Assembly (NCBI GenBank): GCA_020773975.1
Contig: GCA_020773975.1_3638.1
Length of the DNA stretch: 64,000 nucleotides
Source of the DNA: a phage
Direction: 5' to 3' (one strand)
Part shown: one piece after another, positions 1 to 64,000 of the stretch
How the letters are laid out: each line of letters opens with the position of its first letter
How positions within the stretch are numbered: position 1 is the stretch's first letter
Program-made: the position numbers and the translations under genes
Notes under the pieces: generated by a model
The model's input: the letters and a program-made list of their open reading frames with translations, nothing else
What the model was told of the DNA's origin: nothing
The model's database searches: none

Positions 1-230
1 ACTCACAAGACCCTCCACATTTCGCCATTCAAGGCTACTCTACTCACTTCTTCACATCAGGTGAGGCTGATGCTATGCTTTCGATAGTCGTTAGAGACAA
101 TTTCTTGCCTACGGGGTTAGCTCTGCCCCAACAGGGTTTAGCCTTTCTTACCAGCTTATTGTTTATTCAGCTATGCCCGTTTAGTGGAGTTATTCGACAA
201 CCATCACTGGTTGAAGGCCCAATTGTGTCT
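1..230 (-). mobile_element. Group I intron (intron A, partial, continues past window start) interrupting nrdD
   Basis: nrdD reading frame is lost after ...SLYGTP (exon ends ~231). The region carries the rc R-like motif (tcgatagtcgttag at ~91-104) and the same family motifs as introns B-D. Confidence 0.5.
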
Positions 231-692
231 AGGCGTGCCATATAGGCTAAATGCTAAACCACTTCGCTCTTTAAAATCAGCACAAATATCCTTCATGTAT
301 TTCAAGATATTCATTGCCATCTCTTTACGAACTGGCTCACCATACAAAATTTCAACTGCTTCATAAAGACCCACGTAACCAATACTGATTGATGCGTAGC
401 CATTAAAGAAGAGTTTACTGATCTTCTCATCAGGTCCGAGCCGTGCAATAGCCCCCTCCATAAACATTGTAGGGTTCTGGGATGCTTTTACATCCATCAG
501 TCTACCGACTCTAACCATATGCGCTTTATATGCCATTTCCATGTGCTTTTCAAGCAATTCGGTAAACAGAGTTTTCTTAGATTTTGCTTCTGCTGCAATC
601 ATAGGTAAGTTTAGAGAGACAACACCAAGATTGAATCTACCATCATATTTCTCACCATGTTCTGTTACATAATAAGATAAGAAACTTCTACA
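231..692 (-). CDS. nrdD: Anaerobic ribonucleotide reductase NrdD, exon 4 (CRSFLS...AFSLYGTP)
   Basis: ORF 204..722 translation matches the NrdD C-terminal half (GVVSLNLP, SISIGYVGL, AFSLYGTP). The first 10 codons and last 8 codons of the ORF are intron read-through. Confidence 0.7.
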
Positions 693-942
693 CATTATGT
701 TCAGAGTGGTTCGCAAGTCCACCCCCGCACCACTACGTGCTGCTGCATGTCACCATGCAGATCAGACTATATCTTCACACTTGGTGTGTCTACCATTTCG
801 AGTGTCATCGGCTTACACCCTACTCCGCTACATTCATCACGGTTAGTCGTTAGGCATTTACGGTTGATACCGATTTAGCACGGGATTCCCTCCATAGAGG
901 ATTTCCCCGTTTAGGCAGATTTTACATGAGCAGCTATAGTTT
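693..942 (-). mobile_element. Group I intron B (250 nt, ORF-less, T4-like IA2 type core)
   Basis: On the minus strand: P cuaaacggggaaaucc, Q gggaaucccgug, R gccuaacgacuaacc, S gaagauauagucu. Exon ends with U and intron ends with G. Joining the exons gives ...VTSMG|CRSFLS..., as in T4 NrdD. Confidence 0.65.
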
Positions 943-1242
943 ACCCATACTTGTAACACGCCCGTCTGAAGAACCTGTTACCTTTTTATTCAACGGTACA
1001 GATATGAAATCTGGATAAATCCTTTCAACACAACACTCCATAGCTAATTGCTTTAAGTCGTAGTTTGGATCGCCAGGCTTCATGTTTACACCATCTTCCA
1101 AGAAGAAGATAACTTTTGGAAAAACAGGTGTGACTTTATCTTTGCCAAGTCCGTTTTTGTGAACAAGAAGATAATTCTTTGTAATCATTCTCCCAAAATA
1201 AGAAGTATCAAGCCCAAGACTCAAGGTAATAAATGGGCATTG
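943..1242 (-). CDS. nrdD: NrdD exon 3 (QCPFITL...VTSMG)
   Basis: ORF 934..1245 matches the NrdD central region (GLGKDKVTPVFPK, DPNYDLKQLAMEC). Confidence 0.7.
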
Positions 1243-1521
1243 CATTGCCCACTTTATGTTTCCATAAAGACAGACTATCTCTTAGCATCTCCTAGATGCC
1301 CTCTCCGTTTCGGAGTTGGTATTTCAACCAACCACTACACTACTGGGTTGTGCTTCACAAAATCCATTTCGCACCTTTTCGTTAGTCGTTACAACCGTCA
1401 AGCCAGATGCCTGACTGGTCACGGGATTAGCATAGCTCTATGCCTTAGCGTTCCCCGTTAGCCAGAATATATCTGACCCCACTTGTGTGGTTAGGAGAGT
1501 TTTATAACGGCCATTGTGTTA
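1243..1521 (-). mobile_element. Group I intron C (279 nt, ORF-less)
   Basis: In-frame stop directly after ...NTLMSANG; S-like gagauagucu and R-like aacgacuaacg on the minus strand; splice restores SANG|QCPF. Confidence 0.6.
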
Positions 1522-1890
1522 ACCGTTAGCACTCATCAAGGTATTTACCTGATAAAGCAATGTCTGCATAGCATCGTAAACATCTTTTTCCGTCATCTGC
1601 ATAGCTACACCTTCTGGGTCTGGCAGCCATTGCTCCTGACAAAATTTTAGATTTTTATCGTAGCTTGCCTTGGCATATTGTTTTAATCCTTCATCGATAT
1701 GGGTGTATGACTGCCCCCCGTACTGAGATGAAGAAACTGATTGCGATATTTGGCTAATAATTGTACAGGCAACGCCAATTGATTTGGGTTTTTCTATTTT
1801 TGCGTTGCCAATTTTAAAGCCGTTCTCCAACATATCTCTGTAATCTACAAGACTACAGTTGAAGTGCGGACTTATTAAGTAATCTAAATC
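1522..1890 (-). CDS. nrdD: NrdD exon 2 (DLDYLISPHFNCSLVDYRDMLENGF...SANG)
   Basis: ORF 1519..1833 plus its upstream in-frame extension matches NrdD (MLENGFKIGNA, KPKSIGVA, QYGGQS). Confidence 0.7.
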
Positions 1891-2220
1891 CTTGATTTTC
1901 CTACATTTTTATAGGCAATGACTATATCATAATCTCAAAAGAGATTCTCTGCTTTTCAACTGGTAGCGTCTCCAGCTTACTCCCGAAGGATAGTCGATAC
2001 ACATAACGAAGTCTCACTCAGAATTATTATCTTCACGGAGTGATACTTCGTCTTAGCACGGTATTACCTTGCCCCTTAGCCGAGGGGTTTAGGCTCCCTT
2101 ACTCATAATGCAGTCACCTGCTTCTGAACCGTTAGCACAGTTTTTACTGCACACCGCTTTGCAATCAGCGTTAACAGAGTTATTCAATACTGATCACTCA
2201 GTAAGGCCACGATGTTATTC
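1891..2220 (-). mobile_element. Group I intron D (330 nt, ORF-less)
   Basis: Frame breaks after GYGHVH. Minus strand carries R-like aucgacuaucc and S-like gauauaguc. Exon ends in U, intron ends in G. Splice restores HVH|DLDY. Confidence 0.6.
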
Positions 2221-2718
2221 ATGGACATGACCATACCCGTTTGTATGCCATTCAGCTAATTCTTTTGGTAGAATTTGAGTTAGTGAGACGTGCTTGCTAA
2301 GGATACCAGCAAGAAGATCACGATGGCTACTAACCACCCCACTTGGTTTATTAGCGTTTTCTTTAGTAAATTCATCGGCAGTTTGTTCTAAGAATCCCGT
2401 AATATCTGCAAACAGCTTTCCTTTACCTTCCCTAACGTTATCACGCGTTTTACGATATTCAATATAAGCCCGTGCAGCATTCTTGAGGTCAAGATCCATT
2501 AGTGAATCTTCCACAATGCGGTGAATATCACAAACAGCCACTTTCTCTTGTGGTGGTTCTGATTTTTCCAGAGTCCCATAGACTTGCTCGCCAACTGCAC
2601 ACGCCAGAGGATATGATTTCTCACCATAACCAGCAGCAATCAGAGCAGCTTCTGCCGCTCTAATAACTTTCACACCATCATAATCTTCTTCACGCCCATC
2701 ACGTTTAACAACTTTCAT
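2221..2718 (-). CDS. nrdD: NrdD exon 1 (N-terminal ATP-cone region)
   Basis: MKVVKRDGREE... ATP-cone-like N-terminus, then RDLLAGILSKH...GYGHVH matching the NrdD N-terminal domain. Confidence 0.7.
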
Positions 2719-2721
2719 TGT

Positions 2722-2991
2722 TTATTCCCCCAGTTCAGTATTAATAAACGCAATAAATTCATCTGCCGTACCAACATACACAGTATCGACACCGCACTCA
2801 TAGAAAATCCGTGGGACTGTTTTTGGGATAACAGGGGAACATTTTAAGACCAATTCCTCTTTGGTGAAGTCTTCTCCTAATTTCTTATAGATAAAGTTAA
2901 GTCCTTTTTGTTTTGCAAACTCTTTTGCTCTTACACAATGAGGGCAATTATCTTTTCCATAAATTAAAAACGTGCATTCTTTAAAGTTCAT
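2722..2991 (-). CDS. Glutaredoxin/thioredoxin-like redoxin (NrdH/NrdC-like)
   Basis: CPHC active-site motif in a ~90 aa protein between nrdD and nrdB. Start probably the internal Met (MNFKECTF) rather than 3024. Confidence 0.6.
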   Translation of the reverse strand: MNFKECTFLIYGKDNCPHCVRAKEFAKQKGLNFIYKKLGEDFTKEELVLKCSPVIPKTVPRIFYECGVDTVYVGTADEFIAFINTELGE

Positions 2992-2992
2992 C

Positions 2993-4081
2993 TTAAAAAT
3001 CCCAGATTTCTTCTTCTGCATCATTCACTGTGGTGTTAACACGATAATCTGTGTTAGACATTTCTTGGTTAGCCGTCTGCTGTAGCGCAGGATTCATCCA
3101 TACTTGCATAAACGGCAAAGGGTCTTTGGAAGGAGGGTTGAAGTCTCTATCAAATCCAAAATGATCATAGATAGGAGAACAATTATAGTCAACCCACTCT
3201 TTCAACAATGGTTCGTTAAGGCCAATGATTGCTCTACCATCACTGAAGATATAGTGACTCCAACTATACTCTTTTAGTCTAACTTCGTCAAGAATTTCTT
3301 TCAATTCATGTTTGATGGCATTAAAGCTGTTCAACCATACAGGGTCTTCTAACAGAATTTCAATAATTGCCAAGTCGTTCTTTGTGTGGAGAATCTCATC
3401 AAGCATTATTTTTTGCACAAGTTGTGCCACTTGAACAAAGATCCCTTGTTCAGCCAAGGCAAATGTGCACGCAAAACTGGATATGAACTCTATAGCTTCT
3501 AGGCCAAGCAGGGCAAACATAGCTCTCAGAATGCCTCTACGGGCTTCTTCTTTATCTATAGAAGCAGGATCCAGTCTGTATTTAGCACCAAGAACTTCCA
3601 GTTCGCGCATATATTTGACAATGACACCAGATCTGTTTAAAACTTCTTGGTTGTTTTGTACTTCCTCAATAATTTCTCGTGCATTTGGCAAACACTGTCT
3701 GACAATTTCTGAGTATGTCAAAGCATGAAGCACTTCGATTTCTGCCTGTTTCATCATCAAAGCGTATAATTCACTGTTTGTGATGAATGGGGCAAATAAA
3801 CAGATAATTGATTGCGCTGCAACACTATCAGCTTCCCATTGCCACATCAAAGTTTGCACCATAACATCATAGGTTGATTTACTGCATGTGGTAAAATCTG
3901 AAATTGATTGTACTAAATCAACTTCGTCTTCTGACCAGTCTTGCTCTTTTTGTTTTTTATATAAATCGAAAAGTTTTGGGTATTTTTTATTAATGGAGTC
4001 ATACATCCCCATCTGCTGACCAAGAAACAGAGGGTAATCCCCAGTTTTATGTGCTGTGTTTTCTGTATTGAATAATGCCAT
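2993..4081 (-). CDS. nrdB: Ribonucleotide reductase small subunit NrdB
   Basis: 362 aa; ferritin-like R2 motifs (EAIEFISSFACTFALAEQG, C-terminal tail ending EEEIWDF). Confidence 0.75.
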   Translation of the reverse strand: MALFNTENTAHKTGDYPLFLGQQMGMYDSINKKYPKLFDLYKKQKEQDWSEDEVDLVQSISDFTTCSKSTYDVMVQTLMWQWEADSVAAQSIICLFAPFITNSELYALMMKQAEIEVLHALTYSEIVRQCLPNAREIIEEVQNNQEVLNRSGVIVKYMRELEVLGAKYRLDPASIDKEEARRGILRAMFALLGLEAIEFISSFACTFALAEQGIFVQVAQLVQKIMLDEILHTKNDLAIIEILLEDPVWLNSFNAIKHELKEILDEVRLKEYSWSHYIFSDGRAIIGLNEPLLKEWVDYNCSPIYDHFGFDRDFNPPSKDPLPFMQVWMNPALQQTANQEMSNTDYRVNTTVNDAEEEIWDF

Positions 4082-4094
4082 TTAGACCTCGATG

Positions 4095-4118
4095 AAAAAG
4101 GGGCTTTCGCCCCTTAAT
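4095..4118 (-). terminator. Putative hairpin terminator/attenuator between nrdA and nrdB
   Basis: Minus strand aaggggc-gaaa-gcccc followed by a U-run. Confidence 0.35.
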
Positions 4119-4121
4119 AAA

Positions 4122-7100
4122 TTACAATGCACAACTCTCGCAGTACGGATCTTCAACTGAACTGTCTGCAATCAAAGGATAGTTCTTTTTAGTTTCTTCC
4201 TCAGCTTGTTTCTTCGCGTGAAGTTCCGCTGTCAAAGAATCACCAGCACCAACCTTAGAGTTTAGATAGTACCATGTTTTCATACCCACTTTTGTTGCCT
4301 TGATAAGATATCCTAGCTGTTCTTTCATAGAAATCTTACCATCTTTGTGTTTGGTGTAATCAAGATAGAGATCTGCACTGATCGCCTGTCCAGTAAATTT
4401 CTGGAACAGGGCATAAATATCTATCAGATCATTTGTTGGTGTATCCCAAGCAGATGTGTAGTAATCTTTTAATTTTTCATAATCAGGAACGATAAAAAGA
4501 ACCTGACCTTGAGGTGATTTTTTAAAGATCACATGATCACGAACAGGGTATATACCATTTGTGGTGTTTGTTGCCAAAGACGAACTCTCGTTCGGCATGT
4601 AGGCTTCCAGAACACTGTTCCTGATCCCACCAAAATCAACAATCTCCTTGCGCAAGGACTCCCAATCCTGTTTGAGTGTAGGATCCTTCACCACACTATC
4701 AATCGCTTTGTTGTAAGTATCAATCGGTAGCCAGCCAGATGGGTATTTTGTTTTACCAATCCACTCACAAACACCACGTTCTTTAGCTAACCGCAGACTT
4801 GCCTTATGAAGGCTGTAGCTGTGCAATTCAGCTAAATCATGTACCAACTGTTTGCTCTCAGGAGAACCATAAGGAACTCTATGTGTCGCAATATAATGTG
4901 CCACGTTTGTGATGCCAACACCAATAGACCTACGTTTTTTAACTGTGCTCTCCATATTTTCATACGGATAGGTCATGATATCCATCACGTTGTCAATCAT
5001 GAGCACAGTATAGTATGCCACATCTTCATACTCTTCTGGTTTAACCCTGCCAGCAACCAACGAGGCCAAGAAGCATAAAGCAACTTCACCATCTTCAGCA
5101 TCATACTTGAAGAGGTTACGCATATCTGAATAACCTTTTGTTGGGAGTGATATTTCTTGGCATTGCCCAGTTAGCAAGCCATTAAACACTCCCATATGAC
5201 GTTTTGGCTCAGAAAAACAGTAGGTGTCATCTCTGCGACCATCATCCTTAATACCAACTATTCTTACAAAATGCCCAGCATTCCTGTTAGGTTTGTGTTT
5301 TACCAACACCAGACGGTATAACTTCAAGCCCATTTCTAACAATTTTTGTGTTTCGGTACTTGAGATAAGTAATCTGAAAGCGTCTTTAGTGTTAAAAACC
5401 CCGTAATCTCCAGAGCCATTGTTCAAAGGAAGTAGCTGCGGTCCAGATTTGCTTGCTAAAACAATTTTGCTGTGTACCCCCACCTCTTGAAGAAGGCGTT
5501 GTATCTTAACGAGGAAATTTTTATTTACAGATGCACATGTAAGTTGTTGATTATCACCATTACGGTAAACGCACCCATCAGCATCTAAATAACCAGCAAG
5601 CCATTCAAGTCTGGAATCTAGAGTGTATTCACTGCTAGGCACAAAAAATTTTGTTTTTAAATTATCTTTATAAACCAGAGTGTGTCTATCTTGGAGTTCT
5701 TGGGTTGAAATCTTAAACTCCCCACGAAAACGGCTCAATAAATGTTTTTTACCACCATAGAGATACACTAGCTTTCTATTTTCGCTAACTTCACAACCAT
5801 CACCACTGTAAAATCCGTTTTCATAGGCTAAATCAAGTACCTTAGAACCATGTACCACTTGAGATAATGTGAATTTTACCAATTTATCCCCTGGTTGAAG
5901 ATCTATTGCACGTTTTTCAATCACCCTACCTTTCCCTACAAAACCTTCTTGGATGTAGAATTTATGGTAAGGAGTACATACAAGTTCCTGCCCAGAGTCT
6001 GTTGTCACAGTGATTAGTTTTTGGTCACTACCTGTTTTTCTGACAACAACCTCTGACCACTCTTCACCATTCCACACCTCAACACTACGATCTTTAAGGT
6101 CAGAAATGGTTTGATACCCATCCTTAGTAAGAATTTCCGTTTCTGGTGCAACACACAAATTGCTTGAATAAATAATTTCCTTAAATGGGGTGTGTCTATT
6201 CATCTCGTCAGTCCAGTAAACATAAAGTCTACCCGTTTCTGTACGCTGGGTAAGTATCTCTATTGCCAAATCTCTTGCCTTAATCCAAGTTTTTGGAATA
6301 GAAGCATCCTTGGCAATCTTATCAACTTCAGAGTCAAACTCCTCCATTGTCATAGTGAACATCCCATCATGGAGTTGTGGGGCATCTTTATAAGATACCA
6401 GCATCCAATCCAGGTTTTTCGCAACACGATTGACAAAAGATTTGTTAATACCAACGGAATAATCCATTGTGTTAATCCGCTTAGATGTCACAGTCATAGG
6501 GTTACGTAAGCGAATTAATTCATCAATTTGTGGATCAAGAGCTAAGAAAGAAACTGTTGCTGAACCACCTCTGGACTGTTGCCTATTTTCTTTTACCCCA
6601 GCATCAATACCACGATAATAAGGTAGTTTACCCATATGCTTGATTGTGTTTCCTCTAACACCATCACCAATAGAGCGAGATGCTAGATAATAACCGATAC
6701 CAGCTTGATTAACAGTCATCGTATATGCAACTTCTCGTGCAACACCGATAGATTTAGCTGTATCGTCTGCCTTAATTACACAACACGAAGCATATCCTGT
6801 TTTTCCGGTACGAAGCCCGTTAAGGTATGGTGTCGGGGCGTTGATTTTAAGATCAGACAAATATGTGTACAATTTTGTCACATCTTTAATACGACGATCC
6901 TTAGGCATATTCTTCATAACTGCCATCGCCATCCCCATAAACATCATCTGTGGGGATTCAAAAAGGATGTCATTAACAGCGTCCTTAATACCGTACTTAT
7001 CACGGAACTGTTTCAATACAGCATACCCATAAGACAGATCTTTACTATGGTCGATGACAGCTTCTAATGCTGTTAACTCCAAGCCTGTGTATTTCATATC

Positions 7101-7430
7101 TTCCCAATAGCCTGAATCAACCATACGGTGATAGAAATTTGGCAAACTTGGAATTTTTGTGAACCCACCAAAGGCTTCTTTATAAATCTGCCCGACTAAA
7201 ACTCTACCAGCCATCCGTGCATGTGCTTCATCTTTACGGCTAATACATGCATCTATAATAGCTTGGTTTACTTCTTTTGTTGTGCAACCATCATATAGTC
7301 TTTTATATGCGTCAAGAGCAATGTGTGACCAGTTGCCGTTGCCATCATCACCAAAAATGGCAGCTTTGTTAAGGCGTTCAGGGTCGAATACTACCTCTGA
7401 CCCATCGCTTTTAATAACTTTAGTAATCAA
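4122..7430 (-). CDS. nrdA: Ribonucleotide reductase large subunit NrdA, containing an intein
   Basis: 1102 aa, far longer than a normal NrdA. N-terminal ATP cone; active-site SSNL / CQEISLPT split by a ~331 aa insertion. Confidence 0.8.
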   Translation of the reverse strand: MITKVIKSDGSEVVFDPERLNKAAIFGDDGNGNWSHIALDAYKRLYDGCTTKEVNQAIIDACISRKDEAHARMAGRVLVGQIYKEAFGGFTKIPSLPNFYHRMVDSGYWEDMKYTGLELTALEAVIDHSKDLSYGYAVLKQFRDKYGIKDAVNDILFESPQMMFMGMAMAVMKNMPKDRRIKDVTKLYTYLSDLKINAPTPYLNGLRTGKTGYASCCVIKADDTAKSIGVAREVAYTMTVNQAGIGYYLASRSIGDGVRGNTIKHMGKLPYYRGIDAGVKENRQQSRGGSATVSFLALDPQIDELIRLRNPMTVTSKRINTMDYSVGINKSFVNRVAKNLDWMLVSYKDAPQLHDGMFTMTMEEFDSEVDKIAKDASIPKTWIKARDLAIEILTQRTETGRLYVYWTDEMNRHTPFKEIIYSSNLCVAPETEILTKDGYQTISDLKDRSVEVWNGEEWSEVVVRKTGSDQKLITVTTDSGQELVCTPYHKFYIQEGFVGKGRVIEKRAIDLQPGDKLVKFTLSQVVHGSKVLDLAYENGFYSGDGCEVSENRKLVYLYGGKKHLLSRFRGEFKISTQELQDRHTLVYKDNLKTKFFVPSSEYTLDSRLEWLAGYLDADGCVYRNGDNQQLTCASVNKNFLVKIQRLLQEVGVHSKIVLASKSGPQLLPLNNGSGDYGVFNTKDAFRLLISSTETQKLLEMGLKLYRLVLVKHKPNRNAGHFVRIVGIKDDGRRDDTYCFSEPKRHMGVFNGLLTGQCQEISLPTKGYSDMRNLFKYDAEDGEVALCFLASLVAGRVKPEEYEDVAYYTVLMIDNVMDIMTYPYENMESTVKKRRSIGVGITNVAHYIATHRVPYGSPESKQLVHDLAELHSYSLHKASLRLAKERGVCEWIGKTKYPSGWLPIDTYNKAIDSVVKDPTLKQDWESLRKEIVDFGGIRNSVLEAYMPNESSSLATNTTNGIYPVRDHVIFKKSPQGQVLFIVPDYEKLKDYYTSAWDTPTNDLIDIYALFQKFTGQAISADLYLDYTKHKDGKISMKEQLGYLIKATKVGMKTWYYLNSKVGAGDSLTAELHAKKQAEEETKKNYPLIADSSVEDPYCESCAL
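5163..6155 (-). mobile_element. Intein in NrdA (LAGLIDADG-type homing endonuclease domain)
   Basis: Starts with Cys (CVAPETEIL) directly after SSNL and ends ...HMGVFNGLLTGQ before the +1 Cys of CQEISLPT. LAGYLDADG motif present. Terminal GQ instead of the usual HN. Confidence 0.65.
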
Positions 7431-7705
7431 ACATTCTCCTTCTCTTCTACATCATATTTAGCCAAAAATAAAGCAGCTTCATCATTAAGATCCTCTTTTA
7501 AAGAGTCTCTATCATCTGCAAGGATATTAATTACTTTTCCTGTGTATGCGTCATAATAAACATCATCATACATCTTGCTATCATCTATAAGATCATTAAA
7601 ATATAACCACCCAGCATAATGATATTTATCATCAAAACCGCGATCTTTCCATTTGGTCTTTTCTCGCGCCATTATGCCCCCAGACCAAACATATCGCCAA
7701 GCCAT
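7427..7705 (-). CDS. Hypothetical protein
   Basis: ORF in operon context; no recognisable motif. Confidence 0.35.
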   Translation of the reverse strand: MAWRYVWSGGIMAREKTKWKDRGFDDKYHYAGWLYFNDLIDDSKMYDDVYYDAYTGKVINILADDRDSLKEDLNDEAALFLAKYDVEEKENV

Positions 7706-8148
7706 GATTCATCTTTAGAATCAAAGTTAATATCTAAACTTTGCTTTCTTTCTCCACGCTTTGTGTATTTTCTGACATTGACTTTTTCTGCCACAGGAAG
7801 ATCGTATGGAAGATCAATAACAAATTCCATATCCTTTTCTGAATACATCTCTACATCAAGAATATCTATACCATTATAGATTCCTGCGTATGGATAATCA
7901 TTCCGCATATCACCTACAAAAATTGTTGTTTTTCTATAGGTTGATGGGAAATTGGCACAACGAACATTCTTGTCGTGTAGCATTGTAATATGCTTAGGAA
8001 GTCCATCAGCATCACTGACCTGGAATCCAATAGCATACAACGCAGCACGAAGTTGATTTTCTTCTTTAATATTAAAACCGGGGATTGTGCGAAGAAAGTC
8101 CAGCGTCACAGAAATATGCTGTGTAGGTTTACGTTTTGTTTTTTTCAT
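7672..8148 (-). CDS. Hypothetical protein
   Basis: ORF with upstream promoter-like element; no recognisable motif. Confidence 0.35.
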   Translation of the reverse strand: MKKTKRKPTQHISVTLDFLRTIPGFNIKEENQLRAALYAIGFQVSDADGLPKHITMLHDKNVRCANFPSTYRKTTIFVGDMRNDYPYAGIYNGIDILDVEMYSEKDMEFVIDLPYDLPVAEKVNVRKYTKRGERKQSLDINFDSKDESWLGDMFGLGA

Positions 8149-8206
8149 ATATTCTCCACCACATTTGCAAACTAGGGGACAAATAGCCCCTATACATCAT
8201 GCAAAC

Positions 8207-8235
8207 ATAATATGTATTTTTATTAAATTTGTCAA
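8207..8235 (-). promoter_or_regulatory. Sigma70-like promoter (TTGACA-17-TATTAT) for the leftward genes
   Basis: Consensus -35 and near-consensus -10 with 17 bp spacing on the minus strand. Confidence 0.4.
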
Positions 8236-10118
8236 CCTGCCACAACATTGTTGGGAACTAGTTGGCGGTATTGTACCCACCCACGTAGATTTCCTGACCA
8301 CATATTTCCTTTTCTATCCATATGCGTCACACCGTCACTTGCCTGTCCATCCCACCACAATGAAGCCTCATTCTCCAACATAGGTGTTGCAACATGCTCA
8401 AAAGGAGATGCGTGTACCTTATCACCACTTGTTAGCTTTTTATAGATATCAAGGGCTTTATCCTTAGTGTTGTTAAGCACGCGATAAGATACTTGTGCAC
8501 AACAAGACACAGAAATAGCAATTGCCTCATCAACACGTAGCATCACAGGCTCGTTGTTTTCGTCTAAAACACAATACCCATGAAATTCTCCAACACCATC
8601 ATCAACATCAATTGTGTAGAGGTGCTCTACATATGGGGTGTGCCACTGACCAGGTTCTAATGGCTCAGGTACAGACTCATCCACAGCTTGTTTCATGAGA
8701 GATGCTAGTTTATGGATCGTCGGGTCTGCATCTCCATCTGCACGAAGATGGAAAAAATTATTCCAATCCGTAGCAGTAACAACAGTTTTCATCCTCTGGA
8801 ACGGTTCCAGTAAGCGATTTGCCACCTGCTTGTGGTATCCAGCTTGTGAGTATGCTTCGGCAAAACGTGATGCACTTAAAGCCGCCAATTTCCACCAATC
8901 CTCTGGGGAATATCCAGCATCTATTTCAGCATTGTGATTGCCATCATCTTGCATACCAGGTTTATTCTTACCAAATTGAACAGGCATGGCAGGATTTTTT
9001 CGTACTTGCTCAATCATCTTAGAGATTGGAATTGCTCTGCTGCTCATAGCATTCCTGCTAAACAGTCTATGCGTCATAAGTTCACAGTTCCCACTGATAA
9101 ATACGACACCTTCCCTTCGAACAACCACGTAGGAGGTGTCTACACTTACACAATACACCTTCCCTACATAGTCTTGGTACTCGAAGATATCTTTATCCTT
9201 CCTTAAACTGATGTAGTTCGTAACCTTAAATGAGCATTTATACAGAGAGCCATACTTACGAATATTCACAGAGTCACCATTCAGGTGAGCTAACACCTGA
9301 ATTTGGTTAATCAGTGTTTTGGATGTGGTGTTATACTCCATGTTGTCAATATTGCCGTCTGAGAGTAGCAATGCTCTCTTAAATAAGCGGTACTGCTCAA
9401 TATTTAACCCTCTGATATATTCTGGTAATTTCTTCTCCCCTTCTTCAGTGTAACATGCTTCTGTTAATGGGTTTTTATTAAAACGGATAACTATATCGTC
9501 CCCATATGTAGAGGTGCTATATTCGTATCCACACTCTTCAAGGATACGTGTAACTTCCTGTGCCTTCCGGGGCTTTTTAAAGTGGAAGTTTACCTTATCC
9601 CCCTTTTCTGGAGTATGTCCATCAGCAGCAAACCAAACACAAAATTCAATCTCTGCATCAGAAAGGTCACACTTTACATCCATTACTCCAGATTGCTCAA
9701 TACGTAATGTCCCGTAGTCTTTTACAAGTTCCTCGGCAAGAATCGTCTTACTCACAAATTTACCCCCAGTAGTCCTTTTTTTCGTGAGGACTCGATGCTT
9801 GTCTGTAACAAGCATGGGGAACTTCTTCTTGTTCAGAGATACCATCCGATGATGGCCTTCGTTCTCTATGTGTGCTGAGGGGGTTACAAAGCTAATAGTC
9901 CCTGTTGTATCATCATACTGTGCTACCTTGGCATTGAGTGCAAATACTTCCTTGAAAGACCTGAACTCTGGTAATTCAGAGTTAATCTGACTGAGTATCT
10001 CTGTCTTCTCGTCAAAGCAGTGAATAATGCGGGGGTATTCCAGCTCAAAAGTGGTAATTCTGATACCTTGTGGGGAAATACTGTCAGCTACGATACGCAC
10101 AGAAATCTGATTATTCAT
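8232..10118 (-). CDS. ThyX-like (flavin-dependent thymidylate synthase family) protein containing an intein
   Basis: Extein sequence TTFELEYPRIIH / CELMTHRLFSRNAMSSR resembles the ThyX core (RHR-type motif, here THR) and FHLRADGDA resembles the ThyX LRAD motif. Family assignment is from memory of motifs. Confidence 0.45.
   Translation of the reverse strand: MNNQISVRIVADSISPQGIRITTFELEYPRIIHCFDEKTEILSQINSELPEFRSFKEVFALNAKVAQYDDTTGTISFVTPSAHIENEGHHRMVSLNKKKFPMLVTDKHRVLTKKRTTGGKFVSKTILAEELVKDYGTLRIEQSGVMDVKCDLSDAEIEFCVWFAADGHTPEKGDKVNFHFKKPRKAQEVTRILEECGYEYSTSTYGDDIVIRFNKNPLTEACYTEEGEKKLPEYIRGLNIEQYRLFKRALLLSDGNIDNMEYNTTSKTLINQIQVLAHLNGDSVNIRKYGSLYKCSFKVTNYISLRKDKDIFEYQDYVGKVYCVSVDTSYVVVRREGVVFISGNCELMTHRLFSRNAMSSRAIPISKMIEQVRKNPAMPVQFGKNKPGMQDDGNHNAEIDAGYSPEDWWKLAALSASRFAEAYSQAGYHKQVANRLLEPFQRMKTVVTATDWNNFFHLRADGDADPTIHKLASLMKQAVDESVPEPLEPGQWHTPYVEHLYTIDVDDGVGEFHGYCVLDENNEPVMLRVDEAIAISVSCCAQVSYRVLNNTKDKALDIYKKLTSGDKVHASPFEHVATPMLENEASLWWDGQASDGVTHMDRKGNMWSGNLRGWVQYRQLVPNNVVAG
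9087..10019 (-). mobile_element. Intein in ThyX-like gene (~311 aa, endonuclease-like domain)
   Basis: Begins CFDEKTEIL, ends ...VVFISGN followed by +1 Cys; degenerate LAGLIDADG-like segments (FCVWFAADGH, LLLSDGNID). Confidence 0.55.
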
Positions 10119-10438
10119 TATAAAGCCCCTTCCAGTTTCTTTAGAAAGTCATCTTTAAAACTATCTACCAGTTTCATATATTCTTCTGCAATCATATCCT
10201 CAATAATCCCACGGCGTTCAGAATATTTTTTATCGAAGGAGATCATTTCTTCGATTTCTTCTGCGGTGAAGATTTTTAAGTGCATATCGTTAATAATTTT
10301 AGTAACAAATTCCTCTGTGATACCCAGATCTTCAATTGTGATCCCTGTTCCTTCAAGGCCAAGGATAGGGATGATTTTCCCTGCACGAGCAATCATTTCA
10401 TTCTTAAGGTATTCAAAAGATTCTTTTTTCAACATCAT
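10118..10438 (-). CDS. Hypothetical protein
   Basis: ORF only. Confidence 0.35.
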   Translation of the reverse strand: MMLKKESFEYLKNEMIARAGKIIPILGLEGTGITIEDLGITEEFVTKIINDMHLKIFTAEEIEEMISFDKKYSERRGIIEDMIAEEYMKLVDSFKDDFLKKLEGAL

Positions 10439-10632
10439 CTTCCTCTCTTTTTTATCTTAAACTTTGTTTGCGGATCCATACCCGCTTTAAAAACAAGATA
10501 TCTTGTAAGAATATCATTACACATATCACTGGTAGCTTTAAAAGAGATTAAGAAGTCCTCATCCTCTGTGAAAACTTCCACCCAATCCCCATATTTTACT
10601 ACAAAATCACCTTTTGTGCATCGTCTAATCAT
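10435..10632 (-). CDS. Hypothetical small protein
   Basis: ORF only; translationally coupled to neighbours. Confidence 0.3.
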   Translation of the reverse strand: MIRRCTKGDFVVKYGDWVEVFTEDEDFLISFKATSDMCNDILTRYLVFKAGMDPQTKFKIKKRGR

Positions 10633-11234
10633 GCTATGTCTAAAACAAAATCACGTATTGTATACCAATCATCTGTTTCAAGGTCTAGGGATGTTTTTAA
10701 TTCTTCAGACTGATCATAAGGTGTTTTAAATTTAATTTTAATAACCTCTGGACCAAACTGATTAAGGAACTCATTCCTATCATCAATAATAACATCAACA
10801 TCTACCCCAGCTTTATGCTTTGTTGCATAGAAAGCATGACCGGAACCAAGCTCTAAGCTGAAAAACTCTTCTGTTTCTCTTTTTAGAAAGCGCACTTTAG
10901 ATGAAAAATGACCTTTCATACAATAAGAAACAAAATGATTAAAATGACCAGCTTTAGCCCATGCAGCCACTGCTTCAACTGCACCGGGGAGAGGCTTCAA
11001 CTTATCGTAAAGATAGGGATCCTCCCAAAACTCATAAGGACTAAGCTGATGCACCTTCGCAGGTGGGAAATACTTAGAAACATTGTAATACAGCATACCT
11101 TGCTGGTTTGGTGGTGGTAATGATAAATCCATTTTAACACCATAAACCTTTTCCAACCACTCAATCCAAGGTGTCCCAGAATCAACAAATGTCAAATCCA
11201 CATCAATTCCGATCTTAAGCGTATTCACCTTCAA
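10629..11234 (-). CDS. HAD-superfamily 5'(3')-deoxyribonucleotidase-like protein
   Basis: N-terminal DxD-type motif (GIDVDLTF) typical of HAD phosphatases and nucleotidases. Confidence 0.45.
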   Translation of the reverse strand: MKVNTLKIGIDVDLTFVDSGTPWIEWLEKVYGVKMDLSLPPPNQQGMLYYNVSKYFPPAKVHQLSPYEFWEDPYLYDKLKPLPGAVEAVAAWAKAGHFNHFVSYCMKGHFSSKVRFLKRETEEFFSLELGSGHAFYATKHKAGVDVDVIIDDRNEFLNQFGPEVIKIKFKTPYDQSEELKTSLDLETDDWYTIRDFVLDIA

Positions 11235-11844
11235 ACACTCCCCCTGCTGCCAAAATGTTTTCTAAAACTTTAGCCTTATCCATACAATATTTGTGGATCC
11301 TTTCTTCCACGCAGATAGCATCCTCACTGTCCAAATCCATTTTGATCTTCTCTACTTGGCCTTTCAACCAAGCATGGTGTGCTTCCAGTTCTGTTTCAAA
11401 CGTACCTATGTGCTTAGGATAAGGTTTTGCTAAGACAACCGCTCGCCACTTTTCTTTATTTCTTACTTTAACTGTCCCTATGAGGCCACCACTCTTTGTT
11501 CTTGCTCGTATTGGAAAGTTCACAGCCAACCACTTTGGAACAAAAACCGCGTTTTCAGGATTAAAAATGGTTGTGCCTACCTCCAGGCTAATGTATCTTC
11601 CTGGGTATCCATATTCAAGGAAATATTTTTCAAAATTGCTAAATGTTAACCATTCATCGCAAACTGATTGGTTGGATTCTTCCTCTTGTCCATACACATG
11701 TTCGATAAGATATTTCCAAGCTGCATACGCTCCACGGGACTTACCTTTTAAAGCCTCTTGATCTGAATCGTCCACAGCAATACCGTACAATAAAATACCT
11801 TTCTTATTCATTGTGAAAGCTCCGCAGCGGTAAACACGAACCAC
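11215..11844 (-). CDS. AP2-domain DNA-binding protein (freestanding homing-endonuclease-like)
   Basis: GTVKVRNKEKWRAVV...IGTFETELEAHHAW matches the AP2/ERF-like fold common in phage homing endonucleases; no clear HNH motif. Confidence 0.4.
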   Translation of the reverse strand: MVRVYRCGAFTMNKKGILLYGIAVDDSDQEALKGKSRGAYAAWKYLIEHVYGQEEESNQSVCDEWLTFSNFEKYFLEYGYPGRYISLEVGTTIFNPENAVFVPKWLAVNFPIRARTKSGGLIGTVKVRNKEKWRAVVLAKPYPKHIGTFETELEAHHAWLKGQVEKIKMDLDSEDAICVEERIHKYCMDKAKVLENILAAGGVFEGEYA

Positions 11845-12410
11845 TTATGGATTGACTTGGCACAGTCTTCCATTTTACCATCAATATTCTCGAAATCTCT
11901 TTCGTACCCTCGGATCCCATCTAAATAGAGCCAATTACGACTATCATTTCCCCAGTCACAACCTTCTCTGTGAATACGTGCCAAGAAGAATTTACCACCA
12001 GTTTCATAAGCATAGTTGGAAAGCTCAAGGATCTCTTCCTTAAAACCACCATCTGAAAAAACAACCAACCATGCCTCTTGATGGTTTTTCTTTAAATTCT
12101 CTACAGCAGCTTTGCCAAAAGCATTCTGTCCGAAAATTGGTTTAATCACATTCTCTGAACAATGGATCATCCATTCTCGTGGGGAGACATGTTCTCCATC
12201 AATTTGCAGGTAAGGACAAGGTTTTTCTTTGTATCTACGGTCATAAAGACTGTTCCACAAATCTTTTGAGACTCCAGCAGATCTGATAGCAACTTCAAAA
12301 AGGAGTTTCTTCACTTCTTCATGAAACACACCAGAGATGTTCTCACTCAAATAAGAACAAATAGCGTCTTTTCCAGCACCTGCTGGTGCATTTAAAACAA
12401 GAATATGCAT
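11808..12410 (-). CDS. P-loop nucleotide kinase (dNMP kinase-like)
   Basis: Walker A-like NAPAGAGKD near the N-terminus; ~200 aa. Confidence 0.45.
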   Translation of the reverse strand: MHILVLNAPAGAGKDAICSYLSENISGVFHEEVKKLLFEVAIRSAGVSKDLWNSLYDRRYKEKPCPYLQIDGEHVSPREWMIHCSENVIKPIFGQNAFGKAAVENLKKNHQEAWLVVFSDGGFKEEILELSNYAYETGGKFFLARIHREGCDWGNDSRNWLYLDGIRGYERDFENIDGKMEDCAKSIHKWFVFTAAELSQ

Positions 12411-12424
12411 TCAATCTCCCACAA

Positions 12425-13399
12425 TCAGATGATATTAACAAGAGTATTAGCCATCTCTTCTTTGGTACGGATATTACGTCTATCACGCATAACAGATCCA
12501 CAACATTCGCAACGGTAAGCCTGGAATTTTGATAGATATGTTGTCCCTACCTTACCATCCATAACTGACAAATTATCAGAATTACATCTTACGCAACGAA
12601 GTTCAACACTATCATCCGGCTCATTAAAAAGTGTAACGTTAGGGTGTTTTTTCATAAAAGGTCTTACTTTAAGGTAAATACCTTCCAGTGTCGGAATATC
12701 ACCAATGTTATAATATTCCATTTCCTCAAACGCCTTAACATCTCCGTGGCAGCATCGTTTCCACAAAGAGATCCCTTCGTGGTGTCTTTTACGAGCCTCT
12801 AGTTGAAAGTAGTTACACGCAGCTTCTAAAGAGTTAGAAGGTAACGAAAAAGCATTCTTTAACTCTGCAAGAGTATCAATAACAATATATGGTGATGGGG
12901 GGTTCATACCATGAAAAGCAAATCTTTGGTTTGCCCATCCTTTATCAAATTTAGCATTGTGTGCAATGAAAATATCACACTCATCCAAAATGTGCCACAA
13001 ATCTTCCACAAGCTCTCTGTCATCATGGATATCTGTTTTAAATGTTTCGTAGTCAGGCAATTTACGACTTAATATTGCTGGGTTGTCTAACCACTTCCCT
13101 GCCCATGTCAACATATATGGTTCGCTCTCTACGTGAGACGGAGAGATGTTTTCTTTAATTCTTCTAAATACCCAAGCCAACGTTGGTGCTACTTCCACAT
13201 CACCCAGAAAAATCTTTGCCCCTGGCTTTTTAGTGAGGGTCTCCACAATCTGTTTTGATGCCTCTGTATTCTGAGCGTGAGCTTTAAGAACTAACCTGAT
13301 ATGTGACTCTTTACTTTCTTTTCCCAGATACCGACGAGCTATTTCTCTGTTGCTCAAACCTTTAGACTTTAACTCTAGAATTTCTTCTGCACTAAGCAT
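12425..13399 (-). CDS. DEDD-type 3'-5' exonuclease
   Basis: DnaQ-like Exo motifs (DECDIFIAHNAKFD, YH...D). Confidence 0.5.
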   Translation of the reverse strand: MLSAEEILELKSKGLSNREIARRYLGKESKESHIRLVLKAHAQNTEASKQIVETLTKKPGAKIFLGDVEVAPTLAWVFRRIKENISPSHVESEPYMLTWAGKWLDNPAILSRKLPDYETFKTDIHDDRELVEDLWHILDECDIFIAHNAKFDKGWANQRFAFHGMNPPSPYIVIDTLAELKNAFSLPSNSLEAACNYFQLEARKRHHEGISLWKRCCHGDVKAFEEMEYYNIGDIPTLEGIYLKVRPFMKKHPNVTLFNEPDDSVELRCVRCNSDNLSVMDGKVGTTYLSKFQAYRCECCGSVMRDRRNIRTKEEMANTLVNII

Positions 13400-13611
13400 T
13401 ACACCTCTCTAACAAACTCGATGATATCGTTAACAGCAAAATCACGGACATCACCCTTGTCGATATCGTATGCCCTCATTAGCCATTGAGGTTTTTTGTG
13501 ATAAGGGGTCGTTCCAAACCACATTTTTGGGTCTAAAACATTTCTGTAGCCACACTTACCTTTCCAGTTTTTATAATAAAAACGTAGAGGGTTATTCAAA
13601 TCTCCAGCCAA
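13399..13611 (-). CDS. Hypothetical small protein
   Basis: ORF only. Confidence 0.3.
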   Translation of the reverse strand: MAGDLNNPLRFYYKNWKGKCGYRNVLDPKMWFGTTPYHKKPQWLMRAYDIDKGDVRDFAVNDIIEFVREV

Positions 13612-13891
13612 AATTCTCCTCCGTCTGCCTCACAAATTCCTTCAAATACAAGATAATACTATCCTGTTTCTTAGTTGTTGAAGGAATGTCTAATCCAAGG
13701 TCTTGTTTTGCTCTTTCGATGATCTTTTCATTAGAGCATCTTCTTAAGAACTTTAGCATGTCATCCTTATATGAGGGATGTAAAGGGTAACTGCTAAAAT
13801 CCCTCTCAAGATAATCTGCAAGGTTTCTTAATGCTGTAGACAAAGATGTTTCTGTGTGAAGTGACACATACTTCATCCAAGCCTTCAACAC
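13592..13891 (-). CDS. Hypothetical protein
   Basis: ORF only. Confidence 0.3.
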   Translation of the reverse strand: MLKAWMKYVSLHTETSLSTALRNLADYLERDFSSYPLHPSYKDDMLKFLRRCSNEKIIERAKQDLGLDIPSTTKKQDSIILYLKEFVRQTEENFGWRFE

Positions 13892-14115
13892 GTACCCTTC
13901 GAAAGTGTTAACACACTGACTAAGGACTCCACGGCATTTCCCTTCAAAATGGTCATGATCAAGACAAGGGTTGCGAAGTGGCTCACCTAAAACAGGATCA
14001 AGACCATTCTGGTCTAAGATTAGATATTCTCTAAACTCAGCTATTTGCTTAGGATTTTTTAACCAGAGACTATTGTTGAGAGGGACGCTTACTGCTTTCT
14101 TCCTTGGTTTACGTT

Positions 14116-14745
14116 TTACTTTCTGTTGTTTTTGTCTCTTTCTTGGGATAATTCCTCCAAGAATTTTTTACCTATTAAGTAAGCATCAGCATAATCTGAT
14201 TTACCAGCAGCCAATGTAATACCATCTAACCAACCAGGACAAACACAATCAACAGCCCGTATCATGTGTGATTTTTCCATCTTTACTTTACGAGATGAGT
14301 ATACCTTTTTCCCAGTCTTTTTGTCAAGTCTTTCTTTAACTATTTCTCTATCTTTTTCTGGGAGTAAGTTTCTGGCAAAAGACTTTAGAGAAGTTGGTGG
14401 TATTTTATGTATATTATCAAGCCACTCAGGTGATTTATCACATAAGGCATAGACAATGCAATGGAACAAACCTGCCAAATCACGCGTCGCATTCCCTACA
14501 GATCCGAAACTCAAATCCTCCATCACATACTTATCTATCTTGTACTTATCAACTAATTCCAAGATCTTTTGAACTATGTGTCTGATTTGTTCGTAGACTG
14601 TATCGTAATAAACGACATCTTTATTTTTCTTAGACCTGCTGGAGTTAGATCCTGTTCTAATCATCTCTCTATATATGGGAACACCATGCTCCCATATAAC
14701 AACAGCGCAGTGGGAGATTGACTGGTCAACCGACATCAGTCGCAT
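14116..14745 (-). CDS. Putative RuvC-like Holliday-junction resolvase/nuclease
   Basis: N-terminal MRLMSVDQSISHCAVVIW resembles the RuvC/A22 resolvase first strand with catalytic Asp; weak. Confidence 0.3.
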   Translation of the reverse strand: MRLMSVDQSISHCAVVIWEHGVPIYREMIRTGSNSSRSKKNKDVVYYDTVYEQIRHIVQKILELVDKYKIDKYVMEDLSFGSVGNATRDLAGLFHCIVYALCDKSPEWLDNIHKIPPTSLKSFARNLLPEKDREIVKERLDKKTGKKVYSSRKVKMEKSHMIRAVDCVCPGWLDGITLAAGKSDYADAYLIGKKFLEELSQERDKNNRK

Positions 14746-15055
14746 CTAAACCCCCGCCAAAATCTTCAACAGCCTGATCTTTAAATAAAACTAAACCACA
14801 TTCTAAATCACCATGCAACACACTTGTCAGAAGAACTAGTCTTTCTCCTTCTACCAACTCACAATCTTCTAAAATCTGTGCAGCAAATATTTTATCCTTG
14901 TTTATAAAATCATCCTTAAAAAGGATATGATCACCATTCTCATCTTCTACTAATTTCCACTGCCCTGTACCAACCAAGAACTTCGGTTTCAAAGACGATA
15001 CAGAAAGTGCTTGGGAGTCCCTCATCACAGCTTCTATAATCATCACATCTATCAT
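14726..15055 (-). CDS. Hypothetical protein
   Basis: ORF only. Confidence 0.3.
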   Translation of the reverse strand: MIDVMIIEAVMRDSQALSVSSLKPKFLVGTGQWKLVEDENGDHILFKDDFINKDKIFAAQILEDCELVEGERLVLLTSVLHGDLECGLVLFKDQAVEDFGGGLDATDVG

Positions 15056-16185
15056 AGTACCCCTACCCTTTTCAATTCTGTTGCTAGTGTTGTTTTATCA
15101 TTGGGGTGTCTTTTCATGTAAACCATCTGGAAAATTACAGATGCCCATTGACCAGCACTCATCTTTTTAAGGCTTCCATCCCAAGATGTAAATTCAACCC
15201 CGTTTGGAAACCATGCCTTATACTGGTCAACAATTGCTTCCCACATCTCTTTTTCTGTTCCAAGATGCCCGATCAAATTGAAAGCCGCAGTATCCCCAAA
15301 TCTTCCGTTTATATCAAAGCACTGGTATGGTTTAATATTGTCAGAAATATCACCACAAAGCATCTGATAACCGAAGAACTTTTTGCCCCAGCCTTTAACC
15401 TTATTACCTTCCATCCATATTTCACCCATTGAGTCATCAATCAGCATTGGGGTTGGATGTTTCCACTGCTTCTCTCCGTTATCGCGCATCGTATCAAATA
15501 GCAGACCTGGTGTTCCTTTCTGATCCTTATCGAAGGATGCTATCAGGAAATTAAACTTACCTGTCTTCTTATAATTTTCCCACCCTGTGTACATTAGTAC
15601 GGATAAGTAATCATCTGCTTCAACACCATTGATGACTTTTGCATTGTACTTCTTCTTAACGTAATCTCGCGTTTCCTGTAAAAGCAACGGCCTGAGTAGA
15701 TCTTCCCTATTACCTTTATATCTCTCTGGGGCAGGAAGCATAAGACGGAAATTATTCTCGCCACCAAGAACACTAACACCTTGCTTGCTACTAATTTCAA
15801 GATGATCAAAAATAGCATTGATCTTCATTTTGAGAAGATGAAGGCAATTCTCAACAGGCTCCGGTGTTTGGATATCCTCAACAAGGAAGTCTTCCCTCGT
15901 CCAAGGTGTAAATGATTTTCCTGCGGCCTTTGCTTTCATTTCCATATTGGCATTTTGGTCTTTTAGCCAACCGCCTACAACTTTTTTGGTTGATCCCCAA
16001 AACTCTGTGCGATTACGAAACTCTTTAGATTTCCCAGATTTAATATGCGTCGCTCGGATGGTTCTTTTTTCAGAACCAGCAGCCGATACGTAACATGTTT
16101 GATCTAAATCTAAGACAATTACACAATCATTTGTGATTTTATCTTTCCAGTTTTTATCGTATGGATACCCCACAACACCTCTCAA
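15052..16185 (-). CDS. RNase H / 5'-3' exonuclease (FEN-like)
   Basis: VEADDYLSVLM and IASFDKDQ resemble the T4 RNase H/FEN catalytic motifs. Confidence 0.5.
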   Translation of the reverse strand: MRGVVGYPYDKNWKDKITNDCVIVLDLDQTCYVSAAGSEKRTIRATHIKSGKSKEFRNRTEFWGSTKKVVGGWLKDQNANMEMKAKAAGKSFTPWTREDFLVEDIQTPEPVENCLHLLKMKINAIFDHLEISSKQGVSVLGGENNFRLMLPAPERYKGNREDLLRPLLLQETRDYVKKKYNAKVINGVEADDYLSVLMYTGWENYKKTGKFNFLIASFDKDQKGTPGLLFDTMRDNGEKQWKHPTPMLIDDSMGEIWMEGNKVKGWGKKFFGYQMLCGDISDNIKPYQCFDINGRFGDTAAFNLIGHLGTEKEMWEAIVDQYKAWFPNGVEFTSWDGSLKKMSAGQWASVIFQMVYMKRHPNDKTTLATELKRVGVL

Positions 16186-16619
16186 GTATTACCTAAATAA
16201 TCTTTCAAATAGCTAACGTCAAGTTCCCATTCCTGACGCTTACTTCTCTCACGATACAGAGCAAACGCCTCTTCAACATATTTTTCGGCTACATGTTGAG
16301 GGATGTTGTTAACTTTCATGAAATGCTTCAAAGCTATATGCCCTCTACCTCGTAAACTAGCCAAACCAATATGTTTAACTTCGTGACACGATGGGCATAG
16401 TGCAATAAGACCTTTCAGGGTGATCTTACCATCTTCAAAATCCCATACCTCGTGGCATTCAACAGGGTGTTTATGTCCTTTGCCACCGCAGATTTCACAT
16501 TTATAACCTGCTTCTGCATAACATTTCTTTCTTACCTTGTCCCATTCTGATTTTGATAAGTAAGAACGTAAATTGTTGAACCATGCCGTTTTAGGTACTA
16601 GTTCAATAGTTAATCTCAT
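16182..16619 (-). CDS. HNH-type zinc-finger nuclease-like protein
   Basis: Cys/His-rich (CEICGGKGHKHPVECHEVWD...CPSCHEVKH). Confidence 0.4.
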   Translation of the reverse strand: MRLTIELVPKTAWFNNLRSYLSKSEWDKVRKKCYAEAGYKCEICGGKGHKHPVECHEVWDFEDGKITLKGLIALCPSCHEVKHIGLASLRGRGHIALKHFMKVNNIPQHVAEKYVEEAFALYRERSKRQEWELDVSYLKDYLGNT

Positions 16620-16817
16620 TCCGATTTCTCCCGAAGTACATATGCAAAATTCTCATCCAACTGGGCATTGGTAAAAGAGACAGCAGAGAACATATCATTA
16701 GTGCCTTCAAATCATAATCTTGACAAACAAGCCATCCAATGCTTACCAAACATAAAGACAGGATAAAACTTAACAACACTATTAACATATTTTTCATAAC
16801 AATCTATGTTCTATGTT

Positions 16818-17015
16818 TTAATGAAATATTCTTTTTGATGGGCAGCTTCCAGCACCTTCTTTAACCACTGTTTCTGTCCTATGCCCATCGCTATAAATAC
16901 AGACTTTGGAATCACCATCACGATATTCTGCCTCAAGGCTCAAGGTGTTTGTGGTAGAAATTGCTAGAGGACTAAACAGAAGTGAGGACAGGAGGATAAT
17001 GTTTTTAAATTTCAT
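16818..17015 (-). CDS. Small secreted/exported protein
   Basis: N-terminal signal-peptide-like segment (MKFKNIILLSSLLFSPLA). Confidence 0.3.
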   Translation of the reverse strand: MKFKNIILLSSLLFSPLAISTTNTLSLEAEYRDGDSKVCIYSDGHRTETVVKEGAGSCPSKRIFH

Positions 17016-17066
17016 TTTTACCACCTTTGAAAAAGCCCGATGAAAGCTCATCGGGCATACGGTATA

Positions 17067-17957
17067 TTATTTACCTGTAGGTAATGTTACAAACGGGGCT
17101 TGTGCTCCACTAGTCATATACACAGGTGTTACACCATTCCATTTATTAATGGCTTCAAGCTGCATAATCTCTGGATTTTTACGCAGGGCAGCACCACGTA
17201 GTTCAATAGACTCTGCATCACCTTTGGCAATCAAGATTTTAGCATCTGCTTCGCCTTGTGCCTGTAGGCGTTTAGACTCAGCCTCACCACGAGCAGCCTC
17301 GATACGTTTCTGAGCTTCAGCTTTCACTTGCTGAATTTCGTTTTCACGAAGCAGTGCTTTTTGTGTTGCTTCGATCTTAGCATTGATGGAAGCCGTTACC
17401 TGTGGAGGATACACCAGATCGTCAGTATAAGACAGCTTCACAAGCACAATACCAACAGGATCAAGTTTTTGTTTCAGATGCTTGGTTACACGCTCAAGCA
17501 GTTGTGTTTTTCCATCACCAGCCAGTGTACCGATATCCATTGAACCAGCTTCTTTGATCAAAGCATCAGAGATATTCTGGCGAATGTTTACCTCTGTAAT
17601 TTCTTGCACACCTTTACGGTACGTCTGGAAAATAGTCGTTACTTTAGAACGATCAACATAATACTCAACACCAATTTTCGCAGAAACTGTCATAGAGTCT
17701 TTTGTCTGGAAATTGAATAGTTGGTCATAGTTATGCAACTGGTTAAAAGTCGGGAACTGATAAATCTCTTCGTTCCAAGTCAGCCAGTACTTACCTACCC
17801 CAACCTCTTGTTGCTGGACACCTTTTTCATCACCGTACAGATCAACTTTAACGCCAACGTAACCTGCTGGAACGGTTGCACGCTCACAACCTGTGAGACC
17901 AATTGCAGAGACTGCAAGAATACCTGCAAAAATAACTCGTTTAATAGATTTAAACAT
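17067..17957 (-). CDS. SPFH/band-7 (stomatin/prohibitin/HflKC-like) lipoprotein
   Basis: Lipobox LTGC, band-7 core and coiled-coil AEAQKRIEAARGEAESKR tail. Confidence 0.55.
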   Translation of the reverse strand: MFKSIKRVIFAGILAVSAIGLTGCERATVPAGYVGVKVDLYGDEKGVQQQEVGVGKYWLTWNEEIYQFPTFNQLHNYDQLFNFQTKDSMTVSAKIGVEYYVDRSKVTTIFQTYRKGVQEITEVNIRQNISDALIKEAGSMDIGTLAGDGKTQLLERVTKHLKQKLDPVGIVLVKLSYTDDLVYPPQVTASINAKIEATQKALLRENEIQQVKAEAQKRIEAARGEAESKRLQAQGEADAKILIAKGDAESIELRGAALRKNPEIMQLEAINKWNGVTPVYMTSGAQAPFVTLPTGK

Positions 17958-17970
17958 TAAACCAATCTCC

Positions 17971-18183
17971 TTACTTTTTACGTTTTCCAGTTTTCTTCTT
18001 AGAAGACTTGCCTAAGAAGACCTTACGCCCCCATACAAAAACAATCATCGGAGACACAAACAACATTGCAAAACCACACATTACCATCAGTGTGTCTTTT
18101 GCAGAAAGCATTGTTGGTACTACAAATCCAATGATGACACAGATAAAAACAAGAATACCAACGCAATTTAAATACGTCTTCAC
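17971..18183 (-). CDS. Small membrane protein (possible NfeD-like partner of the SPFH protein)
   Basis: Two hydrophobic helices plus a basic tail; adjacent to the SPFH gene. Confidence 0.35.
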   Translation of the reverse strand: MKTYLNCVGILVFICVIIGFVVPTMLSAKDTLMVMCGFAMLFVSPMIVFVWGRKVFLGKSSKKKTGKRKK

Positions 18184-18185
18184 AA

Positions 18186-18503
18186 TTATCCCTCACGACC
18201 AAACAGAATATCCACCTCAGCCATTTGCTCAACCTTTTCCTCAAGGTCTTTTCGCTTCTTACCAGCTTGGTATTGTCGGTCAAATTCTGCATTTATCATT
18301 GCATTGATAAATTTAGGGTCGTATCCGTGGCTTTCTTTTTCTACGGATACAATATCTTTAAGCATGTCACTTGCGTCTTTTTTCATGATGCGAGCTTCAA
18401 CACCTTCCAAGATGACTTTTTTCAGTCGATCGCGCTCAACAGGATCAGAAGGTAAAGTATTTTTCAGTTCAATTTTTGTTTTAGGCATACGTGGCATTTT
18501 CAT
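18186..18503 (-). CDS. Hypothetical protein
   Basis: ORF only. Confidence 0.35.
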   Translation of the reverse strand: MKMPRMPKTKIELKNTLPSDPVERDRLKKVILEGVEARIMKKDASDMLKDIVSVEKESHGYDPKFINAMINAEFDRQYQAGKKRKDLEEKVEQMAEVDILFGREG

Positions 18504-18561
18504 CTCCTCTGTCTACGTATAAATTTAATTATAAAAATTTTATATGGTTTGTCAAGGGGTA

Positions 18562-18768
18562 TTAAATAAAATCTACACCAATTAAATCACCATCACAACG
18601 AGCAATATTATCTGCCACACTGCTAAGTTCATAGACATAGCAAGTATGAGCATATTTCTTAGCGCCACCCCAACGGCGCTTTACAACAAAGCGTACAACA
18701 CACTTCTGAAACAGTGTTTCTGTACCACCGCGTTGTTCGATCTTCTTGATAAGGTCTTCGATATTCAC
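18562..18768 (-). CDS. Hypothetical small protein
   Basis: ORF only. Confidence 0.3.
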   Translation of the reverse strand: MNIEDLIKKIEQRGGTETLFQKCVVRFVVKRRWGGAKKYAHTCYVYELSSVADNIARCDGDLIGVDFI

Positions 18769-18823
18769 TTTTTACCACACTTCCAAAACAAGCCTCTTAT
18801 AAGGGGCTATTGTTATATATTGA

Positions 18824-19513
18824 TTACACTTTAATAATCGGTTCAACAAAGGTAATTGGTTTCATAATTTTACCATTACCATCCATAAAGGCAACACGTT
18901 CACCTACCTGAACATGGATTACAGAATTATAACGTCCTTTTGAACGCCGTTCAATCTCTTTGCATTCAAACTCCAACATCTCCAGTTCTTTATCCTTGTA
19001 GTCAGGATATTTAACAAGTAGTTGTGTGATTGTTGGGAACTTAGAGTCGTTAGAATTAAGAACCTCTTCCATATTATACCCAAGATTGATATCCAATTTA
19101 TAGCATAAAGCCACAACTTGTTTCAAAATCTCAGCATAATCAGAGATTTTCAACTTATCTTTATGTACCAAGTCAAGCAAACTACCGATTTGCAACTCAA
19201 CCGTGTCTGAGGGAACCATGCATGACTCCCATTTTTCAGTGTCCCACTGCACCAAACGCAAAGCGTAAGAGCTTACGACAAAAAGATCACAGGCTGCATC
19301 AATAACCGCTGCCTTGTCGGATGATGATAAGGCTTCAATAAGCTCAGAAAGCTCCTCTTTAATAAGATTTGTTTGTAGTTTAATATCTGTTGACATCCCA
19401 CCACGACCAATTCTTGCCACCTCATTCCATTTGGCAACACGATGACCATATGCAATCATGTTATCAGGCTTGCTCATGGTTTCAAGTGTGGAATACATAT
19501 TTTTTAAATTCAT
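18824..19513 (-). CDS. Putative MazG-like nucleotide pyrophosphohydrolase
   Basis: EExxE...D pattern (LIKEELSELIEAL ... DAACDLF); weak. Confidence 0.3.
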   Translation of the reverse strand: MNLKNMYSTLETMSKPDNMIAYGHRVAKWNEVARIGRGGMSTDIKLQTNLIKEELSELIEALSSSDKAAVIDAACDLFVVSSYALRLVQWDTEKWESCMVPSDTVELQIGSLLDLVHKDKLKISDYAEILKQVVALCYKLDINLGYNMEEVLNSNDSKFPTITQLLVKYPDYKDKELEMLEFECKEIERRSKGRYNSVIHVQVGERVAFMDGNGKIMKPITFVEPIIKV

Positions 19514-19522
19514 CTCTTCTCC

Positions 19523-19894
19523 TTAATTTACTGCATCTGGTATATGATCACCATCTGGTTGATCACGAATTATTCTTAGAGGTAACAAAGCACCATTTTT
19601 TCCTGTGAACAGACATTTATCTGCATAGCTACCATTCTTGTACCAAGAGTATGATGTATTAACTTTATAAGTCATACCATCAAACTGGCAAGCAACAGTG
19701 TTAATTATTGGCCTAATAAGACAAAATGTAAGGATACCAATAACAACAAACCATGCGATAATAATCTTGCGAATATTTGGTTTTACCCAATCAATAAAAT
19801 CATCTAATTTATCCCGTCTGAACCTATATGCCAGATACACACATACAGAGAACAGTATAGTAGTCAGTAGAACGAACACCCAATACCAAATCAT
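19523..19894 (-). CDS. Membrane protein
   Basis: Two or three predicted transmembrane helices. Confidence 0.35.
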   Translation of the reverse strand: MIWYWVFVLLTTILFSVCVYLAYRFRRDKLDDFIDWVKPNIRKIIIAWFVVIGILTFCLIRPIINTVACQFDGMTYKVNTSYSWYKNGSYADKCLFTGKNGALLPLRIIRDQPDGDHIPDAVN

Positions 19895-19906
19895 AATTAT
19901 TAACCT

Positions 19907-21232
19907 TTAATATATAGGATCCCACGTCAAAGAATCTACCTCACGAACACATTTGCCAACAGGAAATTGCGGAACACCGTCATCGGTCCTTGCTTGGTAT
20001 GTAAAAGTTATATACTTGCCGATAAGTTTTTTCATATTCTCTTGTGAGCGTTCTTCGTGTGTGCCTCTCATCTTACAGTTAAATTGTGTACCATCCTTCT
20101 CAGCACACAACAGGACACCTTCTCCATTCTTATCCTCAAAGGAATCAAGAACTCTGGCCTCACCATCCTGAAACAATTTCCACTTTTGAAGATCAGACGA
20201 TCTTTGTCCAAACTCATACTTTCCGTGAAAGTTCCTTATTACAACACCCTCATAACCTGCTTCCATGAACTCACTGATAAGCATCTTAACACGATCCTCA
20301 CCAGATACAATTGTTCCGTGTACCACTTTAATTAGGTGATGAGGCCACGCATATTCAGATACTTTCTGTAAATTATTAAACCTACACTTGTTTGTGTCAG
20401 AAGACATCCATGGTGTGTCATCTTCCGAAGGGATATCGAAAATATGATATTCTAAGTCTAAACTTGAATAACCACAATACTTATTAATATTTTTCTCTGG
20501 TTTCTTTGTGATAGGATGTTCTAACCCTTCGGAGTCTTTCCAAAATTCATCACCATTGTTAATTGCTTTTTCAAATCGCTTTATGTCTGATTGATAGTCT
20601 TTTTCTATCTCACACTCTATCTCTTCTGGTGTTCTCCATTTCTTAGCCAAAGAGACTATTTTCTGGAGACTTAACCCATGAATATACAACTCACCATCAA
20701 ACATTTTCAACCCTGTCTTTTTGGCTAGCTTAGACATCTGATCAAGCAATTGGCCTTGTACAGGATATGTTTTATTGCCACGACTATTAAACACAGGTAC
20801 ACCATCATCACCAACAAGAACAAGTGCTCTGACACCATCGAGTTTTGGTTGAACATGCACAGGGTACACTAAAGAGCTTTTCCTTTTAATAGCATCATGT
20901 GCAAGCATTGGTGAGAAATCTTGTGTTTTTGTAAGATCATCCTTTGATACACGATACCCAAGGCGTACTTGTTTTTCCCACTTAGATTTTGCCTCCAAAA
21001 CAGCTTGTTCTGTATCAGTTGTCTCATTTTTCTTACCGATGTTTTTGGCAAAGCATTTTGTGCGTTTATACTGCATTTTACCGTTTTCTTTACCAAACTC
21101 AACAACAGTTTCTGATCCATCTACCCACACATTCCACACTTGATATGTACCATCCCTGTTTATGGCGTACAGTGTTGGGAGGTTATTTTCAAGCATTAAA
21201 TACCTCGCTTGTGACAACAGATTTTCCTTCAA
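19907..21232 (-). CDS. ATP-dependent DNA ligase
   Basis: Motif I KLDGVRAL (KxDG) and nucleotidyltransferase architecture; 441 aa. Confidence 0.65.
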   Translation of the reverse strand: MKENLLSQARYLMLENNLPTLYAINRDGTYQVWNVWVDGSETVVEFGKENGKMQYKRTKCFAKNIGKKNETTDTEQAVLEAKSKWEKQVRLGYRVSKDDLTKTQDFSPMLAHDAIKRKSSLVYPVHVQPKLDGVRALVLVGDDGVPVFNSRGNKTYPVQGQLLDQMSKLAKKTGLKMFDGELYIHGLSLQKIVSLAKKWRTPEEIECEIEKDYQSDIKRFEKAINNGDEFWKDSEGLEHPITKKPEKNINKYCGYSSLDLEYHIFDIPSEDDTPWMSSDTNKCRFNNLQKVSEYAWPHHLIKVVHGTIVSGEDRVKMLISEFMEAGYEGVVIRNFHGKYEFGQRSSDLQKWKLFQDGEARVLDSFEDKNGEGVLLCAEKDGTQFNCKMRGTHEERSQENMKKLIGKYITFTYQARTDDGVPQFPVGKCVREVDSLTWDPIY

Positions 21233-21974
21233 GGTGATTCTCTACCAACTCGATAAGTTTTTGGTTGCTGAATGCTTCAACTGCTCCACAGCGCATTTGG
21301 TACACACCATATTTATCATACTGCTCTTGTTCAAAGTAATTGATCGCTGGGTTTATTACAACCAGTTTAATACCTCGTTTTGCGATTGCATGCAGCAATT
21401 CCCAGTTAAAGTCGATAACCTGATTAGAGCAGCCAACCAGAAGTACAAGATCTTGAGTATTCAAGTCATCAAGCATGGTAAACATGTCCTGATAAAGTGG
21501 TGCATTCTCACCGAAAAATACCACATTTGGCTTGCACCACCAGTAATCATCAGGGTCAACAACCGCATATCCGACATCAATCACACGTTTAGGAAACTCT
21601 TCACCATTCTGTACAACAAGCTCTTTGAGAAAACCATGTACATGGAGAATATCCTTCTTTTCAATGCCAGCACGTTCAAGCAGATCGTCAACGTTTGTCG
21701 TAAGATTACGTACTTGTCCAGGATAACGGTTATACCATTCTGCTACACGAAGATGTGCCATGTTGGGATGAACAGTCTTCAATTCTTCACGGCGTTTGTT
21801 ATAAAATTCGTGTGTTTTGTGATAGAAATTGCCACGAAATGCATGGATATTGCACACCTCTTCAAGATCATATTCGTCCCAGAGGGCTTTACCTGACGAA
21901 GTATCTGTACGGAATGTACGAATACCGCTTTCTGTTGACATACCTGCACCACTAATCACAAGTAATCGACGCAT
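21189..21974 (-). CDS. Sir2-family (sirtuin-like) NAD-dependent protein
   Basis: Canonical Sir2 NAD-binding motif GAGMSTESGIRTFR near the N-terminus; 261 aa. Confidence 0.7.
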   Translation of the reverse strand: MRRLLVISGAGMSTESGIRTFRTDTSSGKALWDEYDLEEVCNIHAFRGNFYHKTHEFYNKRREELKTVHPNMAHLRVAEWYNRYPGQVRNLTTNVDDLLERAGIEKKDILHVHGFLKELVVQNGEEFPKRVIDVGYAVVDPDDYWWCKPNVVFFGENAPLYQDMFTMLDDLNTQDLVLLVGCSNQVIDFNWELLHAIAKRGIKLVVINPAINYFEQEQYDKYGVYQMRCGAVEAFSNQKLIELVENHLEGKSVVTSEVFNA

Positions 21975-21982
21975 ATAACCAC

Positions 21983-22390
21983 CTATTGTAATTTTAAAGA
22001 GTTACGTAAACGTGCTTCTTGACGATCACGAATAAACTGCGGGACATCATGAATGCTTTCGTTACCATGATAATTTTCCACAACTACAGATGTTACATCA
22101 TAGCAGTACCTTTCTGCTAAGTCAAGATAAGGTTTTAACTCTTTTACAGAAGTTGTTGTGTTTGAAACAATAACCTTTTCAACTTCATTCTGCATGTGGA
22201 GTTCTACTTTGTCACGACACCATTGATGAGCTTTGTGGACATTTTCTTCCTTCCACTCATACACACCTTCTTCGGTGTAATGAAATTGGTCAGCTTCGCA
22301 TACAGGCCAACGACCACCATCAGCCAACTCTTTAGCCAAAGTTGACTTTCCTGACCCAGAAACACCACGTAAAATAAATAACTTTTTCAT
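21983..22390 (-). CDS. P-loop kinase (polynucleotide-kinase-like)
   Basis: Walker A GVSGSGKST; 135 aa. Confidence 0.45.
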   Translation of the reverse strand: MKKLFILRGVSGSGKSTLAKELADGGRWPVCEADQFHYTEEGVYEWKEENVHKAHQWCRDKVELHMQNEVEKVIVSNTTTSVKELKPYLDLAERYCYDVTSVVVENYHGNESIHDVPQFIRDRQEARLRNSLKLQ

Positions 22391-22400
22391 TAGTTTCCCT

Positions 22401-22733
22401 TTAGTATTGGTGGCGGTAGAATTTTATACCTAGAGTATTTTCAAAATATTCTCTCGCCAACATGAATTTGTTCACAGCAGATGGATTAGAGCTATGTACG
22501 TGAATCTCCTTAAGATTCATAAACTTACCATCATGAAGCTCACGTTCAATATAGATGAAAGCATCGTAACCTTCCTCATCACCACCCAAGTCATTATCAA
22601 AATGGATGGAATCAATGTCACTATCACTCATAAATTTTAGTAATGAGTAGAAGCTAGAGAGATTCTTACACCATAAGGCATTAGGGTATCCATAATCTAC
22701 TGGATTTCGCAGATCATCCAACCACAGTTTCAA
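22401..22733 (-). CDS. Hypothetical protein
   Basis: ORF only. Confidence 0.3.
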   Translation of the reverse strand: MKLWLDDLRNPVDYGYPNALWCKNLSSFYSLLKFMSDSDIDSIHFDNDLGGDEEGYDAFIYIERELHDGKFMNLKEIHVHSSNPSAVNKFMLAREYFENTLGIKFYRHQY

Positions 22734-23662
22734 ATTGTACCTCCGAAAAAATCCTCAATGATTTCACGACGGAATTGTTCATGCAAACATTCCCAATGTT
22801 CTTTAGAATAGTTATCACGCAAATAGTTTAGAAGTTTATAATACTCTTCGTCAACTTTCTTCTTAGCTTCTTCTGGATTTCCCCAAATCATATCCCACTT
22901 GTTCTTACCACCACGCATCAAGAATTTCTTCGCCAAATAGTGTGGAGATTTTATTTTCAATAGAAGATCTTGTTGCCCTGTGGCAGCACGTACAACAAAT
23001 CCCTCATGTTTGCATTCCTTAGACATTTTAAGGATGTCTGAAAAGTGCATATTTATGTAAATCTCCGGTCGTTTAAAACCGAACTCTTTTGCGATAAGAT
23101 CAAGAGCTTTTTCACTAAGCATAGAAGTTAATTTGTCTTTGTGAAAGCGAACACCAATCAAATACACACCAGATTTTTCAGGTACAATGTGTGGATCTGA
23201 AGGAGCACAAATCTCAAAGATAAATGTTGTCTTTGGTTCTTCCACACATGATAACAACATTGGCAAATTAGTACATTCAGCCATAATCATGCCTTTTGCA
23301 AGTTTTGCAAAATCTGAATCTAAAGTTCCTGTTGTTGAAACAATTAGCTCACCATTGTATGAGCTTACTGCTGCCATAAAGCCATTAACTTTACGTGCTG
23401 CATTTACAGCCATATCTTTTGGCAGGTCAGTACCGTTCTCTAAATGATTGAAAATCTTTGTAAAAGGCCAAACAATAATGTTGTCATCACTGTCCACAAC
23501 CATACCACGGCAATCAAGTAAGCGACTGTCTTGATCCCACAAGTTTTCCCAGAAAACTTTGTTACTGTATTTCAAAACAGACAAACCTTTAAACTCACCA
23601 CTGGTATAAGTCTTCTTTTTAACAAGACCTTTTGCCACTAAATCTTCAACATTAAATTTCAT
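22730..23662 (-). CDS. Putative RNA ligase (nucleotidyltransferase superfamily)
   Basis: KVNG (KxNG-type motif I lysine); sits with the kinase and phosphatase genes. Confidence 0.4.
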   Translation of the reverse strand: MKFNVEDLVAKGLVKKKTYTSGEFKGLSVLKYSNKVFWENLWDQDSRLLDCRGMVVDSDDNIIVWPFTKIFNHLENGTDLPKDMAVNAARKVNGFMAAVSSYNGELIVSTTGTLDSDFAKLAKGMIMAECTNLPMLLSCVEEPKTTFIFEICAPSDPHIVPEKSGVYLIGVRFHKDKLTSMLSEKALDLIAKEFGFKRPEIYINMHFSDILKMSKECKHEGFVVRAATGQQDLLLKIKSPHYLAKKFLMRGGKNKWDMIWGNPEEAKKKVDEEYYKLLNYLRDNYSKEHWECLHEQFRREIIEDFFGGTI

Positions 23663-23859
23663 AAGTCTTCACCACCACTATTGTAGGTTTGTTTATTCAA
23701 TAACTCAATTATACATAGCGATCGTCTTGCGTCAACAGATTGGCTTGTTGAGTTTTTAGCAACAACCAGCTTGTCCACATCTTCTTTCTTGATGGATCCG
23801 TAAGCACCAGAATCCATCATGAAGAATATTTTATCGTCTGTTATCTTGTATATTTTCAT
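23659..23859 (-). CDS. Hypothetical small protein
   Basis: ORF only. Confidence 0.3.
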   Translation of the reverse strand: MKIYKITDDKIFFMMDSGAYGSIKKEDVDKLVVAKNSTSQSVDARRSLCIIELLNKQTYNSGGEDL

Positions 23860-23880
23860 TCATAAACTCTGAATAATTAT

Positions 23881-24459
23881 TCAATGACCATCAGCGGTGA
23901 AAACGTCTTTTTCCATGCACATTTGGTATGCTTCTGGTAGATCCAAAATTCTCCCATGTACATCCCAACCCACATCAAGGATCCGTCCTTTCGCACTGTA
24001 AGAGCCGTGGCAATGACCGTGCAAGAACACAGACCCAAAGTGGGATTTATTCCATGCGGCAAACGGATAATGACTCATACAAATTTTTTGTTCATAATCG
24101 TTAAATTCGTAATAATCGCACACATCATGACCACGTTTTTTGAATGTTTTAATCGCATCAAAATTGTCATGATTACCTTTGACAAGGACGATATGCCCAA
24201 CAAGTTCATCAAGAATTTCTTCAAGTCTTTTAATAACTTGCTTGCCATGACCGAAACAGAAATCACCAAGCACAAAAGTCACAGTGTCAGCATCTGCACC
24301 ATGGTTAAATTTCACTGTGAGGTCTTGGTTCATTTGTTCAACTGTTTTGTACAAATCACCACGAAAACGTTTTGAACTCTCAAAGTTAAGGATGTTTTTA
24401 TGCCAGTAATGTAAATCAGATGTTACACGGTATTTGGTTCCCATTTCTCTCTCCCACAC
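23881..24459 (-). CDS. Calcineurin-like metallophosphoesterase
   Basis: Motifs GD...G, GNHD and GHCHG. Confidence 0.6.
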   Translation of the reverse strand: MWEREMGTKYRVTSDLHYWHKNILNFESSKRFRGDLYKTVEQMNQDLTVKFNHGADADTVTFVLGDFCFGHGKQVIKRLEEILDELVGHIVLVKGNHDNFDAIKTFKKRGHDVCDYYEFNDYEQKICMSHYPFAAWNKSHFGSVFLHGHCHGSYSAKGRILDVGWDVHGRILDLPEAYQMCMEKDVFTADGH

Positions 24460-24469
24460 ACAACAAAAA

Positions 24470-24748
24470 TCACTGTCGCTCTAACAAATCTTCTGCTGGA
24501 TAAGCATACAGCATGTATTCCCAACCACGATGATAGTGTCTGTGCTGCCAGTTGATTAATTTTAGGCACACAATGTTCACCACGTTCCTGTCCCCATGGA
24601 TAAAAACACAAGTCTCAAGGATTGACTTTCCAAACTCAACATGACTGTCAAGATACAGTTTTGTGTTGTATCTTTTTTCAGCATCTAGCATGATCTGTTT
24701 CAGAGCCAGAAATGCCTCACGACACACAGATTTTTCATCAGAAATCAT
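24470..24748 (-). CDS. Hypothetical protein (first gene of the leftward unit; start trimmed to internal Met)
   Basis: C-terminal 92 aa of ORF 24470..25060. The N-terminal part of the ORF runs through the repeat-rich non-coding region and is Cys-rich junk. Confidence 0.3.
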   Translation of the reverse strand: MISDEKSVCREAFLALKQIMLDAEKRYNTKLYLDSHVEFGKSILETCVFIHGDRNVVNIVCLKLINWQHRHYHRGWEYMLYAYPAEDLLERQ

Positions 24749-25188
24749 TTTGATATTCAAGCATTTCCCCCACACAGGCAACCACGTAAATCGTGTCTGA
24801 TCACCACAACACAATCGGTTTGAAACAAACCTGTTTGACACACAACTGAATCGTCGTAGTGTCATGCCAAAACACAGACAGACATGATACGACGAAGATC
24901 CCCACACAGAGTCACATAGTGACTTGTGACAACCCGAATCCATGATTGAGATCAACACACAGAGACAAACCTGTAGGGTTTGTTGATGTGGGTTTATCTC
25001 AGAATGGCTCATGAGGGTTAGATGGTCACAAGCTATCAGCGCAGTGAGCATCTTACACACTCACGTATTGCCTGAAGAGTCTCATCGACTCACACTTTCA
25101 GGCAAAACACTATGAACTCTATGATTCGAAATCATCGAACCATACGATTCGACTCAATCGAATCATATCAACAAAAATATTTAAAATC

Positions 25189-25222
25189 AAGTCTTGACAT
25201 TCTTCAAGACTTAGTGTATTTT
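25189..25222 (+). promoter_or_regulatory. Sigma70-like promoter (TTGACA-17-TATTTT) overlapped by a 9-6-9 palindrome
   Basis: TTGACA at 25194-25199; palindrome AAGTCTTGA-cattct-TCAAGACTT spans 25189-25211. Confidence 0.45.
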
Positions 25223-25253
25223 AAATAAATTTTATATAATATATTATTATATA

Positions 25254-25384
25254 TATAATACGTAGTATTATATTAAATTATATTATATAATTTATATTAT
25301 ATTAGATCATATTAAATTATATTATACGTAGTATAATATATTATATTAAATAGATCATAGTATTATAATACGTAGTATTATATT
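25254..25384. repeat. AT tract with three copies of an ~20 bp repeat containing palindromic TACGTA, and clustered GATC sites
   Basis: ataatacgtagtattatatt at ~25255 and ~25365 (exact) and a variant at ~25322. GATC at 25305, 25353, 25390 and 25413. Confidence 0.55.
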
Positions 25385-25427
25385 TAATAGATCTTATATG
25401 TTAGTTTAATTTGATCAGTTAGTATTG

Positions 25428-25471
25428 TGTCCCTGAAACGGGGACATACCCATGTCCCTGAAACGGGGACA
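25428..25471. repeat. Two tandem 19 bp hairpin repeats (tgtccc-tgaaacg-gggaca), 25 bp period
   Basis: Exact direct repeat at 25428-25446 and 25453-25471; each is an inverted repeat GTCCC/GGGAC. Confidence 0.6.
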
Positions 25472-25481
25472 TATGGGAGGG

Positions 25482-25510
25482 TTGACATTGTGTGGGGTTA
25501 TGGGTAGCAT
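25482..25510 (+). promoter_or_regulatory. Sigma70-like promoter (TTGACA-17-TAGCAT) for the rightward gene block
   Basis: Consensus -35, weaker -10, immediately downstream of the hairpin repeats. Confidence 0.4.
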
Positions 25511-25917
25511 TCTCGGTGTTGGATTACACACCGGAGTTTGCCTTGAAATCTATTGTTGGGGGTTTCCATGTAAATCCGAAACCTGGGTCGTACATCGCTG
25601 TCCCGACAGAGTGGGTTTTTGATGAACGCTTATCACCAAGCGATCTGCAAAGACTGATACGCTTGTTGTGGAGGTACGAGTATTTCAAGAATCTGAACCC
25701 TCTGGGTGGGGAACTGGTATTCTTTCCGTCACAACAATCCTTGTGTGGCCTGTTGGGGTGGAATGAAAACTCACGAACCAAAGTGTCTGAATTTCTGTCC
25801 CGGATGGAGAGCTTTGGTTATATCAGGCGTGTTAGATCAGGATTTCAGGATTCTGATGGTAACGTGAAACCAAGAAATTATATTATCGTCAATCGTATCA
25901 GAGGGGATAAATCATGA
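25492..25917 (+). CDS. Hypothetical protein (true start probably TTG ~25543 after GGAG)
   Basis: The ORF-track start lies inside the promoter spacer. Stop overlaps the start of the next gene. Confidence 0.35.
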   Translation: MGLWVAFSVLDYTPEFALKSIVGGFHVNPKPGSYIAVPTEWVFDERLSPSDLQRLIRLLWRYEYFKNLNPLGGELVFFPSQQSLCGLLGWNENSRTKVSEFLSRMESFGYIRRVRSGFQDSDGNVKPRNYIIVNRIRGDKS

Positions 25918-26723
25918 ATATTCGTTTGAGTTTGAACAAGCTACATGTGCCAGTTGACCATTTCACATTTAGTGGTGGTGAGGAGCAGATTAAGATCGAT
26001 ATGCGTCATGTTCCGCATGGTTCGATAGGTTTTGTTGATATCTTCGCTAGACTCAAGAACTCACAGGATGTGATGTGTTTGGCACTGCTTGTTGATGCAG
26101 TTAATCGTCTTGGCAATTTGGATGTTGGTGTGGAAAAGGTTTTACACCTGCCGTACATTCCGTATGCTCGACAAGACCGAGTTATGAACCCTGGAGAATC
26201 TCTGTCGGTGAAAGTCTTTGCCACAATGATTAACTCGCTTGGTTTCCACAAAGTCATCGTCGATGATCCACACAGTGACGTATCCGCAGCACTGATTGAT
26301 AACGTGAAAATTCGTTCTCAGACTGATTTGTTCTTGAACATGAATTTTGATTTTGATCTGCTTACGGACGAATCGCTTGTGTTGGTTGCTCCAGATGCAG
26401 GTGCACGCAAGAAGACCCAGAAGGTTGCTGATACCTTGGAACTATCTGTGGTTGAAGCAGGTAAAGTCCGTGATGTTTCGACAGGGGCAATCACAGGTAC
26501 AACAGTGTTTGGTGATGTCGATGGGAAGACATGCCTGGTTGTCGATGATATCTGCGATGGTGGGTTTACGTTTACAAACTTAGCTCAAGCCTTGAAAGCT
26601 GCTGGTGCAAAACGTGTTATTTTGTATGTTACGCATGGAATTTTCTCTCGTGGGAAAGAATTTATTCTCGACGGTGGTGTTGACGAAATTTATGCGTATT
26701 ACGACTGGACAGAAAATTTTTAA
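25914..26723 (+). CDS. Ribose-phosphate pyrophosphokinase (PRPP synthetase) family protein; candidate ADP-ribose pyrophosphate synthetase
   Basis: Prs motifs PYARQDR and PRPP-binding VDDICDGG; 269 aa. Confidence 0.65.
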   Translation: MNIRLSLNKLHVPVDHFTFSGGEEQIKIDMRHVPHGSIGFVDIFARLKNSQDVMCLALLVDAVNRLGNLDVGVEKVLHLPYIPYARQDRVMNPGESLSVKVFATMINSLGFHKVIVDDPHSDVSAALIDNVKIRSQTDLFLNMNFDFDLLTDESLVLVAPDAGARKKTQKVADTLELSVVEAGKVRDVSTGAITGTTVFGDVDGKTCLVVDDICDGGFTFTNLAQALKAAGAKRVILYVTHGIFSRGKEFILDGGVDEIYAYYDWTENF

Positions 26724-26788
26724 GTAGGTATTGACAAAGATACGTTTTAGTGAAAAAATACGCTTTTTAGGATTGGAGGGTTGAGACC

Positions 26789-28504
26789 ATGCTTCACAAA
26801 GAAAGTCCATTGCTGTTTGCAGATTTTTATAAACCAAGTCACATCTCGATGTACGACAAACGTTCACAGTTTGTTCAAGACAACATGACACCACGCAATG
26901 CGAAACACTTTGTACACTTTGCAGATGATGACCATCGTGTGATGTTTGCTGGTCTTCAGGGATTTATCAAGTGGTTCCTGATTGACATGTTTAATAATAA
27001 TTTCTTTGCTTTACCGAAAGAAAAGGCGATTCAGGATTACAAAGAGATTTGTGATTTGAGCATTGGGAAGGATGCTGTTGAAACTTGGGGTTTTGAGAGA
27101 TTGCATGATCTTGGCTATCTCCCAATTGAAATTAGAGCCTTGCCTGAAGGAACTCTTGTTCCTGTTCAGGTTCCTATGTTCACGATTCAGAATACGCACC
27201 CTGATTTTTACTGGCTGCCAAACTTCCTTGAGAGCGTGATCTCCTCGGAGACTTGGAAGACAATTACCACGGCAACGACTTTCTGGCAATACCGTAAACT
27301 ATCAGAACTGTGGGCAAAGAAAACATGTGATAACAACGATCACGTTCCTTTCCAGAACCATTGTTTTGCATACCGTGGTGAAGCTGGAACACATGACGCA
27401 GCACAGAGCGAATTTGGGCAACTGATTAGCTCAATGGGCACAGATACAATTCCAGCGATTGTTTACGCAAATCGCTATTACAACATGAAAGGTCGCTTTG
27501 TTGCTGGGTCTATTCCCGCATCTGAGCATAGCGTAGCGACAACGAACATTGGTTTTATTGTTGAGCGTATCCAGCAGGAAAATCCTGATATGTCGCTTGC
27601 TGAAGTACGTTTTCGTGCTGAAGTTGAGTTCTTAAAGCGTTATGCAACAGAGATTTTTCCGTCAGGCTATGCTTCATACGTCGCAGACAGCTATGATTTT
27701 TGGGCAATCATTACACAGGCAGCCAAAATCCTGAAAGATGAGATTATGTCTCGTGATGGCAAGCTGGTCTTTCGACCGGACAGTGGGATCCCAGAGCACA
27801 TTATTGCTGGCTATCGTGTGTGCTCCCAGGAAGAATGGGCAACTGGTCAGTGCTGTGATATGGATGCTGTGCTGTTTAAAAATGGCAAATATGTCACTCT
27901 GCACGAGATGTCCAGAGACACTTCCTGGATGCGAGATTCGGAAGGAAACCTCGTAGATTGGAAATCTTTGACAGGTGATGAGTTTACAAATTATCTGACC
28001 AAAGAGGAGGTTAAGGGTGCTGTACAATGCTTGTGGGAAATCTTTGGTGGTAGTGTAAACTCTTTGGGTTACAAAGTTCTTGATAGCCATGTTGGTTTAA
28101 TCTACGGAGACTCTATCACAATCTCTCGTGCTAAAGAGATCTTTGAGCGCCTTGAAGAACGAGGCTTTGCTTCCAGCAACATTGTGTTTGGTGTAGGATC
28201 TTATACAACGCAATATACAACTCGTGATTCTCTTGGGATGGCTGTAAAAGCTACTGGTGCTGTGATTGATGGCAGACAAGTAATGGTTGTAAAAGAGCCT
28301 AAGACTGATCTTGGGAAGAAATCTGCGAAAGGTTTTGTTAAAGTTATTCGTGGTGATGATGGTGAGTTGAAGCTGGTAGATAATCTTGGTATTAATCAGG
28401 TATCTGACCCTGATAACGAGCTTAGAACAGTTTTTGTTAATGGTAAGCTGCTTGTGGATGAGGATCTTGAAGAAATTCGCCAAAGAGCTTTGTCACAGCT
28501 TTAA
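26789..28504 (+). CDS. Nicotinamide phosphoribosyltransferase (NAMPT) family protein; candidate nicotinamide ADP-ribose transferase
   Basis: 571 aa with type II phosphoribosyltransferase features; directly downstream of the Prs-like gene. Confidence 0.6.
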   Translation: MLHKESPLLFADFYKPSHISMYDKRSQFVQDNMTPRNAKHFVHFADDDHRVMFAGLQGFIKWFLIDMFNNNFFALPKEKAIQDYKEICDLSIGKDAVETWGFERLHDLGYLPIEIRALPEGTLVPVQVPMFTIQNTHPDFYWLPNFLESVISSETWKTITTATTFWQYRKLSELWAKKTCDNNDHVPFQNHCFAYRGEAGTHDAAQSEFGQLISSMGTDTIPAIVYANRYYNMKGRFVAGSIPASEHSVATTNIGFIVERIQQENPDMSLAEVRFRAEVEFLKRYATEIFPSGYASYVADSYDFWAIITQAAKILKDEIMSRDGKLVFRPDSGIPEHIIAGYRVCSQEEWATGQCCDMDAVLFKNGKYVTLHEMSRDTSWMRDSEGNLVDWKSLTGDEFTNYLTKEEVKGAVQCLWEIFGGSVNSLGYKVLDSHVGLIYGDSITISRAKEIFERLEERGFASSNIVFGVGSYTTQYTTRDSLGMAVKATGAVIDGRQVMVVKEPKTDLGKKSAKGFVKVIRGDDGELKLVDNLGINQVSDPDNELRTVFVNGKLLVDEDLEEIRQRALSQL

Positions 28505-28517
28505 CAGCATAATCATT

Positions 28518-28541
28518 CCCCTCCGTGCGGAGGGGTTTTTC
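28518..28541 (+). terminator. Rho-independent terminator
   Basis: ccctccg-tg-cggaggg hairpin followed by ttttt. Confidence 0.55.
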
Positions 28542-28558
28542 ATCTCTAGGAGAGCGTT

Positions 28559-28765
28559 TTGAGAAATTTCGTAGTGAAGCACGACAGAAACCGTGCATCA
28601 GTCCACACGGACATGAAAAAAGCGTGGGAGCCAGATATCCTTGACGGGCTAGAAGAACATTACATCGAAGTCGGTCTTTGCAAGGATGCATCCTGTGACC
28701 TTTCCCCTCATGAGATTGCAGTAGCAGAATACGAGCGTGGTGTCAAGGCTTCTGGAATAGTTTAA
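28559..28765 (+). CDS. Hypothetical small protein
   Basis: ORF only. Confidence 0.3.
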   Translation: MRNFVVKHDRNRASVHTDMKKAWEPDILDGLEEHYIEVGLCKDASCDLSPHEIAVAEYERGVKASGIV

Positions 28766-28833
28766 TTGACAAAAATAAACACCACTGATAAGATCTAATA
28801 ACAAGATAAAAATAAAGTTAGTGGTGATTTGTT

Positions 28834-29082
28834 ATGTTTAAATTAAAAATGGTTCTTAAGTCTGATAACGGGGAGTACGTAGAACATGAGTCTTTTCATA
28901 AAACACATGATGATGCGCTTGAAGAAGCGGATGATGTCGCTTTTTCTACAACTGGTTTTGGAATTGAATCCTGGAAATATATTGCATCGTTCGGTGAAGA
29001 AGGCGGGTTATATTATTTCTACCCCATCGAAGGGATTAGTACAACAAAGTACGTTATCAGGATCCTTAGAACAACCGTATAA
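28834..29082 (+). CDS. Hypothetical small protein
   Basis: ORF; an alternative overlapping frame exists at 28886..29143. Confidence 0.25.
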   Translation: MFKLKMVLKSDNGEYVEHESFHKTHDDALEEADDVAFSTTGFGIESWKYIASFGEEGGLYYFYPIEGISTTKYVIRILRTTV

Positions 29083-29415
29083 AAATCGTAAACAAAGACG
29101 TGCAGAAGCTGCAATGAAAAGATCGCGGAGAAAAGCAAGATGACCAAAACGTATACTGAAGAGACGCATAGACAAGTTGAGTTGTTGCTTTGTAGATTAC
29201 AACAATGCATTGACAGAGTTCGTATTTTACGTTTTGAGTTTGAAAATAATATCTCTTAATGTGAGGAATGTATGAAAAAAGGTATTGATTTTGAAAAAGA
29301 AGTTGGTTTCGGGGAAGGGTGTCATCAAGAAGAAAACTGGGATGTATGAAATTTTAAAATATCTCTTGACAATGTAGATCATACAGGATAACATCATCTC
29401 ATACCAAAGAGATAC

Positions 29416-29488
29416 GGCCCCTTAGCTCAGTGGTTAGAGCAGGTGACTCATAATCGCTTGGTCGCTGGTTCAAGTCCAGCAGGGGCCA
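29416..29488 (+). tRNA. tRNA-Met (anticodon CAT; could be initiator, elongator or lysidine-modified Ile2)
   Basis: Cloverleaf by eye: acceptor ggcccct/aggggcc, anticodon loop cuCAUaa, T-loop ttcaagt, 3' CCA encoded. Confidence 0.75.
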
Positions 29489-29543
29489 CCAAATGTGGCA
29501 CACGAAATAAACTAGGTTTATTGTTTTCGGAGGAGAAAACTTA

Positions 29544-29867
29544 ATGGCTAAGAAACAGTCTGCTAAAAAGGTATCAGCTATCGAGGCGATCAAGCAACCT
29601 TTTCAGTTTGAATCAAAATCCACGCAGACACATTCTGCACCGCACGATGTGCGTCTTGGTGGCAAAACGCAAACTGTAGCAGTTCTGAAAAAACGCAAAG
29701 ATGAAGACGGTAATACTGAAATGTATTATGAATCTGTGTCTCGTGTCATTGGTGGTGAAGTGATTTCTGCTTCCTATCGTATCCGTACTGGGAAAACAAA
29801 GCGTGAACGAGAAGTGAAACAGAAAACAAGCACTCCTGTAGAAAACGTTAAGAAAACTAAAAAATAA
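29544..29867 (+). CDS. Hypothetical basic protein
   Basis: ORF with RBS; lysine-rich. Confidence 0.35.
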   Translation: MAKKQSAKKVSAIEAIKQPFQFESKSTQTHSAPHDVRLGGKTQTVAVLKKRKDEDGNTEMYYESVSRVIGGEVISASYRIRTGKTKREREVKQKTSTPVENVKKTKK

Positions 29868-29943
29868 TTTACTGACGAGAGTGCCACCGTGAGCCAGCGT
29901 CATTAAACAAAGGGAATCACGGACATTCAGGAGGGTTGAGATT

Positions 29944-30138
29944 ATGATAGGATCTTTGCTTAAGATTGCAAGCGATGTAACAACAACGGCTGTTGAAGTG
30001 ACTGCTGCGGTAACAACTCCGTTTGTTGATTTAGCATCAGATGCTATAGCAGCAGCAGCAGACGAGATGATTTTGTCACCGACATCTGATCTTGTCCAAG
30101 ATCTTTGTGATTCTATAAAAGATGCTGTAAAAGATTAA
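29944..30138 (+). CDS. Hypothetical small protein
   Basis: ORF only. Confidence 0.3.
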   Translation: MIGSLLKIASDVTTTAVEVTAAVTTPFVDLASDAIAAAADEMILSPTSDLVQDLCDSIKDAVKD

Positions 30139-30211
30139 AATTTTTCTTGACATAGTTTTTGTTTTTCTGTATAGTTACTTTATCAAAGCTAATTTACATA
30201 TGAGAGATTGA

Positions 30212-30859
30212 ATGTCTACTAAGATTTCCGTAACTCGTGCACTTGCTTCTATCTCTAAGATTGAAGATAAGATCAATAAGCGTATTTATAACCTTGAATG
30301 TATTAAGATTGCAAAAGGAACTGAGAATAATTGTAAGATTCCTGGTTATATCGGCTCTGTTGATGATTTTAAGAAATCTGCGATCAACGACTATCAAAGT
30401 CTGCAAGACCTCTTGGCAGTTCGCGATGAACTGAAGGCAAAAATTGTCAAGTCTAATGCTGAGACAATTGTCAAAATTGGTAAGGTGTCTATGACAGTTG
30501 CTGAGGCAATCGAACGCAAACGGACGATTTGCTTTAAACAAGAGTTGTTAAACAAACTTTGTGCACAGCGTGCTTCTGCACAGCTTCTTCTGGCAAAAGA
30601 AGAAAAATCTCTGGAAGATAAACTTGAAAATGCCAGAGCGCCATATATCCAACGTGATAAAGCGCCAGATGCAGAGCAGATTAAGACTGTGGAAGCTCCC
30701 ATTCGAATGATGAACACACCATCGGTTGTGGATCCTCTTGAACTGGCTTCTAAGATTCGTTCTCTTGAAGAAGAGATTGAAGATTTCTTGTCTAACGTTG
30801 ATTTTGCGTTGTCTGAGTCAAACGCTAAGACAGAAATTGAGATTGAGCACTCTCTCTAA
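30212..30859 (+). CDS. Hypothetical protein (coiled-coil)
   Basis: ORF only. Confidence 0.35.
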   Translation: MSTKISVTRALASISKIEDKINKRIYNLECIKIAKGTENNCKIPGYIGSVDDFKKSAINDYQSLQDLLAVRDELKAKIVKSNAETIVKIGKVSMTVAEAIERKRTICFKQELLNKLCAQRASAQLLLAKEEKSLEDKLENARAPYIQRDKAPDAEQIKTVEAPIRMMNTPSVVDPLELASKIRSLEEEIEDFLSNVDFALSESNAKTEIEIEHSL

Positions 30860-31224
30860 AAGGCTCTGATAATATCATTATCGTTCCTTTGTTTTGAAAT
30901 TTAAAACATTGCTTTTGATTAACGAAGTTTACATCATCTTGCCTCCTGGGGATTGGAGGTTAAATATTCCCCACCATGTATCGTATATGTATGAGGATAA
31001 TACAGGACATAGATGCAGCGAGGCACACTAAGATGCCTTGTTGTTTCTACTAAGTAAAAGTTCATACAATAAAGGTCAATGGTCAAATGTAAAAGATGAA
31101 ACTTGAAAGTTAATTCTTGAAAGATAAAATTTCGTTTATCATCTGAAATCCTTGGCACAGGTTATGGCTCACAAGATATGGTCTGTAAAGCCTCAAGGCT
31201 GTTAATCGGAAGCAATGTCTTATT

Positions 31225-31296
31225 GCTCGTATAGCTCAACGGTAGAGCACCTGCCTTGTAAGCAGGGGGTTGCAGGTTCGAAACCTGCTGCGAGCA
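31225..31296 (+). tRNA. tRNA-Thr (anticodon TGT)
   Basis: Anticodon loop cuUGUaa, T-loop ttcgaaa, CCA encoded. Confidence 0.7.
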
Positions 31297-31301
31297 CCAA
31301 T

Positions 31302-31398
31302 GCTGGGTAAGCCCCTTGGCAAGGGCGAGGATTTATAATCCTGAAAATAGACGGGCTAGCCGTTGAATACATAGGTGGTTCGATTCCATCGCCCAGCT
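31302..31398 (+). tRNA. Atypical tRNA-like gene (~97 nt; canonical acceptor and T-arm, anticodon not confidently assignable)
   Basis: Acceptor gctgggt/gcccagc and T-arm ggtgg-ttcgatt-ccatc are canonical; the central region holds the palindrome aggatt-TAT-aatcct and a hairpin acgg-gctag-ccgt. Confidence 0.35.
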
Positions 31399-31598
31399 AC
31401 AAGTTTGTTTTATAGTGTATTAGCTTATATTATTCGATATAAATGCCTGATCAGCATTTGTTGGGAATGAGGCATACAATGCGTGAGAAAGCTATCGGTG
31501 CGCAACGTTGATTTCAAACGTATTCATGCTCGTAGAGCACCAACTGTGGAAGTTGGGGTGAGGTTGAGTAACCATACACTATAAAGCATTCTTATTCT

Positions 31599-31672
31599 CG
31601 GGGTGTAGCTCAGTTGGATAGAGCAGCGGCCTTCTAAGCCGTAGGTCACAGGTTCGAATCCTGTCTCCTCGA
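31599..31672 (+). tRNA. tRNA-Arg (anticodon TCT)
   Basis: D-arm tagctcagttggatagagca, anticodon loop cuUCUaa, T-loop ttcgaat, CCA encoded. Confidence 0.7.
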
Positions 31673-31751
31673 CCAGATTAACCCCAACTTGAGAATCGTC
31701 AGCGCGGCTCGTAAGACCCACTCTATAGGTTCTCTACTCGGGGTACTTATT

Positions 31752-31825
31752 GCACGGTTGCCGGAATTTGGTTACGGGTCTGTCTGCAAAACGGATATAT
31801 GTCGGTTCAAGTCCGACACCGTGCT
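31752..31825 (+). tRNA. tRNA-Cys (anticodon GCA)
   Basis: Acceptor gcacggt/accgtgc, anticodon loop cuGCAaa, T-loop ttcaagt, CCA encoded. Confidence 0.6.
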
Positions 31826-31865
31826 CCAAACTTTCAATTTCTTGGTAAATATGTTAAAATACCAC

Positions 31866-31894
31866 TTGACAGATATGTTTTTATTTGATAATAT
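31866..31894 (+). promoter_or_regulatory. Sigma70-like promoter (TTGACA-17-TAATAT)
   Basis: Near-consensus hexamers with 17 bp spacer ~20 nt upstream of the RBS/ATG at 31914. Confidence 0.55.
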
Positions 31895-31913
31895 CATTAA
31901 GTGGGGTTTTAAA

Positions 31914-32261
31914 ATGGCTACCAAGCAGCTTACAAAACGTAGAAGAGGAAAAGGTCGTCCTCTGAAAGAGGAATCTAATGCAATTCAGTTAGAGAAAAAT
32001 ATCCTAGATTTGAAAACGAATCTGATTGCAATGATTCCTGAAGCTCATCAGGTTCTTAGGGATTTGATGAAGAATGTGAATACAAAAGACAATATCAGAG
32101 AAAATATCGCTCGTTATGTTATTGAGAAAGGTGAGCAGATGCTTTCTGATTACTTTGATGAGGAAAACGAAGAGTTACTCGAAAAAGATAACTCAGAAAA
32201 AGCTCCTATTAAGGCAGCTAAACCATTCTCGACGGATATTGTTCAATTCAAACAAGGTTAA
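31914..32261 (+). CDS. Hypothetical basic protein (115 aa) inside the tRNA array
   Basis: ATG with upstream promoter; the longer ORF-track start at 31689 overlaps tRNA-Cys and is rejected. Confidence 0.4.
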   Translation: MATKQLTKRRRGKGRPLKEESNAIQLEKNILDLKTNLIAMIPEAHQVLRDLMKNVNTKDNIRENIARYVIEKGEQMLSDYFDEENEELLEKDNSEKAPIKAAKPFSTDIVQFKQG

Positions 32262-32262
32262 T

Positions 32263-32349
32263 GTGTCGTTAGACCGTAGGGGTAGCTGGGGAGACTGTAA
32301 ATCTCCTGTCTCGAAAGGGACTCGGGTAGTTCGACTCTATCACGGCACA
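32263..32349 (+). tRNA. tRNA-Tyr (anticodon GTA), class II with long variable arm
   Basis: Anticodon arm ggaga-cuGUAaa-tctcc, variable arm, T-loop ttcgact, CCA encoded. Confidence 0.65.
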
Positions 32350-32420
32350 CCAACTGAATCTGTACTGGCTTTGATGTGTGACGATACCCTCCAATCGTGG
32401 TTGTTGGGCCAGTACAGTTT

Positions 32421-32493
32421 GGGAGTGTAGATCAGTTAGTAGATCGCTCGACCGATAATCGAGAGGACGTAGGGGCAGAGCCTACCACTCCCA
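32421..32493 (+). tRNA. tRNA-like, apparent anticodon GAT (Ile), with non-canonical T-loop (possible pseudo-tRNA)
   Basis: Acceptor gggagtg/cactccc, anticodon arm ctcga-ccGAUaa-tcgag (C33), T-arm gtagg-GGCAGAG-cctac lacks the TTCRA consensus. Confidence 0.4.
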
Positions 32494-32501
32494 CCAAATA
32501 T

Positions 32502-32573
32502 GCATCCATAGTTTAATTGGGAAAACTACAGCCTTCCAAGCTGAAGTCGAGGGTTCGATACCCTCTGGATGCT
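32502..32573 (+). tRNA. tRNA-Gly (anticodon TCC)
   Basis: Acceptor gcatcca/tggatgc, anticodon loop cuUCCaa, T-loop ttcgata, CCA encoded. Confidence 0.65.
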
Positions 32574-32687
32574 CCAGTTAAAAGATGTCAATGAAATCCG
32601 CTTGGGTCAACTGAAGACCGTAACAAATTCCATGGTGTTGTGTTTGCGGTCCAACACCAGACATCTTCTATCTATGTACAGGCTTGA

Positions 32688-33251
32688 GTGCGTATGAGAT
32701 ACTTGAAATATTTATCGTGGATTCTGTTAGCACCTCTTGACCCAATTATGTCGGTTCTATGTGTTATTCTGGCTCCTTTTGTTGTTCCGTTCTATAATGA
32801 GAAGACAGGGCATCTACCTTATATTTTCAGGTGGATGGAAACATATGATAATCCTATAGATGGTGACAGAGGACACATAGAGAGATGGGAAGAAGTCCGT
32901 AAAATAGGAAGTTTTGGTGTTTACCTACAACGAGTTGCTTGGTTGTGGAGAAATAAAGCCTACAATTTTTCCTATCACGTACTTGGACGTGAAATCACAT
33001 CTGTGACAAAGTGGAAAGGAAACATCCATGTAAGCTCTGATGTGGAGGATAATCAACAAGGCTATTTGTTGATGTGGAATGACAATGCGTGGGGTGTATT
33101 CGCGTTTGTCCCGTCTTTTAGATTGTTTGGAAAACAATTTTACTGGCGAATTTATGTCGGTTGGAAACTGAAGAGTGTGGTTCCTGAAGACAGAGCTTTT
33201 TCAAGAGAGAGAGTGATGTTGGCATTTTTCATAAGTCCTTTCCGAAAATAG
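32688..33251 (+). CDS. Hypothetical membrane protein inside the tRNA array
   Basis: N-terminal hydrophobic helices (LSWILLAPLDPIMSVLCVILAPFVVPF); 187 aa. Confidence 0.4.
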   Translation: MRMRYLKYLSWILLAPLDPIMSVLCVILAPFVVPFYNEKTGHLPYIFRWMETYDNPIDGDRGHIERWEEVRKIGSFGVYLQRVAWLWRNKAYNFSYHVLGREITSVTKWKGNIHVSSDVEDNQQGYLLMWNDNAWGVFAFVPSFRLFGKQFYWRIYVGWKLKSVVPEDRAFSRERVMLAFFISPFRK

Positions 33252-33256
33252 TTTTT

Positions 33257-33336
33257 AATGAGAGTAGCGTAACTTCACTGGGTGAAGGCTGGCCTCCAAA
33301 ACCAGTGACTAAGAGGTTCGATTCCTCACTCTCGTG
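33257..33336 (+). tRNA. Non-canonical tRNA-like gene with apparent 8-bp acceptor / 4-bp T-stem, 6-bp D-stem; possible anticodon CCA
   Basis: Hand fold: acceptor atgagagt/actctcgt, D hairpin cttcac-tgg-gtgaag, anticodon arm gctgg(c)-cuCCAaa-(a)ccagt, T-arm gagg-ttcgatt-cctc. No CCA encoded. Confidence 0.35.
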
Positions 33337-33340
33337 CAAA

Positions 33341-33413
33341 AGGGGATTAGCATAGTGGCCTAATGCAACGGGCTTTGACCCCGTGATCGGTTGTTCGAAT
33401 CAACCATCCCCTG
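33341..33413 (+). tRNA. tRNA-Gln (anticodon TTG)
   Basis: Acceptor aggggat/atcccct, anticodon arm acggg-cuUUGac-cccgt, T-loop ttcgaat, CCA encoded. Confidence 0.7.
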
Positions 33414-33425
33414 CCAAGTTAAAAC

Positions 33426-33512
33426 GGAGAAGCAAATCGATTGGCGACGAAAACACATTGGAAATGTGCTGACTGGTAAAACGGATTGAGAGTTCGATTC
33501 TCTCCTTCTCCG
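33426..33512 (+). tRNA. tRNA-Ser (anticodon GGA), class II
   Basis: Acceptor ggagaag/cttctcc, anticodon loop uuGGAaa, long variable region, T-arm gagag-ttcgatt-ctctc, G73, CCA encoded. Confidence 0.6.
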
Positions 33513-33549
33513 CCAGTTTTTAATTACTAAGGTATTGGAAGATTAACCC

Positions 33550-33627
33550 TAATTTGGTAAGGGGTCTCCCTGCTGAGGAGATAGTAACCCAGAAATGGGT
33601 GTGACAGTTCGATTCTGTCAGCCTCCT
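33550..33627 (+). tRNA. tRNA-like element with canonical T-arm, acceptor 3' strand and CCA but non-canonical 5' half (GNRA hairpin where the anticodon arm should be)
   Basis: T-arm gacag-ttcgatt-ctgtc, then agcctcc-t-cca; upstream hairpin accca-GAAA-tgggt. The 5' boundary is uncertain. Confidence 0.3.
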
Positions 33628-33857
33628 CCAAGTTATCTTTAATGTAGCTTGTTATTCTTACTTTAGCAGAGTAAATCTTCGGCAAGTGGCGGTAACCACT
33701 TTACCGATACCCCAGAGCAGTCCGCTCTTTACTGGCGTAAGTCAAACACTCATGATGGTCATGTAATCGTAATCTATCATTAGTGTGCCCTCCCTAGAGG
33801 GCTGTTGCGTATAGCTAATTATGTGCGAGTAATTAGCTATTTTAAAGATAATTTAAA

Positions 33858-33931
33858 GGATCTGTAGCCAAATGGTTTAAGGCACTCGACTTTTAATCGA
33901 GGGATTGTTAGTTCGAATCTAACCAGATCCA
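33858..33931 (+). tRNA. tRNA-Lys (anticodon TTT)
   Basis: Acceptor ggatctg/cagatcc, anticodon arm ctcga-cuUUUaa-tcgag, T-loop ttcgaat, CCA encoded. Confidence 0.75.
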
Positions 33932-33953
33932 CCAAAATATTCTGGTTCTTTGA

Positions 33954-34041
33954 CCGAGTGGTCGATGGTGACGGCCTGTTAAGCCGTTGGGAGGAATCTC
34001 CCCACCGAAGGTTCGAATCCTTCAGGAACCGCCAATTCTTG
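33954..34041 (+). tRNA. Class II (Ser-like, long variable arm, G73) tRNA carrying apparent anticodon GTT (Asn codons)
   Basis: Acceptor ggttctt/aggaacc, D-arm acc-gagtggtcgat-ggt, anticodon arm acggc-cuGUUaa-gccgt, variable hairpin gggag-gaat-ctccc, T-arm gaagg-ttcgaat-ccttc, G73, CCA encoded. Confidence 0.5.
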
Positions 34042-34120
34042 ACTTAATCAAGTCACAGATATCACCTAGCCAGCGATACCAGTTAGTAGATTCTGGGACA
34101 ATTAAAATCTACATCTCTCT

Positions 34121-34195
34121 CTGTCCGTAGCGCAGCTTGGGTAGCGCGGGTCACTTGGGATGATCAGGTCGTTGGTTCAAATCCAACCGGACAGA
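34121..34195 (+). tRNA. tRNA-Pro (anticodon TGG)
   Basis: D-arm gcgc-agcttgggta-gcgc, anticodon arm ggtca-cuUGGga-tgatc, T-loop ttcaaat, CCA encoded. Confidence 0.7.
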
Positions 34196-34240
34196 CCAAC
34201 AAACATATACATATCAAAGCAGAAATGTACAGAGGATACC

Positions 34241-34432
34241 ATGTTAACAGTTAAAGTCGTATCTCCAAATGATGAACAAATTTTTTGTGGCAAAATTGTT
34301 GGGTATTGTGCTCATCAAAAGTCTATAGCTATTTCAGGTATTGACCAAAAAGTGTTTTTGTCTGAGGATCAGACAGCTTATGTTATCAATGCCAATGGGA
34401 AAACTATTTCTGTGTATCGTGGAAAACCATAA
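34241..34432 (+). CDS. Hypothetical small protein (63 aa)
   Basis: ATG with SD agagga; the longer ORF-track start overlaps tRNA-Pro and is rejected. Confidence 0.35.
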   Translation: MLTVKVVSPNDEQIFCGKIVGYCAHQKSIAISGIDQKVFLSEDQTAYVINANGKTISVYRGKP

Positions 34433-34446
34433 CTGTTGATATAAAT

Positions 34447-34520
34447 GGGCGATTGATGGAATTGGTATACATGTCAGGCTTAGAACCTGAATTTTGGGGG
34501 TTCGAGTCCCTCATCGCCTA
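34447..34520 (+). tRNA. Class I tRNA with apparent anticodon TAG (Leu codon CUA) but no long variable arm; A73
   Basis: Acceptor gggcgat/atcgcct, anticodon arm tcagg-cuUAGaa-cctga, 5-nt variable loop, T-arm ggggg-ttcgagt-ccctc, CCA encoded. Confidence 0.5.
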
Positions 34521-34528
34521 CCAATCAT

Positions 34529-34601
34529 GTGACGGTAACTCAGTTGGTAGAGTGCCTTGCTGAAGACTAGGTGGTCACAGGTTCGAACCCTGTCCGTCAC
34601 A
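34529..34601 (+). tRNA. tRNA-Phe (anticodon GAA)
   Basis: Acceptor gtgacgg/ccgtcac, D-arm actc-agttggta-gagt, anticodon loop cuGAAga, T-loop ttcgaac, CCA encoded. Confidence 0.7.
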
Positions 34602-34610
34602 CCAAATTAT

Positions 34611-34686
34611 TGCAGAGTGGTGGAAATGGATTTACCATGTTAGGTTCATACCCTGAAGATTGCAGGTTCGACTCCTGCCTCTGCAT
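34611..34686 (+). tRNA. Second CAT-anticodon tRNA (Met or Ile2)
   Basis: Acceptor tgcagag/ctctgca, anticodon arm ttagg-uuCAUac-cctga, T-loop ttcgact, CCA encoded. Confidence 0.6.
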
Positions 34687-34707
34687 CCAAGAATAAGAGA
34701 GAGTATT

Positions 34708-35133
34708 TTGAAAATATGTGGTTGTTGTAATAAATTAAAGGATTTCTCTGAGTTTAGTAAAAAATCAGCAGCAAAAGACGGTTATGCAAGTAAATGTAAA
34801 GAGTGCCACAATAACTATGTTAGAACTAAATGGTATCCTAGGAATAAAAAGAAGCACATCTCTTCCGTAGCTAAATATAAGAAGCTAAACCCTTATAAAA
34901 TAATTTCACATAGGTATGGTATACCAGAAGATATTGTTGAAAATATAATGTCAAAAGGTGAATGCGAGATTTGTGGCTCAACAGAAAATCTTGTTTTTGA
35001 TCATATACATCTGACAAATACTGCTAGAGGATGTCTTTGTACTCTATGTAATATAATGATTGGAAGATTGGGTGATACGAACGAAGAGATTTTAGAAAAA
35101 CTCCCTAAAATTTTAGCCTATGTAAGTAAATAA
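34708..35133 (+). CDS. Endonuclease VII-like (HNH/His-Cys box) nuclease, possible freestanding homing endonuclease
   Basis: C-terminal VFDHIHLTNTARGCLCTLCNIMIG matches the T4 endonuclease VII family signature. Probable TTG start after the GAGAG RBS; the ORF-track start overlaps the tRNA. Confidence 0.5.
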   Translation: MKICGCCNKLKDFSEFSKKSAAKDGYASKCKECHNNYVRTKWYPRNKKKHISSVAKYKKLNPYKIISHRYGIPEDIVENIMSKGECEICGSTENLVFDHIHLTNTARGCLCTLCNIMIGRLGDTNEEILEKLPKILAYVSK

Positions 35134-35140
35134 AATTTTG

Positions 35141-35165
35141 ATTGGTTCGATTCCAATACTCGCAA
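35141..35165 (+). pseudogene. Orphan tRNA 3' fragment (T-arm plus acceptor 3' strand plus CCA) without a matching 5' half
   Basis: attgg-ttcgatt-ccaat-actcgca-a-cca directly after the endonuclease VII-like ORF. Confidence 0.4.
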
Positions 35166-35298
35166 CCAGAATTAAAGTGGACACTAAGGAAGGTCGTGGC
35201 TGAGTAAACGGTAAGACACTCTCGACATGTAAAGGTTCCTTCGCCACTTTTCTCAAATAACTATAATAATAATCCAATCAATCTCCTCTCCTATGCCT

Positions 35299-35326
35299 AA
35301 CCCCGCCTCTTGCGGGGTTTTTCTTT
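35299..35326 (+). terminator. Rho-independent terminator closing the tRNA array
   Basis: ccccgc-ctctt-gcgggg hairpin followed by tttttcttt. Confidence 0.6.
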
Positions 35327-35373
35327 ATGTGCTAGTCTTTACGCATCTTGTTTTGTACTCAAGGATAGCTAAG

Positions 35374-36711
35374 ATGTTGCATGTTTTCAAAAAAGAAGAT
35401 TTTCAAAGAGAGTACGACATTTTGTGCTCTTTTATACCAAAAGGTGTTTATGATTTATTGTCGAAGCTGGATGTTAAGATAGCTGGCGGTGCAATAACCT
35501 CTTTGTTCTCTAATAGTAAAGTCAACGATCTTGATTTGTATTTCCCATCTTGGGAAAGCCTTGAGATATTCATTGCGTACATGATGGATAAAAATCTCTT
35601 AGGTGGAAAGTATGATTTAGCCGCACAGACAAACGGATGGGGAAATCAAAAAAGAACTTTTAGGTATTTTTATAACCTTGATAATGGGCAGGGTTCTCAT
35701 TTAGGTTTCACAGATCCTTTGTCAAGATGTAAAAATCTTCATTTTGAAGATGAAGATCTTCCAAACCTTACCAGAGTTGGTGTAACCGATAAGAGTGTGA
35801 TGCTGTACTTTGGGAAAGACCCTGTATTACAGTGTGTTGCTGTGGATGTGTTCAAAACAACAGAAGATATCTTTAGCAAAGTTGATTTTACAATCAACAT
35901 GGGCGCTTTTAACTTCAAGGATGGTGTGTGGGAATTTGATAGCAATTTCTTAAAACATATTGCTCAAAGGGTTTTAGTTGTAAATCATAAGACTGAATAC
36001 CCGATTATATCACTTTTGAGATCTGAAAAATATAAATCTCGTGGTTATACAATTTCGAAAAAAGAGACAATGAAACTGGCTATGACCATTGCTAGCCTTC
36101 AGATACAAAGTTGGGAATCGGCAAAGTCACATCTTAGCGGGATGTACGGAATGAAACTGTCTGATATCTTTGATGAGACAAAGCCGTTTTCACTTGATTT
36201 TTTGGTTGAGTGTCTAGACAGATTAGAATCTGGTTGCCAGCAGATAGACAAAAATGTTACCCCTGTGCAACCGTTGCCGTTTAATGATGTGTCCCAAGTT
36301 AATATGTTCAGTATTTTCCAAAGATTAAGAAAAGCAACAGGCAGGAAATACTTTACAAAACTATATGGGGTTTGTCCTGCTGAAGTTTTCTATCTTATGA
36401 TGCCAACAAAAGATACACATTATGTTGGGCTTCACAAAGAAGATATAGCAAATAATTTTCCAACTCTCAGACTTTATGTTGATGAAACGGAGGCAAGAGG
36501 AGAGTACAAAATTCTGTGTGAGAACGGAGAGATAGATGGCTATGGGTTTACAATATATCGGCCAGGTGCAGTTCTGTTAAAGGTTTCTGTAAGCGATACG
36601 TCAAAGATCCAATACGATATAGGTTATTTTAATGATTTGTGTATTTCTGAAAACAGAAAAACAACACTGAAAATTGAAAACATTATTGAGTGTGATGGGG
36701 ATATATCATGA
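35374..36711 (+). CDS. Hypothetical protein with possible minimal nucleotidyltransferase-fold motif
   Basis: 445 aa from internal Met (MLHVFKKEDF). IAGGAITS...x12...DLDLYF resembles the [GS]-x(9-13)-Dh[DE] motif of Pol-beta-type NTases; weak. Confidence 0.35.
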   Translation: MLHVFKKEDFQREYDILCSFIPKGVYDLLSKLDVKIAGGAITSLFSNSKVNDLDLYFPSWESLEIFIAYMMDKNLLGGKYDLAAQTNGWGNQKRTFRYFYNLDNGQGSHLGFTDPLSRCKNLHFEDEDLPNLTRVGVTDKSVMLYFGKDPVLQCVAVDVFKTTEDIFSKVDFTINMGAFNFKDGVWEFDSNFLKHIAQRVLVVNHKTEYPIISLLRSEKYKSRGYTISKKETMKLAMTIASLQIQSWESAKSHLSGMYGMKLSDIFDETKPFSLDFLVECLDRLESGCQQIDKNVTPVQPLPFNDVSQVNMFSIFQRLRKATGRKYFTKLYGVCPAEVFYLMMPTKDTHYVGLHKEDIANNFPTLRLYVDETEARGEYKILCENGEIDGYGFTIYRPGAVLLKVSVSDTSKIQYDIGYFNDLCISENRKTTLKIENIIECDGDIS

Positions 36712-37109
36712 TATGGTTTAAAACGCTGTTAACTTTCTTTTCTAAGAACATAAAACAGATAGGTGTTGTTTTGTGTTGTGTGATGCTCGTTTGGGGTGTT
36801 GTGGAGATAAAGCATTGGTATAATGACCAGTTAACATCGTCATACAACGCAGGTGTCAGCGACACTGATCTTAAATGGGAGAGGATTAACCAGCAAGTTC
36901 GGGATCATAATAACGCTTTTAAAAAACAACAGCAGGATAAGATCGATGAGTTGTCAACCATGTTGGTGAAAGAGAGAGAAATTAATAACCAACTGAAAGA
37001 AGACCTTGATAAAAAGGTTAAAAGTTATAGCAAAACACAAGCAGGAAAACAGGTTTGCCTAGATAACCAGTTTGTTGATATTTATAACGATAGTCTGGGG
37101 GTGAAATGA
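36708..37109 (+). CDS. Putative i-spanin (Rz-like)
   Basis: N-terminal TM helix plus coiled-coil periplasmic domain; immediately upstream of a lipoprotein gene. Confidence 0.45.
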   Translation: MIWFKTLLTFFSKNIKQIGVVLCCVMLVWGVVEIKHWYNDQLTSSYNAGVSDTDLKWERINQQVRDHNNAFKKQQQDKIDELSTMLVKEREINNQLKEDLDKKVKSYSKTQAGKQVCLDNQFVDIYNDSLGVK

Positions 37110-37399
37110 AAAAGTGTGTCATCATGGTTCCTTTTCTATTATTGATGTTAATAGGGTGCACTTCACCACCTGAGAGAGTTGTTCCTGTTGCAAAAGAGAT
37201 CATAATAAGCGATATCTTAGCAAGACCACCCGCTGAGGCTATGATACCACCGAAAGAACCTGAAAAATTGCCAGGTGGTCTTAGTAATGCAGATGCTATC
37301 GAGGTGATTAAGAAAAACAACATTAAGGCTGCTGAAGATCGTATGAGATTAAGAACGTTACAGCAGTATGTGAAGACAATATTTTCTTCAGATAAGTAG
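37106..37399 (+). CDS. Putative o-spanin (Rz1-like outer-membrane lipoprotein)
   Basis: Lipobox LIGC after the signal peptide, proline-rich, 97 aa. Confidence 0.5.
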   Translation: MKKCVIMVPFLLLMLIGCTSPPERVVPVAKEIIISDILARPPAEAMIPPKEPEKLPGGLSNADAIEVIKKNNIKAAEDRMRLRTLQQYVKTIFSSDK

Positions 37400-37494
37400 T
37401 TGACAATGCCCTTATTTAATGATAAGGGCTTTATTTTTATCGTTATTCGTGGTAAACTACCTTCTATGGTAGGAATAGAAAATATGGAGGTCTT

Positions 37495-38823
37495 TTGAGT
37501 AAAGTATTTGGACCTGCCAGTCCTAAACAAAAAATGATTTTGGAGAGTAAAGCCCAAATTCTAATAATTGGCGGGGCCGCCGGGTGTTTGTCTAAAGACC
37601 ACGAGGTGTTGACACCATCTGGCTGGATTAAGATATCAGAATGGTCAGGGCAGGACATTCTGCAATATGATAAAGCCACTGGGGAGGCTAAATTTATCCC
37701 TCCTTTAGAGTTTGTTAAACTCCCTTGCGACAAACTTACAAGAATAGAAGGTAATGGCATTTGTCAAGAGCTATCTGACGAACATACTGTGATTTATAAA
37801 CCAGACTATAAATCACAGCCAAGAACACTTTCTTTTTCTGAAGTGGCAGAAAGACATAACAACTCTGTTAAAAAAGGTTGGACAGGTAAGTTCATAACTA
37901 CATTTAACTATGATGGGCCTGGGATAGACATGACAGAAGGGGAATTAAGGCTTCAGGTTGCTGTCATGGCTGATGGGAGAGTTGTTAAAGAAGGGAAAGA
38001 TAATTATACACAGATGCGCTTTGCTAAAAAGCGTAAATATGACCGCTTAATCGAACTTTGTAAAAAGTTTGGATTAAGATATGAAGACAGAGGATCAAAA
38101 CCCAGTGAAAGATATACCACTGGGGAACAGTACGAGGTCATTGTATGGCCTAAATATCCTGATAAAAAATTTACAGAGAAATACTATCAGTGTTCAAATG
38201 AACAACTGGAGATAATACTTGATGAGATTTTTCATTGGGATGGTTCTTTTTGTAAGCCATATGGCGGTAAAACACATAACAGCTTTACAGGTAGATATTT
38301 TACTGCTCATAAGACGAACGCTGATTTTATTCAGTTTGTAGGATCTTCTCTTGGTTATAATACCACCATAAGCCATGACACAAGAAGTGGAAAGGACAGT
38401 TATACTGTTAATATTATGGCTAGAGGAAAAGGATTAAGGTCACTGGCTAATAAAGACAGAAAAGCTGAGTTTAAAGCGTTTACACCTACGGATGGGTTTA
38501 AATACTGCTTTGTAACACAAACAGGTTTCTTTGTTACCAGACTGGAAGATTGTGTGGTTGTCACTGGGAATAGTGGAAAATCATATCTCCTACAATTGAT
38601 GCCGCTTGCTTATGTCGATGACCCGCAGACAGCATGTATAATGTTTCGTAGGACAACACCTCAATTGACAGGTGCAGGTGGACTTTTTGATACAGCGAAA
38701 AGTATTTATTTGCAACTCGATAAGGAATGGAAGCCGAAGTTCAGGGAGAAAGCTCTGGAAGCAATTTTCCCATCTGGGGCAAAGGTGTTGTGGAGACACA
38801 TGGAGTATGAGAATAACAAATTA
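37495..38823 (+). CDS. terL: Terminase large subunit, exon 1 (contains an in-frame intein; 3' boundary ~38806-38823)
   Basis: Walker A GAAG|SGKSY restored across the intein; then ...AIFPSGAKVLWRHMEY. TTG start after GGAGG. ORF continues as intron read-through to 38841. Confidence 0.65.
37585..38571 (+). mobile_element. Intein in terminase Walker A motif (329 aa, LAGLIDADG-like domain)
   Basis: Starts Cys (CLSKDHEVLTPSGW), ends ...CVVVTGN followed by Ser. Removal gives a perfect P-loop GAAGSGKS. Confidence 0.7.
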
Positions 38824-39081
38824 GATCATCAGGGTGAATAGCTTGCCCTTCGTGCCTATAACGGTGGAACTCCCTATGGGAAAATACCGTGCCACAGAAT
38901 ATGGAAATATAAACTCTGGGTGTAACGACTATCTCCGATGAGTGTAGGAGAGTAGAATCACAAGCGATTGGTGATCCAAACGGCACGCCAAGGATGGAAG
39001 ATATAGTCTGTTCCACATGGAAACATGTGGCGGGTGTTTTAGCACACCGCCTCAGTGTAGCGAACTGAGGGGACAATAAGT
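38824..39081 (+). mobile_element. Group I intron 1 in terL (~260 nt, ORF-less; boundaries +/-17 nt)
   Basis: R-like guguaacgacuaucu (~38918) and S gaagauauagucu (~38998). The frame resumes in ...QYTFIGFDEG (Walker B-like). Confidence 0.55.
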
Positions 39082-39111
39082 TGCAATATACCTTTATAGG
39101 TTTCGATGAGG
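39082..39111 (+). CDS. terL: Terminase large subunit, micro-exon 2a (Walker B region ...QYTFIGFDEG)
   Basis: In-frame segment between two intron cores encoding a hhhhDE Walker B-like motif; stop follows within 6 codons unless spliced. Confidence 0.45.
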
Positions 39112-39462
39112 GTAGAACAGTGTGCTCTCTATAAACCCCTTTAATTGACGGGTAACTCTTTATACATATCACCACTAAGTAGGTATGGTAACATATTTAT
39201 GGTCAACGGTAATGACGTTGAGTATAGTAACAGTGTGAATGTTTAGACAATCCGCAGCGAAGCATCCCTACGGGATGAACGTTCAACGACTATCGCTTAC
39301 GGGCGTTAGGGCCAAGCGGTGAGGGAAACCTCCGGTTGATTATCAACCGCCGAAACAGGGGGGTGTGTAATAACACACAAGATATAGTCTGATCTGCATG
39401 GTGACATGCAGCAGCACGTAGTGGTGCGGGATAAGAGTAGCGATCTTATCTGAACAAAAACG
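39112..39462 (+). mobile_element. Group I intron 2 in terL (~351 nt, ORF-less)
   Basis: Q aauccgcagc (39246), R guucaacgacuaucg, S aagauauagucu (39381), then the shared block cugcauggugacaugcagcagcacguaguggugcggg. Ends in G before ACA CAA TTC... Confidence 0.6.
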
Positions 39463-39752
39463 ACACAATTCACATGGTCACAGATAGATTATCTGATATC
39501 TCGTCTACGTTCAAACTCTAAATATCCGAGCAGGATGGTTATCTCTTGTAACCCTGATCCAGATCATAAGATCAAGGAGTTGATTTCTTGGTATTTAGAT
39601 GATGAGGGATATCCTATACCTGAACGCGATGGGGTGATTAGATGGTTTATAAGACGTGACGGGGAGTTTATCTGGGGTGAATCAGAGCAAGAATTAATTG
39701 AAAAGTATTGGGATGGCAAGGATGAGAAAAGAAAGCCTAAACCACTTTCATT
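39463..39752 (+). CDS. terL: Terminase large subunit, exon 2b (TQFTWSQIDYLISRL...VISCNPDPDH...)
   Basis: Spacing and residues between Walker B and the SCNP motif mirror T4 gp17 (DE-x28-TTTPNG). ORF 39535..39846 is the tail of this exon plus intron read-through; 3' boundary +/-6 nt. Confidence 0.5.
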
Positions 39753-40755
39753 TTCCTTCATTTCCGCAACCATTAAAAGAATAGTGGCTTCATGCAGTAA
39801 TGCATGTCGAATAACTTCGTTAATTGCTGGGAAACCCTTTGTATAAGGGCAATCAGCAGCTATAATTACTTTTCCGAAACTGTAGTAGGGAGAATGTTTG
39901 AGATGAAAAATTTAGGATTTTTAGGGTATTCCCATTATTGTGCGACGTATGATGGAAGAATTTATAGTTTGTATTCCCACAAATTTTTACATCCTAATGT
40001 CCATAAGAAAACTGGCTATGCAATGTTAACGTTGTGTGAGGATGGTAAAAAGTTTCAAGTTCTTGTCCATAGGGTTATTGCTTTTGCTTTTGTCGAGAAT
40101 GATAGCCCTGATACAAAAACTCAAGTGAACCATTTAGATGGAAACAAACTTAATAACGCAGCGTGGAATCTTGAGTGGACAACTGCAAAGGAAAACACAC
40201 ATCACGCACATGAAATAGGGCTTAAGAAGTCTTATGTAAACAGTTACAGGCCTCTTGATGATAACACTGCCCTTGAGATATGCAGATTACTTGAGCAGGG
40301 TGCTAGAGTAAAGGATATCAGTGAGATGTTTGGTATTGGGCAGACTGTGGTTAGTAGTATCAAAGCTGGGAGAGTCTACCCAGACATTTCTAAAGAGTTT
40401 AATTTCAGGATGGTTCCTTCTTCCAACAGAATTAGTGAATCCAAAGTTATAGGGATATGTGAAGATCTGAGAGACGGTATCCTAAGCATTAATAAGATAT
40501 CTAAAAAATGGGGTGTTAGTTTTAATCTTGTTAGAAGAATAAAAGATAGAAAAACTTACATCTATATCTCAAACAACTATGAATGGTAATGTAGTTCAAC
40601 GACTATCCCGCAAGGGAGTAGATCGCAAGCTAATGGCGTTCGAAAAGCGAAGCACCCATTATGTGTGGGTGGTGATATAGTCTACTCTGCATGGTGACAT
40701 GCAGCAGCACGTAGTGGTGCGGGGGTTGGCGTTGCGTCCAACCTTGAATACAAGG
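39753..40755 (+). mobile_element. Group I intron 3 in terL (~1 kb) carrying an HNH homing endonuclease ORF
   Basis: P aauugcugggaaaccc (39822), Q aaucagcagc (39851), ORF in a peripheral loop, R guucaacgacuaucc (~40596), S gauauagucu (~40674), shared P9 block, ends in G. Confidence 0.6.
39894..40589 (+). CDS. Intron-encoded HNH homing endonuclease
   Basis: HNH motif QVNHLDGNKLNNAAWNLEWTTAKENTHHA plus C-terminal helix-turn-helix-like repeats; lies inside intron 3. Confidence 0.65.
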   Translation: MFEMKNLGFLGYSHYCATYDGRIYSLYSHKFLHPNVHKKTGYAMLTLCEDGKKFQVLVHRVIAFAFVENDSPDTKTQVNHLDGNKLNNAAWNLEWTTAKENTHHAHEIGLKKSYVNSYRPLDDNTALEICRLLEQGARVKDISEMFGIGQTVVSSIKAGRVYPDISKEFNFRMVPSSNRISESKVIGICEDLRDGILSINKISKKWGVSFNLVRRIKDRKTYIYISNNYEW

Positions 40756-41557
40756 ATTCGATAATCCTCCCATGCTGGAGAATAACCCAGATTATCTAGC
40801 ATTCCTTGAAGGTCTTCCAGAGGTAGAAAAAGCCCAGTTGTTGCATGGGAACTGGAACGCAAGACCTGAAGGGGCAAACTATTTCCAGAGATCTTATTTA
40901 AAAGAGGTTCCCTGCTTACCTCTCGGTGTTGTATCTGTTCGCCCGTATGATAAAGCAGGTACAGAAAGAACATCTGGAAACAGATATCCTGACTTTACAG
41001 CATCTGTTAAGGTAAGTAAAGACAATGATGGCTTTTACTACTTGTCTGGTGATTATTGTCCTGAATTTTTTGATGATGGTAGATATTCGACTCAAACGCA
41101 GGGAAGATTCTGTAAAAAAGCTGGGGAACGTGATGTTATCATTAAGAAACAGGCTTATTTTGATGGTGATGATGTCACTATAATTTTCAGTGTTGACCCA
41201 GGACAAGCAGGAATAAGTGAATTTTTAACAAGCTCTCGTGAACTAATAGCGGAAGGGTTTACAGTAGAAAAAGATCCTACACCAAGCAATAAATCAAAAT
41301 TAACACGATTCACACCGTTTGCAAAACTTGCTCAAGCAGGTATGGTGAGAATAGTTCGTGATAGTTTTGATCCTAAAACTTATGAAGCCCTTATGACAGA
41401 GCTTGAAAAGTTCAATGGGGAAAGGAGTACGACGACAAGAAAAGACGATTGGGTCGACGCCATTTCTTCTGGGATAAATTATCTTGAAAAAGAAGAAATA
41501 GTCAAACCTGTTGTTATTCCAAAAATTGTAGCTCCTACCTTGTATAAAAGAATATAA
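40756..41557 (+). CDS. terL: Terminase large subunit, exon 3 (C-terminal nuclease domain)
   Basis: ...FDNPPMLENNPDYLAFL..., IIFSVDPGQAG and RKDDWVDAISSGINY are typical RNase H-fold terminase nuclease motifs. Confidence 0.6.
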
Positions 41558-41572
41558 CAGAGGGGATAATTC

Positions 41573-43114
41573 GTGTCAACAAGATTTGCACAACAAGAAG
41601 AGATTTCTAAAGCAGGTAATGAGAGACTTGCTGTTAGTCGTCTTCGCACCGGAGAGTTAGGCTCTGGTGCTCTTTCTCAACTTAGGGCTGAATCAGAGAT
41701 TATGAAAGTTAAGGAGTTGAGATGGCCTAATTTCATCGCCACTGTTGAAGCCATGAAGCAAGACCATACAGTTTCCACAGCCCTTGATACAAAGTATGTC
41801 TTTGTAACTAAAGCATTCAATGATTTTAAAATCTTGTATAACAGAGATAGCAGAAAATCTAAGAAAGCTGCTGAGTTTGTGGAGTATGCGCTGAAGAATC
41901 TTGCTAACCAACAAACTCTACGTGACATAGCCCGAAGCGCAGCAACGTTCAATGAGTATGGGTTTTCGATATTTGAAAAAGTTTATCGTACTGAGCCAGA
42001 GACTTCAAGGTATGCTGGGTATATTACGATTGATAAAATTGCATTCAGGCCACAGTGCAGTCTTTCTAGATCAAAGCCTTGGGTATTTGATGCCGATGGT
42101 AAGACGCTGAAGGGCATTAACCAAAGCAGTTTGGCTTTCTCCAATTTACAAAACGGAATGCTGGGGGATACTTTAAACATTATCCGTAAATTGACTAATG
42201 GTGATGATGTTTTTATTCCAGTTAATAAGTTGATGATAATGAGTTTGGGGGGTACGGAATCCAACCCTGCTGGGTTATCACCTTTGGTTGGTTGTTATAG
42301 GGCATTCCGAGAGAAGATCCTTATAGAAAATTTGGAGACTATCGGAGCATCTAAAGATCTTGGTGGTATCATAGAACTTAAGATACCCTCCCAGATCCTT
42401 AATAAAGCAGCAATAGACCCAACATCACCAGAAGCTGCTATGGTGCAAGGACTAATGGCAGATGCTGCAAACGCACACGCTGGGGAACAAGCCTATTTTA
42501 TCTTACCATCTGACCTCAATAATCAAGGTGGTAAACAATATGAAATGTCCCTTAAAGGGATCGATGGCGCAGGTAAACAATACAGCACACAAGAGCTTGT
42601 TAACTCTCGCAAGAAGGCTATTCTTGATCGTTTTGGTGCGGGGTTTATTAACTTAGGTAACGATGGGCAAGGATCTTATAATCTTTCAGAATCAAAACAA
42701 ACTATTCATGGTCATTTTGTCCAGAGAGATATTGATATTATTGTTGAGGCGTTCAATAAGAACTTAATACCTCAACTTCTTGCTTTGAACGATATAAGAT
42801 TGTCTGACGAAGATATGCCAAGACTGAAACCTGGGCTTATTCAAGAAGTCGATATGGAAGGCTTCTCTAAATTTGTTCAGCGTATTGGTGCTGTTGGGTA
42901 TTTGCCTAAAACACCTACAGTTATTAATAAAATTCTTGAGGTTGGTGGCTTTGACGAAGAAATCCCTGAAGATATGGAGCTTGATGAATTGTTGCAAATT
43001 CTTGGTCAGGATGTAAGCCGTTCTGGAGATGGTATGACACCAGGATCAACAGGTAACGGAACATCAAAAATATCTACTGTCAGGGATAATTCTGTTTCTA
43101 ATTTAGAGAATTAA
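41573..43114 (+). CDS. Putative portal protein
   Basis: 513 aa ORF immediately downstream of terL; position and size only. Confidence 0.45.
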   Translation: MSTRFAQQEEISKAGNERLAVSRLRTGELGSGALSQLRAESEIMKVKELRWPNFIATVEAMKQDHTVSTALDTKYVFVTKAFNDFKILYNRDSRKSKKAAEFVEYALKNLANQQTLRDIARSAATFNEYGFSIFEKVYRTEPETSRYAGYITIDKIAFRPQCSLSRSKPWVFDADGKTLKGINQSSLAFSNLQNGMLGDTLNIIRKLTNGDDVFIPVNKLMIMSLGGTESNPAGLSPLVGCYRAFREKILIENLETIGASKDLGGIIELKIPSQILNKAAIDPTSPEAAMVQGLMADAANAHAGEQAYFILPSDLNNQGGKQYEMSLKGIDGAGKQYSTQELVNSRKKAILDRFGAGFINLGNDGQGSYNLSESKQTIHGHFVQRDIDIIVEAFNKNLIPQLLALNDIRLSDEDMPRLKPGLIQEVDMEGFSKFVQRIGAVGYLPKTPTVINKILEVGGFDEEIPEDMELDELLQILGQDVSRSGDGMTPGSTGNGTSKISTVRDNSVSNLEN

Positions 43115-43182
43115 CACTCAACCTTCTGAAATAACTTGCAAAAGAAAAAGAACGATGTTAAAATAACTGTTATGGGGAAATA

Positions 43183-43824
43183 ATGAAATTTAAAAGCATT
43201 AAAGACCTTCCTTCATCAGTATCTGATCTGTCTCTTGTTCAAAAGAGCAAGATACTGAATATCGCTAATGGCCTGATTGCTTCAGGCCATTCTCCAGAAA
43301 TTTCTGTAGAAAAGGCTTCTGAGAGAGTTTTATCTCTAAATCTTAAAAAGAGTCTTAATAAAGAAACATCTGTAGTTAATATCCAAAAAGATGCGGAACA
43401 AATGATCTCTTATGAGGTTATTTATGAGCCAAACACCAAGGATGCCCATGGAGAGTGGATGTCTCCTGAAACGATAGTAAAGGCAAAAGAATCTTACGAT
43501 AAGGCACTCGCTGCTGGTTTGGTGAAAGAAAATTTATTCCATCTTAGCGAGACTGATGCATTCACTATTGAAAAAACTTGGATTCAAGAAGAACTGGATG
43601 TTGTGGTCATTGGGACGGAACAGATAATTAAAGCAGGAACATGGGTAGCCAAGGTTAAGTATAATGATCCTGATTTGTGGAATTTGAAAAAAGCAAATGT
43701 TGTTGGTGGTTTAAGCATCCAGTGCTCTGGGCGTGTGGACACAGCAACAGGAGAAATAACAGATGTTGATTTCGGTATCGAATGTCTGGGTTATCTAGAT
43801 GAAACAGAGGAAGAGGACGAATGA
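43183..43824 (+). CDS. Head morphogenesis protein (possible prohead protease/core)
   Basis: Position between portal and scaffold-like gene; acidic C-terminus. Confidence 0.3.
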   Translation: MKFKSIKDLPSSVSDLSLVQKSKILNIANGLIASGHSPEISVEKASERVLSLNLKKSLNKETSVVNIQKDAEQMISYEVIYEPNTKDAHGEWMSPETIVKAKESYDKALAAGLVKENLFHLSETDAFTIEKTWIQEELDVVVIGTEQIIKAGTWVAKVKYNDPDLWNLKKANVVGGLSIQCSGRVDTATGEITDVDFGIECLGYLDETEEEDE

Positions 43825-44822
43825 CAATTGTAAAGGCCAAAGCCATTAAGGAGAAGGGTATTGCACTGTGTCATGAGCTTCAAGGGTATTCTGCTAATTT
43901 AAGACCAGTATCACTTCTTATGAAGTCTGATCTTAAACCTGAGCAGCTTACTAAAGACGTTATCAAAGCCCTCCAGCAAGTAACTGTTACAATGAGCTTT
44001 GAAGAATTTCTGCGTAGATTCTTCTACATGTGGCATGATGATGCAGAACTGCTGGCAAAACTTCTTGGTTTTGAAACTGAACTTGAATACGATGCGGCGC
44101 AAAACCCTGATGATGAATTTATTGTGGCGTGGAATGCACAACATCAAGAATTTCTTGAAGAACGCGTGCAAGCAATAACAATTGCTAAAGCTGCTCACGA
44201 AGGTAAAGAATTAGATCTCGCTAAACAATATGAGTTGCTAAAATTACAACAATTGTTTGAAAAAGGTGTTGCAGAATTAGGAGTCACTTTCGTAGAGGGT
44301 GATGATAAAGATCTCCAGGTGACTGGGGTCGTCAAAGAAGCAGGTTCAAAACCTGTAGTTGATAAATCCAAGAAAAAAGAGGAGACCTCAGTGTCTAATA
44401 ATGTTGATGTGACCAAATCTCAGGAATATCTGGATCTGGTTAAAAAATTAGAAGAAGCTGAAGCCAAAGCTGCTAAAGCTGATGAAATTATCAAAGCTGC
44501 CGTTGAAGTGGAAAAGAAAGAAGCTCTGAATAAAGCAAAAACTTTCACTTTCGCTGCTGACTCTGATCATGAAGCACTGGCTAACTTTATTATCGAGAAA
44601 GCTAATGCTCCTGTGGTGACTATTCTGGAAAAAGCACAAGCTCGTATTAAGGAGCTTGAAGAAGAAGTTAAGACTGTGAAAAAAGAATTTGCTACCGCTG
44701 AACATGGTTCCGGTGCTGAAGCTACTACAGACGACATTAATAAGTCTGCTGAAGATATTCTGAAAGCCAACGTAGAAAAAGCTCGCGCCCGTGCACGCGA
44801 AGCGGCTGCAATGAACGCGTAA
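43821..44822 (+). CDS. Putative scaffolding protein
   Basis: Highly charged, alpha-helical/coiled-coil (EEAEAKAAKADEIIKAAVEVEKKEALNKAK); upstream of the capsid gene. Confidence 0.4.
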   Translation: MTIVKAKAIKEKGIALCHELQGYSANLRPVSLLMKSDLKPEQLTKDVIKALQQVTVTMSFEEFLRRFFYMWHDDAELLAKLLGFETELEYDAAQNPDDEFIVAWNAQHQEFLEERVQAITIAKAAHEGKELDLAKQYELLKLQQLFEKGVAELGVTFVEGDDKDLQVTGVVKEAGSKPVVDKSKKKEETSVSNNVDVTKSQEYLDLVKKLEEAEAKAAKADEIIKAAVEVEKKEALNKAKTFTFAADSDHEALANFIIEKANAPVVTILEKAQARIKELEEEVKTVKKEFATAEHGSGAEATTDDINKSAEDILKANVEKARARAREAAAMNA

Positions 44823-44840
44823 TTCGAGGAGATTAAATAA

Positions 44841-45263
44841 ATGGCTAATCCAATTCAAGGTTTCTACTCTGACATTGTACTGGGTAAAGTTGATTCTTCT
44901 GACCAAGGCTATAGCTTCAAGGAAATGGAGATTCAGTACGCAGCAGGTATGAAAGCAGGTATGATCGTTAAAGAAGATGGTACTCTAGCTGCATCTGGTG
45001 ATGCTGCGCAGGCTTATGGTGTTCTGGTTGACCATGACCTTGTACCTGCATACGAACCTGTTACCCCGTTCAAAGTAGGAACTAAATATAATTTTGTTGT
45101 TGCTGTTCGTGGCCTTACTCTGAATAAGTCCAAGATTGTGTTCTCTGATGGTTCTACTGGAATTGACGAGACTGCTATTAAAGCTCTTGAGGCAAGAGGT
45201 CTGAAAATCACCGATAAATATTACGATGGTTCTGAAGATATTAAAGTAACGGCTATCAGCTAA
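44841..45263 (+). CDS. Putative head decoration/auxiliary capsid protein
   Basis: 140 aa ORF directly upstream of the major capsid gene with strong RBS. Confidence 0.3.
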   Translation: MANPIQGFYSDIVLGKVDSSDQGYSFKEMEIQYAAGMKAGMIVKEDGTLAASGDAAQAYGVLVDHDLVPAYEPVTPFKVGTKYNFVVAVRGLTLNKSKIVFSDGSTGIDETAIKALEARGLKITDKYYDGSEDIKVTAIS

Positions 45264-45286
45264 TTTGCATCAAGGAGAATTTATAA

Positions 45287-46300
45287 ATGGCAGCAGTACA
45301 GACTAACGACTTTCAAATCGTAAACCTTGGCGCAGCACTGGAACTTGTTCCACGTCAGTATCGCCTGATTACCAACATGGATCTGTTCACCGCTTACCAT
45401 GGTGAAACCACAATTGCTCGTGTTGAGCGTGTTGACGAAATTGTTGCGGATATTCCTGCACGTCGTCGTGGTGGAGAACGTAACTATGTGGGTAGTGAAA
45501 AAGCCCAAATCAAGAACTTCAACATTCCGTTCTTCCCTCTGGATCGTCAGATCACTGCGGCAGATGTTCAGAACTTCCGTAAATACTTCACTACGGACGC
45601 TCCGAGAACTGTTGAAGACGTAGTTGCTCGCGTAGTTAAGCGTATTCGCGTTTCTCATGAACAACTGAAAGAAAAAGCAATGGTTCAGGCAATCATGGGT
45701 AAATCATGGTCTCCACAAGATCCGACCGCACAGTACAACTACTTTACTGAGTGGGGAGTTACCCAGCATACTGCCAATATCAACTTCACAGATGTTGCAG
45801 TTGACCCGTCTGACCTGATTGAGAAAGACGCTCGTGCATACATTATCGACAATGCAGGTGATAACGGCAATAACTACAATATCATTGTTCTGGCTTCTCG
45901 TAAATGGTTCTCTGCTCTGATCGCCCATCCGCTGATCATGAACGCTTACCAGTATTACTCTTCTACCCAAGAGCCGCTGCGTCGTCGTCTGGGTATGGGT
46001 TCTGAGAATGCCAACAACCGTATGTTTGTTCATAAGAACGTAACCTACATTGAAGACATCTCTGGATATATCCCAGATGGTGAGGCGTACATCCTGCCGC
46101 AAGGTATTGATGATATGTTCCAGATCCATTACGCTCCGGCAGACGATGTTCGTGAAGCGAACACTGTAGCTGAAGAACTGTACCTGTGGTACAAATCTTC
46201 TGCATATCTGCGTGAAGAGAAAGTTGAATCTGAGACTTCCTTCTTGACGGTTAACACCCGTCCTGAACTGGTTGTACGTTCTACAGGTACTTTCGCATAA
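45287..46300 (+). CDS. Putative major capsid protein
   Basis: 337 aa, strong RBS, biased codon usage, followed by a strong terminator. Confidence 0.5.
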   Translation: MAAVQTNDFQIVNLGAALELVPRQYRLITNMDLFTAYHGETTIARVERVDEIVADIPARRRGGERNYVGSEKAQIKNFNIPFFPLDRQITAADVQNFRKYFTTDAPRTVEDVVARVVKRIRVSHEQLKEKAMVQAIMGKSWSPQDPTAQYNYFTEWGVTQHTANINFTDVAVDPSDLIEKDARAYIIDNAGDNGNNYNIIVLASRKWFSALIAHPLIMNAYQYYSSTQEPLRRRLGMGSENANNRMFVHKNVTYIEDISGYIPDGEAYILPQGIDDMFQIHYAPADDVREANTVAEELYLWYKSSAYLREEKVESETSFLTVNTRPELVVRSTGTFA

Positions 46301-46324
46301 GATAGCTTAAATGCTACCTCTAAT

Positions 46325-46356
46325 GAGGGGAGGTGATAATTCACCTCCCCTTTTTC
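46325..46356 (+). terminator. Strong rho-independent terminator after the capsid gene
   Basis: 10 bp stem ggggaggtga/tcacctcccc with taat loop, followed by ttttt. Confidence 0.65.
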
Positions 46357-46431
46357 ACATTCTGACTTTAATAATAACCACTTATCCTGTATTGTAAAGT
46401 GGTTTTTACTAAGGAATAAAAAGGAGAATTT

Positions 46432-46938
46432 ATGGCGAATCAAAATTATCGTATTTTCCCTAACAAAGTTGAGCTGTTTAAATTTTTCGGAGCATATGCA
46501 CCACAATTGAATGCAGCAGTATCTGCAAGACTGCCTTTGAACGGTTTGTGTGTGGGGACACAACACAAGGCATTCCGAAATACGGTTGAATTTTTCACTG
46601 CTCTTGCTGAGATGTCTGGTCTGGATGTTGATGCGCAGCATTCTACCATTCGTATGGGTTCTTATATCGTATTCTTTAATAAAGATATTCCTAATCCAAA
46701 CAGTATGGGTAAGATAGTTGATGCTAAGATTGTTACAGCACAAGAGAAGAAAGATGGAGAGCCACTTTCAGTTGAAGAGATTTTGGCTGAAGCAGAGAAG
46801 TTGAATGACGAAACTGATAAGAAAGGTAGTAAGGATAAACTGGCTGAGTTTGCACTCTCTAAAGGTGTTACATTGGCTAAGAATAAATCTTTTGAGAAGA
46901 TGATTGCTGATTTAAAATCTGAATTAGAAGTATCCTAA
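46432..46938 (+). CDS. Hypothetical structural protein
   Basis: ORF with RBS aaggag. Confidence 0.35.
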   Translation: MANQNYRIFPNKVELFKFFGAYAPQLNAAVSARLPLNGLCVGTQHKAFRNTVEFFTALAEMSGLDVDAQHSTIRMGSYIVFFNKDIPNPNSMGKIVDAKIVTAQEKKDGEPLSVEEILAEAEKLNDETDKKGSKDKLAEFALSKGVTLAKNKSFEKMIADLKSELEVS

Positions 46939-46956
46939 TTTTTAAGGAGTTAAGCC

Positions 46957-48234
46957 ATGACAGCAACTACAGGTGTTGGCGGGTTAATTTATGGTCGTGC
47001 ATTAGTTGACCAGAAAACAGGAAAGAAAATAAATTTTGATGAGTTGGGTGGTGGGAATATCCCAGAAGATATAACAGAACTTATTGCATCTAAAGCCCCA
47101 ATAGAAAGCCCTTCATTTACAGGGAAACCTCAAGCACCAACACCATCGGATGATGCGGTAGGGAAGGAAATAACTAATGTAGAGTATGTTAAAAATCTAA
47201 TTGCAAAACTAGTTAACTCAGCACCTGAGACATTGGACACTCTCAATGAGTTGGCAAAAGCATTAGGTGATGACCCCAATTTTGCGACAACGGTCACTAA
47301 TGAACTGGCAGGTAAACAGCCGCTGAACGACGTGCTGACGGCAATCAGTGAACTGAAGCAACGGGCAGATAATCTTCTGTGCTTTAATCAGGACGGGAAT
47401 GCTTCACTGTCCCCGCTGTCAGAAAAAGCCCGGTCACTGCTGGCACTGGACACGACAGAAGCCATGCGCACGGAGCTTGAACTGAAGGCTGCCGCGACAA
47501 TGGATGTTCAGAGCGATATCCGTGACCGCACAGAAGGGCGTCTGGCCCTGCCGGGAGCATATGGTTACGGGCGTCTGTTCGCGTACGATGAGCACCTTTA
47601 CGTGAACGACGAACCCCAGGGCAGGAACTGGATAAAGAGTGCCACGCCGGGACGGTATGCGCTTACTTTTCGCGATGTCTCCTGGCTGCTTCCCGGCGTG
47701 AAAACATTTTCCGGCATTATTGATGTACTCCAGTCACCATTCACCATCAGTGATGATGAGCGTGGTGCCAAAAACATGACACTGGTCTGTTATAACCAGC
47801 GTGGTGATGGTGAAAACAGCATTCATATAGTCAGCTACAGTGTTTCCGGTGATGAGCTGAGCTTCACATCGTCCACTGTTGTCTCAGACGGTCTTTCACT
47901 GGCCCGGTTGATGTCGGTGACGACAGGAGAGGGGCCGTCATCCTGGTACAGGTATCCGGATGTTGGCGCGCCAGTTCTGGCTGTGTATCAGGGAACAGCG
48001 GCCGGAGATAACTCAGTCAAAATAGGCCTGGGAGATACGGTGCCGGGGTCACGACTTGGTCCGGTGAGTATTACCTGTACATTCAGTCAGTCTGGCATAT
48101 CGGAGTCCACACCGTCTGTAAACACAGGAGGTGCAGGTGCATACAGTTTTCCGGGGCGTTATCAGGCGCTGTCCGGGTGGAAGCAGGGAGGGTCAGCCCG
48201 TGGCTGTATCTGCCTGTTCGTGCGCATTGAGTAA
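46957..48234 (+). CDS. Tail fibre protein (chimeric: AT-rich N-terminal part, GC-rich C-terminal part from ~47330)
   Basis: N-terminal SPSFTGKPQAPTP...NELAGKQPLNDVLTAISEL resembles the conserved joint of T4 gp37/lambda Stf-type fibres; abrupt rise in GC after ~47330. Confidence 0.55.
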   Translation: MTATTGVGGLIYGRALVDQKTGKKINFDELGGGNIPEDITELIASKAPIESPSFTGKPQAPTPSDDAVGKEITNVEYVKNLIAKLVNSAPETLDTLNELAKALGDDPNFATTVTNELAGKQPLNDVLTAISELKQRADNLLCFNQDGNASLSPLSEKARSLLALDTTEAMRTELELKAAATMDVQSDIRDRTEGRLALPGAYGYGRLFAYDEHLYVNDEPQGRNWIKSATPGRYALTFRDVSWLLPGVKTFSGIIDVLQSPFTISDDERGAKNMTLVCYNQRGDGENSIHIVSYSVSGDELSFTSSTVVSDGLSLARLMSVTTGEGPSSWYRYPDVGAPVLAVYQGTAAGDNSVKIGLGDTVPGSRLGPVSITCTFSQSGISESTPSVNTGGAGAYSFPGRYQALSGWKQGGSARGCICLFVRIE

Positions 48235-48249
48235 CGGGGTAAATAAGGC

Positions 48250-48825
48250 ATGAAAATCAGAGCGGTAAAAGGCATCAGAAACGCACATTATCTTGAAAAT
48301 GGTGCGGTTGACTGCGAGGTGTTATTTGAAGGCGAAACGGAATTCGTTCCGTATACCGCCATGCGTGACGACAGCGCCCGGACAGGGCGGTATATCTGGC
48401 GGGAGCTGCAAAGCGGCAAATGGGGTGAAGTCGCGCCGTTTACCGTCACGCCTGAACGTATCGCTGCGGCAAAAGCAGCCAAAAAACAGGAAATCGAGGC
48501 ATGGCAAACAGAGCAGGAAGCGCTGGCGTTCACGTTCGAATGGAACGGTCGAACGTGGAATGGAGGTGCGTCCTCAGTATCCCGTCTCACGCCAGCGGTG
48601 ATGACGGCAAAGTCAGAGAGTCGCGAGGAGACAGAGTGGAGTGATGCGGAAAACAGGCGGGTGAAGCTGTCGTTGCAGAAACTGGAAGAGTTGCTTACAG
48701 CGATGGTGCAGGAGCAGGTTATTCGCAACGATGAGATTTATCGCCGGCAGCGGGAGATGAAGGATGAACTGAATAACCTGGAGGATTTAAGCTCAATCAG
48801 AGCGATGACGATTAGCAGCAGTTAG
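48250..48825 (+). CDS. Tail fibre assembly protein (Tfa-like chaperone)
   Basis: C-terminal ...NDEIYRRQREMKDELNNLEDLSSIRAMT typical of lambda/Mu-type Tfa; GC-rich like the fibre 3' end. Confidence 0.55.
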   Translation: MKIRAVKGIRNAHYLENGAVDCEVLFEGETEFVPYTAMRDDSARTGRYIWRELQSGKWGEVAPFTVTPERIAAAKAAKKQEIEAWQTEQEALAFTFEWNGRTWNGGASSVSRLTPAVMTAKSESREETEWSDAENRRVKLSLQKLEELLTAMVQEQVIRNDEIYRRQREMKDELNNLEDLSSIRAMTISSS

Positions 48826-49192
48826 CGGTCAATTAGCCCAGAAAAAAAAACGCGAAGTTACAAAAGAGTGGAGAAAACGGGAAGAAAGCTCTACAACTAT
48901 TGTTTCCTATAATGGTGCAAGGTATGATGTTGATAATGCAACTCTTGATCGTATTTATCCAGTATTATTAGCACAAAAAGCATCCTCGGCTAGGCAAGCT
49001 GTGATTTGGAGAGATGTTGATAACAGACCTGTTGAGATGAGTAGCTCTGAATTTGAAAATCTTGTTGTAGCTATGTCTTCCGAGTTGGCAACCAAGAATG
49101 ATACAATATACACTAGGCAACGAGAGATGAAAGACCAAGTGCTTTCAGCCTCTACAGTTGAGGAATTGCAAAGTATAACAATTGGGTGGTAG
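48809..49192 (+). pseudogene. Remnant of a second, AT-rich tfa paralogue (C-terminal part, no start codon, different frame)
   Basis: Frame translation ...DVDNRPVEMSSSEFENLVVAMSSELATKNDTIYTRQREMKDQVLSASTVEELQSI parallels the Tfa C-terminus; only a GTG at 49001 is available as start. Confidence 0.4.
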
Positions 49193-49494
49193 CTACGGAT
49201 TATAAGGATAAAGTTGTCAATGCTGAAGTTATACTTCCAGATGGGCATAGTATTGGAGGATCAGGACTCCCAAACCAATCTTTTAAATTATACACAGAAG
49301 ACACCGCGACCATAAAACTTTCAGGTAATGGTGAAAAAGCAACACCACTTAAAGGTGTTGTTGTGGTGGCAGAAGATGAAAATAATGCTCTCCAAGCTGG
49401 AGATAATGGGTTAGCTGGAGTAATACCCGAAGCAGGTGCTGATGAAGCCTCACATGAATTTAATTATGTTGTTCAATATAGTTACACAAGTTAA
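49186..49494 (+). CDS. Hypothetical protein
   Basis: ORF only. Confidence 0.3.
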   Translation: MVATDYKDKVVNAEVILPDGHSIGGSGLPNQSFKLYTEDTATIKLSGNGEKATPLKGVVVVAEDENNALQAGDNGLAGVIPEAGADEASHEFNYVVQYSYTS

Positions 49495-49505
49495 AAGGAG
49501 AAAAT

Positions 49506-49763
49506 ATGGCAACAAATGGCGTAGCAGGTAAAGTATATGCATCAAGCCTTATTGATATAAAAACTGGAAAATCTGTGAAAATCGAAGATATTGTTGCTGG
49601 AGGCTCAGATAGCTATGTTCTTCCAGCGGCTACGGAATCAGTATTAGGAGGTGTTAAGAAAGCACAAACACAAGCAGATTCTGTGGCTTCAGATGTCTCT
49701 ACGTTGGTCAACGATTTTAATGCTTTGCTTGCCAAATTGAAAGCCGCTGGTATTATGTCGTGA
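49506..49763 (+). CDS. Small protein similar to the tail-fibre N-terminus
   Basis: MATNGVAGKVYASSLIDIKTGKSVKIEDIVAGG parallels MTATTGVGGLIYGRALVDQKTGKKINFDELGGG of the 46957 fibre. Confidence 0.35.
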   Translation: MATNGVAGKVYASSLIDIKTGKSVKIEDIVAGGSDSYVLPAATESVLGGVKKAQTQADSVASDVSTLVNDFNALLAKLKAAGIMS

Positions 49764-49765
49764 TA

Positions 49766-49792
49766 AAAAGACCCTTCGGGGTCTTTTATTTT
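49766..49792. terminator. Bidirectional rho-independent terminator
   Basis: gaccc-ttcg-gggtc hairpin flanked by A-run and T-run; between convergent genes. Confidence 0.6.
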
Positions 49793-50190
49793 AGGATTCC
49801 TTGCACTCCTTTATCCAAGTTTGCATTAATATACACTTCCCGCCCATCTTTGTAAAAAGTGCAGATGTATTTTCCAGTGTAAGATTGTTTTCCTGAGATA
49901 ATTGCGACATCATCAAAATATTGATATGCTTCCGCCTGTTCTGCTATCCTACCCTCGAAACCTGATGACACAACAATAACGCCTGGTTTAAATGCTTCTC
50001 TAAATCTCTTATCGCAAGATAATTGTACAATACGGCTAATTGCCTCATCTTTTTCTTCTGGCGACAACCAACTTGCCTCGACAGATTTATAATCATTAAT
50101 ATCTGGGTTCTTTTTCACATATTGGAAAGTTCCCGCTGCAATAACAGCACAGACGCACAGACCAATTGTAATTTTTAAAATATTTTTCAT
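49786..50190 (-). CDS. Reverse-oriented lipoprotein (moron-like insertion in the structural module)
   Basis: Signal peptide with lipobox-like LCVCAV; own promoter-like element at ~50200-50260 (rc TTGACA); opposite strand to all neighbours. Confidence 0.45.
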   Translation of the reverse strand: MKNILKITIGLCVCAVIAAGTFQYVKKNPDINDYKSVEASWLSPEEKDEAISRIVQLSCDKRFREAFKPGVIVVSSGFEGRIAEQAEAYQYFDDVAIISGKQSYTGKYICTFYKDGREVYINANLDKGVQGILK

Positions 50191-50317
50191 AAATCCTCCA
50201 TAGCAATTGTTGTGTTTATCTTACCTACGGAATTTTTCGTGTCAAGCGTTTTTAATGACAAAAATTGTATTTTGTGATAATATAGTTACTGACAAGTAAC
50301 ATAAAATGGAGAGTTAG

Positions 50318-50836
50318 ATGACAGACCAAGAAATTGTTGATTACATCAGGCTCCTGCTTGGGTCAATATCCCCAGAGGCACTACCTGATGAAGTTATCAT
50401 GGCATTCCTTGAGATGGAGAAAAAAAGAGCAAACTGGCCTAACCCATCATCCACGCCTTGCGACATGTGGAAAGTGGTCTATAACACAATGGTGGCTGTA
50501 TTAAGATGGTTAATTCTTCAAGAGATAAATTCTGGCGAGGCATCCATCACAGAAAGATTGGAAAAGATAGGTGATGAGACAATACAGGTGAAAGGCGGCT
50601 CATCATACCAGAACTGGAAAGATTTTCTGGACTGGCTACTGCAAAACCCTGATTACGTCAATAGTTGTCTGAATGGTGTCTCTGGTTTGATTATTGTAGG
50701 TGGTGTGCGGCAGGATGAGTTTTGGCGTGTCAAGAACAATCCAAACTCCAGAAGCCCGTTTGATGTTTCTGGTATAGTTCCTCAAACAGGAGTCCCCGGT
50801 ATTCCTCGGAGATACCCAAAACACAGGTATTATTGA
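50318..50836 (+). CDS. Hypothetical structural protein
   Basis: ORF in the late operon. Confidence 0.3.
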   Translation: MTDQEIVDYIRLLLGSISPEALPDEVIMAFLEMEKKRANWPNPSSTPCDMWKVVYNTMVAVLRWLILQEINSGEASITERLEKIGDETIQVKGGSSYQNWKDFLDWLLQNPDYVNSCLNGVSGLIIVGGVRQDEFWRVKNNPNSRSPFDVSGIVPQTGVPGIPRRYPKHRYY

Positions 50837-50901
50837 CAATCGTATTCCTAATTATTGATTTTGCTTGGATAATGTGGTAAAATACCTTAACGGGAGTTCT
50901 T

Positions 50902-51378
50902 ATGAGAACAAAATTTAAATCTCATCAAGATTTAAGTGCTTTGGAGAATTTTTATAACTCTGTACAGCAACTTGATAAAAAACAAGTCTCCTATGGTTAT
51001 TATGATGACCCACACTATTCAGGACTAAATACTGCAACTCTGGCAGCTATCCATGAACAAGGCTGGAATAATCTTCCAGCCCGTACATTCATAACTAGCG
51101 CGGCTGTGTCCTTTCAAAAGGATTTGGAGAAATTACAGAAGGAGTTATTCGGCACGTTAGCATCTGGAAGTAATAATCCAACCCCAATGCTGAAAAAAAT
51201 TGGTAAAGCAGGTGCTGAAAAAATTAAGTTTGTAATAGACTCTGGTCTTTTCCCTCATAATACTGTATCAGATGCATGGGCAGATGTCAAAGGTTTTAGC
51301 GCAGCTATGTATCATTATGGGGATTTAAGAGATTCCACAACTTATAAAATTTCGAACAGAAGAGGTTCAGGGGCGTAA
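50902..51378 (+). CDS. Hypothetical structural protein
   Basis: ORF in the late operon. Confidence 0.3.
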   Translation: MRTKFKSHQDLSALENFYNSVQQLDKKQVSYGYYDDPHYSGLNTATLAAIHEQGWNNLPARTFITSAAVSFQKDLEKLQKELFGTLASGSNNPTPMLKKIGKAGAEKIKFVIDSGLFPHNTVSDAWADVKGFSAAMYHYGDLRDSTTYKISNRRGSGA

Positions 51379-51381
51379 ATT

Positions 51382-51816
51382 ATGGCGGGATACAAACTTA
51401 TAGGCAAGAACAAATTGATACCCAGAGTCACCATGAAAGGTAGACACAGACAGTTCAAAAAGACAGACTTAGATAATCCATTTGAAAATGGTGGGTTGGA
51501 TATTGAGTATGTTGAATTTGATGTACCTGAATGTGTCGTTCAACCTATTAGTGGTAAAGCAGCTAGGGATTATACGTCCCAATTAGTTCCTGAAGGTGGT
51601 AGGCAGTATGATTCCTTTACTGTGTATTCATCTGTGATGTTGAAAGGCCCAGTTGAAGGGTCTGATAACATGGCTGATCAGATCCTATTAATGAACTCTC
51701 GTGGTGAGATGGAGTGGTTCACAGTTATTAAATCTGATTTGTATCAGACCACAGGTGTCTCTAGGTTCAGAGCTTATGTGGTGGCAATACCAGAAGGGAC
51801 AAACGGAGGTATTTAA
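51382..51816 (+). CDS. Hypothetical structural protein
   Basis: ORF in the late operon. Confidence 0.3.
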   Translation: MAGYKLIGKNKLIPRVTMKGRHRQFKKTDLDNPFENGGLDIEYVEFDVPECVVQPISGKAARDYTSQLVPEGGRQYDSFTVYSSVMLKGPVEGSDNMADQILLMNSRGEMEWFTVIKSDLYQTTGVSRFRAYVVAIPEGTNGGI

Positions 51817-52346
51817 TGACTGATTTTATCAGTACAGATGAAATCTTCGATGCTTTGACGAAAACAATAGGTTCTTTTTGTAAAGAAGTTACTGGTAGGA
51901 AAGTCGTGCTGGCAGGGGAAGATGAAATACCTAAAGTTGATGGTGAGTTTATTCTAGTGGATCTTACTGCTGTAGATCAGCTTGACTGGCAATCAGACGA
52001 TGGATTTACTGATGATGGTCGAGCGATGACAGTTCATAACTATGAAATTGTATATACATTGACTGCTTATCGTGGTAAAGCACCAAATGCCCTAAGTCGT
52101 ATTTTACAAGCTATGAACTTACCTTTTATATACGATAAGTATTTCCCAACTAATTCACCTTTTGCATATTCCTCCTCTTCAACAATATCTCGGTTGAGAG
52201 TTCCTTTGAATGTCCAAAAATATGAAACTCGGGCTGTAGTGCTGATAACTTTTAATGTTTGCTTTGCAGAAACAGACACTGGAGTTTTCGAAGATTTGGA
52301 AACCCTCAATGCGCAACTTTCATATCATTTTCCGAAAGAGGATTAA
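51816..52346 (+). CDS. Hypothetical structural protein
   Basis: ORF in the late operon. Confidence 0.3.
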   Translation: MTDFISTDEIFDALTKTIGSFCKEVTGRKVVLAGEDEIPKVDGEFILVDLTAVDQLDWQSDDGFTDDGRAMTVHNYEIVYTLTAYRGKAPNALSRILQAMNLPFIYDKYFPTNSPFAYSSSSTISRLRVPLNVQKYETRAVVLITFNVCFAETDTGVFEDLETLNAQLSYHFPKED

Positions 52347-52472
52347 AAGAAATATTTTGGTTATTGATAAGCACTGGCTTATTGGTGATCACGATGTGGA
52401 GAAATAACCCACAACACAGCACAAATAAGTGCTGGTCAATAACTGTACGTACAGAAATAAAAGAGGAAATCG

Positions 52473-53885
52473 ATGGCTTATAATGACAAGGTGGTTGATG
52501 TAACAGTCACACTTGGTACTCAACCAATCGACACAAAAGGGTTTGAAACCCCACTGTTCCTTGCGATCCATAATGTCTTCCCAGAAAGAGTTCGTGCTTA
52601 TACCGAACTTAGTCAATTAGTTGATGATGGATTTGCTGTTGGAACACCTGCATATAATTATGCATCTAAGGCATTTTCTGGAACATTCCGTCCACAATAT
52701 CTGATGATTGGTCGCCAAGGCTTCACCAATACGATTGTGGATTTTACAGACCAGACAAACACAGACCCAGAAACACCTGTAGCTCTAAACTTTGTGACAG
52801 GGGCTTATCAAAAGAGCATACTTGTCAATGTAAATGCATCTTCAGAGCCTTCTACAATTGCTACATCTCTGGCTAACGCTATTAATGCGGATACAACGCT
52901 GAAGACTGTACTTACGGCAACAGCAAGCAAGGCTAAAGTAACAATTGCCCCAAAAGATAGTGGCAAGTTTAGTGTTGGTAAAGACAGCGGAAATATGGTC
53001 ATCACCAATACCTCCGATGAGACAGTTTCTTCTGTTCTTCCGCAGGTTATGACCGCAAATGAGAACTGGTATTTTGTCAGCACTGAGTCACACACAAAAA
53101 CATCTATCTTAAGTGCCGCCGCATTCGCCGCTGCAAATTACAAGATGCATGTCTACTCAACTGCGGATGAAAAATCTAAAACTGCTGATAGTGATTCCAT
53201 CGCAGATGAACTGAAAGCTCTGCAATACGACACCTCTATTGGTATGTACGATCCGCTGGCAGACAGTGCCTATCCAGAAGGAGGAATTATCGGGGCGATG
53301 GCCTCAAATGATCCTTCCTATGGGGATTCTATCCACCTGAAGACTATGGACGGGGTTGTTGCTCCAACCTTGAGTGCAACGGAACGTATGACTATCTGGG
53401 GTAAGAATCTGAACTTCTACCGCATGATTAATGGTGTAGGATCCTTCTATGAAGGCAAATGTGCTTCCGGCAATTATGTAGATGTTGTGAGATTTGGTCA
53501 CTGGCTTAAGTTCCGCACCGAAGAAAGTGTTTTCGGATATATGTCCCGCAGATCCAACATGGGACTGTCTGTTAAAATGAGTGATGATGACCTCCCTAAC
53601 CTGAAGTCTGTCATCATGAATAACCCTATCAACGTAGGTATTTCTAACGGAGCTATTTTAACAGGTTATGATGAGGTTAACAAGGTCTTCTTCGACCCTG
53701 TAATCACAATCCCTCTGCGTGGAAGCATACCTACTAACGATCTGGCAGCACGTACACTTAACAACGTGAAAGTGGAACTGGTATACAACACACCACTACA
53801 TTTTGTCAAGATCCGTATGACTGTCATGCTGGACAAAACAGGTTCAAATTCTGGTAACGCACAGACAGTAACAGCAGGAGTGTAA
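52473..53885 (+). CDS. Putative tail sheath protein
   Basis: 470 aa ORF followed by a ~157 aa ORF, chaperone-like ORFs and a tape measure gene (myovirus order). Confidence 0.45.
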   Translation: MAYNDKVVDVTVTLGTQPIDTKGFETPLFLAIHNVFPERVRAYTELSQLVDDGFAVGTPAYNYASKAFSGTFRPQYLMIGRQGFTNTIVDFTDQTNTDPETPVALNFVTGAYQKSILVNVNASSEPSTIATSLANAINADTTLKTVLTATASKAKVTIAPKDSGKFSVGKDSGNMVITNTSDETVSSVLPQVMTANENWYFVSTESHTKTSILSAAAFAAANYKMHVYSTADEKSKTADSDSIADELKALQYDTSIGMYDPLADSAYPEGGIIGAMASNDPSYGDSIHLKTMDGVVAPTLSATERMTIWGKNLNFYRMINGVGSFYEGKCASGNYVDVVRFGHWLKFRTEESVFGYMSRRSNMGLSVKMSDDDLPNLKSVIMNNPINVGISNGAILTGYDEVNKVFFDPVITIPLRGSIPTNDLAARTLNNVKVELVYNTPLHFVKIRMTVMLDKTGSNSGNAQTVTAGV

Positions 53886-53888
53886 TAA

Positions 53889-54362
53889 ATGAATACAGCT
53901 ATTCTAACGCCGTATGCATATGACCCTAAAAAAGTAAAATTGTATCTGATGACTCAAAGAGTAACAGGATTCGCAGCGGACACGAAAATTGTTGTGTCCC
54001 GTAATGAAGACAATATCATCCCCCACATGGGGGTTGATGGTGAGCTATCTGCTGCACTGTCCCGTAACCAATCTGGTGTTATGACGGTTTCTCTTCAGAA
54101 TACAGCATCATGGAATGGTAATTTAGCAAACTGGCAAAAACAAGCATCCGTAACTGGCCTTATTTTCTTCCCTGTTCTTCTGGAAGGTTCTCAAGGTATG
54201 GGCTTGAGTACAATTGGATGGATTCAGAAACAGCCTGACCTTACTTACGGAACGGAAGTTGGTCAGATGGACTGGGAAATTGGTATTCTGGATGCTTGGT
54301 TGAGTCCTGATACTCTGTCCTCTGTTGGCTTCGGCCTCGCTGGACTTTCCGGTATTATTTAA
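53889..54362 (+). CDS. Putative tail tube protein
   Basis: 157 aa ORF immediately after the sheath candidate. Confidence 0.4.
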   Translation: MNTAILTPYAYDPKKVKLYLMTQRVTGFAADTKIVVSRNEDNIIPHMGVDGELSAALSRNQSGVMTVSLQNTASWNGNLANWQKQASVTGLIFFPVLLEGSQGMGLSTIGWIQKQPDLTYGTEVGQMDWEIGILDAWLSPDTLSSVGFGLAGLSGII

Positions 54363-54371
54363 TAATTTCGT

Positions 54372-54905
54372 GTGCCACATGGATGTGGCCTTTATACACG
54401 TAAGGATAGTTCAACTTCTAAAGACGCAGGAGCGTGCATGAAAATCAGACAAACAACTGAAATTGACCTAGCGGGTCACAACTTTGTTATTACACATTGG
54501 TCCCCAACAAAAGCATTTAAAAATATTCCTAAGATAGGACGTTATATTGCTGTTCCAATGGCATCCATTTCTGGAGCACTTATGTCTGGTGGGCAGAATC
54601 TTTCGGATGCTATTCCAACAGCAGTATTATACCTATTTGACCAGATGGAGCAAGATAATATTGAAGAACTTTTTGCCTTAATTCTGGACGATGTATCTGT
54701 TGATGGTATGGCAGGTAAGGTAGACATTGATGATATTTTCCAAGGGAAGATGATGGACCTTATCAAACTCGTGGCAAAAGTGCTGGAGGTTAACTACGGC
54801 TGTTTTTTCACGAAAGACGGTTTCGCAAGCCTTCAGGATCTTCTGGGACGCCTGGGTCAGACCCATCAACTGAACACGATGGATCAGGCAGAGGAAGCGG
54901 AGTAA
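54372..54905 (+). CDS. Putative tail assembly chaperone (start probably internal Met ~54438)
   Basis: Acidic ~155 aa ORF upstream of the tape measure gene. Confidence 0.3.
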   Translation: MPHGCGLYTRKDSSTSKDAGACMKIRQTTEIDLAGHNFVITHWSPTKAFKNIPKIGRYIAVPMASISGALMSGGQNLSDAIPTAVLYLFDQMEQDNIEELFALILDDVSVDGMAGKVDIDDIFQGKMMDLIKLVAKVLEVNYGCFFTKDGFASLQDLLGRLGQTHQLNTMDQAEEAE

Positions 54906-54940
54906 CACCGTCTAATATTTCGAAAGTTGTCCTGAGAGCT

Positions 54941-55183
54941 ATGAACTATGCAAGAAAAAATAGCTCATTGACTTGGTTCGATTATTTGTGGTGTCGTGCT
55001 CTGAAGAGTTTTAAAGGTGAGTCTTATTCCTCACTTGAGTCTGCTGACATGGCCTACCTGCTTAAACTGAACGAATATCTTGATATCGAAGAGTTTATCC
55101 AAGACGTACAGGAGAGAGAGGAACAAAGTGCAGCCAATGCTGCCGCCGCTGCAAATAGGTCGCGCCGAGGTAGAAGAGGTTAA
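54941..55183 (+). CDS. Small protein upstream of tape measure (possible chaperone partner)
   Basis: Position only. Confidence 0.25.
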   Translation: MNYARKNSSLTWFDYLWCRALKSFKGESYSSLESADMAYLLKLNEYLDIEEFIQDVQEREEQSAANAAAAANRSRRGRRG

Positions 55184-55234
55184 TCTCAAGCCAGGTTCCT
55201 TCTCGGAACCTGGCTTTTTTATTGAGGAAAATCT

Positions 55235-57619
55235 ATGGCGAATATCATAGTAACTAAAACCGTAAATGCTGTCGAGTGGTCTGTAGATCGCACCAGTTAC
55301 GGTCGTGCAATGAAAGCTATAAAATCCCTGAAGAAGGAATGGGAAAAGACTAACAGAGCTTTCACTTCTAATAAAAGTAATCCGGCAGCAATTTATAAAC
55401 GTTCTGCGCAAGAGGCTCGTCTTGTAGCTAAAAGATTACACCAAACTGAACGTGCAGAGCAAGCAAAATCTACGGCACATGCTATTGCAATGGCAAAAAA
55501 GGAAGCTCGTGCTCGTGAACAAATAGCCAAAGTTGAGAGCGCGAGAAGAAAGCAAGCAGTAGCCAGACTAACAAACAGAAGAACACCTGAAGAACAAAAA
55601 GAATATAATGCATTAAAATCAAAGTTGAAGCAGATGGAAAAAACAGGTTCTGGATATGGAACAAATCCAGAAATATCTGCTGCCCGTCAAGCAAGATTGC
55701 AGCAAGAACTTGCAGCAAGAAAGTCTTCAGGGTCTGCCTCTGGTATTGTTGGGGATCCTAATAGTCGTCACGATCCAAGTCTTGTGGCTGCCCAGAACTC
55801 TGCTATGGAACGCTATCATAAATCTATTCCGAAAGAAAAAACAGCGGATGAGATTAAGGCAGAAAAAGATGCTAATAAGAAGAAAGAAAGAGAAGCGTTA
55901 AGAGCAGAAAGGATAAAGGCTGCAAAACAATCAACAATTGCTAATGCTGCTGTAAGACTTCGTGCTAAGTATGGTGATGATTTCAGGTCTAAAATTAAAG
56001 GTTATGATGATCTGGAAAAGAGATTTATGCAAAGCCAGACTATGAGAGCTTCTAATTTCCGTGCTGAATTGGCAGCAATGGAAACAGGACTCCGCAAAGC
56101 TAAGGCAAATACACTATCTCTTGATCAAGGATTGAAAAACCTTCGTAGCACATTAATTAGTGTTTCTGCTGCATACGGAGCTTTTAATGCTGCCGCAAGT
56201 GTTGTGAAAACAGGACAATTCTTTCAAGGCATGGAAGCTACCATGTTAATGGTTTCTGATGACTCAGAAGAAGCAGCGAAAAGAATACAGTTTGTTCGGG
56301 AGCAATCTTACAGATTGGGTTTGGATTTAAAAACCGCCGCCCAAGGTTATACCCAAATGTCCATATCTGCCAAAGGTGTTTTGAGCAAGGCGCAAAATGA
56401 CGAACTGTTCAAAGGTTTCTCAGAATATGCTACTGCACTTCAGGTTGATCCTGTAAAATACCAGCGTGGTATTACCGCTATCCAACAAATGATGGGTAAA
56501 GGTCAGATCATGGCTGAAGAATTAAAACAGCAGTTAGCCGAGGGTATTCCTGGTTCTCTTGATGTATTCCTTAAAGCCACACAAGAAGCATTCAATGATT
56601 CATCTATAGACATTGCAAAATTAATGGATATGATGAAGAATGGAGAGCTAAAGGCTTCAAAAATTCTTCCTTTGGTCGCTAAGTATTATGCCGAGGCTGC
56701 AAGAAAAGGTGGTGCACTTACCAAGGCACAACAAAGCAACCGTGTTGCTATGCAGCGTTTACAACAAACATGGATGAACTTTCAAAATAAGATATTCGAG
56801 AGTGGATTCGGGGATGAATTAACTAAAACGTTTAATACTCTAGCTGACGTATTGGATACCAATGGAGAGTTAGCCACTAATCTAGGGGAATTTGTTGCAG
56901 GATTTATACAGGGGTTTAAGGATATATCCCTAACGGTGGTAGATACACTTCTGTTTATCAACTTGGCAATAAAAAATTCTATACCACAGTGGGTAAAAGA
57001 GAGTGAGACATTCCAAAAAGCGACTAACTGGGTAGGTTGGGGTCTCGGTGCTCTATTCTTCGCGACTTCCTTGGTTAGAGTATTCAGAATCTTGGCTAAA
57101 ATTGCTGGAATAACGGGAACATTGAAAGTATTGAAGGATATCTTTGGTGATGGTGACGGCTCTGGAGGTGATAAACCTAAAAATCCAAGAAAACCAAGAA
57201 TACCAAAATTCCTGAGACGCGGGAAAGGTTGGCTCGGTTTAATAGCAACAGCCGCTATAGCAGCAACAGGTTTGGATGTTGATGACTCCGAAGAACCAAG
57301 TTCTGACCAAATACCTACAAAATCAATGCAGGAAGATTTTGTTAAGAATAGGAGTGTTTCAGGCGGCCTTTCTCAATGGTGGGATAGTTTATGGGCTGGG
57401 CATATGCAGGATAAAGCCAACTATCTTCAATCCCATAATCTAATGCCCGGCGGATCTGCTACAGGTCAAACTGTAGCTCCTATGGTTATTCCTACCGAAC
57501 CTGTCAGTGGTGAAATAACAATTAAAATAGATGCTGGAGAATTACGTAATATGATTGATCAGCAAATAGAGACAGCTAACATGGATAACATTAATCTTAT
57601 TCTCGCTGTCCCTCAATAA
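55235..57619 (+). CDS. Tail tape measure protein
   Basis: 794 aa, alpha-helical, Ala/Lys/Gln-rich with hydrophobic segments. Confidence 0.55.
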   Translation: MANIIVTKTVNAVEWSVDRTSYGRAMKAIKSLKKEWEKTNRAFTSNKSNPAAIYKRSAQEARLVAKRLHQTERAEQAKSTAHAIAMAKKEARAREQIAKVESARRKQAVARLTNRRTPEEQKEYNALKSKLKQMEKTGSGYGTNPEISAARQARLQQELAARKSSGSASGIVGDPNSRHDPSLVAAQNSAMERYHKSIPKEKTADEIKAEKDANKKKEREALRAERIKAAKQSTIANAAVRLRAKYGDDFRSKIKGYDDLEKRFMQSQTMRASNFRAELAAMETGLRKAKANTLSLDQGLKNLRSTLISVSAAYGAFNAAASVVKTGQFFQGMEATMLMVSDDSEEAAKRIQFVREQSYRLGLDLKTAAQGYTQMSISAKGVLSKAQNDELFKGFSEYATALQVDPVKYQRGITAIQQMMGKGQIMAEELKQQLAEGIPGSLDVFLKATQEAFNDSSIDIAKLMDMMKNGELKASKILPLVAKYYAEAARKGGALTKAQQSNRVAMQRLQQTWMNFQNKIFESGFGDELTKTFNTLADVLDTNGELATNLGEFVAGFIQGFKDISLTVVDTLLFINLAIKNSIPQWVKESETFQKATNWVGWGLGALFFATSLVRVFRILAKIAGITGTLKVLKDIFGDGDGSGGDKPKNPRKPRIPKFLRRGKGWLGLIATAAIAATGLDVDDSEEPSSDQIPTKSMQEDFVKNRSVSGGLSQWWDSLWAGHMQDKANYLQSHNLMPGGSATGQTVAPMVIPTEPVSGEITIKIDAGELRNMIDQQIETANMDNINLILAVPQ

Positions 57620-57622
57620 TTT

Positions 57623-57646
57623 GAAGGGGCTTTTGCCCCTTTTTGT
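57623..57646 (+). terminator. Rho-independent terminator
   Basis: aggggc-tttt-gcccct followed by a T-run. Confidence 0.55.
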
Positions 57647-57698
57647 TGTTTTAATAAAATATTTATGATAAAATCATACAATAACAAGTGAGGTTTTT

Positions 57699-58550
57699 AT
57701 GGCTTCAGTTTCCAATAACCAGTCAAAACCACAGCAAGGGAAAGCTACAGCAAATGTCGAAAGAAAGGTGAGTAGTGCACAGGAAACAAGTTCCGGCATT
57801 AAGTATACACTTTTCGCAAGTGGCTTGAATTATGGTGGGCGTAATATTGAACTGAAAGATAAAAATTATACAGATGATTTAGCTATAATTTTTGATGTTG
57901 TTGAAGAACACTCCTATACAAGAACTGTGGATAAAACTTCGTATGCAGTTGAAGATAGGGTTAAGTTCAGTGACCACGGTGTAATAGGAGATGGGAAATT
58001 CTCTTTTAGTGCAAGGGTTAGCTCATCACCACTTTCAATTATTCAGTTTAATTATATAGATAAAGATACCGATAATCAGAACCCCGCTGCCTCAAAAAGA
58101 CCAGAAAAAGCTCTGGAAGTGCTTGAGCGTCTCATAGACCAACGACAAATTGTAACCCTTGTGACAGAGGATAGAATCTTAGATAATTATATCCTTACTT
58201 CAATGGAGGCATCTCGTAGCAATTCAGATGGTGCGGCATTAGTTTTTCAATTAGAGTTTACAGAGTTCCGTACATTCACATTAGGAAAGACTGTTTTAGC
58301 TACTATCTACACAGATCCTAAAAAATCAGGTAAAACAAAACAAAAAGGCGCTGTCCAGTCATCTGCTACACAACAAGAAGTTGATATCATGGTGCATAAA
58401 AGTATTTTTAATGGTCCTTGGACAAAAGATGCGTATGCACAAATGGCTAAAGATATGCATTGGGATGGTGCGACAGTATTACGCAAAGCAGGTACATACA
58501 ATCCTACAACAGGCCAATGGAAGGATTTGGATGGTAATCCTATGAAATAA
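57699..58550 (+). CDS. Tail/baseplate protein
   Basis: Position downstream of the tape measure gene. Confidence 0.3.
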   Translation: MASVSNNQSKPQQGKATANVERKVSSAQETSSGIKYTLFASGLNYGGRNIELKDKNYTDDLAIIFDVVEEHSYTRTVDKTSYAVEDRVKFSDHGVIGDGKFSFSARVSSSPLSIIQFNYIDKDTDNQNPAASKRPEKALEVLERLIDQRQIVTLVTEDRILDNYILTSMEASRSNSDGAALVFQLEFTEFRTFTLGKTVLATIYTDPKKSGKTKQKGAVQSSATQQEVDIMVHKSIFNGPWTKDAYAQMAKDMHWDGATVLRKAGTYNPTTGQWKDLDGNPMK

Positions 58551-58572
58551 TTTTGCAAACAGGAGAATACAT

Positions 58573-58923
58573 ATGTCCAAAATAACTTTTGTGTGGGATA
58601 TAGATGGTTTTGCTGATCAAACAATGAGAGTTGTCTTGGACAGCCAAACATACGAGATGAGATTTCAATGGAATGAGAGAGATGAATCTTGGTTGGTATA
58701 TTTTGGTGATGTTGGAGCAACACCAACAATTTCTTTTAAGTTGACAACTATATTTGATATCTTCGAGCCTTTCAAGTATCTTGAAAATATTCCGTCTGGG
58801 CAATTAAGGGTCTTTTCTTTTAAACAGTCTACAAAACGTGTCGGAAGATACAATATCGGATTTCTTGCAGATCTCCAACTTCTTTATTCATCTCCTGACG
58901 AGGAGTTAACAGGTGAGGAGTAA
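58573..58923 (+). CDS. Tail/baseplate protein
   Basis: Position only. Confidence 0.3.
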   Translation: MSKITFVWDIDGFADQTMRVVLDSQTYEMRFQWNERDESWLVYFGDVGATPTISFKLTTIFDIFEPFKYLENIPSGQLRVFSFKQSTKRVGRYNIGFLADLQLLYSSPDEELTGEE

Positions 58924-58928
58924 TAATT

Positions 58929-59927
58929 ATGCCATCTTACAGAACAAGAACATATAAACTAACAATAGGTAAACCAATATACATTGGAGAGAAGCCAACG
59001 AATATTTCAGATTATACAAATCAGAATAATAAGGATGCTTATGTTGTAAGTAACGAGTACGGTTCTGCAAATATAGAATTTGAAGTTAAAAAAGACAACT
59101 CAAAAGACCCCAACAAAGGTTACGTAACAATTTACAATTTAAGTGATGAGACCGTTAGCTATCTAGATGCTAATCAGAGAGAATCTCTAGCCATAGTGTT
59201 GGAGGCTGGGTTTGATGGTGAAAACCAAATGTTATTCTCTGGGACAGTAGAGTTTGTTCAGGATAAATGGGATGGAAATACTCGCCAAACAAAAATGATC
59301 CTTGGTGATGCAACCACAAATATTATGACTGCTAAAACAGCAAGATCATATAAAAAAGGAACACCTTTAGATACTGTTCTTAATGATTTAATTTCTGATT
59401 TAAAATTACCTATCGGAAAAGTTGTTAAATTCGGGAATAAGACTCTTCAACAATCAATGGCATTCACAGGGAATGCTGCTAATAATCTTGAGAGGTTAGC
59501 TAGAAATACAGGTTCCACATTTAGTGTCCAAGACGGTGCTGTGTACTGGACAACCCAAGGTAAAAGATTTAAGAACGCTGTTTTTGAAATAAGCGCAGAA
59601 TCTGGGATGCATGATTCTCCAACCCCACAAAATCCAGAACCTGCTAAAAGAAGACTTGAGAAAGAAAGCAAAAAGAAAAAAAGGAAACCTAAACCTGGCA
59701 CGGATACAAGACCAAGTAGAGCAAGAATAAAAGAAGACGCTGGGTTGGTTGTAACCACAGAGCTTAATGGGGCAATTATTCCTGAGAGCACAATTTATTT
59801 GAAGAGTCATAAATATACAGGTTTTTATAAAGTAGTATATTTGACACACAAAGGGCAACTTGAAGGTGGAGATTGGATTTCCGAAATTGGCCTTGCTGAA
59901 GCCCGTGGTGGTGTTGTGGAGGAATAA
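58929..59927 (+). CDS. Tail/baseplate protein
   Basis: Position only; lysine-rich internal linker. Confidence 0.3.
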   Translation: MPSYRTRTYKLTIGKPIYIGEKPTNISDYTNQNNKDAYVVSNEYGSANIEFEVKKDNSKDPNKGYVTIYNLSDETVSYLDANQRESLAIVLEAGFDGENQMLFSGTVEFVQDKWDGNTRQTKMILGDATTNIMTAKTARSYKKGTPLDTVLNDLISDLKLPIGKVVKFGNKTLQQSMAFTGNAANNLERLARNTGSTFSVQDGAVYWTTQGKRFKNAVFEISAESGMHDSPTPQNPEPAKRRLEKESKKKKRKPKPGTDTRPSRARIKEDAGLVVTTELNGAIIPESTIYLKSHKYTGFYKVVYLTHKGQLEGGDWISEIGLAEARGGVVEE

Positions 59928-60628
59928 TGGCAGCAATTCAAAGAATGGACGCAGCATTGAATCAGTGGTTTGCGAGACAAGCTAGAGACATCCACACAGG
60001 ATTAAGGGCGAAGGTTGTTGAGGTTGATTATAGCATACCCTCAGCAACTGTACAACCTTTAGCATCCACTAATTTCGATGACGGAACAGTAGATGCATAT
60101 CCTGCTGTTTTCGATGTGCCGCTTTCGATGCCAAGCGCAAACGGCGGTAAGGCAAGACTTACATTGCCTGTTAAACCAGGTGATATTGTCGGGTTATCTT
60201 TTTCAGAGAGAAATGAGTCAGATGCTAATGACTTAACGACACACGGTTTATTTCCTGGGTGGTCAATCATTGGTGTTCACAGTGATGGGAATGCAATGGT
60301 TATCGACCCAAACAATGTGGAATTATGGAACGACCAAGTTCATTTCTCTCTTGCCCCTGAAGGAGATTTTGTATTAAAAGGCCCAGTGGGAACATTTACT
60401 GTTGATAAAGATGGTAAAATGTCTTTTACCAACGGGTCTGCGACATTGACAGCGAAGCCTGATGGGAATATAGAGATGAATGGGGCGAAGGTTACACCAG
60501 ATGGGAATATCGTGACAGCTAGAGGTGTGAATCTAAATGATTTCTACGACTGGTTTACAAGACACACACATCACTATGTTTGGACAGACCCATCTGGTGA
60601 AAGTGACACAAATGCCCCTAACAAATGA
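59927..60628 (+). CDS. Putative baseplate spike/hub protein (gpV-like)
   Basis: Gly-rich beta-strand repeats; weak. Confidence 0.3.
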   Translation: MAAIQRMDAALNQWFARQARDIHTGLRAKVVEVDYSIPSATVQPLASTNFDDGTVDAYPAVFDVPLSMPSANGGKARLTLPVKPGDIVGLSFSERNESDANDLTTHGLFPGWSIIGVHSDGNAMVIDPNNVELWNDQVHFSLAPEGDFVLKGPVGTFTVDKDGKMSFTNGSATLTAKPDGNIEMNGAKVTPDGNIVTARGVNLNDFYDWFTRHTHHYVWTDPSGESDTNAPNK

Positions 60629-60637
60629 GGAGTGTAA

Positions 60638-61165
60638 ATGGCAACTCTCTATTCTGATTTATTAATGGATCCTGTTACTGGGGATCTCGATGTCTCAGAA
60701 GGTCTTAAACTGATAGAATCAAACCAAGTTAGTCTTCGTCAACGTTTGTGGCTAAGGTTTAATGTCTGGCAAGGAGACTGGTATTTCGATGAGACATTCG
60801 GATTTCCATATCGAACATATATTAGCAAGAAGGTTATGAAGACTGTACTTGATAATAAGATAAAAGAGGTAACAAGGCAGGAACCGGACGTTTTGGAAAT
60901 AACTTATTTTCATTCCACAATGGATTCAGGGACAAGAAGCTATCAAGCATATTTTGAAGTGACAACCAAAGAACAAGAGGTTGTTAGGATTGCCTTTATA
61001 GGGCAGGATGAGTATTATTATCCAGAAGCTGATGCAGGGACAACAATCCTTTGCGATGATGATGGCTGGATACTTTGGGCTAACAAACTCTATTACCTCA
61101 TTAATTTCCGTTTACCTCGTACAGGTGACGCAACTTGGTGGAATAAGTGGGCAACTAATGAATAA
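60638..61165 (+). CDS. Putative baseplate protein
   Basis: Position only. Confidence 0.3.
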   Translation: MATLYSDLLMDPVTGDLDVSEGLKLIESNQVSLRQRLWLRFNVWQGDWYFDETFGFPYRTYISKKVMKTVLDNKIKEVTRQEPDVLEITYFHSTMDSGTRSYQAYFEVTTKEQEVVRIAFIGQDEYYYPEADAGTTILCDDDGWILWANKLYYLINFRLPRTGDATWWNKWATNE

Positions 61166-61168
61166 TGG

Positions 61169-61192
61169 AAAGGGGCTTATGCCCCTTTATTT
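61169..61192 (+). terminator. Rho-independent terminator
   Basis: aggggc-ttat-gcccct followed by tttatttg. Confidence 0.5.
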
Positions 61193-61270
61193 GTGTTTAC
61201 TATTTATAATTAAGACATATTGTGGTAAAATAACCACATCTTATAATAATTTACAAGAGGAGGCATAATC

Positions 61271-62764
61271 GTGGCTGCTCAATTTGGATTAAATGACTAC
61301 GGTTTTTCAATTCCGTCCCTTGATGACTTGATAACAGACACTAAGCAATCCCTTATTAGAGCTTTTGGTGAAAACTTTAACACCCAAACTAACTCTGTTG
61401 TTGATAAGATCACTACTATTTTCAACGAAAGGGAATATCAATTAATTCTTTTGGCTGCATCTATTTATGCAGCACAAACGCTAGCAGGGGCAGAAGGTAT
61501 ATATCTTGACGAGATTCTTGGTCGTCGTGGCATATTCCGTAGAGGAAAAGCCAAAGGGTCCGGTACTGTTCAAATGGTAATTAATAACACAGTGCCGTAT
61601 AACATGATTTATGATACCGCAACATACAGTATTGACGGTGGAAATTTTGTGTTAACAGAAGATACCGCCGTTGCTGGCAATATCATAGCGCAGCAAATAA
61701 CCAATCAAGATTGGGTTCTTGGTAACTACACCATCCAGATAGTTAACCAGAATGATGAGACAACAAAGACACTGAACCTATCTCTGAAAAACAAAACTCC
61801 AAACAGTACCGAATTAAACTCTTTTATGATGGCTATGAAAAAGTTTATAGTCGATAATACAACTTATCTGAACGAAGATAAGATCTTTATCGAATCTTCT
61901 TCAGGAAGTATGTTTATAGGTTATGATCAAAATAAGAAAATGATTGGTCTTAATGCTCCTGTGGACTTTAGAACATCACCCCTACTTGGTCAAAGAACAA
62001 TAACCATGGATGTTATTGCTGTTGAAGCAGGAGAAATATCTAGAGAAGCAGAGACAGTTACTAACATAAGCCCGACACCAAGTGGTTTTGTTAGCTTGAC
62101 GAACAGGGAAGCATTTAGTGATGGTACAGATGTTGAGACGGATACAGAATATAAGCTGAGGGCTTCGAACACCACATCAGCGGGCGCTGCCGCAACACGA
62201 CCTGCTATTGTTTCTGCTGTTTTAAATGTGCCTGGTGTAAGTAAGGTTAAAATTTTCTCCAACAATACTGGTGTGACAAACGAGTACGGTGTTCCAGCGT
62301 ATAAGTTTGAGACAGTAGTCCATGGTGGGGCCACAGAAGATATCAGTAAGGCACTTTATAATACTATAGCACTCTCTAATGCTACTTATGGTGATGTATT
62401 CTATGATGTGACTACAGAAGATGACCAAGTAGAAAGAATTTATCATAGCAAGGCAAAAGTAAGGCAACTTGAAATTCGTGTCAGATATAAAGGTAAATTA
62501 CTATCCCTTACAGAACAGAACACGATCAGGGATTCCCTTAAAGCTGTTGTTGATCCTCTTAACATTGCAGATACGTTGTACAATATCCAACTTGTTTCTG
62601 CTGTGGGGTCATCCATCTCATCAGGCAGATTTACTCAACTTTTAGTAGATGTCAAAAACAAAGGTGAGCCAGACAGTACGTACACTAATGATGATATTGT
62701 TGCTACTATGACAGAAGTTTTCGCTGTAGAGTTAAATGACATAACTTTCCAGCAAGTTCTTTAA
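61271..62764 (+). CDS. Putative baseplate J-like protein
   Basis: 497 aa ORF (GTG start) in the baseplate cluster. Confidence 0.3.
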   Translation: MAAQFGLNDYGFSIPSLDDLITDTKQSLIRAFGENFNTQTNSVVDKITTIFNEREYQLILLAASIYAAQTLAGAEGIYLDEILGRRGIFRRGKAKGSGTVQMVINNTVPYNMIYDTATYSIDGGNFVLTEDTAVAGNIIAQQITNQDWVLGNYTIQIVNQNDETTKTLNLSLKNKTPNSTELNSFMMAMKKFIVDNTTYLNEDKIFIESSSGSMFIGYDQNKKMIGLNAPVDFRTSPLLGQRTITMDVIAVEAGEISREAETVTNISPTPSGFVSLTNREAFSDGTDVETDTEYKLRASNTTSAGAAATRPAIVSAVLNVPGVSKVKIFSNNTGVTNEYGVPAYKFETVVHGGATEDISKALYNTIALSNATYGDVFYDVTTEDDQVERIYHSKAKVRQLEIRVRYKGKLLSLTEQNTIRDSLKAVVDPLNIADTLYNIQLVSAVGSSISSGRFTQLLVDVKNKGEPDSTYTNDDIVATMTEVFAVELNDITFQQVL

Positions 62765-62774
62765 GGATGTTATT

Positions 62775-63452
62775 ATGGCAGACTATTTAAAAGATGTAAA
62801 TCATATACACACACTGCCAGATTTCGTTGAGGGAGGTATTGATTATCTCCCTGGTGATTTTCTGAAAGAGAAAAAGAATCTTGTAAAATTTCTGACAATA
62901 TACCTTGAAAGATTGAAAGCTATTGATGAGATGCTTGTAAAGCTATCAGAAGGTAGATTATTAAGGAATGCCGCAGGGCTGAATCTTGATGAGATAGGTA
63001 ATCAGGTTGGTATTGAGAGAAACGGGCTTGATGATGCCACCTATAGGGCAATAATAATGATCTTGGCTGCTGGATCTGCAAGACACGGTACAAGACCAGA
63101 GTTTATTGAAACATTAGATCAACTGTTTGGTGTTGGAAATTTTACAACTTACAAAGGGGATAATTACCGTTTTGACGTAAACGTATCGAAAAGCTGTTTC
63201 GACTTAGCAGCAGCGATAGATGAGATACTTGACCTATTACCGTTACCAACTCACCTTAGACTAACAGAGTCTGTGGGTTTGGCGTTTGGTTTTAAGAATG
63301 ACAAACATGCACTTGGATTAGGATCTGTGGCAGAGAAATCAAGAACTGGGGATGGTGGTTTAGCCCATCTAGTTTACGTACCGGATCCACCAAGAACATC
63401 GGATGACATCCTTATTTATGTTGACAATATTTCTGTAGATGCAACAGAGTAG
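62775..63452 (+). CDS. Putative baseplate/tail fibre-associated protein
   Basis: Position only. Confidence 0.3.
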   Translation: MADYLKDVNHIHTLPDFVEGGIDYLPGDFLKEKKNLVKFLTIYLERLKAIDEMLVKLSEGRLLRNAAGLNLDEIGNQVGIERNGLDDATYRAIIMILAAGSARHGTRPEFIETLDQLFGVGNFTTYKGDNYRFDVNVSKSCFDLAAAIDEILDLLPLPTHLRLTESVGLAFGFKNDKHALGLGSVAEKSRTGDGGLAHLVYVPDPPRTSDDILIYVDNISVDATE

Positions 63453-63464
63453 AGGAGACCACAT

Positions 63465-64000
63465 ATGGCAGAGGCTATTTTCACAGCCAGAAGAGAAGAT
63501 GACTCTGTAGCTGTCAGCTTTGACTATGAAACAATATCAAACACAGCTATTGCTGGAAGAGATTATACACCCAAAGTAGGTACGGCAACAATTCCTAAAG
63601 GGGAAAAGTCTGTACAGATACCTGTGAAGATAAAACAACATCCTAAAAACTCATTACCAAGAGAATTTACCTTAAAAATGAGTAATCCGTCTTTTGGTGC
63701 AAGGCTAGACAGGCTGGCTTCCAGATGTGTTATTAGCACCAAGGAGGATATGTCTGAGTTGGGGTGGGGAACAAAAGAAGAGAAAATGTTTCTACCTAAA
63801 TATTGGACAATTGATTCTCAACCCACAGAAAGTTGCTCTATAATATCTAATGGTAATATACTTACAGCTTATATGACTAATAGAACTGTAAGCGGTTTAG
63901 CAGGGGTTATTTGGAGCACAAAAGATAAGTATGATCATAAAGGGATCTCTTTTCAAGATCACGCAGATCTTCGAAACGCTAAACTGTGGTTCGATATAGA
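63465..64000 (+). CDS. Structural protein with Calx-beta-like motif (partial, runs off window)
   Basis: AIAGRDYTPKVGTATIPKGEKSVQIPVKI resembles the Calx-beta/adhesion-domain motif; open to the window end. Confidence 0.3.
   Translation, partial: MAEAIFTARREDDSVAVSFDYETISNTAIAGRDYTPKVGTATIPKGEKSVQIPVKIKQHPKNSLPREFTLKMSNPSFGARLDRLASRCVISTKEDMSELGWGTKEEKMFLPKYWTIDSQPTESCSIISNGNILTAYMTNRTVSGLAGVIWSTKDKYDHKGISFQDHADLRNAKLWFDI

What the first reader, a model, noticed from the sequence alone, without database searches (positions are those of the whole stretch)
39391..39430. Near-identical ~36-40 nt block shared by introns in terL (plus strand, two copies) and nrdD intron B (minus strand)
The segment cugcauggugacaugcagcagcacguaguggugcggg occurs at 39391-39430 and 40686-40724 and as reverse complement at 721-762. 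The introns otherwise differ. Identity at this level between introns in different genes on opposite strands indicates recent intron mobility or gene conversion between intron copies.
Basis: seen in the sequence. Interest (0 to 1): 0.6.

Follow-up and report, generated by a model that had tools for sequence, protein, structure and literature searches.

The report
Shared 3' hairpin block in phage introns
Three different self-splicing introns in one E. coli phage carry an identical 37-base piece of their RNA-folding scaffold; half of it is the standard sequence of this intron family, and the rest was most likely copied between the introns by short-patch recombination, a known kind of event in phages.

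Summary
CTGCATGGTGACATGCAGCAGCACGTAGTGGTGCGGG occurs exactly at 39394-39430(+), 40687-40723(+) and 724-760(-), with 0 expected by chance. The copies lie in three group I introns of a Vequintavirinae coliphage (~98% identical to vB_EcoM_TH18): terL intron 2, terL intron 3 (which carries an HNH gene) and nrdD intron B.

The block is the P9 hairpin (GUGA tetraloop) plus the small P9.1 hairpin, just 3' of the P7 strand. The architecture is collinear with the phage T4 td intron. The first 19 nt are identical in T4 td and nrdD, so they are family consensus. P9.1 is specific to a subfamily.

Outside this 3' domain the three introns do not align. Each has site-specific orthologues (rV5 for terL, phi92 for nrdD), so they are not recent copies of one intron.

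The window allele has a P9.1 loop base (GUAGUG; GUAAUG, GUAAAG and similar elsewhere) found only in this phage lineage, yet at all three non-orthologous sites. In the block the paralogues differ at 0/37 positions and the orthologues at 1-10/37. In the adjacent P9.2/tail the pattern reverses (11-19/33 against 1-7/33). That is the signature of a short gene-conversion tract of about 28-43 nt.

This is a new example of a phenomenon known from T4 introns, of modest interest.

The parts
39394..39430 (+). Block copy in terL intron 2: P9 hairpin 39394-39411 (7 bp, GUGA tetraloop), linker CA, P9.1 hairpin 39414-39427 (GCAC/GUGC, loop GUAGUG), GGG 39428-39430
   Evidence: Exact match. Fold. The Rfam alignment places P9 at the end of the model. 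Compensatory changes support both helices.
40687..40723 (+). Block copy in terL intron 3
   Evidence: Exact match. It differs from rV5/YP-6/L041 terL-3 at alignment columns 24, 42 and 51, each time towards the nrdD-B state.
724..760 (-). Block copy in nrdD intron B
   Evidence: Exact match. Identical in TH18 and L049 although the flanks differ.
39114..39462 (+). terL intron 2 (349 nt, no ORF), inserted in the Walker B codons GAT GAG GGT|ACA
   Evidence: Rfam 67.9 bits. Precisely absent from TH18, which reads DEGTQFTW across the site. Same insertion site as the rV5 terL intron. The 5' part is 73.7% identical to rV5 and 99.2% to Av-05.
39774..40755 (+). terL intron 3 (982 nt) carrying the HNH endonuclease ORF 39804-40589
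   Evidence: Rfam partial hits at 39764-39971 and 40513-40704. Exon junction ...SATI|FDNP... matched to the intronless FV3 TerL. Pfam HNH_3 30.4 bits. Precisely absent in metagenomic relatives L050 and L051.
693..942 (-). nrdD intron B (250 nt, no ORF), inserted at ...SMG|CRSFL...
   Evidence: Rfam 74.7 bits. Junction from the exon translation. Orthologues at the same site in TH18, phi92, PD06, A142, SYGMH1 and HMD-6. Mosaic relative to TH18.
39379..39393 (+). J8/7 + P7 3' strand ('S' element AAGAUAUAGUC) and J7/9 (UGAU) directly 5' of the block. This is universal family consensus and the likely 5' homology anchor for conversion.
   Evidence: Rfam alignment. 651 phage records match this element plus P9.
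39429..39462 (+). P9.2 hairpin and 3' tail (…CUGAACAAAAACG) of terL intron 2. The sequence is site-specific and marks the 3' edge of the shared block.
   Evidence: Fold. In alignment A2 the tail differs at 11-19 of 33 positions between paralogues but at 1-7 of 33 between orthologues.
38836..39080 (+). terL intron 1 (245 nt). Same 3' architecture but another sequence (P9 CCACAUGGAAACAUGUGG), so it is not part of the identical set.
   Evidence: Rfam 33.9 bits. Junction HQG|LQY matched to FV3. Absent in L050.
1243..1521 (-). nrdD intron '2' (279 nt). It has P9 CUUUAUGGAAACAUAAAG and no P9.1/P9.2, and it lacks the block.
   Evidence: Rfam 41.3 bits. Junction ANG|QCPF. Absent in TH18.
1891..2220 (-). 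nrdD intron A (330 nt); lacks the block
   Evidence: Rfam 21.7 bits, E=0.023. Junction HVH|DLD. Absent in TH18.
1..230 (-). 5' part of a fourth nrdD intron (D), cut by the window edge
   Evidence: Exon 4 ends ...SLYGTP at position 231, compared with uninterrupted SYGMH1 NrdD. Its 5' end is 78% identical to the terL-3 5' end (I4, 53).

Best explanation
The block is the P9 + P9.1 part of the 3' peripheral domain (P7'-P9-P9.1-P9.2-3' splice site) of three T4-td-type group I introns. P9 is a 7-bp helix capped by a GNRA tetraloop. By established knowledge of group I introns, not tested here, such a tetraloop docks on the P5 region and helps hold the ribozyme core together. P9.1 is a 4-bp hairpin with a 6-nt loop. 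Strong functional constraint keeps most of this sequence nearly invariant across many phages.

On top of that constraint, in the lineage of this phage a short tract was homogenised among the three non-orthologous introns. The tract runs from P9 to the GGG after P9.1, a minimum of 28 nt and a maximum of about 43 nt. The mechanism inferred is homologous recombination or gene conversion during phage replication, anchored on the universally conserved P7'/P9 sequence. nrdD-B has the phi92-like state plus one private mutation and is the most likely source type. terL-3 is the clearest recipient, with three derived states.

Shown: the structure, the distribution, and the incongruence between block and flanks. 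Inferred: the conversion event, its direction, and the role of the tetraloop.
For: Structure. The Rfam alignment ends in P9. The three hairpins P9, P9.1 and P9.2 fold as such in terL-2 and terL-3; in nrdD-B P9 is predicted but the lowest-energy fold draws P9.1 and P9.2 differently. In 22 sequences, 99.6% of cells pair, and 6 of 11 pairs show changes on both sides; 0 of 500 shuffles reach that. The domain is collinear with T4 td.

Generic half. The P7' strand + P9 matches 651 phage records, and T4 td and nrdD match exactly over P9.

Conversion.
(i) Column 42 is G in all three window copies and both TH18 copies, but A in all 14 outside GCAC-type sequences.
(ii) No phage record holds the exact 52-mer; the best outsiders reach 98.1%. 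Exact scans find the allele only in Av-05 in IMG/VR, in three metagenome contigs that are 91-99% identical to the window over their aligned segments, and in no GTDB genome.
(iii) Block differences are 0/37 between paralogues and 1-10/37 between orthologues. For the adjacent tail they are 11-19/33 between paralogues and 1-7/33 between orthologues.
(iv) Window terL-3 differs from rV5/YP-6/L041 terL-3 at L9 (GUAA to GUGA), at the P9.1 loop and at GCGGA to GCGGG. All three changes go towards nrdD-B, while its site-specific J7/9 (UACU) and P9.2 are retained.
(v) Window intron B is a mosaic. Its P7-P8 region and tail are A142-like (2/67 and 1/31 differences), whereas TH18 differs there at 16/67 and 4/31. 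The block in between is the lineage allele, with 0/37 differences to TH18.
(vi) Independent assemblies (TH18, 18-1-2, OVXI01, ERZ1090862) show the same allele.
Against: The block is highly constrained. Only 11 of 37 columns vary among outsiders, and 0-difference pairs occur between unrelated introns in unrelated phages (YP-6 terL-3 and L036), so identity alone is weak evidence. The case rests mainly on one private base (G42) plus three states in terL-3. Homogenisation is not general: in the Vequintavirus genomes A142 and YP-6, nrdD-B and terL-3 differ at 3-4 block positions. The mosaic of intron B could come from patchy repair of a single inter-phage exchange rather than from a paralogue donor. 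In Av-05, terL-3 reads GUAGCG, one base off. No formal conversion test (such as GENECONV) was run, and there is no experiment.
Confidence: 0.65

Rival explanations
1. Pure purifying selection on an old shared sequence. The three 3' domains descend from one ancient td-type domain and have simply not diverged. The private G in the P9.1 loop arose in parallel or is tolerated noise.
For: P9 is identical to that of T4 td and nrdD across virus families. Only 11 of 37 columns vary, and unrelated introns can be identical over all 37 nt.
Against: This reading needs the same A-to-G change at one loop position in two or three copies, plus two further parallel changes in terL-3, all within one lineage and nowhere else among 50,697 phage records, IMG/VR, 241 million metagenome records and GTDB genomes. 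Loops and linkers vary elsewhere (L9 reads GUGA, GGGA, GAGA, GCGA or GUAA), so they are not frozen.
Confidence: 0.15
2. Selection for a shared trans-acting partner. A phage-encoded or host factor (protein or RNA) recognises P9/P9.1, so all introns of one genome must carry the same allele. This would be co-evolution rather than neutral conversion.
For: The block is identical including loop bases, in introns of two essential genes. The allele is lineage-specific.
Against: No candidate factor was identified. The other four introns of the same genome (terL-1, nrdD-A, nrdD-2 and probably D) lack the block. A142 and YP-6 tolerate different alleles within one genome. No conserved complementary partner for the P9.1 loop was found within the introns. 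Even under this reading, spread of the allele would still need conversion.
Confidence: 0.1
3. Recent transposition or homing of one intron into three sites.
For: Introns are gained and lost within this lineage. TH18 lacks terL-2, nrdD-A and nrdD-2; L050 lacks terL-1 and terL-3 and has an extra intron; L051 lacks terL-3. terL-3 carries an HNH gene.
Against: Outside the 3' domain the three introns share no alignable sequence. Each has a diverged orthologue at the same site in rV5/A142 or phi92, with site-specific P9.2 and body.
Confidence: 0.03
4. Assembly or polishing artefact that made short repeats look identical.
For: The Av-05 record is scrambled exactly at the block, which shows that the repeat can disturb assemblies.
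Against: Five isolate records (TH18, three marmot isolates and, scrambled, Av-05) and contigs from two metagenome assemblies carry the same allele at the same sites with different intron contents. A 37-50-nt repeat is shorter than sequencing reads.
Confidence: 0.02

Closest known systems
Phage T4 td, nrdD (sunY) and nrdB introns: homologous sequence blocks and recombination between them. Sources: Shub et al. 1988 PNAS 85:1151 (cited in PMC2988022); Hall, Liu & Shub 1989 Nature 340:574 (citation seen); Bryk & Belfort 1990 Nature, from memory and not verifiable here.
   Same: Several td-type group I introns in different genes of one phage share near-identical core and 3' blocks. P7'+P9 (AGAUAUAGUCUG..CUGCAUGGUGACAUGCAGC) is literally the same sequence as in T4 td and nrdD. 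The P9-P9.1-P9.2-UGAACAUAAUG layout is collinear with td. Recombination between such blocks is documented for T4.
   Different: The phage family differs (Vequintavirinae) and so do the host genes (terL, and another site in nrdD). P9.1 is of another sequence type (GCAC...GUGC against td CUGG...CCGG). Here the evidence is comparative (concerted evolution of a 28-43-nt patch), not genetic crosses.
rV5 terminase large-subunit introns (Kropinski et al. 2013, PMC3606486)
   Same: Same two insertion sites as window terL-2 and terL-3, and the same HNH gene in the second intron.
   Different: rV5 lacks terL-1 and, judging from inteinless FV3 and rV5's 142-aa first exon, the TerL intein. Its two introns have different block alleles: terL-2 GAGA with GCCUGAGAAUGGC, terL-3 GUAA with GUAAAG. 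They are therefore not homogenised.
phi92 / Justusliebigvirus nrdD intron (annotated spliced NrdD, NC_023693)
   Same: Same insertion site as window nrdD-B. The block differs by one base, GUAAUG instead of GUAGUG.
   Different: Only one block-bearing intron per genome was detected, so there is no paralogue to convert with.
Staphylococcus phage Twort orf142 with three group I introns (Landthaler & Shub 1999 PNAS 96:7005; citation seen)
   Same: One phage gene interrupted by three group I introns, and an intron-rich genome.
   Different: A Gram-positive phage; sequence relationship not examined here.

Membership tests
Group I intron (Rfam RF00028) | Covariance-model score at or above the gathering threshold (50 bits) | tested here: met
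   nrdD-B 74.7 bits and terL-2 67.9 bits. terL-3 scores only 31.6 + 21.4 bits as two partial hits because the HNH ORF splits it. For terL-3 this feature alone is therefore inconclusive.
Group I intron (Rfam RF00028) | 5' exon ends in U, intron ends in G, and removal restores the reading frame of a conserved protein | tested here: met
   terL-2 GGU|A...CG|ACA restores DEGTQFTW. terL-3 AU|U...GG|AUU restores SATIFDNP. nrdD-B GGU|A...UG|UGU restores SMGCRSFL. All were compared with uninterrupted FV3 TerL, SYGMH1 NrdD and TH18.
Group I intron (Rfam RF00028) | Precise presence/absence at the site in close relatives | tested here: met
   terL-2 is absent from TH18. terL-3 is absent from L050 and L051. 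nrdD-B was present in all relatives examined.
Group I intron (Rfam RF00028) | Self-splicing with guanosine cofactor | not testable with these tools
   Needs in vitro transcription and splicing, or RT-PCR of infected cells.
T4 td-type (subgroup IA2) phage introns | Extra P7.1/P7.2 hairpins between P7 and P3' | tested here: met
   The Rfam alignments show unaligned insertions of 40-63 nt directly after GACUA (J6/7-P7) in all three introns. Assigning them to P7.1/P7.2 is an inference.
T4 td-type (subgroup IA2) phage introns | 3' domain P9 (GNRA) - P9.1 - P9.2 - UGAAYAUAAUG collinear with td | tested here: met
   Almost gap-free alignment with T4 td (M12742) over 84 columns. The helices are supported by compensatory changes.
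Mobile intron with homing endonuclease | Intron-encoded endonuclease ORF | tested here: not met
   Only terL-3 has one (HNH_3, 30.4 bits against a cut-off of 24.8). terL-2 (349 nt) and nrdD-B (250 nt) have no room for an ORF. The nrdD-B orthologues in A142, SYGMH1 and HMD-6 are 762 nt and carry an annotated homing endonuclease.
Concerted evolution / gene conversion between paralogous sequences | Paralogues within a genome are more alike than orthologues across genomes in the tract, with the reverse in the flanks | tested here: met
   Block: 0/37 against 1-10/37. Tail: 11-19/33 against 1-7/33.
Concerted evolution / gene conversion between paralogous sequences | A derived, lineage-private state shared by the paralogues | tested here: met
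   G at alignment column 42 occurs only in this lineage.
Concerted evolution / gene conversion between paralogous sequences | Formal statistical support (GENECONV or similar) on a dense sample | not tested
   Only about 22 sequences were assembled, and very few informative sites lie in the tract.

The most novel reading that the evidence does not exclude
The P9-P9.1 module is kept identical in the terL and nrdD introns because it is read by a common lineage-specific factor (a splicing cofactor or regulator, or a nuclease) that couples or controls splicing of a packaging gene and a nucleotide-metabolism gene. The private GUAGUG allele would then mark co-evolution with that factor rather than neutral conversion.
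Probability: 0.06. Interest if true: 0.6.

Novelty: new member of a known kind. Interest (0 to 1): 0.3.

Why it matters
The case shows a ribozyme evolving module by module. A 28-43-nt structural subdomain was exchanged between otherwise unrelated introns sitting 1.3 kb and about 39-40 kb apart in one phage genome, while the neighbouring hairpin kept its site-specific history.

There are three practical consequences. First, intron phylogenies built on the conserved 3' domain will mislead. Second, the repeats can break assemblies, and the Av-05 record is scrambled exactly there. Third, the inverted and direct copies are potential substrates for lethal rearrangements of terL and nrdD.

The region is also an unusually dense nest of selfish elements: at least 4 introns in nrdD, 3 introns plus an intein-like insert in terL, and an intein in nrdA. 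Presence and absence of these elements vary among isolates that are 96-99% identical. That makes the lineage a good natural system for studying intron gain and loss, but not a new principle.

Tried and rejected
(1) I looked for a conserved complementary partner of the P9.1 loop inside each intron, as a kissing-loop explanation for allele sharing. Only inconsistent 5-mers turned up, some of them in the J6/7-P7 element that already pairs with P7'.

(2) I asked whether the L9 change GUAA to GUGA in terL-3 is matched by a change in the P5 receptor. By eye on the Rfam alignment, P5 of terL-3 (CCCUU/AAGGG) contains both CC:GG and CU:AG steps, so this cannot discriminate.

(3) The search for related loci in IMG/VR with NrdD exon 4 and TerL exon 4 returned only 8 and 15 loci, most without these introns. 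I used phage-database hits and pattern scans instead.

(4) An apparent reverse-strand copy of the block in the TH18 terL locus was an artefact of two loci sharing one FASTA file. It is the TH18 nrdD-B copy.

(5) The idea that the P9.1 loop tracks the genome generally was rejected. YP-6 has GUAAAG in nrdD-B but GUAAUG in terL-3.

(6) The hairpin GGAUUCGAUAAUCC after terL-3 P9.2 is exon sequence, since intronless phages align from about 40756.

(7) Literature: Shub 1988 (PMC279724) is not held. Bryk & Belfort 1990 was not found by title. No paper on concerted evolution of phage introns was found.

Full report
**1. Observation**

The 37-mer CTGCATGGTGACATGCAGCAGCACGTAGTGGTGCGGG occurs exactly three times: at 39394-39430(+), 40687-40723(+) and 724-760(-). 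None of 100 dinucleotide-preserving shuffles gave a match, even with 3 mismatches allowed (sequences read).

Pairwise identity extends further. terL intron 2 and nrdD intron B share 52 exact nt. nrdD-B and terL intron 3 share 40 exact nt.

All-against-all blastn of the seven introns finds only this 3' domain (50-81 nt), a 14-nt J6/7-P7 element and two weaker patches. There is no other copy in the window.

**2. Context**

The window comes from an E. coli phage of the Vequintavirinae. It is about 98% identical to vB_EcoM_TH18 and the marmot phages 18-1-2, 19-1-2 and 24-2-1, and it is related to Av-05.

I fixed the intron boundaries from exon translations compared with uninterrupted homologues (FV3 TerL, SYGMH1 NrdD) and with TH18:

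| Intron | Coordinates | Notes |
|---|---|---|
| terL-1 | 38836-39080 | followed by a 33-nt exon, 39081-39113 |
| terL-2 | 39114-39462 | |
| terL-3 | 39774-40755 | HNH ORF 39804-40589 (Pfam HNH_3) |
| nrdD-A | 2220→1891 | minus strand |
| nrdD-2 | 1521→1243 | minus strand |
| nrdD-B | 942→693 | minus strand |
| nrdD-D | from 230 | runs off the window start |

Rfam RF00028 scores are 74.7 bits (nrdD-B), 67.9 (terL-2), 41.3 (nrdD-2), 33.9 (terL-1), 31.6 + 21.4 (terL-3) and 21.7 (nrdD-A).

**3. What the block is**

In the Rfam alignments the block starts 4 nt after the P7 3' strand (AAGAUAUAGUC). Its first 18 nt are P9, a 7-bp helix with a GUGA tetraloop. The next element is a 4-bp hairpin, GCAC-GUAGUG-GUGC, here called P9.1. 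It is followed by GGG, then by a third hairpin (P9.2) whose sequence differs between the three introns, and then by UGAAYA...G at the 3' splice site.

An alignment of 22 such 3' domains from nine isolate phages, seven metagenomic contigs and the window is almost gap-free and includes T4 td. P9 and P9.1 pair in 99.6% of cells. Six of 11 pairs show changes on both sides, and 0 of 500 shuffles reach that.

These are therefore td-type introns with the classical P9-P9.1-P9.2 peripheral domain. That an L9 GNRA loop docks on P5 is textbook knowledge for group I introns and was not tested here.

**4. How generic is it?**

P7' + P9 matches 651 phage records (826 places), including T4 td and nrdD, phiKZ-like Pseudomonas phages, and Vibrio, Bacillus and Pectobacterium phages. 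T4 td and nrdD read CUGCAUGGUGACAUGCAGC exactly. The first 19 nt of the block are thus family consensus.

The full 52 nt (≥80% of the query covered) is found in only 91 records:
- phi92-like nrdD introns, 98.1% identical;
- Vequintavirus nrdD and terL introns, 90-96% identical;
- a Vibrio phage capsid-gene intron, 92% identical;
- the Vibrio phage qdvp001 terL intron, 83% identical.

Among 14 outside sequences with the GCAC-type P9.1, only 11 of 37 columns vary. Identical 37-mers also occur between unrelated introns of unrelated phages, for example YP-6 terL-3 and metagenomic L036.

**5. Not recent copies of one intron**

Each intron has a site-specific orthologue elsewhere.
- rV5 and A142 have introns at exactly the terL-2 and terL-3 sites. 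This is already described for rV5 (PMC3606486).
- The 5' 266 nt of window terL-2 is 73.7% identical to rV5, about the same as the flanking exons (~75%).
- phi92, PD06, A142, SYGMH1, HMD-6, L037 and L045 have nrdD-B at the same site.
- P9.2 and the 3' tail follow the insertion site: orthologues differ at 1-7 of 33 positions, window paralogues at 11-19 of 33.

**6. Evidence for conversion of the block**

(i) The window allele has G at alignment column 42 (loop GUAGUG). All 14 outsiders have A there (GUAAUG, GUAAAG, GUGAAG, GUAACG).

(ii) The allele is private to this phage lineage.
- No phage record holds the exact 52-mer.
- An IMG/VR pattern scan finds G at that position only in Av-05.
- An exact scan of 241 million metagenome records finds three contigs, all 91-99% identical to the window over their aligned segments.
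- GTDB genomes hold none.

(iii) Within the lineage the allele nevertheless sits at three non-orthologous sites: nrdD-B and terL-3 in TH18; nrdD-B and terL-2 in the OVXI01 contigs (L049, L050); terL-2 in the ERZ1090862 contig L051; and all three in the window.

(iv) Window and TH18 terL-3 differ from rV5, YP-6 and L041 terL-3 at L9 (GUAA to GUGA), at the P9.1 loop and at GCGGA to GCGGG. All three changes go towards the nrdD-B state. The site-specific J7/9 (UACU) and P9.2 are kept. This bounds the tract between 28 nt (columns 24-51) and about 43 nt.

(v) In the block, window paralogues differ at 0/37 positions and orthologues at 1-10/37, the reverse of the tail.

The simplest reading is one mutation followed by short-patch gene conversion between intron copies, anchored on the invariant P7'/P9 sequence.

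Recombination between homologous blocks of different T4 introns has been demonstrated genetically. Hall, Liu & Shub 1989 is cited in a paper seen. Bryk & Belfort 1990 is from memory.

**7. Caveats**

- Homogenisation is episodic. In A142 and YP-6, nrdD-B and terL-3 differ at 3-4 block positions.
- Av-05 terL-3 reads GUAGCG.
- The number of informative sites is small, and no formal conversion test was run.
- A selective reading (a common trans factor) cannot be excluded. But the four other introns of the genome lack the block, and no conserved partner for the loop was found.

**8. Intron B is itself a mosaic**

Against TH18 the flanking exons are 97-98% identical, but intron B is only 89% identical.

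| Intron B positions | Differences to TH18 | Differences to A142 |
|---|---|---|
| 1-100 | 3 | 20 |
| 101-167 | 16 | 2 |
| Block (183-219) | 0 | 3 |
| Tail (220-250) | 4 | 1 |

The lineage allele is therefore an island inside imported sequence. This fits reconversion from a paralogue, or patchy repair during one inter-phage exchange. Either way it shows that recombination breakpoints cluster at this conserved block.

**9. Intron turnover in the lineage**

TH18 lacks terL-2, nrdD-A and nrdD-2 precisely. L050 lacks terL-1 and terL-3 and has an extra intron at the equivalent of about window 41450. L051 lacks terL-3. Mobility or loss of introns is thus recent and real, but it is a separate matter from the shared block.

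**10. Verdict**

It is a new example of a known kind of event, comparable to the homologous blocks and inter-intron recombination of the T4 introns. Interest is about 0.3.

Noticed in passing
window 37495-38835 (+): TerL exon 1 carries an intein-like insertion of about 335 aa in the Walker A P-loop: GGAAG|CLSKDHEV...VVVTGN|SGKS. Inteinless FV3 TerL reads GGAAGSGKS at this point. Pfam detects no domain in it.
   Followed up: partly
window 4122-7430 (-): The NrdA ORF is 1102 aa. It contains an intein with a LAGLIDADG endonuclease domain: Intein_splicing and LAGLIDADG_3 hits at about aa 439-745, inside the RNR barrel domain.
   Followed up: partly
window 39081-39113 (+): A 33-nt micro-exon encoding the TerL Walker B motif (LQYTFIGFDEG) lies between introns terL-1 and terL-2. 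One gene thus holds an intein-like insert, three group I introns and an HNH gene.
   Followed up: yes
L011 1-602 and L038 11844-12443 (Av-05, NC_025830 / IMGVR_UViG_2706795553): The Av-05 record is scrambled exactly at the block. The record start lies within terL-2 P9. An inverted piece (window 39409-39860) is joined to 40682 onward through a palindromic junction, reverse-complement block to block. This is probably repeat-induced misassembly; the genome is also about 13 kb shorter than TH18.
   Followed up: partly
L050 ~6685-6962 (OVXI01000004.1), equivalent to window ~41450: A close metagenomic relative has an additional group I intron in terL exon 4 that the window lacks. It has the same P7'+P9 sequence but a different P9.1 (AUCAACAAUUUGUUGAU). 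The same contig lacks terL-1 and terL-3, and the intein region also differs in length.
   Followed up: partly
window 693-942 (-) versus L002 (TH18) and L026 (A142): nrdD intron B is a recombinant. Its 5' third matches its own lineage, while P7-P8 and P9.2 match Vequintavirus (A142-like) introns. Intron identity to TH18 is 89%, against 97-98% in the exons.
   Followed up: yes
alignment A2 columns ~58-66 (e.g. window 39437-39443): The P9.2 loop keeps a consensus nUWRCGA (CUUGCGA, GUAGCGA, UUAACGA) at all insertion sites and in T4 td, although the stem varies with compensation. It may be a tertiary-contact motif.
   Followed up: no
window 25224-25473: An AT-rich repeat region (43-nt family x5, with 59-nt inverted arms) is followed by two perfect 21-nt direct repeats, TGTCCCTGAAACGGGGACATA, at 25428 and 25453. 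Each repeat is a small hairpin.
   Followed up: no
window 29416-34689 (+): Cluster of 15 tRNA genes: Met x2, Ser x2, Thr, Arg, Cys, Tyr, Gly, Gln, Lys, Asn, Pro, Leu and Phe.
   Followed up: no
window 181-224 (-) and 39780-39823 (+): The 5' end of the truncated nrdD intron D is about 75-78% identical to the 5' end of terL-3. This is a second, weaker inter-intron similarity.
   Followed up: no
phage database records MG0656xx ('Campylobacter phage A142' and others): Records labelled as unverified Campylobacter phages are Vequintavirus or phi92-like coliphage genomes by sequence and by taxonomy line. The host labels look unreliable.
   Followed up: no

What the first reader, a model, noticed from the sequence alone, without database searches (positions are those of the whole stretch)
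47330..49192. Tail-fibre distal domain and Tfa chaperone form a GC-rich cassette, with a remnant of an older AT-rich tfa downstream
From ~47330 to ~48830 the sequence is much more GC-rich than the rest of the window and encodes the C-terminal part of the fibre plus a complete Tfa-type chaperone. Immediately after, in another frame and with no start codon, is the C-terminal half of a second, AT-rich Tfa paralogue. This is the footprint of a host-range module swap by recombination with a prophage-type fibre/chaperone cassette.
Basis: seen in the sequence. Interest (0 to 1): 0.6.

Follow-up and report, generated by a model that had tools for sequence, protein, structure and literature searches.

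The report
Prophage fibre-tip cassette captured by lytic coliphage
A lytic E. coli phage has replaced the outer half of one of its fibre genes, and that fibre's folding helper gene, with a nearly identical copy from a dormant E. coli prophage; the swap left a dead fragment of the old helper gene, and related phages show the same site has been rebuilt many times.

Summary

**Composition.** Window 47293-48861 is 53.8% GC against 39.75% for the rest (z = 7.45).

**Content.** It encodes the distal roughly 314 residues of a 425-aa fibre plus a complete 191-aa chaperone. The chaperone is DUF4376 (PF14301), not the classical Tfa family (PF02413).

**Remnant.** 48862-49192 is codons 82-189 of the resident AT-rich chaperone, 95% identical to phage Av-05. 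It is in another frame and has no start codon before 49001.

**Donor lineage.** Window 47619-48834 is 99.34% identical to the right end of a Rac-site prophage in an E. coli assembly.

**Junctions.**
- The left crossover (47270-47292) lies in a fibre motif shared by phage and prophage.
- The right join (48862-48864) has only 2-3 nt of microhomology.

**New here.**
- A second fibre gene downstream has lost about 1.5-1.7 kb in frame (49416/49417), and its ATG is now ACG.
- Ten metagenomic relatives with an identical major capsid protein show this locus is hypervariable. They carry other prophage-derived cassettes, shorter remnants, an in-frame hybrid chaperone, fusions and complete loss.

This is a known kind of event, but a clean and recent example between a virulent phage and a prophage.

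The parts
46957..48234 (+). Chimeric fibre gene (425 aa): phage-type N-terminal part joined to a prophage-type distal shaft and tip
   Evidence: ORF. It is identical to NCBI protein EIM2934207.1 on a 133,857-bp contig. It is homologous over its full length to the 19-1-2 fibre, 47% aa overall, about 90% at the N-terminus and about 30% in the tip. It matches phrog_2636, tail fiber.
46957..47269 (+). Resident AT-rich 5' part of the fibre gene (virion anchor and proximal shaft)
   Evidence: 84-86% nt identity to Av-05 and 19-1-2. Informative sites are phage-type up to 47269. GC3 is 0.30.
47270..47292 (.). Left crossover interval, inside the codons for ...GDDPNFATT... of a motif shared with lambdoid Stf fibres
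   Evidence: Four-way alignment and informative-site scan. The last phage-specific site is 47269 and the donor-type run starts at 47293. The motif region (residues about 75-135) matches many fibre PHROGs and PDB 9d93 gp4.
47293..48861 (+). Imported GC-rich cassette: distal fibre, DUF4376 chaperone and 36 nt of donor intergenic DNA
   Evidence: 53.8% GC, z = 7.45. Window 47619-48834 matches L005 1-1216 at 99.34%, with 8 mismatches and no gaps. Window 47293-47618 is 80-90% identical to E. coli prophage stf genes.
48250..48825 (+). Complete DUF4376-type fibre chaperone gene (191 aa)
   Evidence: PF14301 at 46.9 bits, with no PF02413 hit. phrog_1141 at 5.6e-76. One amino acid (R86Q) differs from E. 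coli prophage protein P0121. The AF2 model has pLDDT 92, with an N-terminal three-strand sheet and a helical body with beta-hairpins.
48826..48861 (+). Donor-derived DNA downstream of the chaperone stop codon
   Evidence: It aligns with the sequence downstream of the DUF4376 gene in L005 and in prophage SerU-LTIIb. The window lacks a 47-nt piece that those two carry between GTCAATT direct repeats.
48862..48864 (.). Right junction: 2-3 nt of microhomology (AAA) between the donor intergenic DNA and codon 81/82 of the resident chaperone gene
   Evidence: Alignments. Donor identity ends at 48861-48864 and Av-05 identity starts at 48862.
48862..49192 (+). Remnant of the resident AT-rich DUF4376 chaperone gene (codons 82-189 and the stop); no usable start codon
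   Evidence: 95% nt identity to Av-05. Protein alignment. DUF4376 at 48.2 bits. The frame opens at 48809 and the first start-type codon is the GTG at 49001. There are 15 lineage-specific substitutions (7 synonymous, 8 non-synonymous) and no stops or frameshifts.
49195..49494 (+). Stub of the second fibre gene: first about 74 codons fused in frame to the last about 25 codons. The ancestral ATG is ACG at 49195-49197 and the deletion junction is at 49416/49417
   Evidence: Alignments with Av-05 and 19-1-2. The missing stretch is L001 5065-6728 or L002 5117-6627. The N-terminal 74-78 residues are conserved in the fibre encoded at this position in PVP-SE1, SSE121, 4MG and GAP31-type phages, and no phage record covers the short form.
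49506..49763 (+). 85-aa 'head fibre'-like gene that closes the cluster; its N-terminus resembles that of the chimeric fibre
   Evidence: PF11133 at 63.4 bits. 68% aa identity to PVP-SE1 gp67. N-terminal similarity to the fibre has E = 2e-7.
49765..49795 (.). Bidirectional intrinsic terminator-like hairpin (GACCC-TTCG-GGGTC flanked by A and T runs) ending the operon
   Evidence: Read directly. Terminators are annotated at the same relative place in PVP-SE1. The simple scan did not list it.

Best explanation
The window comes from a virulent Avunavirus-type (Vequintavirinae) E. coli myophage.

The event. In the recent past its fibre gene downstream of the major capsid gene recombined with the side-tail-fibre region of a lambdoid E. 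coli prophage, of the kind sitting at the Rac/ttcA site. One crossover used the conserved fibre motif ...LDTLNELAKALGDDPNFATT..., which both genes share. The other end was joined illegitimately, through 2-3 nt of microhomology. That join connects a point 36 nt past the prophage chaperone's stop codon to codon 81/82 of the phage's own chaperone gene.

The product. The result is a chimeric fibre. The phage-specific N-terminal anchor and proximal shaft carry a prophage-derived distal shaft and receptor-binding tip. The tip's cognate DUF4376 chaperone arrived on the same piece of DNA. Co-transfer makes sense because the chaperone's N-terminal domain has to match the tip it folds. The 5' 43% of the old chaperone gene was deleted. 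The rest is transcribed within the late operon but lacks a start codon and the fibre-binding domain, so it is a scar.

Shown: foreign origin, donor lineage, junction positions, intactness of the new genes, truncation of the old one, and recurrence of such events at this locus.

Inferred: direction in real time (acquisition during infection of a lysogen), chaperone function, and an altered receptor specificity.
For: Relatives.
- The closest phages (96% nt for 18-1-2, 19-1-2, 24-2-1 and TH18; about 93% for Av-05) have fibre, intact AT-rich DUF4376 gene, second fibre and 85-aa gene at this place.
- Homology to them stops at 47339 and resumes at 48862.

Composition. 53.8% against 39.75% GC, z = 7.45, GC3 0.55-0.60 against 0.30.

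Donor.
- L005 is a contig of E. coli GCA_021105315.1 that carries the same cassette at 99.34% identity (8 mismatches in 1,216 nt).
- About 480 nt downstream of the cassette lie genes of the same lengths and orientations as K-12 uspF, ompN, ydbK, ydbJ, hslJ and ldhA. Homology to the right arm of Rac starts at L005 1291, and ttcA starts at about 1462.
- DUF4376 homologues are abundant in E. coli prophages, with 1,649 proteins at E <= 1e-5. Among 50,697 phage records they occur only in lambdoid temperate phages and Avunavirus, plus one partial match in Aeromonas phage PX29.

Junctions..

Recency. The near-identity to the prophage, the unameliorated GC3, and a remnant still free of stops and frameshifts.

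Recurrence. Relatives with an identical major capsid protein carry other GC-rich cassettes.
- L014 is 98.4% identical over 96% of 2.66 kb to an E. coli prophage stf-DUF4376-com-mom region. Its right join sits at a 12/13-nt microhomology.
- L015 and L016 carry cassettes that are 91-95% identical to E. coli prophages over about 53-68% of their length (tested with L015; for L016).
- Right junctions fall at different codons of the resident chaperone gene (81, about 110-118, and 118), and L012 has an in-frame hybrid chaperone.

Chaperone role. DUF4376 proteins are experimentally required for, or bind to, fibres in Alteromonas phages V22 and A5 and in Campylobacter CJIE1 (PMC7289586, PMC10579305, PMC7882524).
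Against: - The donor contig L005 starts inside the fibre gene. For 47293-47618 no match above about 90% was found, and complete E. coli genomes give at most 83% there. The donor's sequence at the left crossover is therefore not known.
- Only one genome carries this allele. The junction strings are absent from the viral, metagenome and representative-genome collections.
- The source is a contig of an E. coli isolate assembly, and I could not inspect reads.
- Substitutions specific to the remnant show no relaxation of constraint, with dN/dS about 0.3, like its intact relatives. This fits recency but would also fit continued function.
- Relatives that lack both fibres (L018, on a 131,744-bp contig) show the fibre is dispensable. 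Where it sits on the virion is unknown, so 'host-range determinant' is an inference.
Confidence: 0.9

Rival explanations
1. Assembly artefact. The phage contig comes from an E. coli isolate whose own prophage carries a near-identical cassette, and the assembler stitched prophage reads into the phage contig.
For: - The fibre and chaperone proteins are on record only from one 133,857-bp 'E. coli' contig.
- A 96%-identical prophage-type chaperone (P0242) has an accession number close to the window's, so it is probably in the same assembly.
- One metagenome contig (L013) runs from the phage through a cassette into the E. coli hya operon. Such chimeras, or real hybrids, therefore do occur.
Against: - A graph chimera needs a shared k-mer at each junction. 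The longest exact run shared by phage-type and prophage-type sequence at the left junction is 14 nt, and the right junction shares 2-3 nt.
- The cassette differs from the known prophage copies by 8 nt, and it lacks a 47-nt segment they have.
- The chimeric fibre ORF is in frame.
- Independent relatives from other samples show the same kind of structure with other cassettes.
Confidence: 0.03
2. Reverse direction: the cassette is native to the phage and was donated to E. coli prophages.
For: The resident Avunavirus fibre and chaperone are themselves distant homologues of the prophage genes, so exchange between the two pools is old and could run both ways.
Against: - The cassette has E. coli/lambdoid composition, not phage composition.
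- Hundreds of E. coli prophage homologues exist against one phage genome.
- The donor-type intergenic tail is found in prophages at different attachment sites.
- The truncated resident gene next to the cassette shows that something was overwritten in the phage.
Confidence: 0.02
3. The downstream fragment is not a dead scar but is still used. It might be translated from the GTG at 49001 or by frameshifting from the new chaperone gene, or it might be kept as a homology arm for further cassette exchange.
For: - No stop or frameshift in 109 codons, and lineage-specific dN/dS of about 0.3.
- No terminator lies between it and the upstream gene.
- Relatives keep shorter versions of it.
- L012 carries an in-frame hybrid of a new 5' half and the old 3' half. 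This shows the old 3' half can recombine with an incoming chaperone gene and still be functional.
Against: - There is no start codon for the first 64 codons of the open frame, and only a weak AGG lies before the GTG at 49001.
- There is no slippery sequence in the 14-nt overlap with the chaperone frame.
- Any product would lack residues 1-81, the part that co-varies with the fibre tip (L014 against L015).
- In L014-L016 the later exchanges used the GC-rich 3' half, not the AT-rich remnant, as the right arm.
Confidence: 0.07
4. The cassette reached this genome from another Avunavirus that already carried it, by ordinary homologous recombination in the flanks, rather than directly from a prophage.
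For: - The flanks are themselves mosaic. Window 48862-49417 is 95% identical to Av-05 but 86% to 19-1-2, whereas the genome overall is closer to 19-1-2.
- The locus recombines frequently among relatives.
Against: - No other phage with this allele was found.
- The 99.34% identity to a prophage leaves little time for an intermediate.
- This rival changes only the last step, not the prophage origin.
Confidence: 0.15

Closest known systems
Horizontal exchange of tail-fibre distal parts among unrelated phages (lambda Stf/Tfa, T4 gp37/gp38, P2 H/G, Mu S/U; Montag 1989, Haggard-Ljungquist 1992, Tetart 1998). Montag and Haggard-Ljungquist are references [71] and [72] of PMC3945230, and Montag and Tetart are also in the reference list of PMC11069274.
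   Same: The receptor-binding end of a fibre moves together with its assembly factor. Crossovers use short conserved motifs within fibre genes. The N-terminal anchor stays with the recipient.
   Different: Those exchanges are ancient, with low identity. Here identity to the prophage is 99.3%. The chaperone is DUF4376, not Tfa or gp38. One end is an illegitimate join that left a visible scar.
Fibre plus DUF4376 chaperone module shared between unrelated Alteromonas phages V22, A5 and P24 (PMC7289586, PMC10579305)
   Same: The same chaperone family sits immediately downstream of the fibre gene, and the module is shared across distant phage groups. The AF2 model here has an N-terminal three-strand sheet and a helical body with beta-hairpins, as described there.
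   Different: The host and fibre family differ. In Alteromonas the sharing is at the protein-similarity level, whereas here a near-identical DNA donor and both junctions are identified.
Acquisition of DNA from defective prophages (Rac, Qin, DLP12) by infecting lambda through relaxed homologous recombination (De Paepe et al. 2014, PMC3945230)
   Same: The donor is a Rac-site prophage and the target is the stf/tfa region. The exchange occurs during lytic growth on a lysogen.
   Different: The recipient there is temperate and both ends are homologous. That study found no mosaics above 90% identity between virulent and temperate coliphages, and it attributed the old stf exchanges to invertases. 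Here the recipient is a virulent myophage, identity is above 99%, and no invertase site is present.
Invertible fibre segments (Mu G, P1 C, e14 P, with Gin/Cin/Pin)
   Same: Alternative fibre tips travel with their own assembly genes at one locus.
   Different: There is no invertase gene, no inverted second set and no crossover-site match near the cassette. Variation arises by replacement and deletion, not by switching.
Homology-facilitated illegitimate recombination
   Same: One homologous anchor is combined with a microhomology join at the other end. L014 shows microhomology at both ends.
   Different: It was described for bacterial transformation. Which enzymes act here, phage or host, is unknown.

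Membership tests
DUF4376 (PF14301) intermolecular fibre chaperones | Pfam PF14301 domain above the gathering score | tested here: met
   The intact gene scores 46.9 bits and the remnant 48.2 bits against a cut-off of 25. phrog_1141 matches at 5.6e-76.
DUF4376 (PF14301) intermolecular fibre chaperones | Gene lies immediately downstream of the fibre gene it serves | tested here: met
   The fibre stop is at 48234 and the chaperone start at 48250. The donor prophages have the same arrangement.
DUF4376 (PF14301) intermolecular fibre chaperones | Fold: N-terminal beta-strands that pair with the fibre head, plus a helical body with beta-hairpins resembling intramolecular chaperone domains | tested here: inconclusive
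   [not shown]
DUF4376 (PF14301) intermolecular fibre chaperones | Needed for folding or trimerisation of the cognate fibre tip | not testable with these tools
   This needs co-expression. There is indirect support: the chaperone's N-terminal half co-varies with the fibre tip between L014 and L015, while the C-terminal half is shared.
Classical Tfa / Caudo_TAP (PF02413; lambda Tfa, Mu U, P2 G) | Pfam PF02413 domain | tested here: not met
   Neither the intact gene nor the remnant gives a PF02413 hit at E <= 0.01, and there is no NCBIfam hit.
Lambdoid side tail fibre (Stf) | Distal shaft and tip homologous to prophage Stf | tested here: met
   99.34% nt identity to the Rac-site prophage copy. 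Protein hits to E. coli prophage fibres reach up to 57% over the whole tip.
Lambdoid side tail fibre (Stf) | Prophage tail-fibre N-terminal domain (PF08400) that docks on the lambdoid tail | tested here: not met
   The 425-aa protein has no Pfam hit. Its N-terminal 110 residues are Avunavirus-specific. It is therefore a chimera, not an Stf.
Din-invertase switchable fibre cassette | 26-bp crossover sites and an invertase gene flanking alternative tips | tested here: not met
   The pattern scan found 6 matches in the window against 6.6 expected, none near the cassette. The repeat search showed no inverted second set.
Avunavirus (Vequintavirinae) | Nucleotide identity and gene order with type phage Av-05 and relatives | tested here: met
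   96.2% identity over 89% of 18 kb to 18-1-2, 19-1-2, 24-2-1 and TH18, and 93.3% to Av-05.

The most novel reading that the evidence does not exclude
The locus is more than a one-off mosaic. It may be a standing capture site through which a common sewage coliphage lineage repeatedly samples receptor-binding tips from the prophages of the strains it infects.

A first, illegitimate insertion leaves a scar. It also installs prophage-like sequence on both sides: the fibre motif and the 3' half of the DUF4376 gene. Later exchanges with the prophage pool can then proceed by plain homologous recombination. The scar itself can be resolved into an in-frame hybrid chaperone.

The fibres are dispensable accessory adhesins that are gained, swapped, fused and lost on a time scale at which the capsid protein does not change at all.

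This would contradict the view that virulent coliphages do not take recent DNA from temperate ones.
Probability: 0.35. Interest if true: 0.65.

Novelty: new member of a known kind. Interest (0 to 1): 0.48.

Why it matters
- It is a dated, junction-resolved natural case of a strictly lytic E. coli myophage taking a receptor-binding module and its chaperone from a host prophage. A 2014 survey found no exchanges above 90% identity between virulent and temperate coliphages, and used that absence as reassurance for phage therapy (PMC3945230).
- It shows what the intermediate of such a swap looks like: one homologous end, one microhomology end, and a truncated resident chaperone gene.
- The metagenomic relatives show how the scar is shortened or resolved into a hybrid gene.
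- It marks the fibre motif and the middle of the DUF4376 gene as natural splice points. These could guide engineering of chimeric fibres in this phage group.
- It flags the locus as the first place to look when related phages differ in host range.

Tried and rejected
**Searches that found nothing**
- A peptide-pattern scan of one genome per species for relatives of the fibre tip.
- Exact look-ups of the window's fibre and chaperone in the contig index.
- Exact searches for the right-junction string in the viral, metagenome and representative-genome collections, and for the deletion-junction string in the viral collection.
- NCBIfam gave no family.
- A PDB sequence search gave nothing for the chaperone. 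For the fibre it found only the shared motif, 9d93 gp4.
- A literature search found no study of the Avunavirus fibre locus. The phiTE and phi92 structure papers do not mention a fibre encoded next to the capsid gene.

**Structure comparisons that were not diagnostic**

**Ideas considered and dropped**
- Invertase-mediated exchange. No crossover-site match was found.
- A fixed cassette right end. The window's right junction lies within about 3 nt of mosaic boundaries seen in L005 against K-12 Rac and in L005 against SerU. A wider alignment (06-00048, Rac-SA53, phiP27, K_EC180) shows the region after the stop codon is short and variable. I therefore treat the coincidence as weak.
- Programmed frameshift from the chaperone gene into the remnant. 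There is no slippery site.
Full report
**What the window is**

The region belongs to a Vequintavirinae myophage of the genus Avunavirus. Window 38000-56000 is 96.2% identical over 89% of its length to Escherichia phages 18-1-2, 19-1-2, 24-2-1 and vB_EcoM_TH18. It is 93.3% identical to Av-05 over the part that aligns.

In those relatives the gene order is:
- major capsid gene;
- a 169-aa gene;
- a fibre gene of 416 aa;
- a 189-aa DUF4376 gene;
- a second fibre of 593 aa (split into 545 + 115 aa in the Av-05 record);
- an 85-aa 'head fibre'-like gene;
- a terminator.

**Checking the observation**

The composition anomaly is real and large.
- Window 47340-48861 is 53.8% GC against 39.75% elsewhere, 7.45 standard deviations above same-length windows.
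- The 14 richest 300-bp windows of the 64 kb all lie inside 47201-48801.
- Third-position GC is 0.55 in the distal fibre and 0.60 in the chaperone. It is 0.30 in the 5' part of the same fibre gene and 0.30 in the downstream fragment.

The ORFs are as described: fibre 46957-48234 (425 aa) and chaperone 48250-48825 (191 aa).

Downstream, a different frame is open from 48809 to the stop at 49190-49192. It has no ATG, GTG or TTG until the GTG at 49001. Its translation aligns with residues 82-189 of the Av-05 and 19-1-2 chaperones.

Both the intact gene and the fragment match Pfam DUF4376 (PF14301) above threshold. Neither matches the classical Tfa family PF02413. 'Tfa-type' is therefore right as a functional analogy but wrong as a family assignment.

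**Where the foreign DNA starts and ends**

Homology to Av-05 and 19-1-2 runs to 47339, stops, and resumes at 48862.

A four-way alignment with a lambdoid prophage fibre (SerU-LTIIb) places the left crossover more precisely. The window follows the phage type up to 47269 and the prophage type from 47293. The interval 47270-47292 encodes ...GDDPNFATT... This is part of a motif (LDTLNELAKALGDDPNFATT) present in both the Avunavirus fibre and lambdoid Stf proteins. The surrounding stretch matches many fibre families and PDB 9d93 gp4. The left end is thus a homologous crossover in a shared linker.

On the right, prophage-type sequence continues 36 nt beyond the chaperone's stop codon. It meets the resident chaperone gene at codon 81/82 with only AAA (48862-48864) in common. 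That is an illegitimate, microhomology join.

About 1.58 kb replaced about 1.17 kb of resident DNA.

**The donor**

The chaperone differs by one residue from P0121, an E. coli protein. Its contig (L005, from GCA_021105315.1) matches window 47619-48834 at 99.34%, with 8 mismatches and no gaps. L005 begins at a contig end, so the match probably extends further.

The genes downstream in L005 have the same lengths and orientations as K-12 uspF, ompN, ydbK, ydbJ, hslJ and ldhA. L005 aligns with the last 171 bp of prophage Rac from position 1291, and with ttcA from about 1462. The cassette therefore sits at the right end of a prophage at the Rac site.

In 5,426 complete E. coli genomes the best matches are far lower. 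They reach 76-78% for the tip and chaperone, and at most 83% for the proximal part. The best fibre-tip protein outside the window's own record is 57% identical. The 99.3% match is therefore a specific, recent link, not family resemblance.

Three things fix the direction as prophage to phage:
- the composition of the cassette;
- the abundance of homologues in E. coli prophages;
- the overwritten resident gene.

**What was replaced**

The resident fibre and the chimeric one are homologous end to end (47% overall, about 30% in the tip). The two chaperones are 37% identical.

Among 50,697 phage records this chaperone type occurs only in lambdoid temperate phages and Avunavirus, apart from one partial match in Aeromonas phage PX29. 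The AT-rich resident module looks like a much older, compositionally ameliorated acquisition of the same kind. That reading is an inference.

**State of the remnant**

The remnant has 15 substitutions of its own relative to Av-05 and 19-1-2. Seven are synonymous and eight non-synonymous, and there are no stops or frameshifts. The ratio matches that of its intact relatives. Most changes therefore predate the truncation, and the event is young.

The remnant lies inside the late operon, and no terminator separates it from the chaperone gene. It lacks a start codon. It also lacks residues 1-81, which form the N-terminal sheet domain in the AF2 model.

**A second lesion**

Right after the remnant, the second fibre gene is reduced to a stub.
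- Its ATG is ACG at 49195-49197.
- Codons about 75 onward are deleted in frame down to the last 25 codons, at 49416/49417.
- The missing stretch is 1,664 nt of Av-05, or 1,511 nt of 19-1-2.

The retained N-terminal 74-78 residues are the conserved start of the fibre encoded at this position in PVP-SE1, SSE121, 4MG and GAP31-type phages. No phage record has the short form. The stub is therefore derived.

**The locus in close relatives**

Looking up the window's major capsid protein found it, residue for residue, in 243 blocks of public assemblies. Ten loci were read. Their capsid genes are 97.7-98.4% and their portal genes 95-97.7% identical in DNA to the window.

Between the 169-aa gene and the 85-aa gene they differ radically.
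- **L014, L015, L016:** other GC-rich fibre and DUF4376 cassettes, followed by about 230 nt of donor DNA that includes the start of a Mu Com-like gene, then a shorter AT-rich remnant of 71 codons.
- **L014 in detail:** 98.4% identical over 96% of 2.66 kb to a stf-DUF4376-com-mom region of an E. coli chromosome. Its right join lies at a 12/13-nt microhomology (CAAAGAGCATCCC), and its left join lies after codon about 30 with about 4 nt in common.
- **L015 and L016:** these two share their fibre tip, chaperone and remnant at 95.8%. The L015 cassette is 91-95% identical to E. coli prophages over about 53-68% of its length.
- **L012:** an in-frame hybrid chaperone whose crossover falls at the conserved R(L/I)YPVLLAQK codons.
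- **L011 and L020:** the fibre's 5' part is fused to the second fibre's 3' part across a 25-nt repeat, and the chaperone is lost.
- **L017 and L019:** mini-ORFs of 122 and 164 aa only.
- **L018 (131,744-bp contig):** no fibre at all. The join falls in the first codons that the fibre shares with the 85-aa gene.
- **L013:** runs from the phage through a cassette into the E. coli hya operon. This is most simply an assembly chimera through a cassette shared with a co-occurring prophage.

Taken together:
- Capture from prophages has happened several times, with at least three right junctions in the resident chaperone gene and at least three left junctions.
- The second fibre has been truncated independently several times.
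- Both fibres are dispensable.
- L014 and L015 share the 3' half of the chaperone gene but differ in its 5' half and in the fibre tip. This fits an N-terminal domain matched to the tip and a conserved DUF4376 body that doubles as a recombination arm.

**How it most likely works**

Shown:
- the origin of the cassette;
- the junctions;
- the intact reading frames;
- recurrence at this locus.

Inferred from family knowledge:
- The DUF4376 protein acts as an intermolecular chaperone, or transient cap, on the trimeric tip. Evidence comes from V22 gp27, A5 gp9 and the Campylobacter CJIE1 H-fibre partner (PMC7289586, PMC10579305, PMC7882524).
- The chimeric fibre therefore presents the prophage's receptor specificity on the lytic phage.

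Where the fibre sits on the virion is unknown. The window ends before the main tail-fibre cluster. In the related phage phiTE the short and long tail fibres attach to the baseplate wedge (PMC11972413).

**Comparison with what is known**

Exchange of fibre tips with their assembly genes among unrelated phages is textbook. Examples are lambda Stf/Tfa with T4 gp37, the P2, Mu and P1 fibres, and T-even adhesin swapping at conserved motifs.

This case differs in three ways: its recency, the chaperone family, and the preserved intermediate.

De Paepe et al. found no mosaics above 90% identity between virulent and temperate coliphages. They ascribed the old stf exchanges to invertases (PMC3945230). 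Here identity exceeds 99% and no invertase site is present. A later in-silico study did report transfer between virulent phages and prophages (PMC11069274).

**Verdict**

This is a new member of a known kind. Interest is moderate, raised by the population-level plasticity of the locus and by its bearing on gene flow from prophages into lytic phages.

Noticed in passing
window 49195-49494: The second fibre gene, conserved at this position in many Vequintavirinae, is reduced to a 99-102-codon stub by an in-frame deletion of about 1.5-1.7 kb. Its ATG has mutated to ACG. Relatives show independent truncations with other end points.
   Followed up: yes
L011-L020 (loci around the identical capsid gene), positions about 8680-13500: The stretch between the 169-aa gene and the 85-aa gene is hypervariable among phages with an identical major capsid protein. 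It ranges from no fibre gene to two fibres plus a chaperone, and includes fusions, hybrids and several different prophage-derived cassettes.
   Followed up: yes
window 46957-47060 and 49506-49610: The first 30 or so residues of the 425-aa fibre resemble the N-terminus of the 85-aa 'head fibre'-like protein (E = 2e-7). In L018 the whole cluster is missing, with the join inside this shared start. The two proteins may share a docking site, so whether this is a tail, neck or head fibre is open.
   Followed up: partly
L013 10372-15014: A metagenome contig passes from the phage through a fibre and DUF4376 cassette into E. coli NiFe-hydrogenase (hya) genes. It is probably an assembly chimera through a cassette shared with a prophage in the same sample, but a real phage-chromosome hybrid is not excluded.
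   Followed up: partly
L014 11180-11410, and the same region in L015 and L016: The donor DNA carried into these relatives includes the 5' part of a Mu Com-like zinc-finger gene (MDSVRCKNCNKLLFKGG...). In the E. coli donor this gene precedes mom. It is cut off where it joins the AT-rich remnant.
   Followed up: partly
window 48826-48861 against L005 1208-1290: The window lacks a 47-nt piece that the prophages carry between two GTCAATT repeats. Its right junction lies within about 3 nt of mosaic boundaries seen between prophages at different attachment sites. This may be a local hot spot or a coincidence.
   Followed up: partly
[not shown]
   Followed up: no
window 29416-34689: A cluster of 15 tRNA genes on the + strand, including two tRNA-Met and two tRNA-Ser. 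It accounts for the next-highest GC windows after the cassette.
   Followed up: no
window 46326-46351: A 26-nt perfect palindrome just downstream of the capsid gene, matched on both strands in relatives. It is probably a hairpin or terminator.
   Followed up: no
L001 (Av-05) 1-3000: In the Av-05 record the fibre gene is preceded by minus-strand genes (DprA-like, protease, methyltransferase) instead of the capsid gene. The genome is 121 kb against about 134 kb in relatives, and its second fibre is split into two ORFs. This suggests rearrangement or assembly problems in that reference.
   Followed up: no
window 46302-47339: The 169-aa gene and the 5' part of the fibre gene are only 82.5-86% identical to relatives, which are 94-99% identical to each other there, although the adjacent capsid gene is about 98% identical. 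The left flank of the locus is therefore also mosaic.
   Followed up: no

What the first reader, a model, noticed from the sequence alone, without database searches (positions are those of the whole stretch)
49786..50190. Reverse-oriented lipoprotein gene inside the rightward structural operon
A 134 aa predicted lipoprotein is encoded on the opposite strand, bounded by a bidirectional terminator and its own promoter-like element, in a block where all other genes are rightward. This moron-like arrangement is typical of accessory genes such as superinfection exclusion or receptor-masking lipoproteins.
Basis: partly seen in the sequence, partly recalled or inferred. Interest (0 to 1): 0.45.

Follow-up and report, generated by a model that had tools for sequence, protein, structure and literature searches.

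The report
Reverse-strand membrane-anchored accessory gene, not lipoprotein
A small, conserved gene that runs against the flow of a virulent E. coli phage's structural genes, with its own promoter and terminator, encodes an inner-membrane-anchored periplasmic protein of unknown function rather than a lipoprotein; it is a recognised hypothetical-protein family and only moderately interesting.

Summary
The 134-aa ORF at 49786-50190 (-) is a real gene. It is full-length PHROG 11434 "membrane protein" (E 2e-63) and is under purifying selection (dN/dS 0.09-0.13). It is the only minus-strand gene in about 38 kb of rightward structural genes of an Avunavirus (Vequintavirinae) phage.

It is an autonomous transcription unit:
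- The sigma-70-type promoter (TTGACA-16-TAAGAT plus an upstream A-tract) keeps its hexamers across 14 genomes of three or more genera, while the spacer varies freely.
- It shares a bidirectional hairpin terminator with the upstream head-fibre gene. That hairpin carries a compensatory G-C to A-T change between genera.
- The cassette sits between a terminator and the promoter of the Ad1 adaptor gene. That junction exists without the gene in rV5, phiTE and an Erwinia Henunavirus.

The "moron-like" architecture is therefore supported. The lipoprotein call is not. There is no lipobox, the N-terminal cysteines occur only in Avunavirus members (and two metagenomic ones), and the phage's true o-spanin passes the same test.

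The function is inferred only. I favour a periplasmic binder or inhibitor acting at the inner-membrane or peptidoglycan level, such as superinfection exclusion, rather than outer-membrane receptor masking.

The parts
49786..50190 (-). CDS of 134 aa (stop codon TAA at 49788-49786). Member of PHROG 11434 'membrane protein'; ortholog of PVP-SE1 gp065 and Av-05 gp081.
   Evidence: ORF. PHROG E 2e-63 over 1-134 of 134. tblastn hits in 66 phage records. dN/dS 0.09-0.13.
50116..50181 (-). Codons 4-25: N-terminal hydrophobic helix (ILKITIGLCVCAVIAAGTFQYV), read as a signal-anchor or TM segment with no lipobox.
   Evidence: Best 19-residue Kyte-Doolittle window is residues 4-22, mean 2.16. AF2 helix spans residues 2-27. 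Charge difference favours N-in/C-out in 17 of 18 members. dN/dS is 0.43 here against 0.057 in the ectodomain. All lipobox patterns are negative.
49789..50109 (-). Codons 28-134: predicted periplasmic alpha+beta domain. It has a long helix (44-64) packed on a 5-stranded antiparallel sheet, invariant Cys59 and Cys110, and the motifs SWLSxEEK, CDxxFR and YIC.
49766..49787 (.). Bidirectional intrinsic terminator hairpin shared by the convergent head-fibre gene and the membrane-protein gene. The stop codon of the latter (49786-49788) overlaps the 3' end of the stem and the T-run.
   Evidence: Folds on both strands. Conserved in 14 genomes with a compensatory change, GGCCCC/GGGGCC versus GACCCC/GGGGTC. 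The PVP-SE1 record annotates rho-independent terminators on both strands at the homologous site.
50194..50199 (-). Shine-Dalgarno sequence GGAGGA, 4 nt before the ATG.
   Evidence: Sequence. A GGAG-type motif is present at this position in the aligned upstream regions.
50218..50253 (-). Sigma-70-type promoter of the membrane-protein gene: A-tract 50253-50249, -35 TTGACA 50245-50240, 16-nt spacer, -10 TAAGAT 50223-50218. Predicted transcription start is near 50211.
   Evidence: Consensus scan scores 10 of 12. Phylogenetic footprint: the -35 hexamer and the T, A and final T of the -10 are invariant in the 11-genome alignment, with an unconserved spacer, and the same elements are present in three more genomes.
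50255..50283 (+). Back-to-back divergent promoter for the Ad1 adaptor, neck and tail genes: -35 ATGACA 50255-50260, 17-nt spacer, TG 50275-50276, -10 TAATAT 50278-50283.
   Evidence: 9 of 12, with TG. Conserved as (A/G)TGACA ... TGATAAGAT in Seuna- and Mydovirus. A similar element, ATGACT-17-TG-A-TAAAAT, is present in phiTE, which lacks the reverse gene.
49506..49763 (+). Upstream convergent neighbour: 85-aa head-fibre-like protein.
   Evidence: Matches the C-terminal part of Pfam PF11133 (E 3e-17). PHROG head fiber families.
50318..50836 (+). Downstream divergent neighbour: Ad1 head-to-tail adaptor (PHROG 2663; PF26075 Phage_Adaptor_PhiTE in related contigs).
   Evidence: Annotated 'Ad1 adapter protein' in rV5_ev156. 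Pfam labels on related contigs.

Best explanation
The locus is a self-contained accessory transcription unit lodged at the boundary between the head/fibre operon and the neck/tail operon of a virulent Avunavirus.

Host sigma-70 RNA polymerase starts at a near-consensus promoter (A-tract, TTGACA, 16 nt, TAAGAT). This promoter lies back-to-back with the promoter of the Ad1 adaptor gene. A roughly 450-nt leftward mRNA is made and ends at the hairpin that also terminates the rightward head-fibre transcript.

The 134-aa product is not a lipoprotein. Its N-terminal hydrophobic helix of about 20 residues most likely acts as an uncleaved signal anchor, with the N-terminus in and the C-terminus out. 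This would tether a compact periplasmic domain of about 105 residues to the inner membrane. That domain has a cystatin/NTF2-like fold and is probably stabilised by a Cys59-Cys110 disulfide.

Shown by sequence and comparison: the gene, its orientation, the promoter and terminator footprints, purifying selection, the absence of a lipobox, and the clade-restricted presence.

Inferred: the topology, the disulfide, and expression by unmodified host polymerase.

Function is inferred from architecture only. I think the domain is most likely a periplasmic binding or inhibitor module. It would act on an envelope-crossing step at the peptidoglycan or inner-membrane level. That means superinfection exclusion with the logic of T4 Sp/Imm or HK97 gp15, blocking a tail lysozyme, tape-measure protein or DNA-entry step of incoming related phages. 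It would not mask a receptor in the outer membrane.
For: - Real gene: PHROG 11434 E 2e-63. Found in 66 phage records. dN/dS is 0.128 overall and 0.057 in the ectodomain.
- Autonomous unit: promoter and terminator (annotated in PVP-SE1).
- Position and orientation are identical in Avuna-, Seuna- and Mydovirus genomes and in three metagenomic contigs.
- Accessory status: absent at the same junction in rV5_ev156, phiTE and pEp_SNUABM_01, each of which shows a terminator-like hairpin upstream of Ad1. The Ad1 family occurs in 269 phage records, this gene in 66.
- Faster evolving than its neighbour: 38% against 75% identity to KB57.
- Not a lipoprotein: with the o-spanin at 37106-37399 as a positive control.
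- Membrane anchor and fold: AF2 pLDDT 88, helix 2-27. PVP-SE1 annotators report 1 TM by TMHMM and Octopus. Charge rule gives N-in in 17 of 18 members. Two cysteines are invariant.
- Spanin function is already covered by 36708-37109 and 37106-37399.
Against: - There is no experimental or homology evidence for any function. Pfam, NCBIfam, PADLOC, the PDB sequence profile and Foldseek against PDB are all negative.
- The phages are strictly virulent, so the benefit of exclusion is limited to the latent period.
- Sigma-70-like promoters are reported all over rV5-type genomes, including late regions (PMC3606486). Early expression therefore cannot be deduced from promoter type.
- Signal-peptidase I cleavage (for example after AAG at residue 20) cannot be excluded without SignalP. 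The domain could therefore be free in the periplasm.
- One metagenomic member (P0014) does carry a formal lipobox.
Confidence: 0.35

Rival explanations
1. Lysis-timing regulator. The membrane-tethered periplasmic domain would bind the periplasmic part of the phage holin, or another lysis protein, and so delay or tune lysis. This is the logic of the T4 RI antiholin.
For: - The architecture matches RI: a short N-terminus, a single hydrophobic anchor and a small periplasmic domain.
- It has an independent promoter.
- It is dispensable in related genera, as expected for a modulator rather than a core lysis component.
Against: - It is not next to any lysis gene. The spanin pair lies 13 kb away at 36708-37399.
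- I recall T4 RI as alpha-helical, whereas this domain is alpha+beta.
- It has no sequence similarity to any solved structure.
Confidence: 0.15
2. Modulator or inhibitor of a host envelope enzyme or defence. Candidate targets are a periplasmic protease, a peptidoglycan hydrolase or synthase, or an envelope stress sensor. The protein would condition the cell envelope for phage production rather than exclude other phages.
For: - The cystatin-type fold is a recurrent inhibitor scaffold, and NTF2-like domains are common in bitopic envelope proteins.
- The periplasmic domain is strongly constrained (dN/dS 0.057).
- The protein diverges with host genus across Escherichia, Salmonella/Cronobacter and Klebsiella/Proteus.
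Against: - No cystatin signature motif was seen by eye, and there is no Pfam hit.
- No target can be named.
Confidence: 0.25
3. Outer-membrane receptor-masking lipoprotein of the T5 Llp or Cor type.
For: - The opposite orientation within late structural genes, next to fibre genes and with a sigma-70-type promoter, resembles the arrangement of T5 llp next to its receptor-binding gene. That comparison is from my own knowledge and was not tested here.
- One metagenomic homolog (P0014) has a lipobox, VSSC.
Against: - The window protein has no lipobox, and neither do 19 of 20 family representatives.
- N-terminal cysteines are absent from most members.
- The hydrophobic segment continues about 10 residues past the cysteines.
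- The same test detects the phage's o-spanin and an SPFH lipoprotein.
- CPT annotators list LipoP in their pipeline and left the Mydo homolog as a 'hypothetical protein'.
Confidence: 0.04
4. Morphogenetic helper. A membrane-anchored factor would be needed for assembly of the neighbouring head-fibre or fibre proteins, or of the neck.
For: It is invariably adjacent to the head-fibre-like gene and the Ad1 adaptor gene.
Against: - The predicted periplasmic location of the domain separates it from cytoplasmic assembly.
- It has the opposite strand and its own promoter.
- The Henunavirus has a head-fibre gene but not this gene. rV5 and phiTE build the same neck without it.
Confidence: 0.08

Closest known systems
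PHROG 11434 / PVP-SE1 gp065 (YP_004893872), Av-05 gp081, GAP31_206, KB57_068: 'membrane protein' of Vequintavirinae
   Same: Full-length homology (E 2e-63 to the PHROG; 84-96% identity within Avunavirus, 50-55% to Seunavirus, 37-40% to Mydovirus). Same size, same position between the head-fibre and Ad1 genes, same opposite orientation, and the same promoter and terminator.
   Different: Avunavirus members have two cysteines inside the TM helix that the others lack. No member has a tested function. Several records mislabel it as 'adenosine deaminase' or 'putative portal protein'.
Morons of lambdoid phages (for example HK97 gp15), as defined by Hendrix and colleagues
   Same: A single gene with its own promoter and terminator, inserted between genes that are adjacent in related phages. 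It encodes a membrane protein.
   Different: The host phage is virulent, so there is no expression from a prophage. Base composition is not atypical: GC 0.365 against 0.407 +/- 0.041 for same-length windows in the rightward block. The cassette is conserved across three genera rather than sporadic.
T4 Sp (spackle) and Imm; T4 RI antiholin
   Same: Small proteins of virulent myoviruses with one N-terminal hydrophobic segment and a periplasmic domain, acting on injection or lysis. This is my own knowledge. Only the architecture is matched here.
T5 Llp / Cor receptor-blocking lipoproteins
   Same: Opposite-strand gene inside the late structural region, near fibre or receptor-binding genes (my own knowledge of the T5 arrangement).
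   Different: No lipobox. Predicted inner-membrane anchor rather than outer-membrane lipoprotein. No sequence similarity.
Cystatin-like and NTF2-like folds, including bitopic VirB8/TraE/DotI periplasmic domains
   Different: Identity is 3-15%, there is no Pfam hit, and Foldseek E is 0.09 or worse. The domain is shorter than the VirB8-type chains listed (105 against 135-144 residues). No cystatin QxVxG-type motif was seen by eye.

Membership tests
Bacterial lipoproteins (Lgt/LspA substrates) | Lipobox [LVI][ASTVI][GAS]C (PROSITE PS51257 type) at the end of the signal-peptide h-region | tested here: not met
   There is no match to PS51257-like, G+LPP-like or classic patterns. The candidate sites IGLC and LCVC have L or V at position -1. 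The same test is positive for the o-spanin at 37106-37399 (LIGC) and for the ORF at 17067-17957 (LTGC).
Bacterial lipoproteins (Lgt/LspA substrates) | The acylated Cys is conserved among homologs | tested here: not met
   Cys12 and Cys14 occur only in the Avunavirus members. Fourteen of 20 representatives have no Cys in the first 30 residues. Only P0014 has a formal lipobox.
Bacterial lipoproteins (Lgt/LspA substrates) | Lipid modification and LspA cleavage shown experimentally | not testable with these tools
   Needs palmitate labelling or globomycin treatment.
PHROG 11434 (Vequintavirinae 'membrane protein') | Full-length profile match | tested here: met
   E 2.1e-63, residues 1-134 against profile positions 1-134 of 134.
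PHROG 11434 (Vequintavirinae 'membrane protein') | Conserved genomic position and orientation between the head-fibre and Ad1 adaptor genes | tested here: met
Moron (autonomous accessory cassette) | Own promoter and own terminator flanking a single gene | tested here: met
   Promoter footprint. Terminator fold and compensatory change. Sequence evidence only; transcription was not measured.
Moron (autonomous accessory cassette) | Inserted between genes that are adjacent in related phages | tested here: met
   rV5_ev156, phiTE and pEp_SNUABM_01 have a terminator-like hairpin directly followed by the Ad1 gene, with no reverse gene.
Moron (autonomous accessory cassette) | Atypical base composition or sporadic distribution indicating recent acquisition, and expression from a prophage | tested here: not met
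   GC is 0.365, within about 1 sd of same-length windows in the rightward block. The cassette is present throughout three genera, with divergence ordered as for the adjacent Ad1 gene. The relatives are Vequintavirinae, which the papers read describe as lytic.
T4 Sp / Imm / RI-type periplasmic superinfection-exclusion or antiholin proteins | Sequence or fold similarity to a characterised member | tested here: not met
T4 Sp / Imm / RI-type periplasmic superinfection-exclusion or antiholin proteins | Exclusion or lysis-inhibition phenotype | not testable with these tools
   Needs expression and challenge assays, and a knockout phage.
Cystatin superfamily | Cystatin fold | tested here: met
Cystatin superfamily | Sequence signature or Pfam cystatin match | tested here: not met
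   No Pfam hit for any of the 18 members. Identity to cystatin structures is 5-9%.
Spanins (Rz/Rz1 type) | Homology to i- or o-spanin families, and adjacency of an i/o pair | tested here: not met
   The protein matches only PHROG 11434. The window's spanin pair is at 36708-37109 and 37106-37399 (PHROG 4297 and 1267).

The most novel reading that the evidence does not exclude
The protein would be the founding member of a new class of periplasm-tethered, cystatin/NTF2-fold inhibitors. Virulent Vequintavirinae (Avuna-, Seuna- and Mydovirus, which include phage-therapy candidates against E. coli, Salmonella, Cronobacter and Klebsiella) would use it to block envelope penetration by superinfecting phages, or to neutralise a host periplasmic enzyme or defence. 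It would be expressed from a dedicated host-type promoter embedded in the late region.
Probability: 0.3. Interest if true: 0.55.

Novelty: new member of a known kind. Interest (0 to 1): 0.3.

Why it matters
Phages of these genera are repeatedly proposed for biocontrol and therapy. A conserved gene that places a constrained domain in the host periplasm could affect cocktail compatibility through mutual exclusion, or it could affect lysis timing or host physiology.

The practical value of this check is mainly corrective:
- The product is not a lipoprotein.
- Several public labels ('adenosine deaminase', 'portal protein') are wrong.
- The cassette's promoter and terminator are well defined, so knockout and expression tests are easy to design.

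On present evidence it is an ordinary accessory membrane protein of unknown function.

Tried and rejected
Homology searches that found no family of known function:
- Pfam on the window protein and on all 18 family members.
- NCBIfam and PADLOC defence models.
- Profile search of PDB sequences: best E 1.5, an EF-hand chance hit.
- Foldseek against PDB: nothing below E 0.09.
- Foldseek against BFVD: only the family's own member.
- Profile search of 1.84 billion representative proteins: only four genuine clusters, all 132-136 aa. The remaining hits are long proteins matched in 4-34 short stretches, which I regard as spurious.

Other checks:
- Rfam on 48.5-51.5 kb gave nothing meaningful.
- The PVP-SE1 genome and proteome paper could not be read.
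- Literature searches found no experiment on this protein.

Ideas considered and rejected:
- Spanin identity. The real pair lies elsewhere.
- 'Adenosine deaminase' and 'portal protein' labels. They have no support.
- Recent horizontal acquisition. GC is typical.
- Promoter class as an indicator of early expression. The rV5 literature reports sigma-70-like promoters throughout the genome.
- An extra A-tract/TTGACA promoter motif shared across the window. The count was not enriched: 7 matches against 4.2 expected.

Full report
**What the window is.** The region around the finding is 95% identical at the nucleotide level to Escherichia phages 18-1-2, 19-1-2, 24-2-1 and vB_EcoM_TH18, and 86% identical to phage Av-05 (genus Avunavirus, subfamily Vequintavirinae). 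The window has a leftward block (1-25 kb) and a rightward block (25.5-64 kb). The rightward block carries terminase, portal, capsid, fibre, neck, sheath, tube and tape-measure genes.

**Check of the observation.**
- *ORF and orientation.* An ATG-started ORF of 134 codons lies at 49786..50190 on the minus strand. It is the only credible minus-strand gene in the rightward block. In TH18, 47 of 48 annotated genes across 41 kb are rightward, and the exception is this gene's homolog.
- *Coding evidence.* It is a genuine coding gene. It matches PHROG 11434 ("membrane protein") end to end (E 2e-63) and has tblastn homologs in 66 phage records. Against 18-1-2 and Av-05 its dN/dS is 0.09 and 0.13. That splits into 0.43 for the N-terminal hydrophobic segment and 0.057 for the rest.
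- *Terminator.* The hairpin AAAAGACCC-TTCG-GGGTCTTTT (49766-49787) lies between the stop codon of the rightward 85-aa head-fibre-like gene and that of the leftward gene, and overlaps the latter. It folds on both strands (-16.1 and -11.9 kcal/mol; z -3.1 and -2.7). In 14 genomes the stem is kept, with a compensatory G-C to A-T exchange between Seuna/Mydovirus (GGCCCC/GGGGCC) and Avunavirus (GACCCC/GGGGTC). The PVP-SE1 record annotates rho-independent terminators on both strands at this spot.
- *Promoter.* TTGACA-16 nt-TAAGAT lies at 50245-50218 on the minus strand. A single consensus hit means little here, since 15 sites were found against 7.1 +/- 2.9 expected. The comparative footprint is much stronger. 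TTGACA, an upstream A-tract, and the T, A and final T of the -10 hexamer are invariant in the 11-genome alignment, while the 16-17-nt spacer is unconserved. Three more genomes show the same elements. Most non-Avunavirus members add a TGn extended -10. A GGAG-type ribosome-binding site precedes the ATG.
- *Divergent partner promoter.* The promoter lies back-to-back with a conserved rightward promoter for the Ad1 adaptor gene: ATGACA-17-TG-a-TAATAT, 50255-50283.

**The lipoprotein claim fails.** The N-terminus MKNILKITIGLCVCAVIAAGTFQYVKK has no lipobox under PROSITE PS51257-type, G+LPP-type or classic patterns. The residue before each cysteine is L or V, and about ten more apolar or uncharged residues follow. 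The two cysteines occur only in Avunavirus members; fourteen of 20 family representatives have no cysteine in the first 30 residues. Only one metagenomic protein, P0014, has a formal lipobox (VSSC). As a positive control, the same script picks out the phage's o-spanin (37106-37399, LIGC) and an SPFH-domain lipoprotein (17067-17957, LTGC). The hydrophobic stretch is about 20 residues long, which is TM length. AlphaFold models residues 2-27 as one helix. The PVP-SE1 annotators report one TM helix by TMHMM and Octopus. The flanking-charge difference favours N-in/C-out in 17 of 18 members. Cleavage by signal peptidase I cannot be excluded with the tools available.

These are fold-level similarities at 3-15% identity. 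Foldseek finds nothing significant in the PDB. No sequence method finds any relative of known function. An exhaustive profile search of 1.84 billion representative proteins returns only four true clusters, all 132-136 residues long. The three most informative divergent members lie in the same genomic position. The two invariant cysteines fit a periplasmic disulfide, but I could not inspect the model coordinates.

**Evolutionary context.** In Avunavirus, Seunavirus (PVP-SE1, GAP31, 4MG, KE23, FENT2), Mydovirus (KB57, Ro1, Mydo, KP12) and three metagenomic contigs, the gene always sits between the head-fibre-like gene and the Ad1 adaptor gene. It always lies on the strand opposite to them. In Vequintavirus rV5_ev156, Certrevirus phiTE and Henunavirus pEp_SNUABM_01, the same junction holds a terminator-like hairpin directly upstream of the Ad1 gene, with no reverse gene. 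phiTE retains an Ad1 promoter of the same design. The Ad1 family occurs in 269 phage records and this gene in 66. The cassette therefore occupies a pre-existing operon boundary, which is exactly the moron-type layout. It is nonetheless old and stably inherited. Its divergence follows that of its flanks in order, but it evolves faster (38% against 75% identity to KB57; 50% against 82% to GAP31). Its GC content (0.365) is unremarkable for this genome.

**How it most likely works.**
- *Shown by sequence and comparison.* It is an autonomous, conserved transcription unit encoding a constrained, membrane-targeted protein that some genera of the subfamily lack.
- *Inferred.* It is transcribed by host sigma-70 polymerase, has N-in/C-out topology, and displays a disulfide-stabilised domain in the periplasm. 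Timing cannot be read from the promoter, because sigma-70-like promoters are reported throughout rV5-type genomes (PMC3606486). Its A-tract plus TTGAC design does resemble the putative early promoters of Certrevirus (PMC7344957).
- *Function is an inference from architecture only.* A small inhibitor-type fold tethered to the outer face of the inner membrane, encoded by a dispensable and relatively fast-evolving cassette, fits best a periplasmic binder that interferes with an envelope-crossing step. I commit to superinfection exclusion at the peptidoglycan or inner-membrane level as the single most likely role, with confidence of about 0.35.

**Rival explanations.**
- A modulator of a host envelope enzyme or defence (0.25).
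- A lysis-timing regulator of the antiholin kind (0.15).
- A morphogenetic helper (0.08).
This is disfavoured because the anchor is not a lipobox and an inner-membrane tether with a short linker is unlikely to reach outer-membrane receptors.
- Spanin identity is excluded, because the i/o-spanin pair is at 36708-37399.

**Comparison with what is known, and novelty.** The gene is an ortholog of an already annotated hypothetical "membrane protein" (PVP-SE1 gp065, Av-05 gp081; PHROG 11434). Its terminators are already annotated in PVP-SE1. It works like a moron in layout, but it fails the composition and prophage-expression criteria. It shares only general architecture with T4 Sp, Imm and RI, and only fold class with cystatins and VirB8-type domains. 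I rate it a new member of a known kind, of modest interest (0.3). The main result is corrective: it is not a lipoprotein, and the public labels "adenosine deaminase" and "portal protein" are unsupported.

Noticed in passing
window 46957-48825 (+): Two tail-fibre genes (425 aa, PHROG 2636; 191 aa, PHROG 1141/DUF4376) have GC 0.51-0.53 against 0.40 for the window. They are only 48% and 36% identical to their counterparts in Av-05 and 18-1-2. This looks like a swapped-in foreign fibre cassette, and so a likely host-range change.
   Followed up: partly
window 48833-49494 (+): Remnants of the original fibre genes. 48833-49189 encodes only residues 72-189 (84% identity) of the second fibre gene of 18-1-2. 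The 102-aa ORF at 49186-49494 keeps the first ~75 residues (98.6% identical to Av-05 gp078) and the last ~29 residues of a 545-593-aa fibre protein, so it carries a large internal deletion. Nucleotide identity to relatives resumes only at 49495.
   Followed up: partly
window 17067-17957 (-): A 296-aa ORF with a canonical lipobox (LTGC) and an SPFH/Band 7 domain (PF01145, E 5.5e-20; PHROG 200 'lipoprotein'). This is a genuine predicted lipoprotein in the leftward block.
   Followed up: partly
window 36708-37109 and 37106-37399 (+): An overlapping i-spanin/o-spanin pair (PHROG 4297 and 1267). The o-spanin has the lipobox LIGC. The pair lies just upstream of the 448-aa ORF at 37495 that corresponds to TH18's first terminase segment, and is homologous to KP12 peg.135 and peg.134 (PMC9902359).
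   Followed up: yes
window about 37495-41557 (+); L019 7271-10984: In TH18 the large terminase is annotated in three pieces, with an HNH homing endonuclease gene between the second and third. The window has a matching series of ORFs (37495-38841, 39804-40589, 40772-41557), which suggests an intron- or intein-type interruption.
   Followed up: no
Public records OK136180, OK181858, OK181861, ON075799, KR296684, MW006477: Homologs of the finding's gene are labelled 'adenosine deaminase' or 'putative portal protein'. No Pfam or NCBIfam match supports either label.
   Followed up: yes
L014 5001-5396 (metagenomic contig SRR22560093_10): One family member (P0014) has acquired a formal lipobox (AVSSC, Cys16) in place of the plain TM helix. 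This may be a switch from a helical anchor to a lipid anchor within the family.
   Followed up: partly
L001 (Av-05, NC_025830) 1-3462 versus window 45287-48234: In the Av-05 record the fibre genes directly follow leftward DprA-like and protease genes. In the window and in TH18 they follow the major capsid gene. This is either a genome rearrangement or an assembly difference in the 120.9-kb Av-05 record.
   Followed up: no
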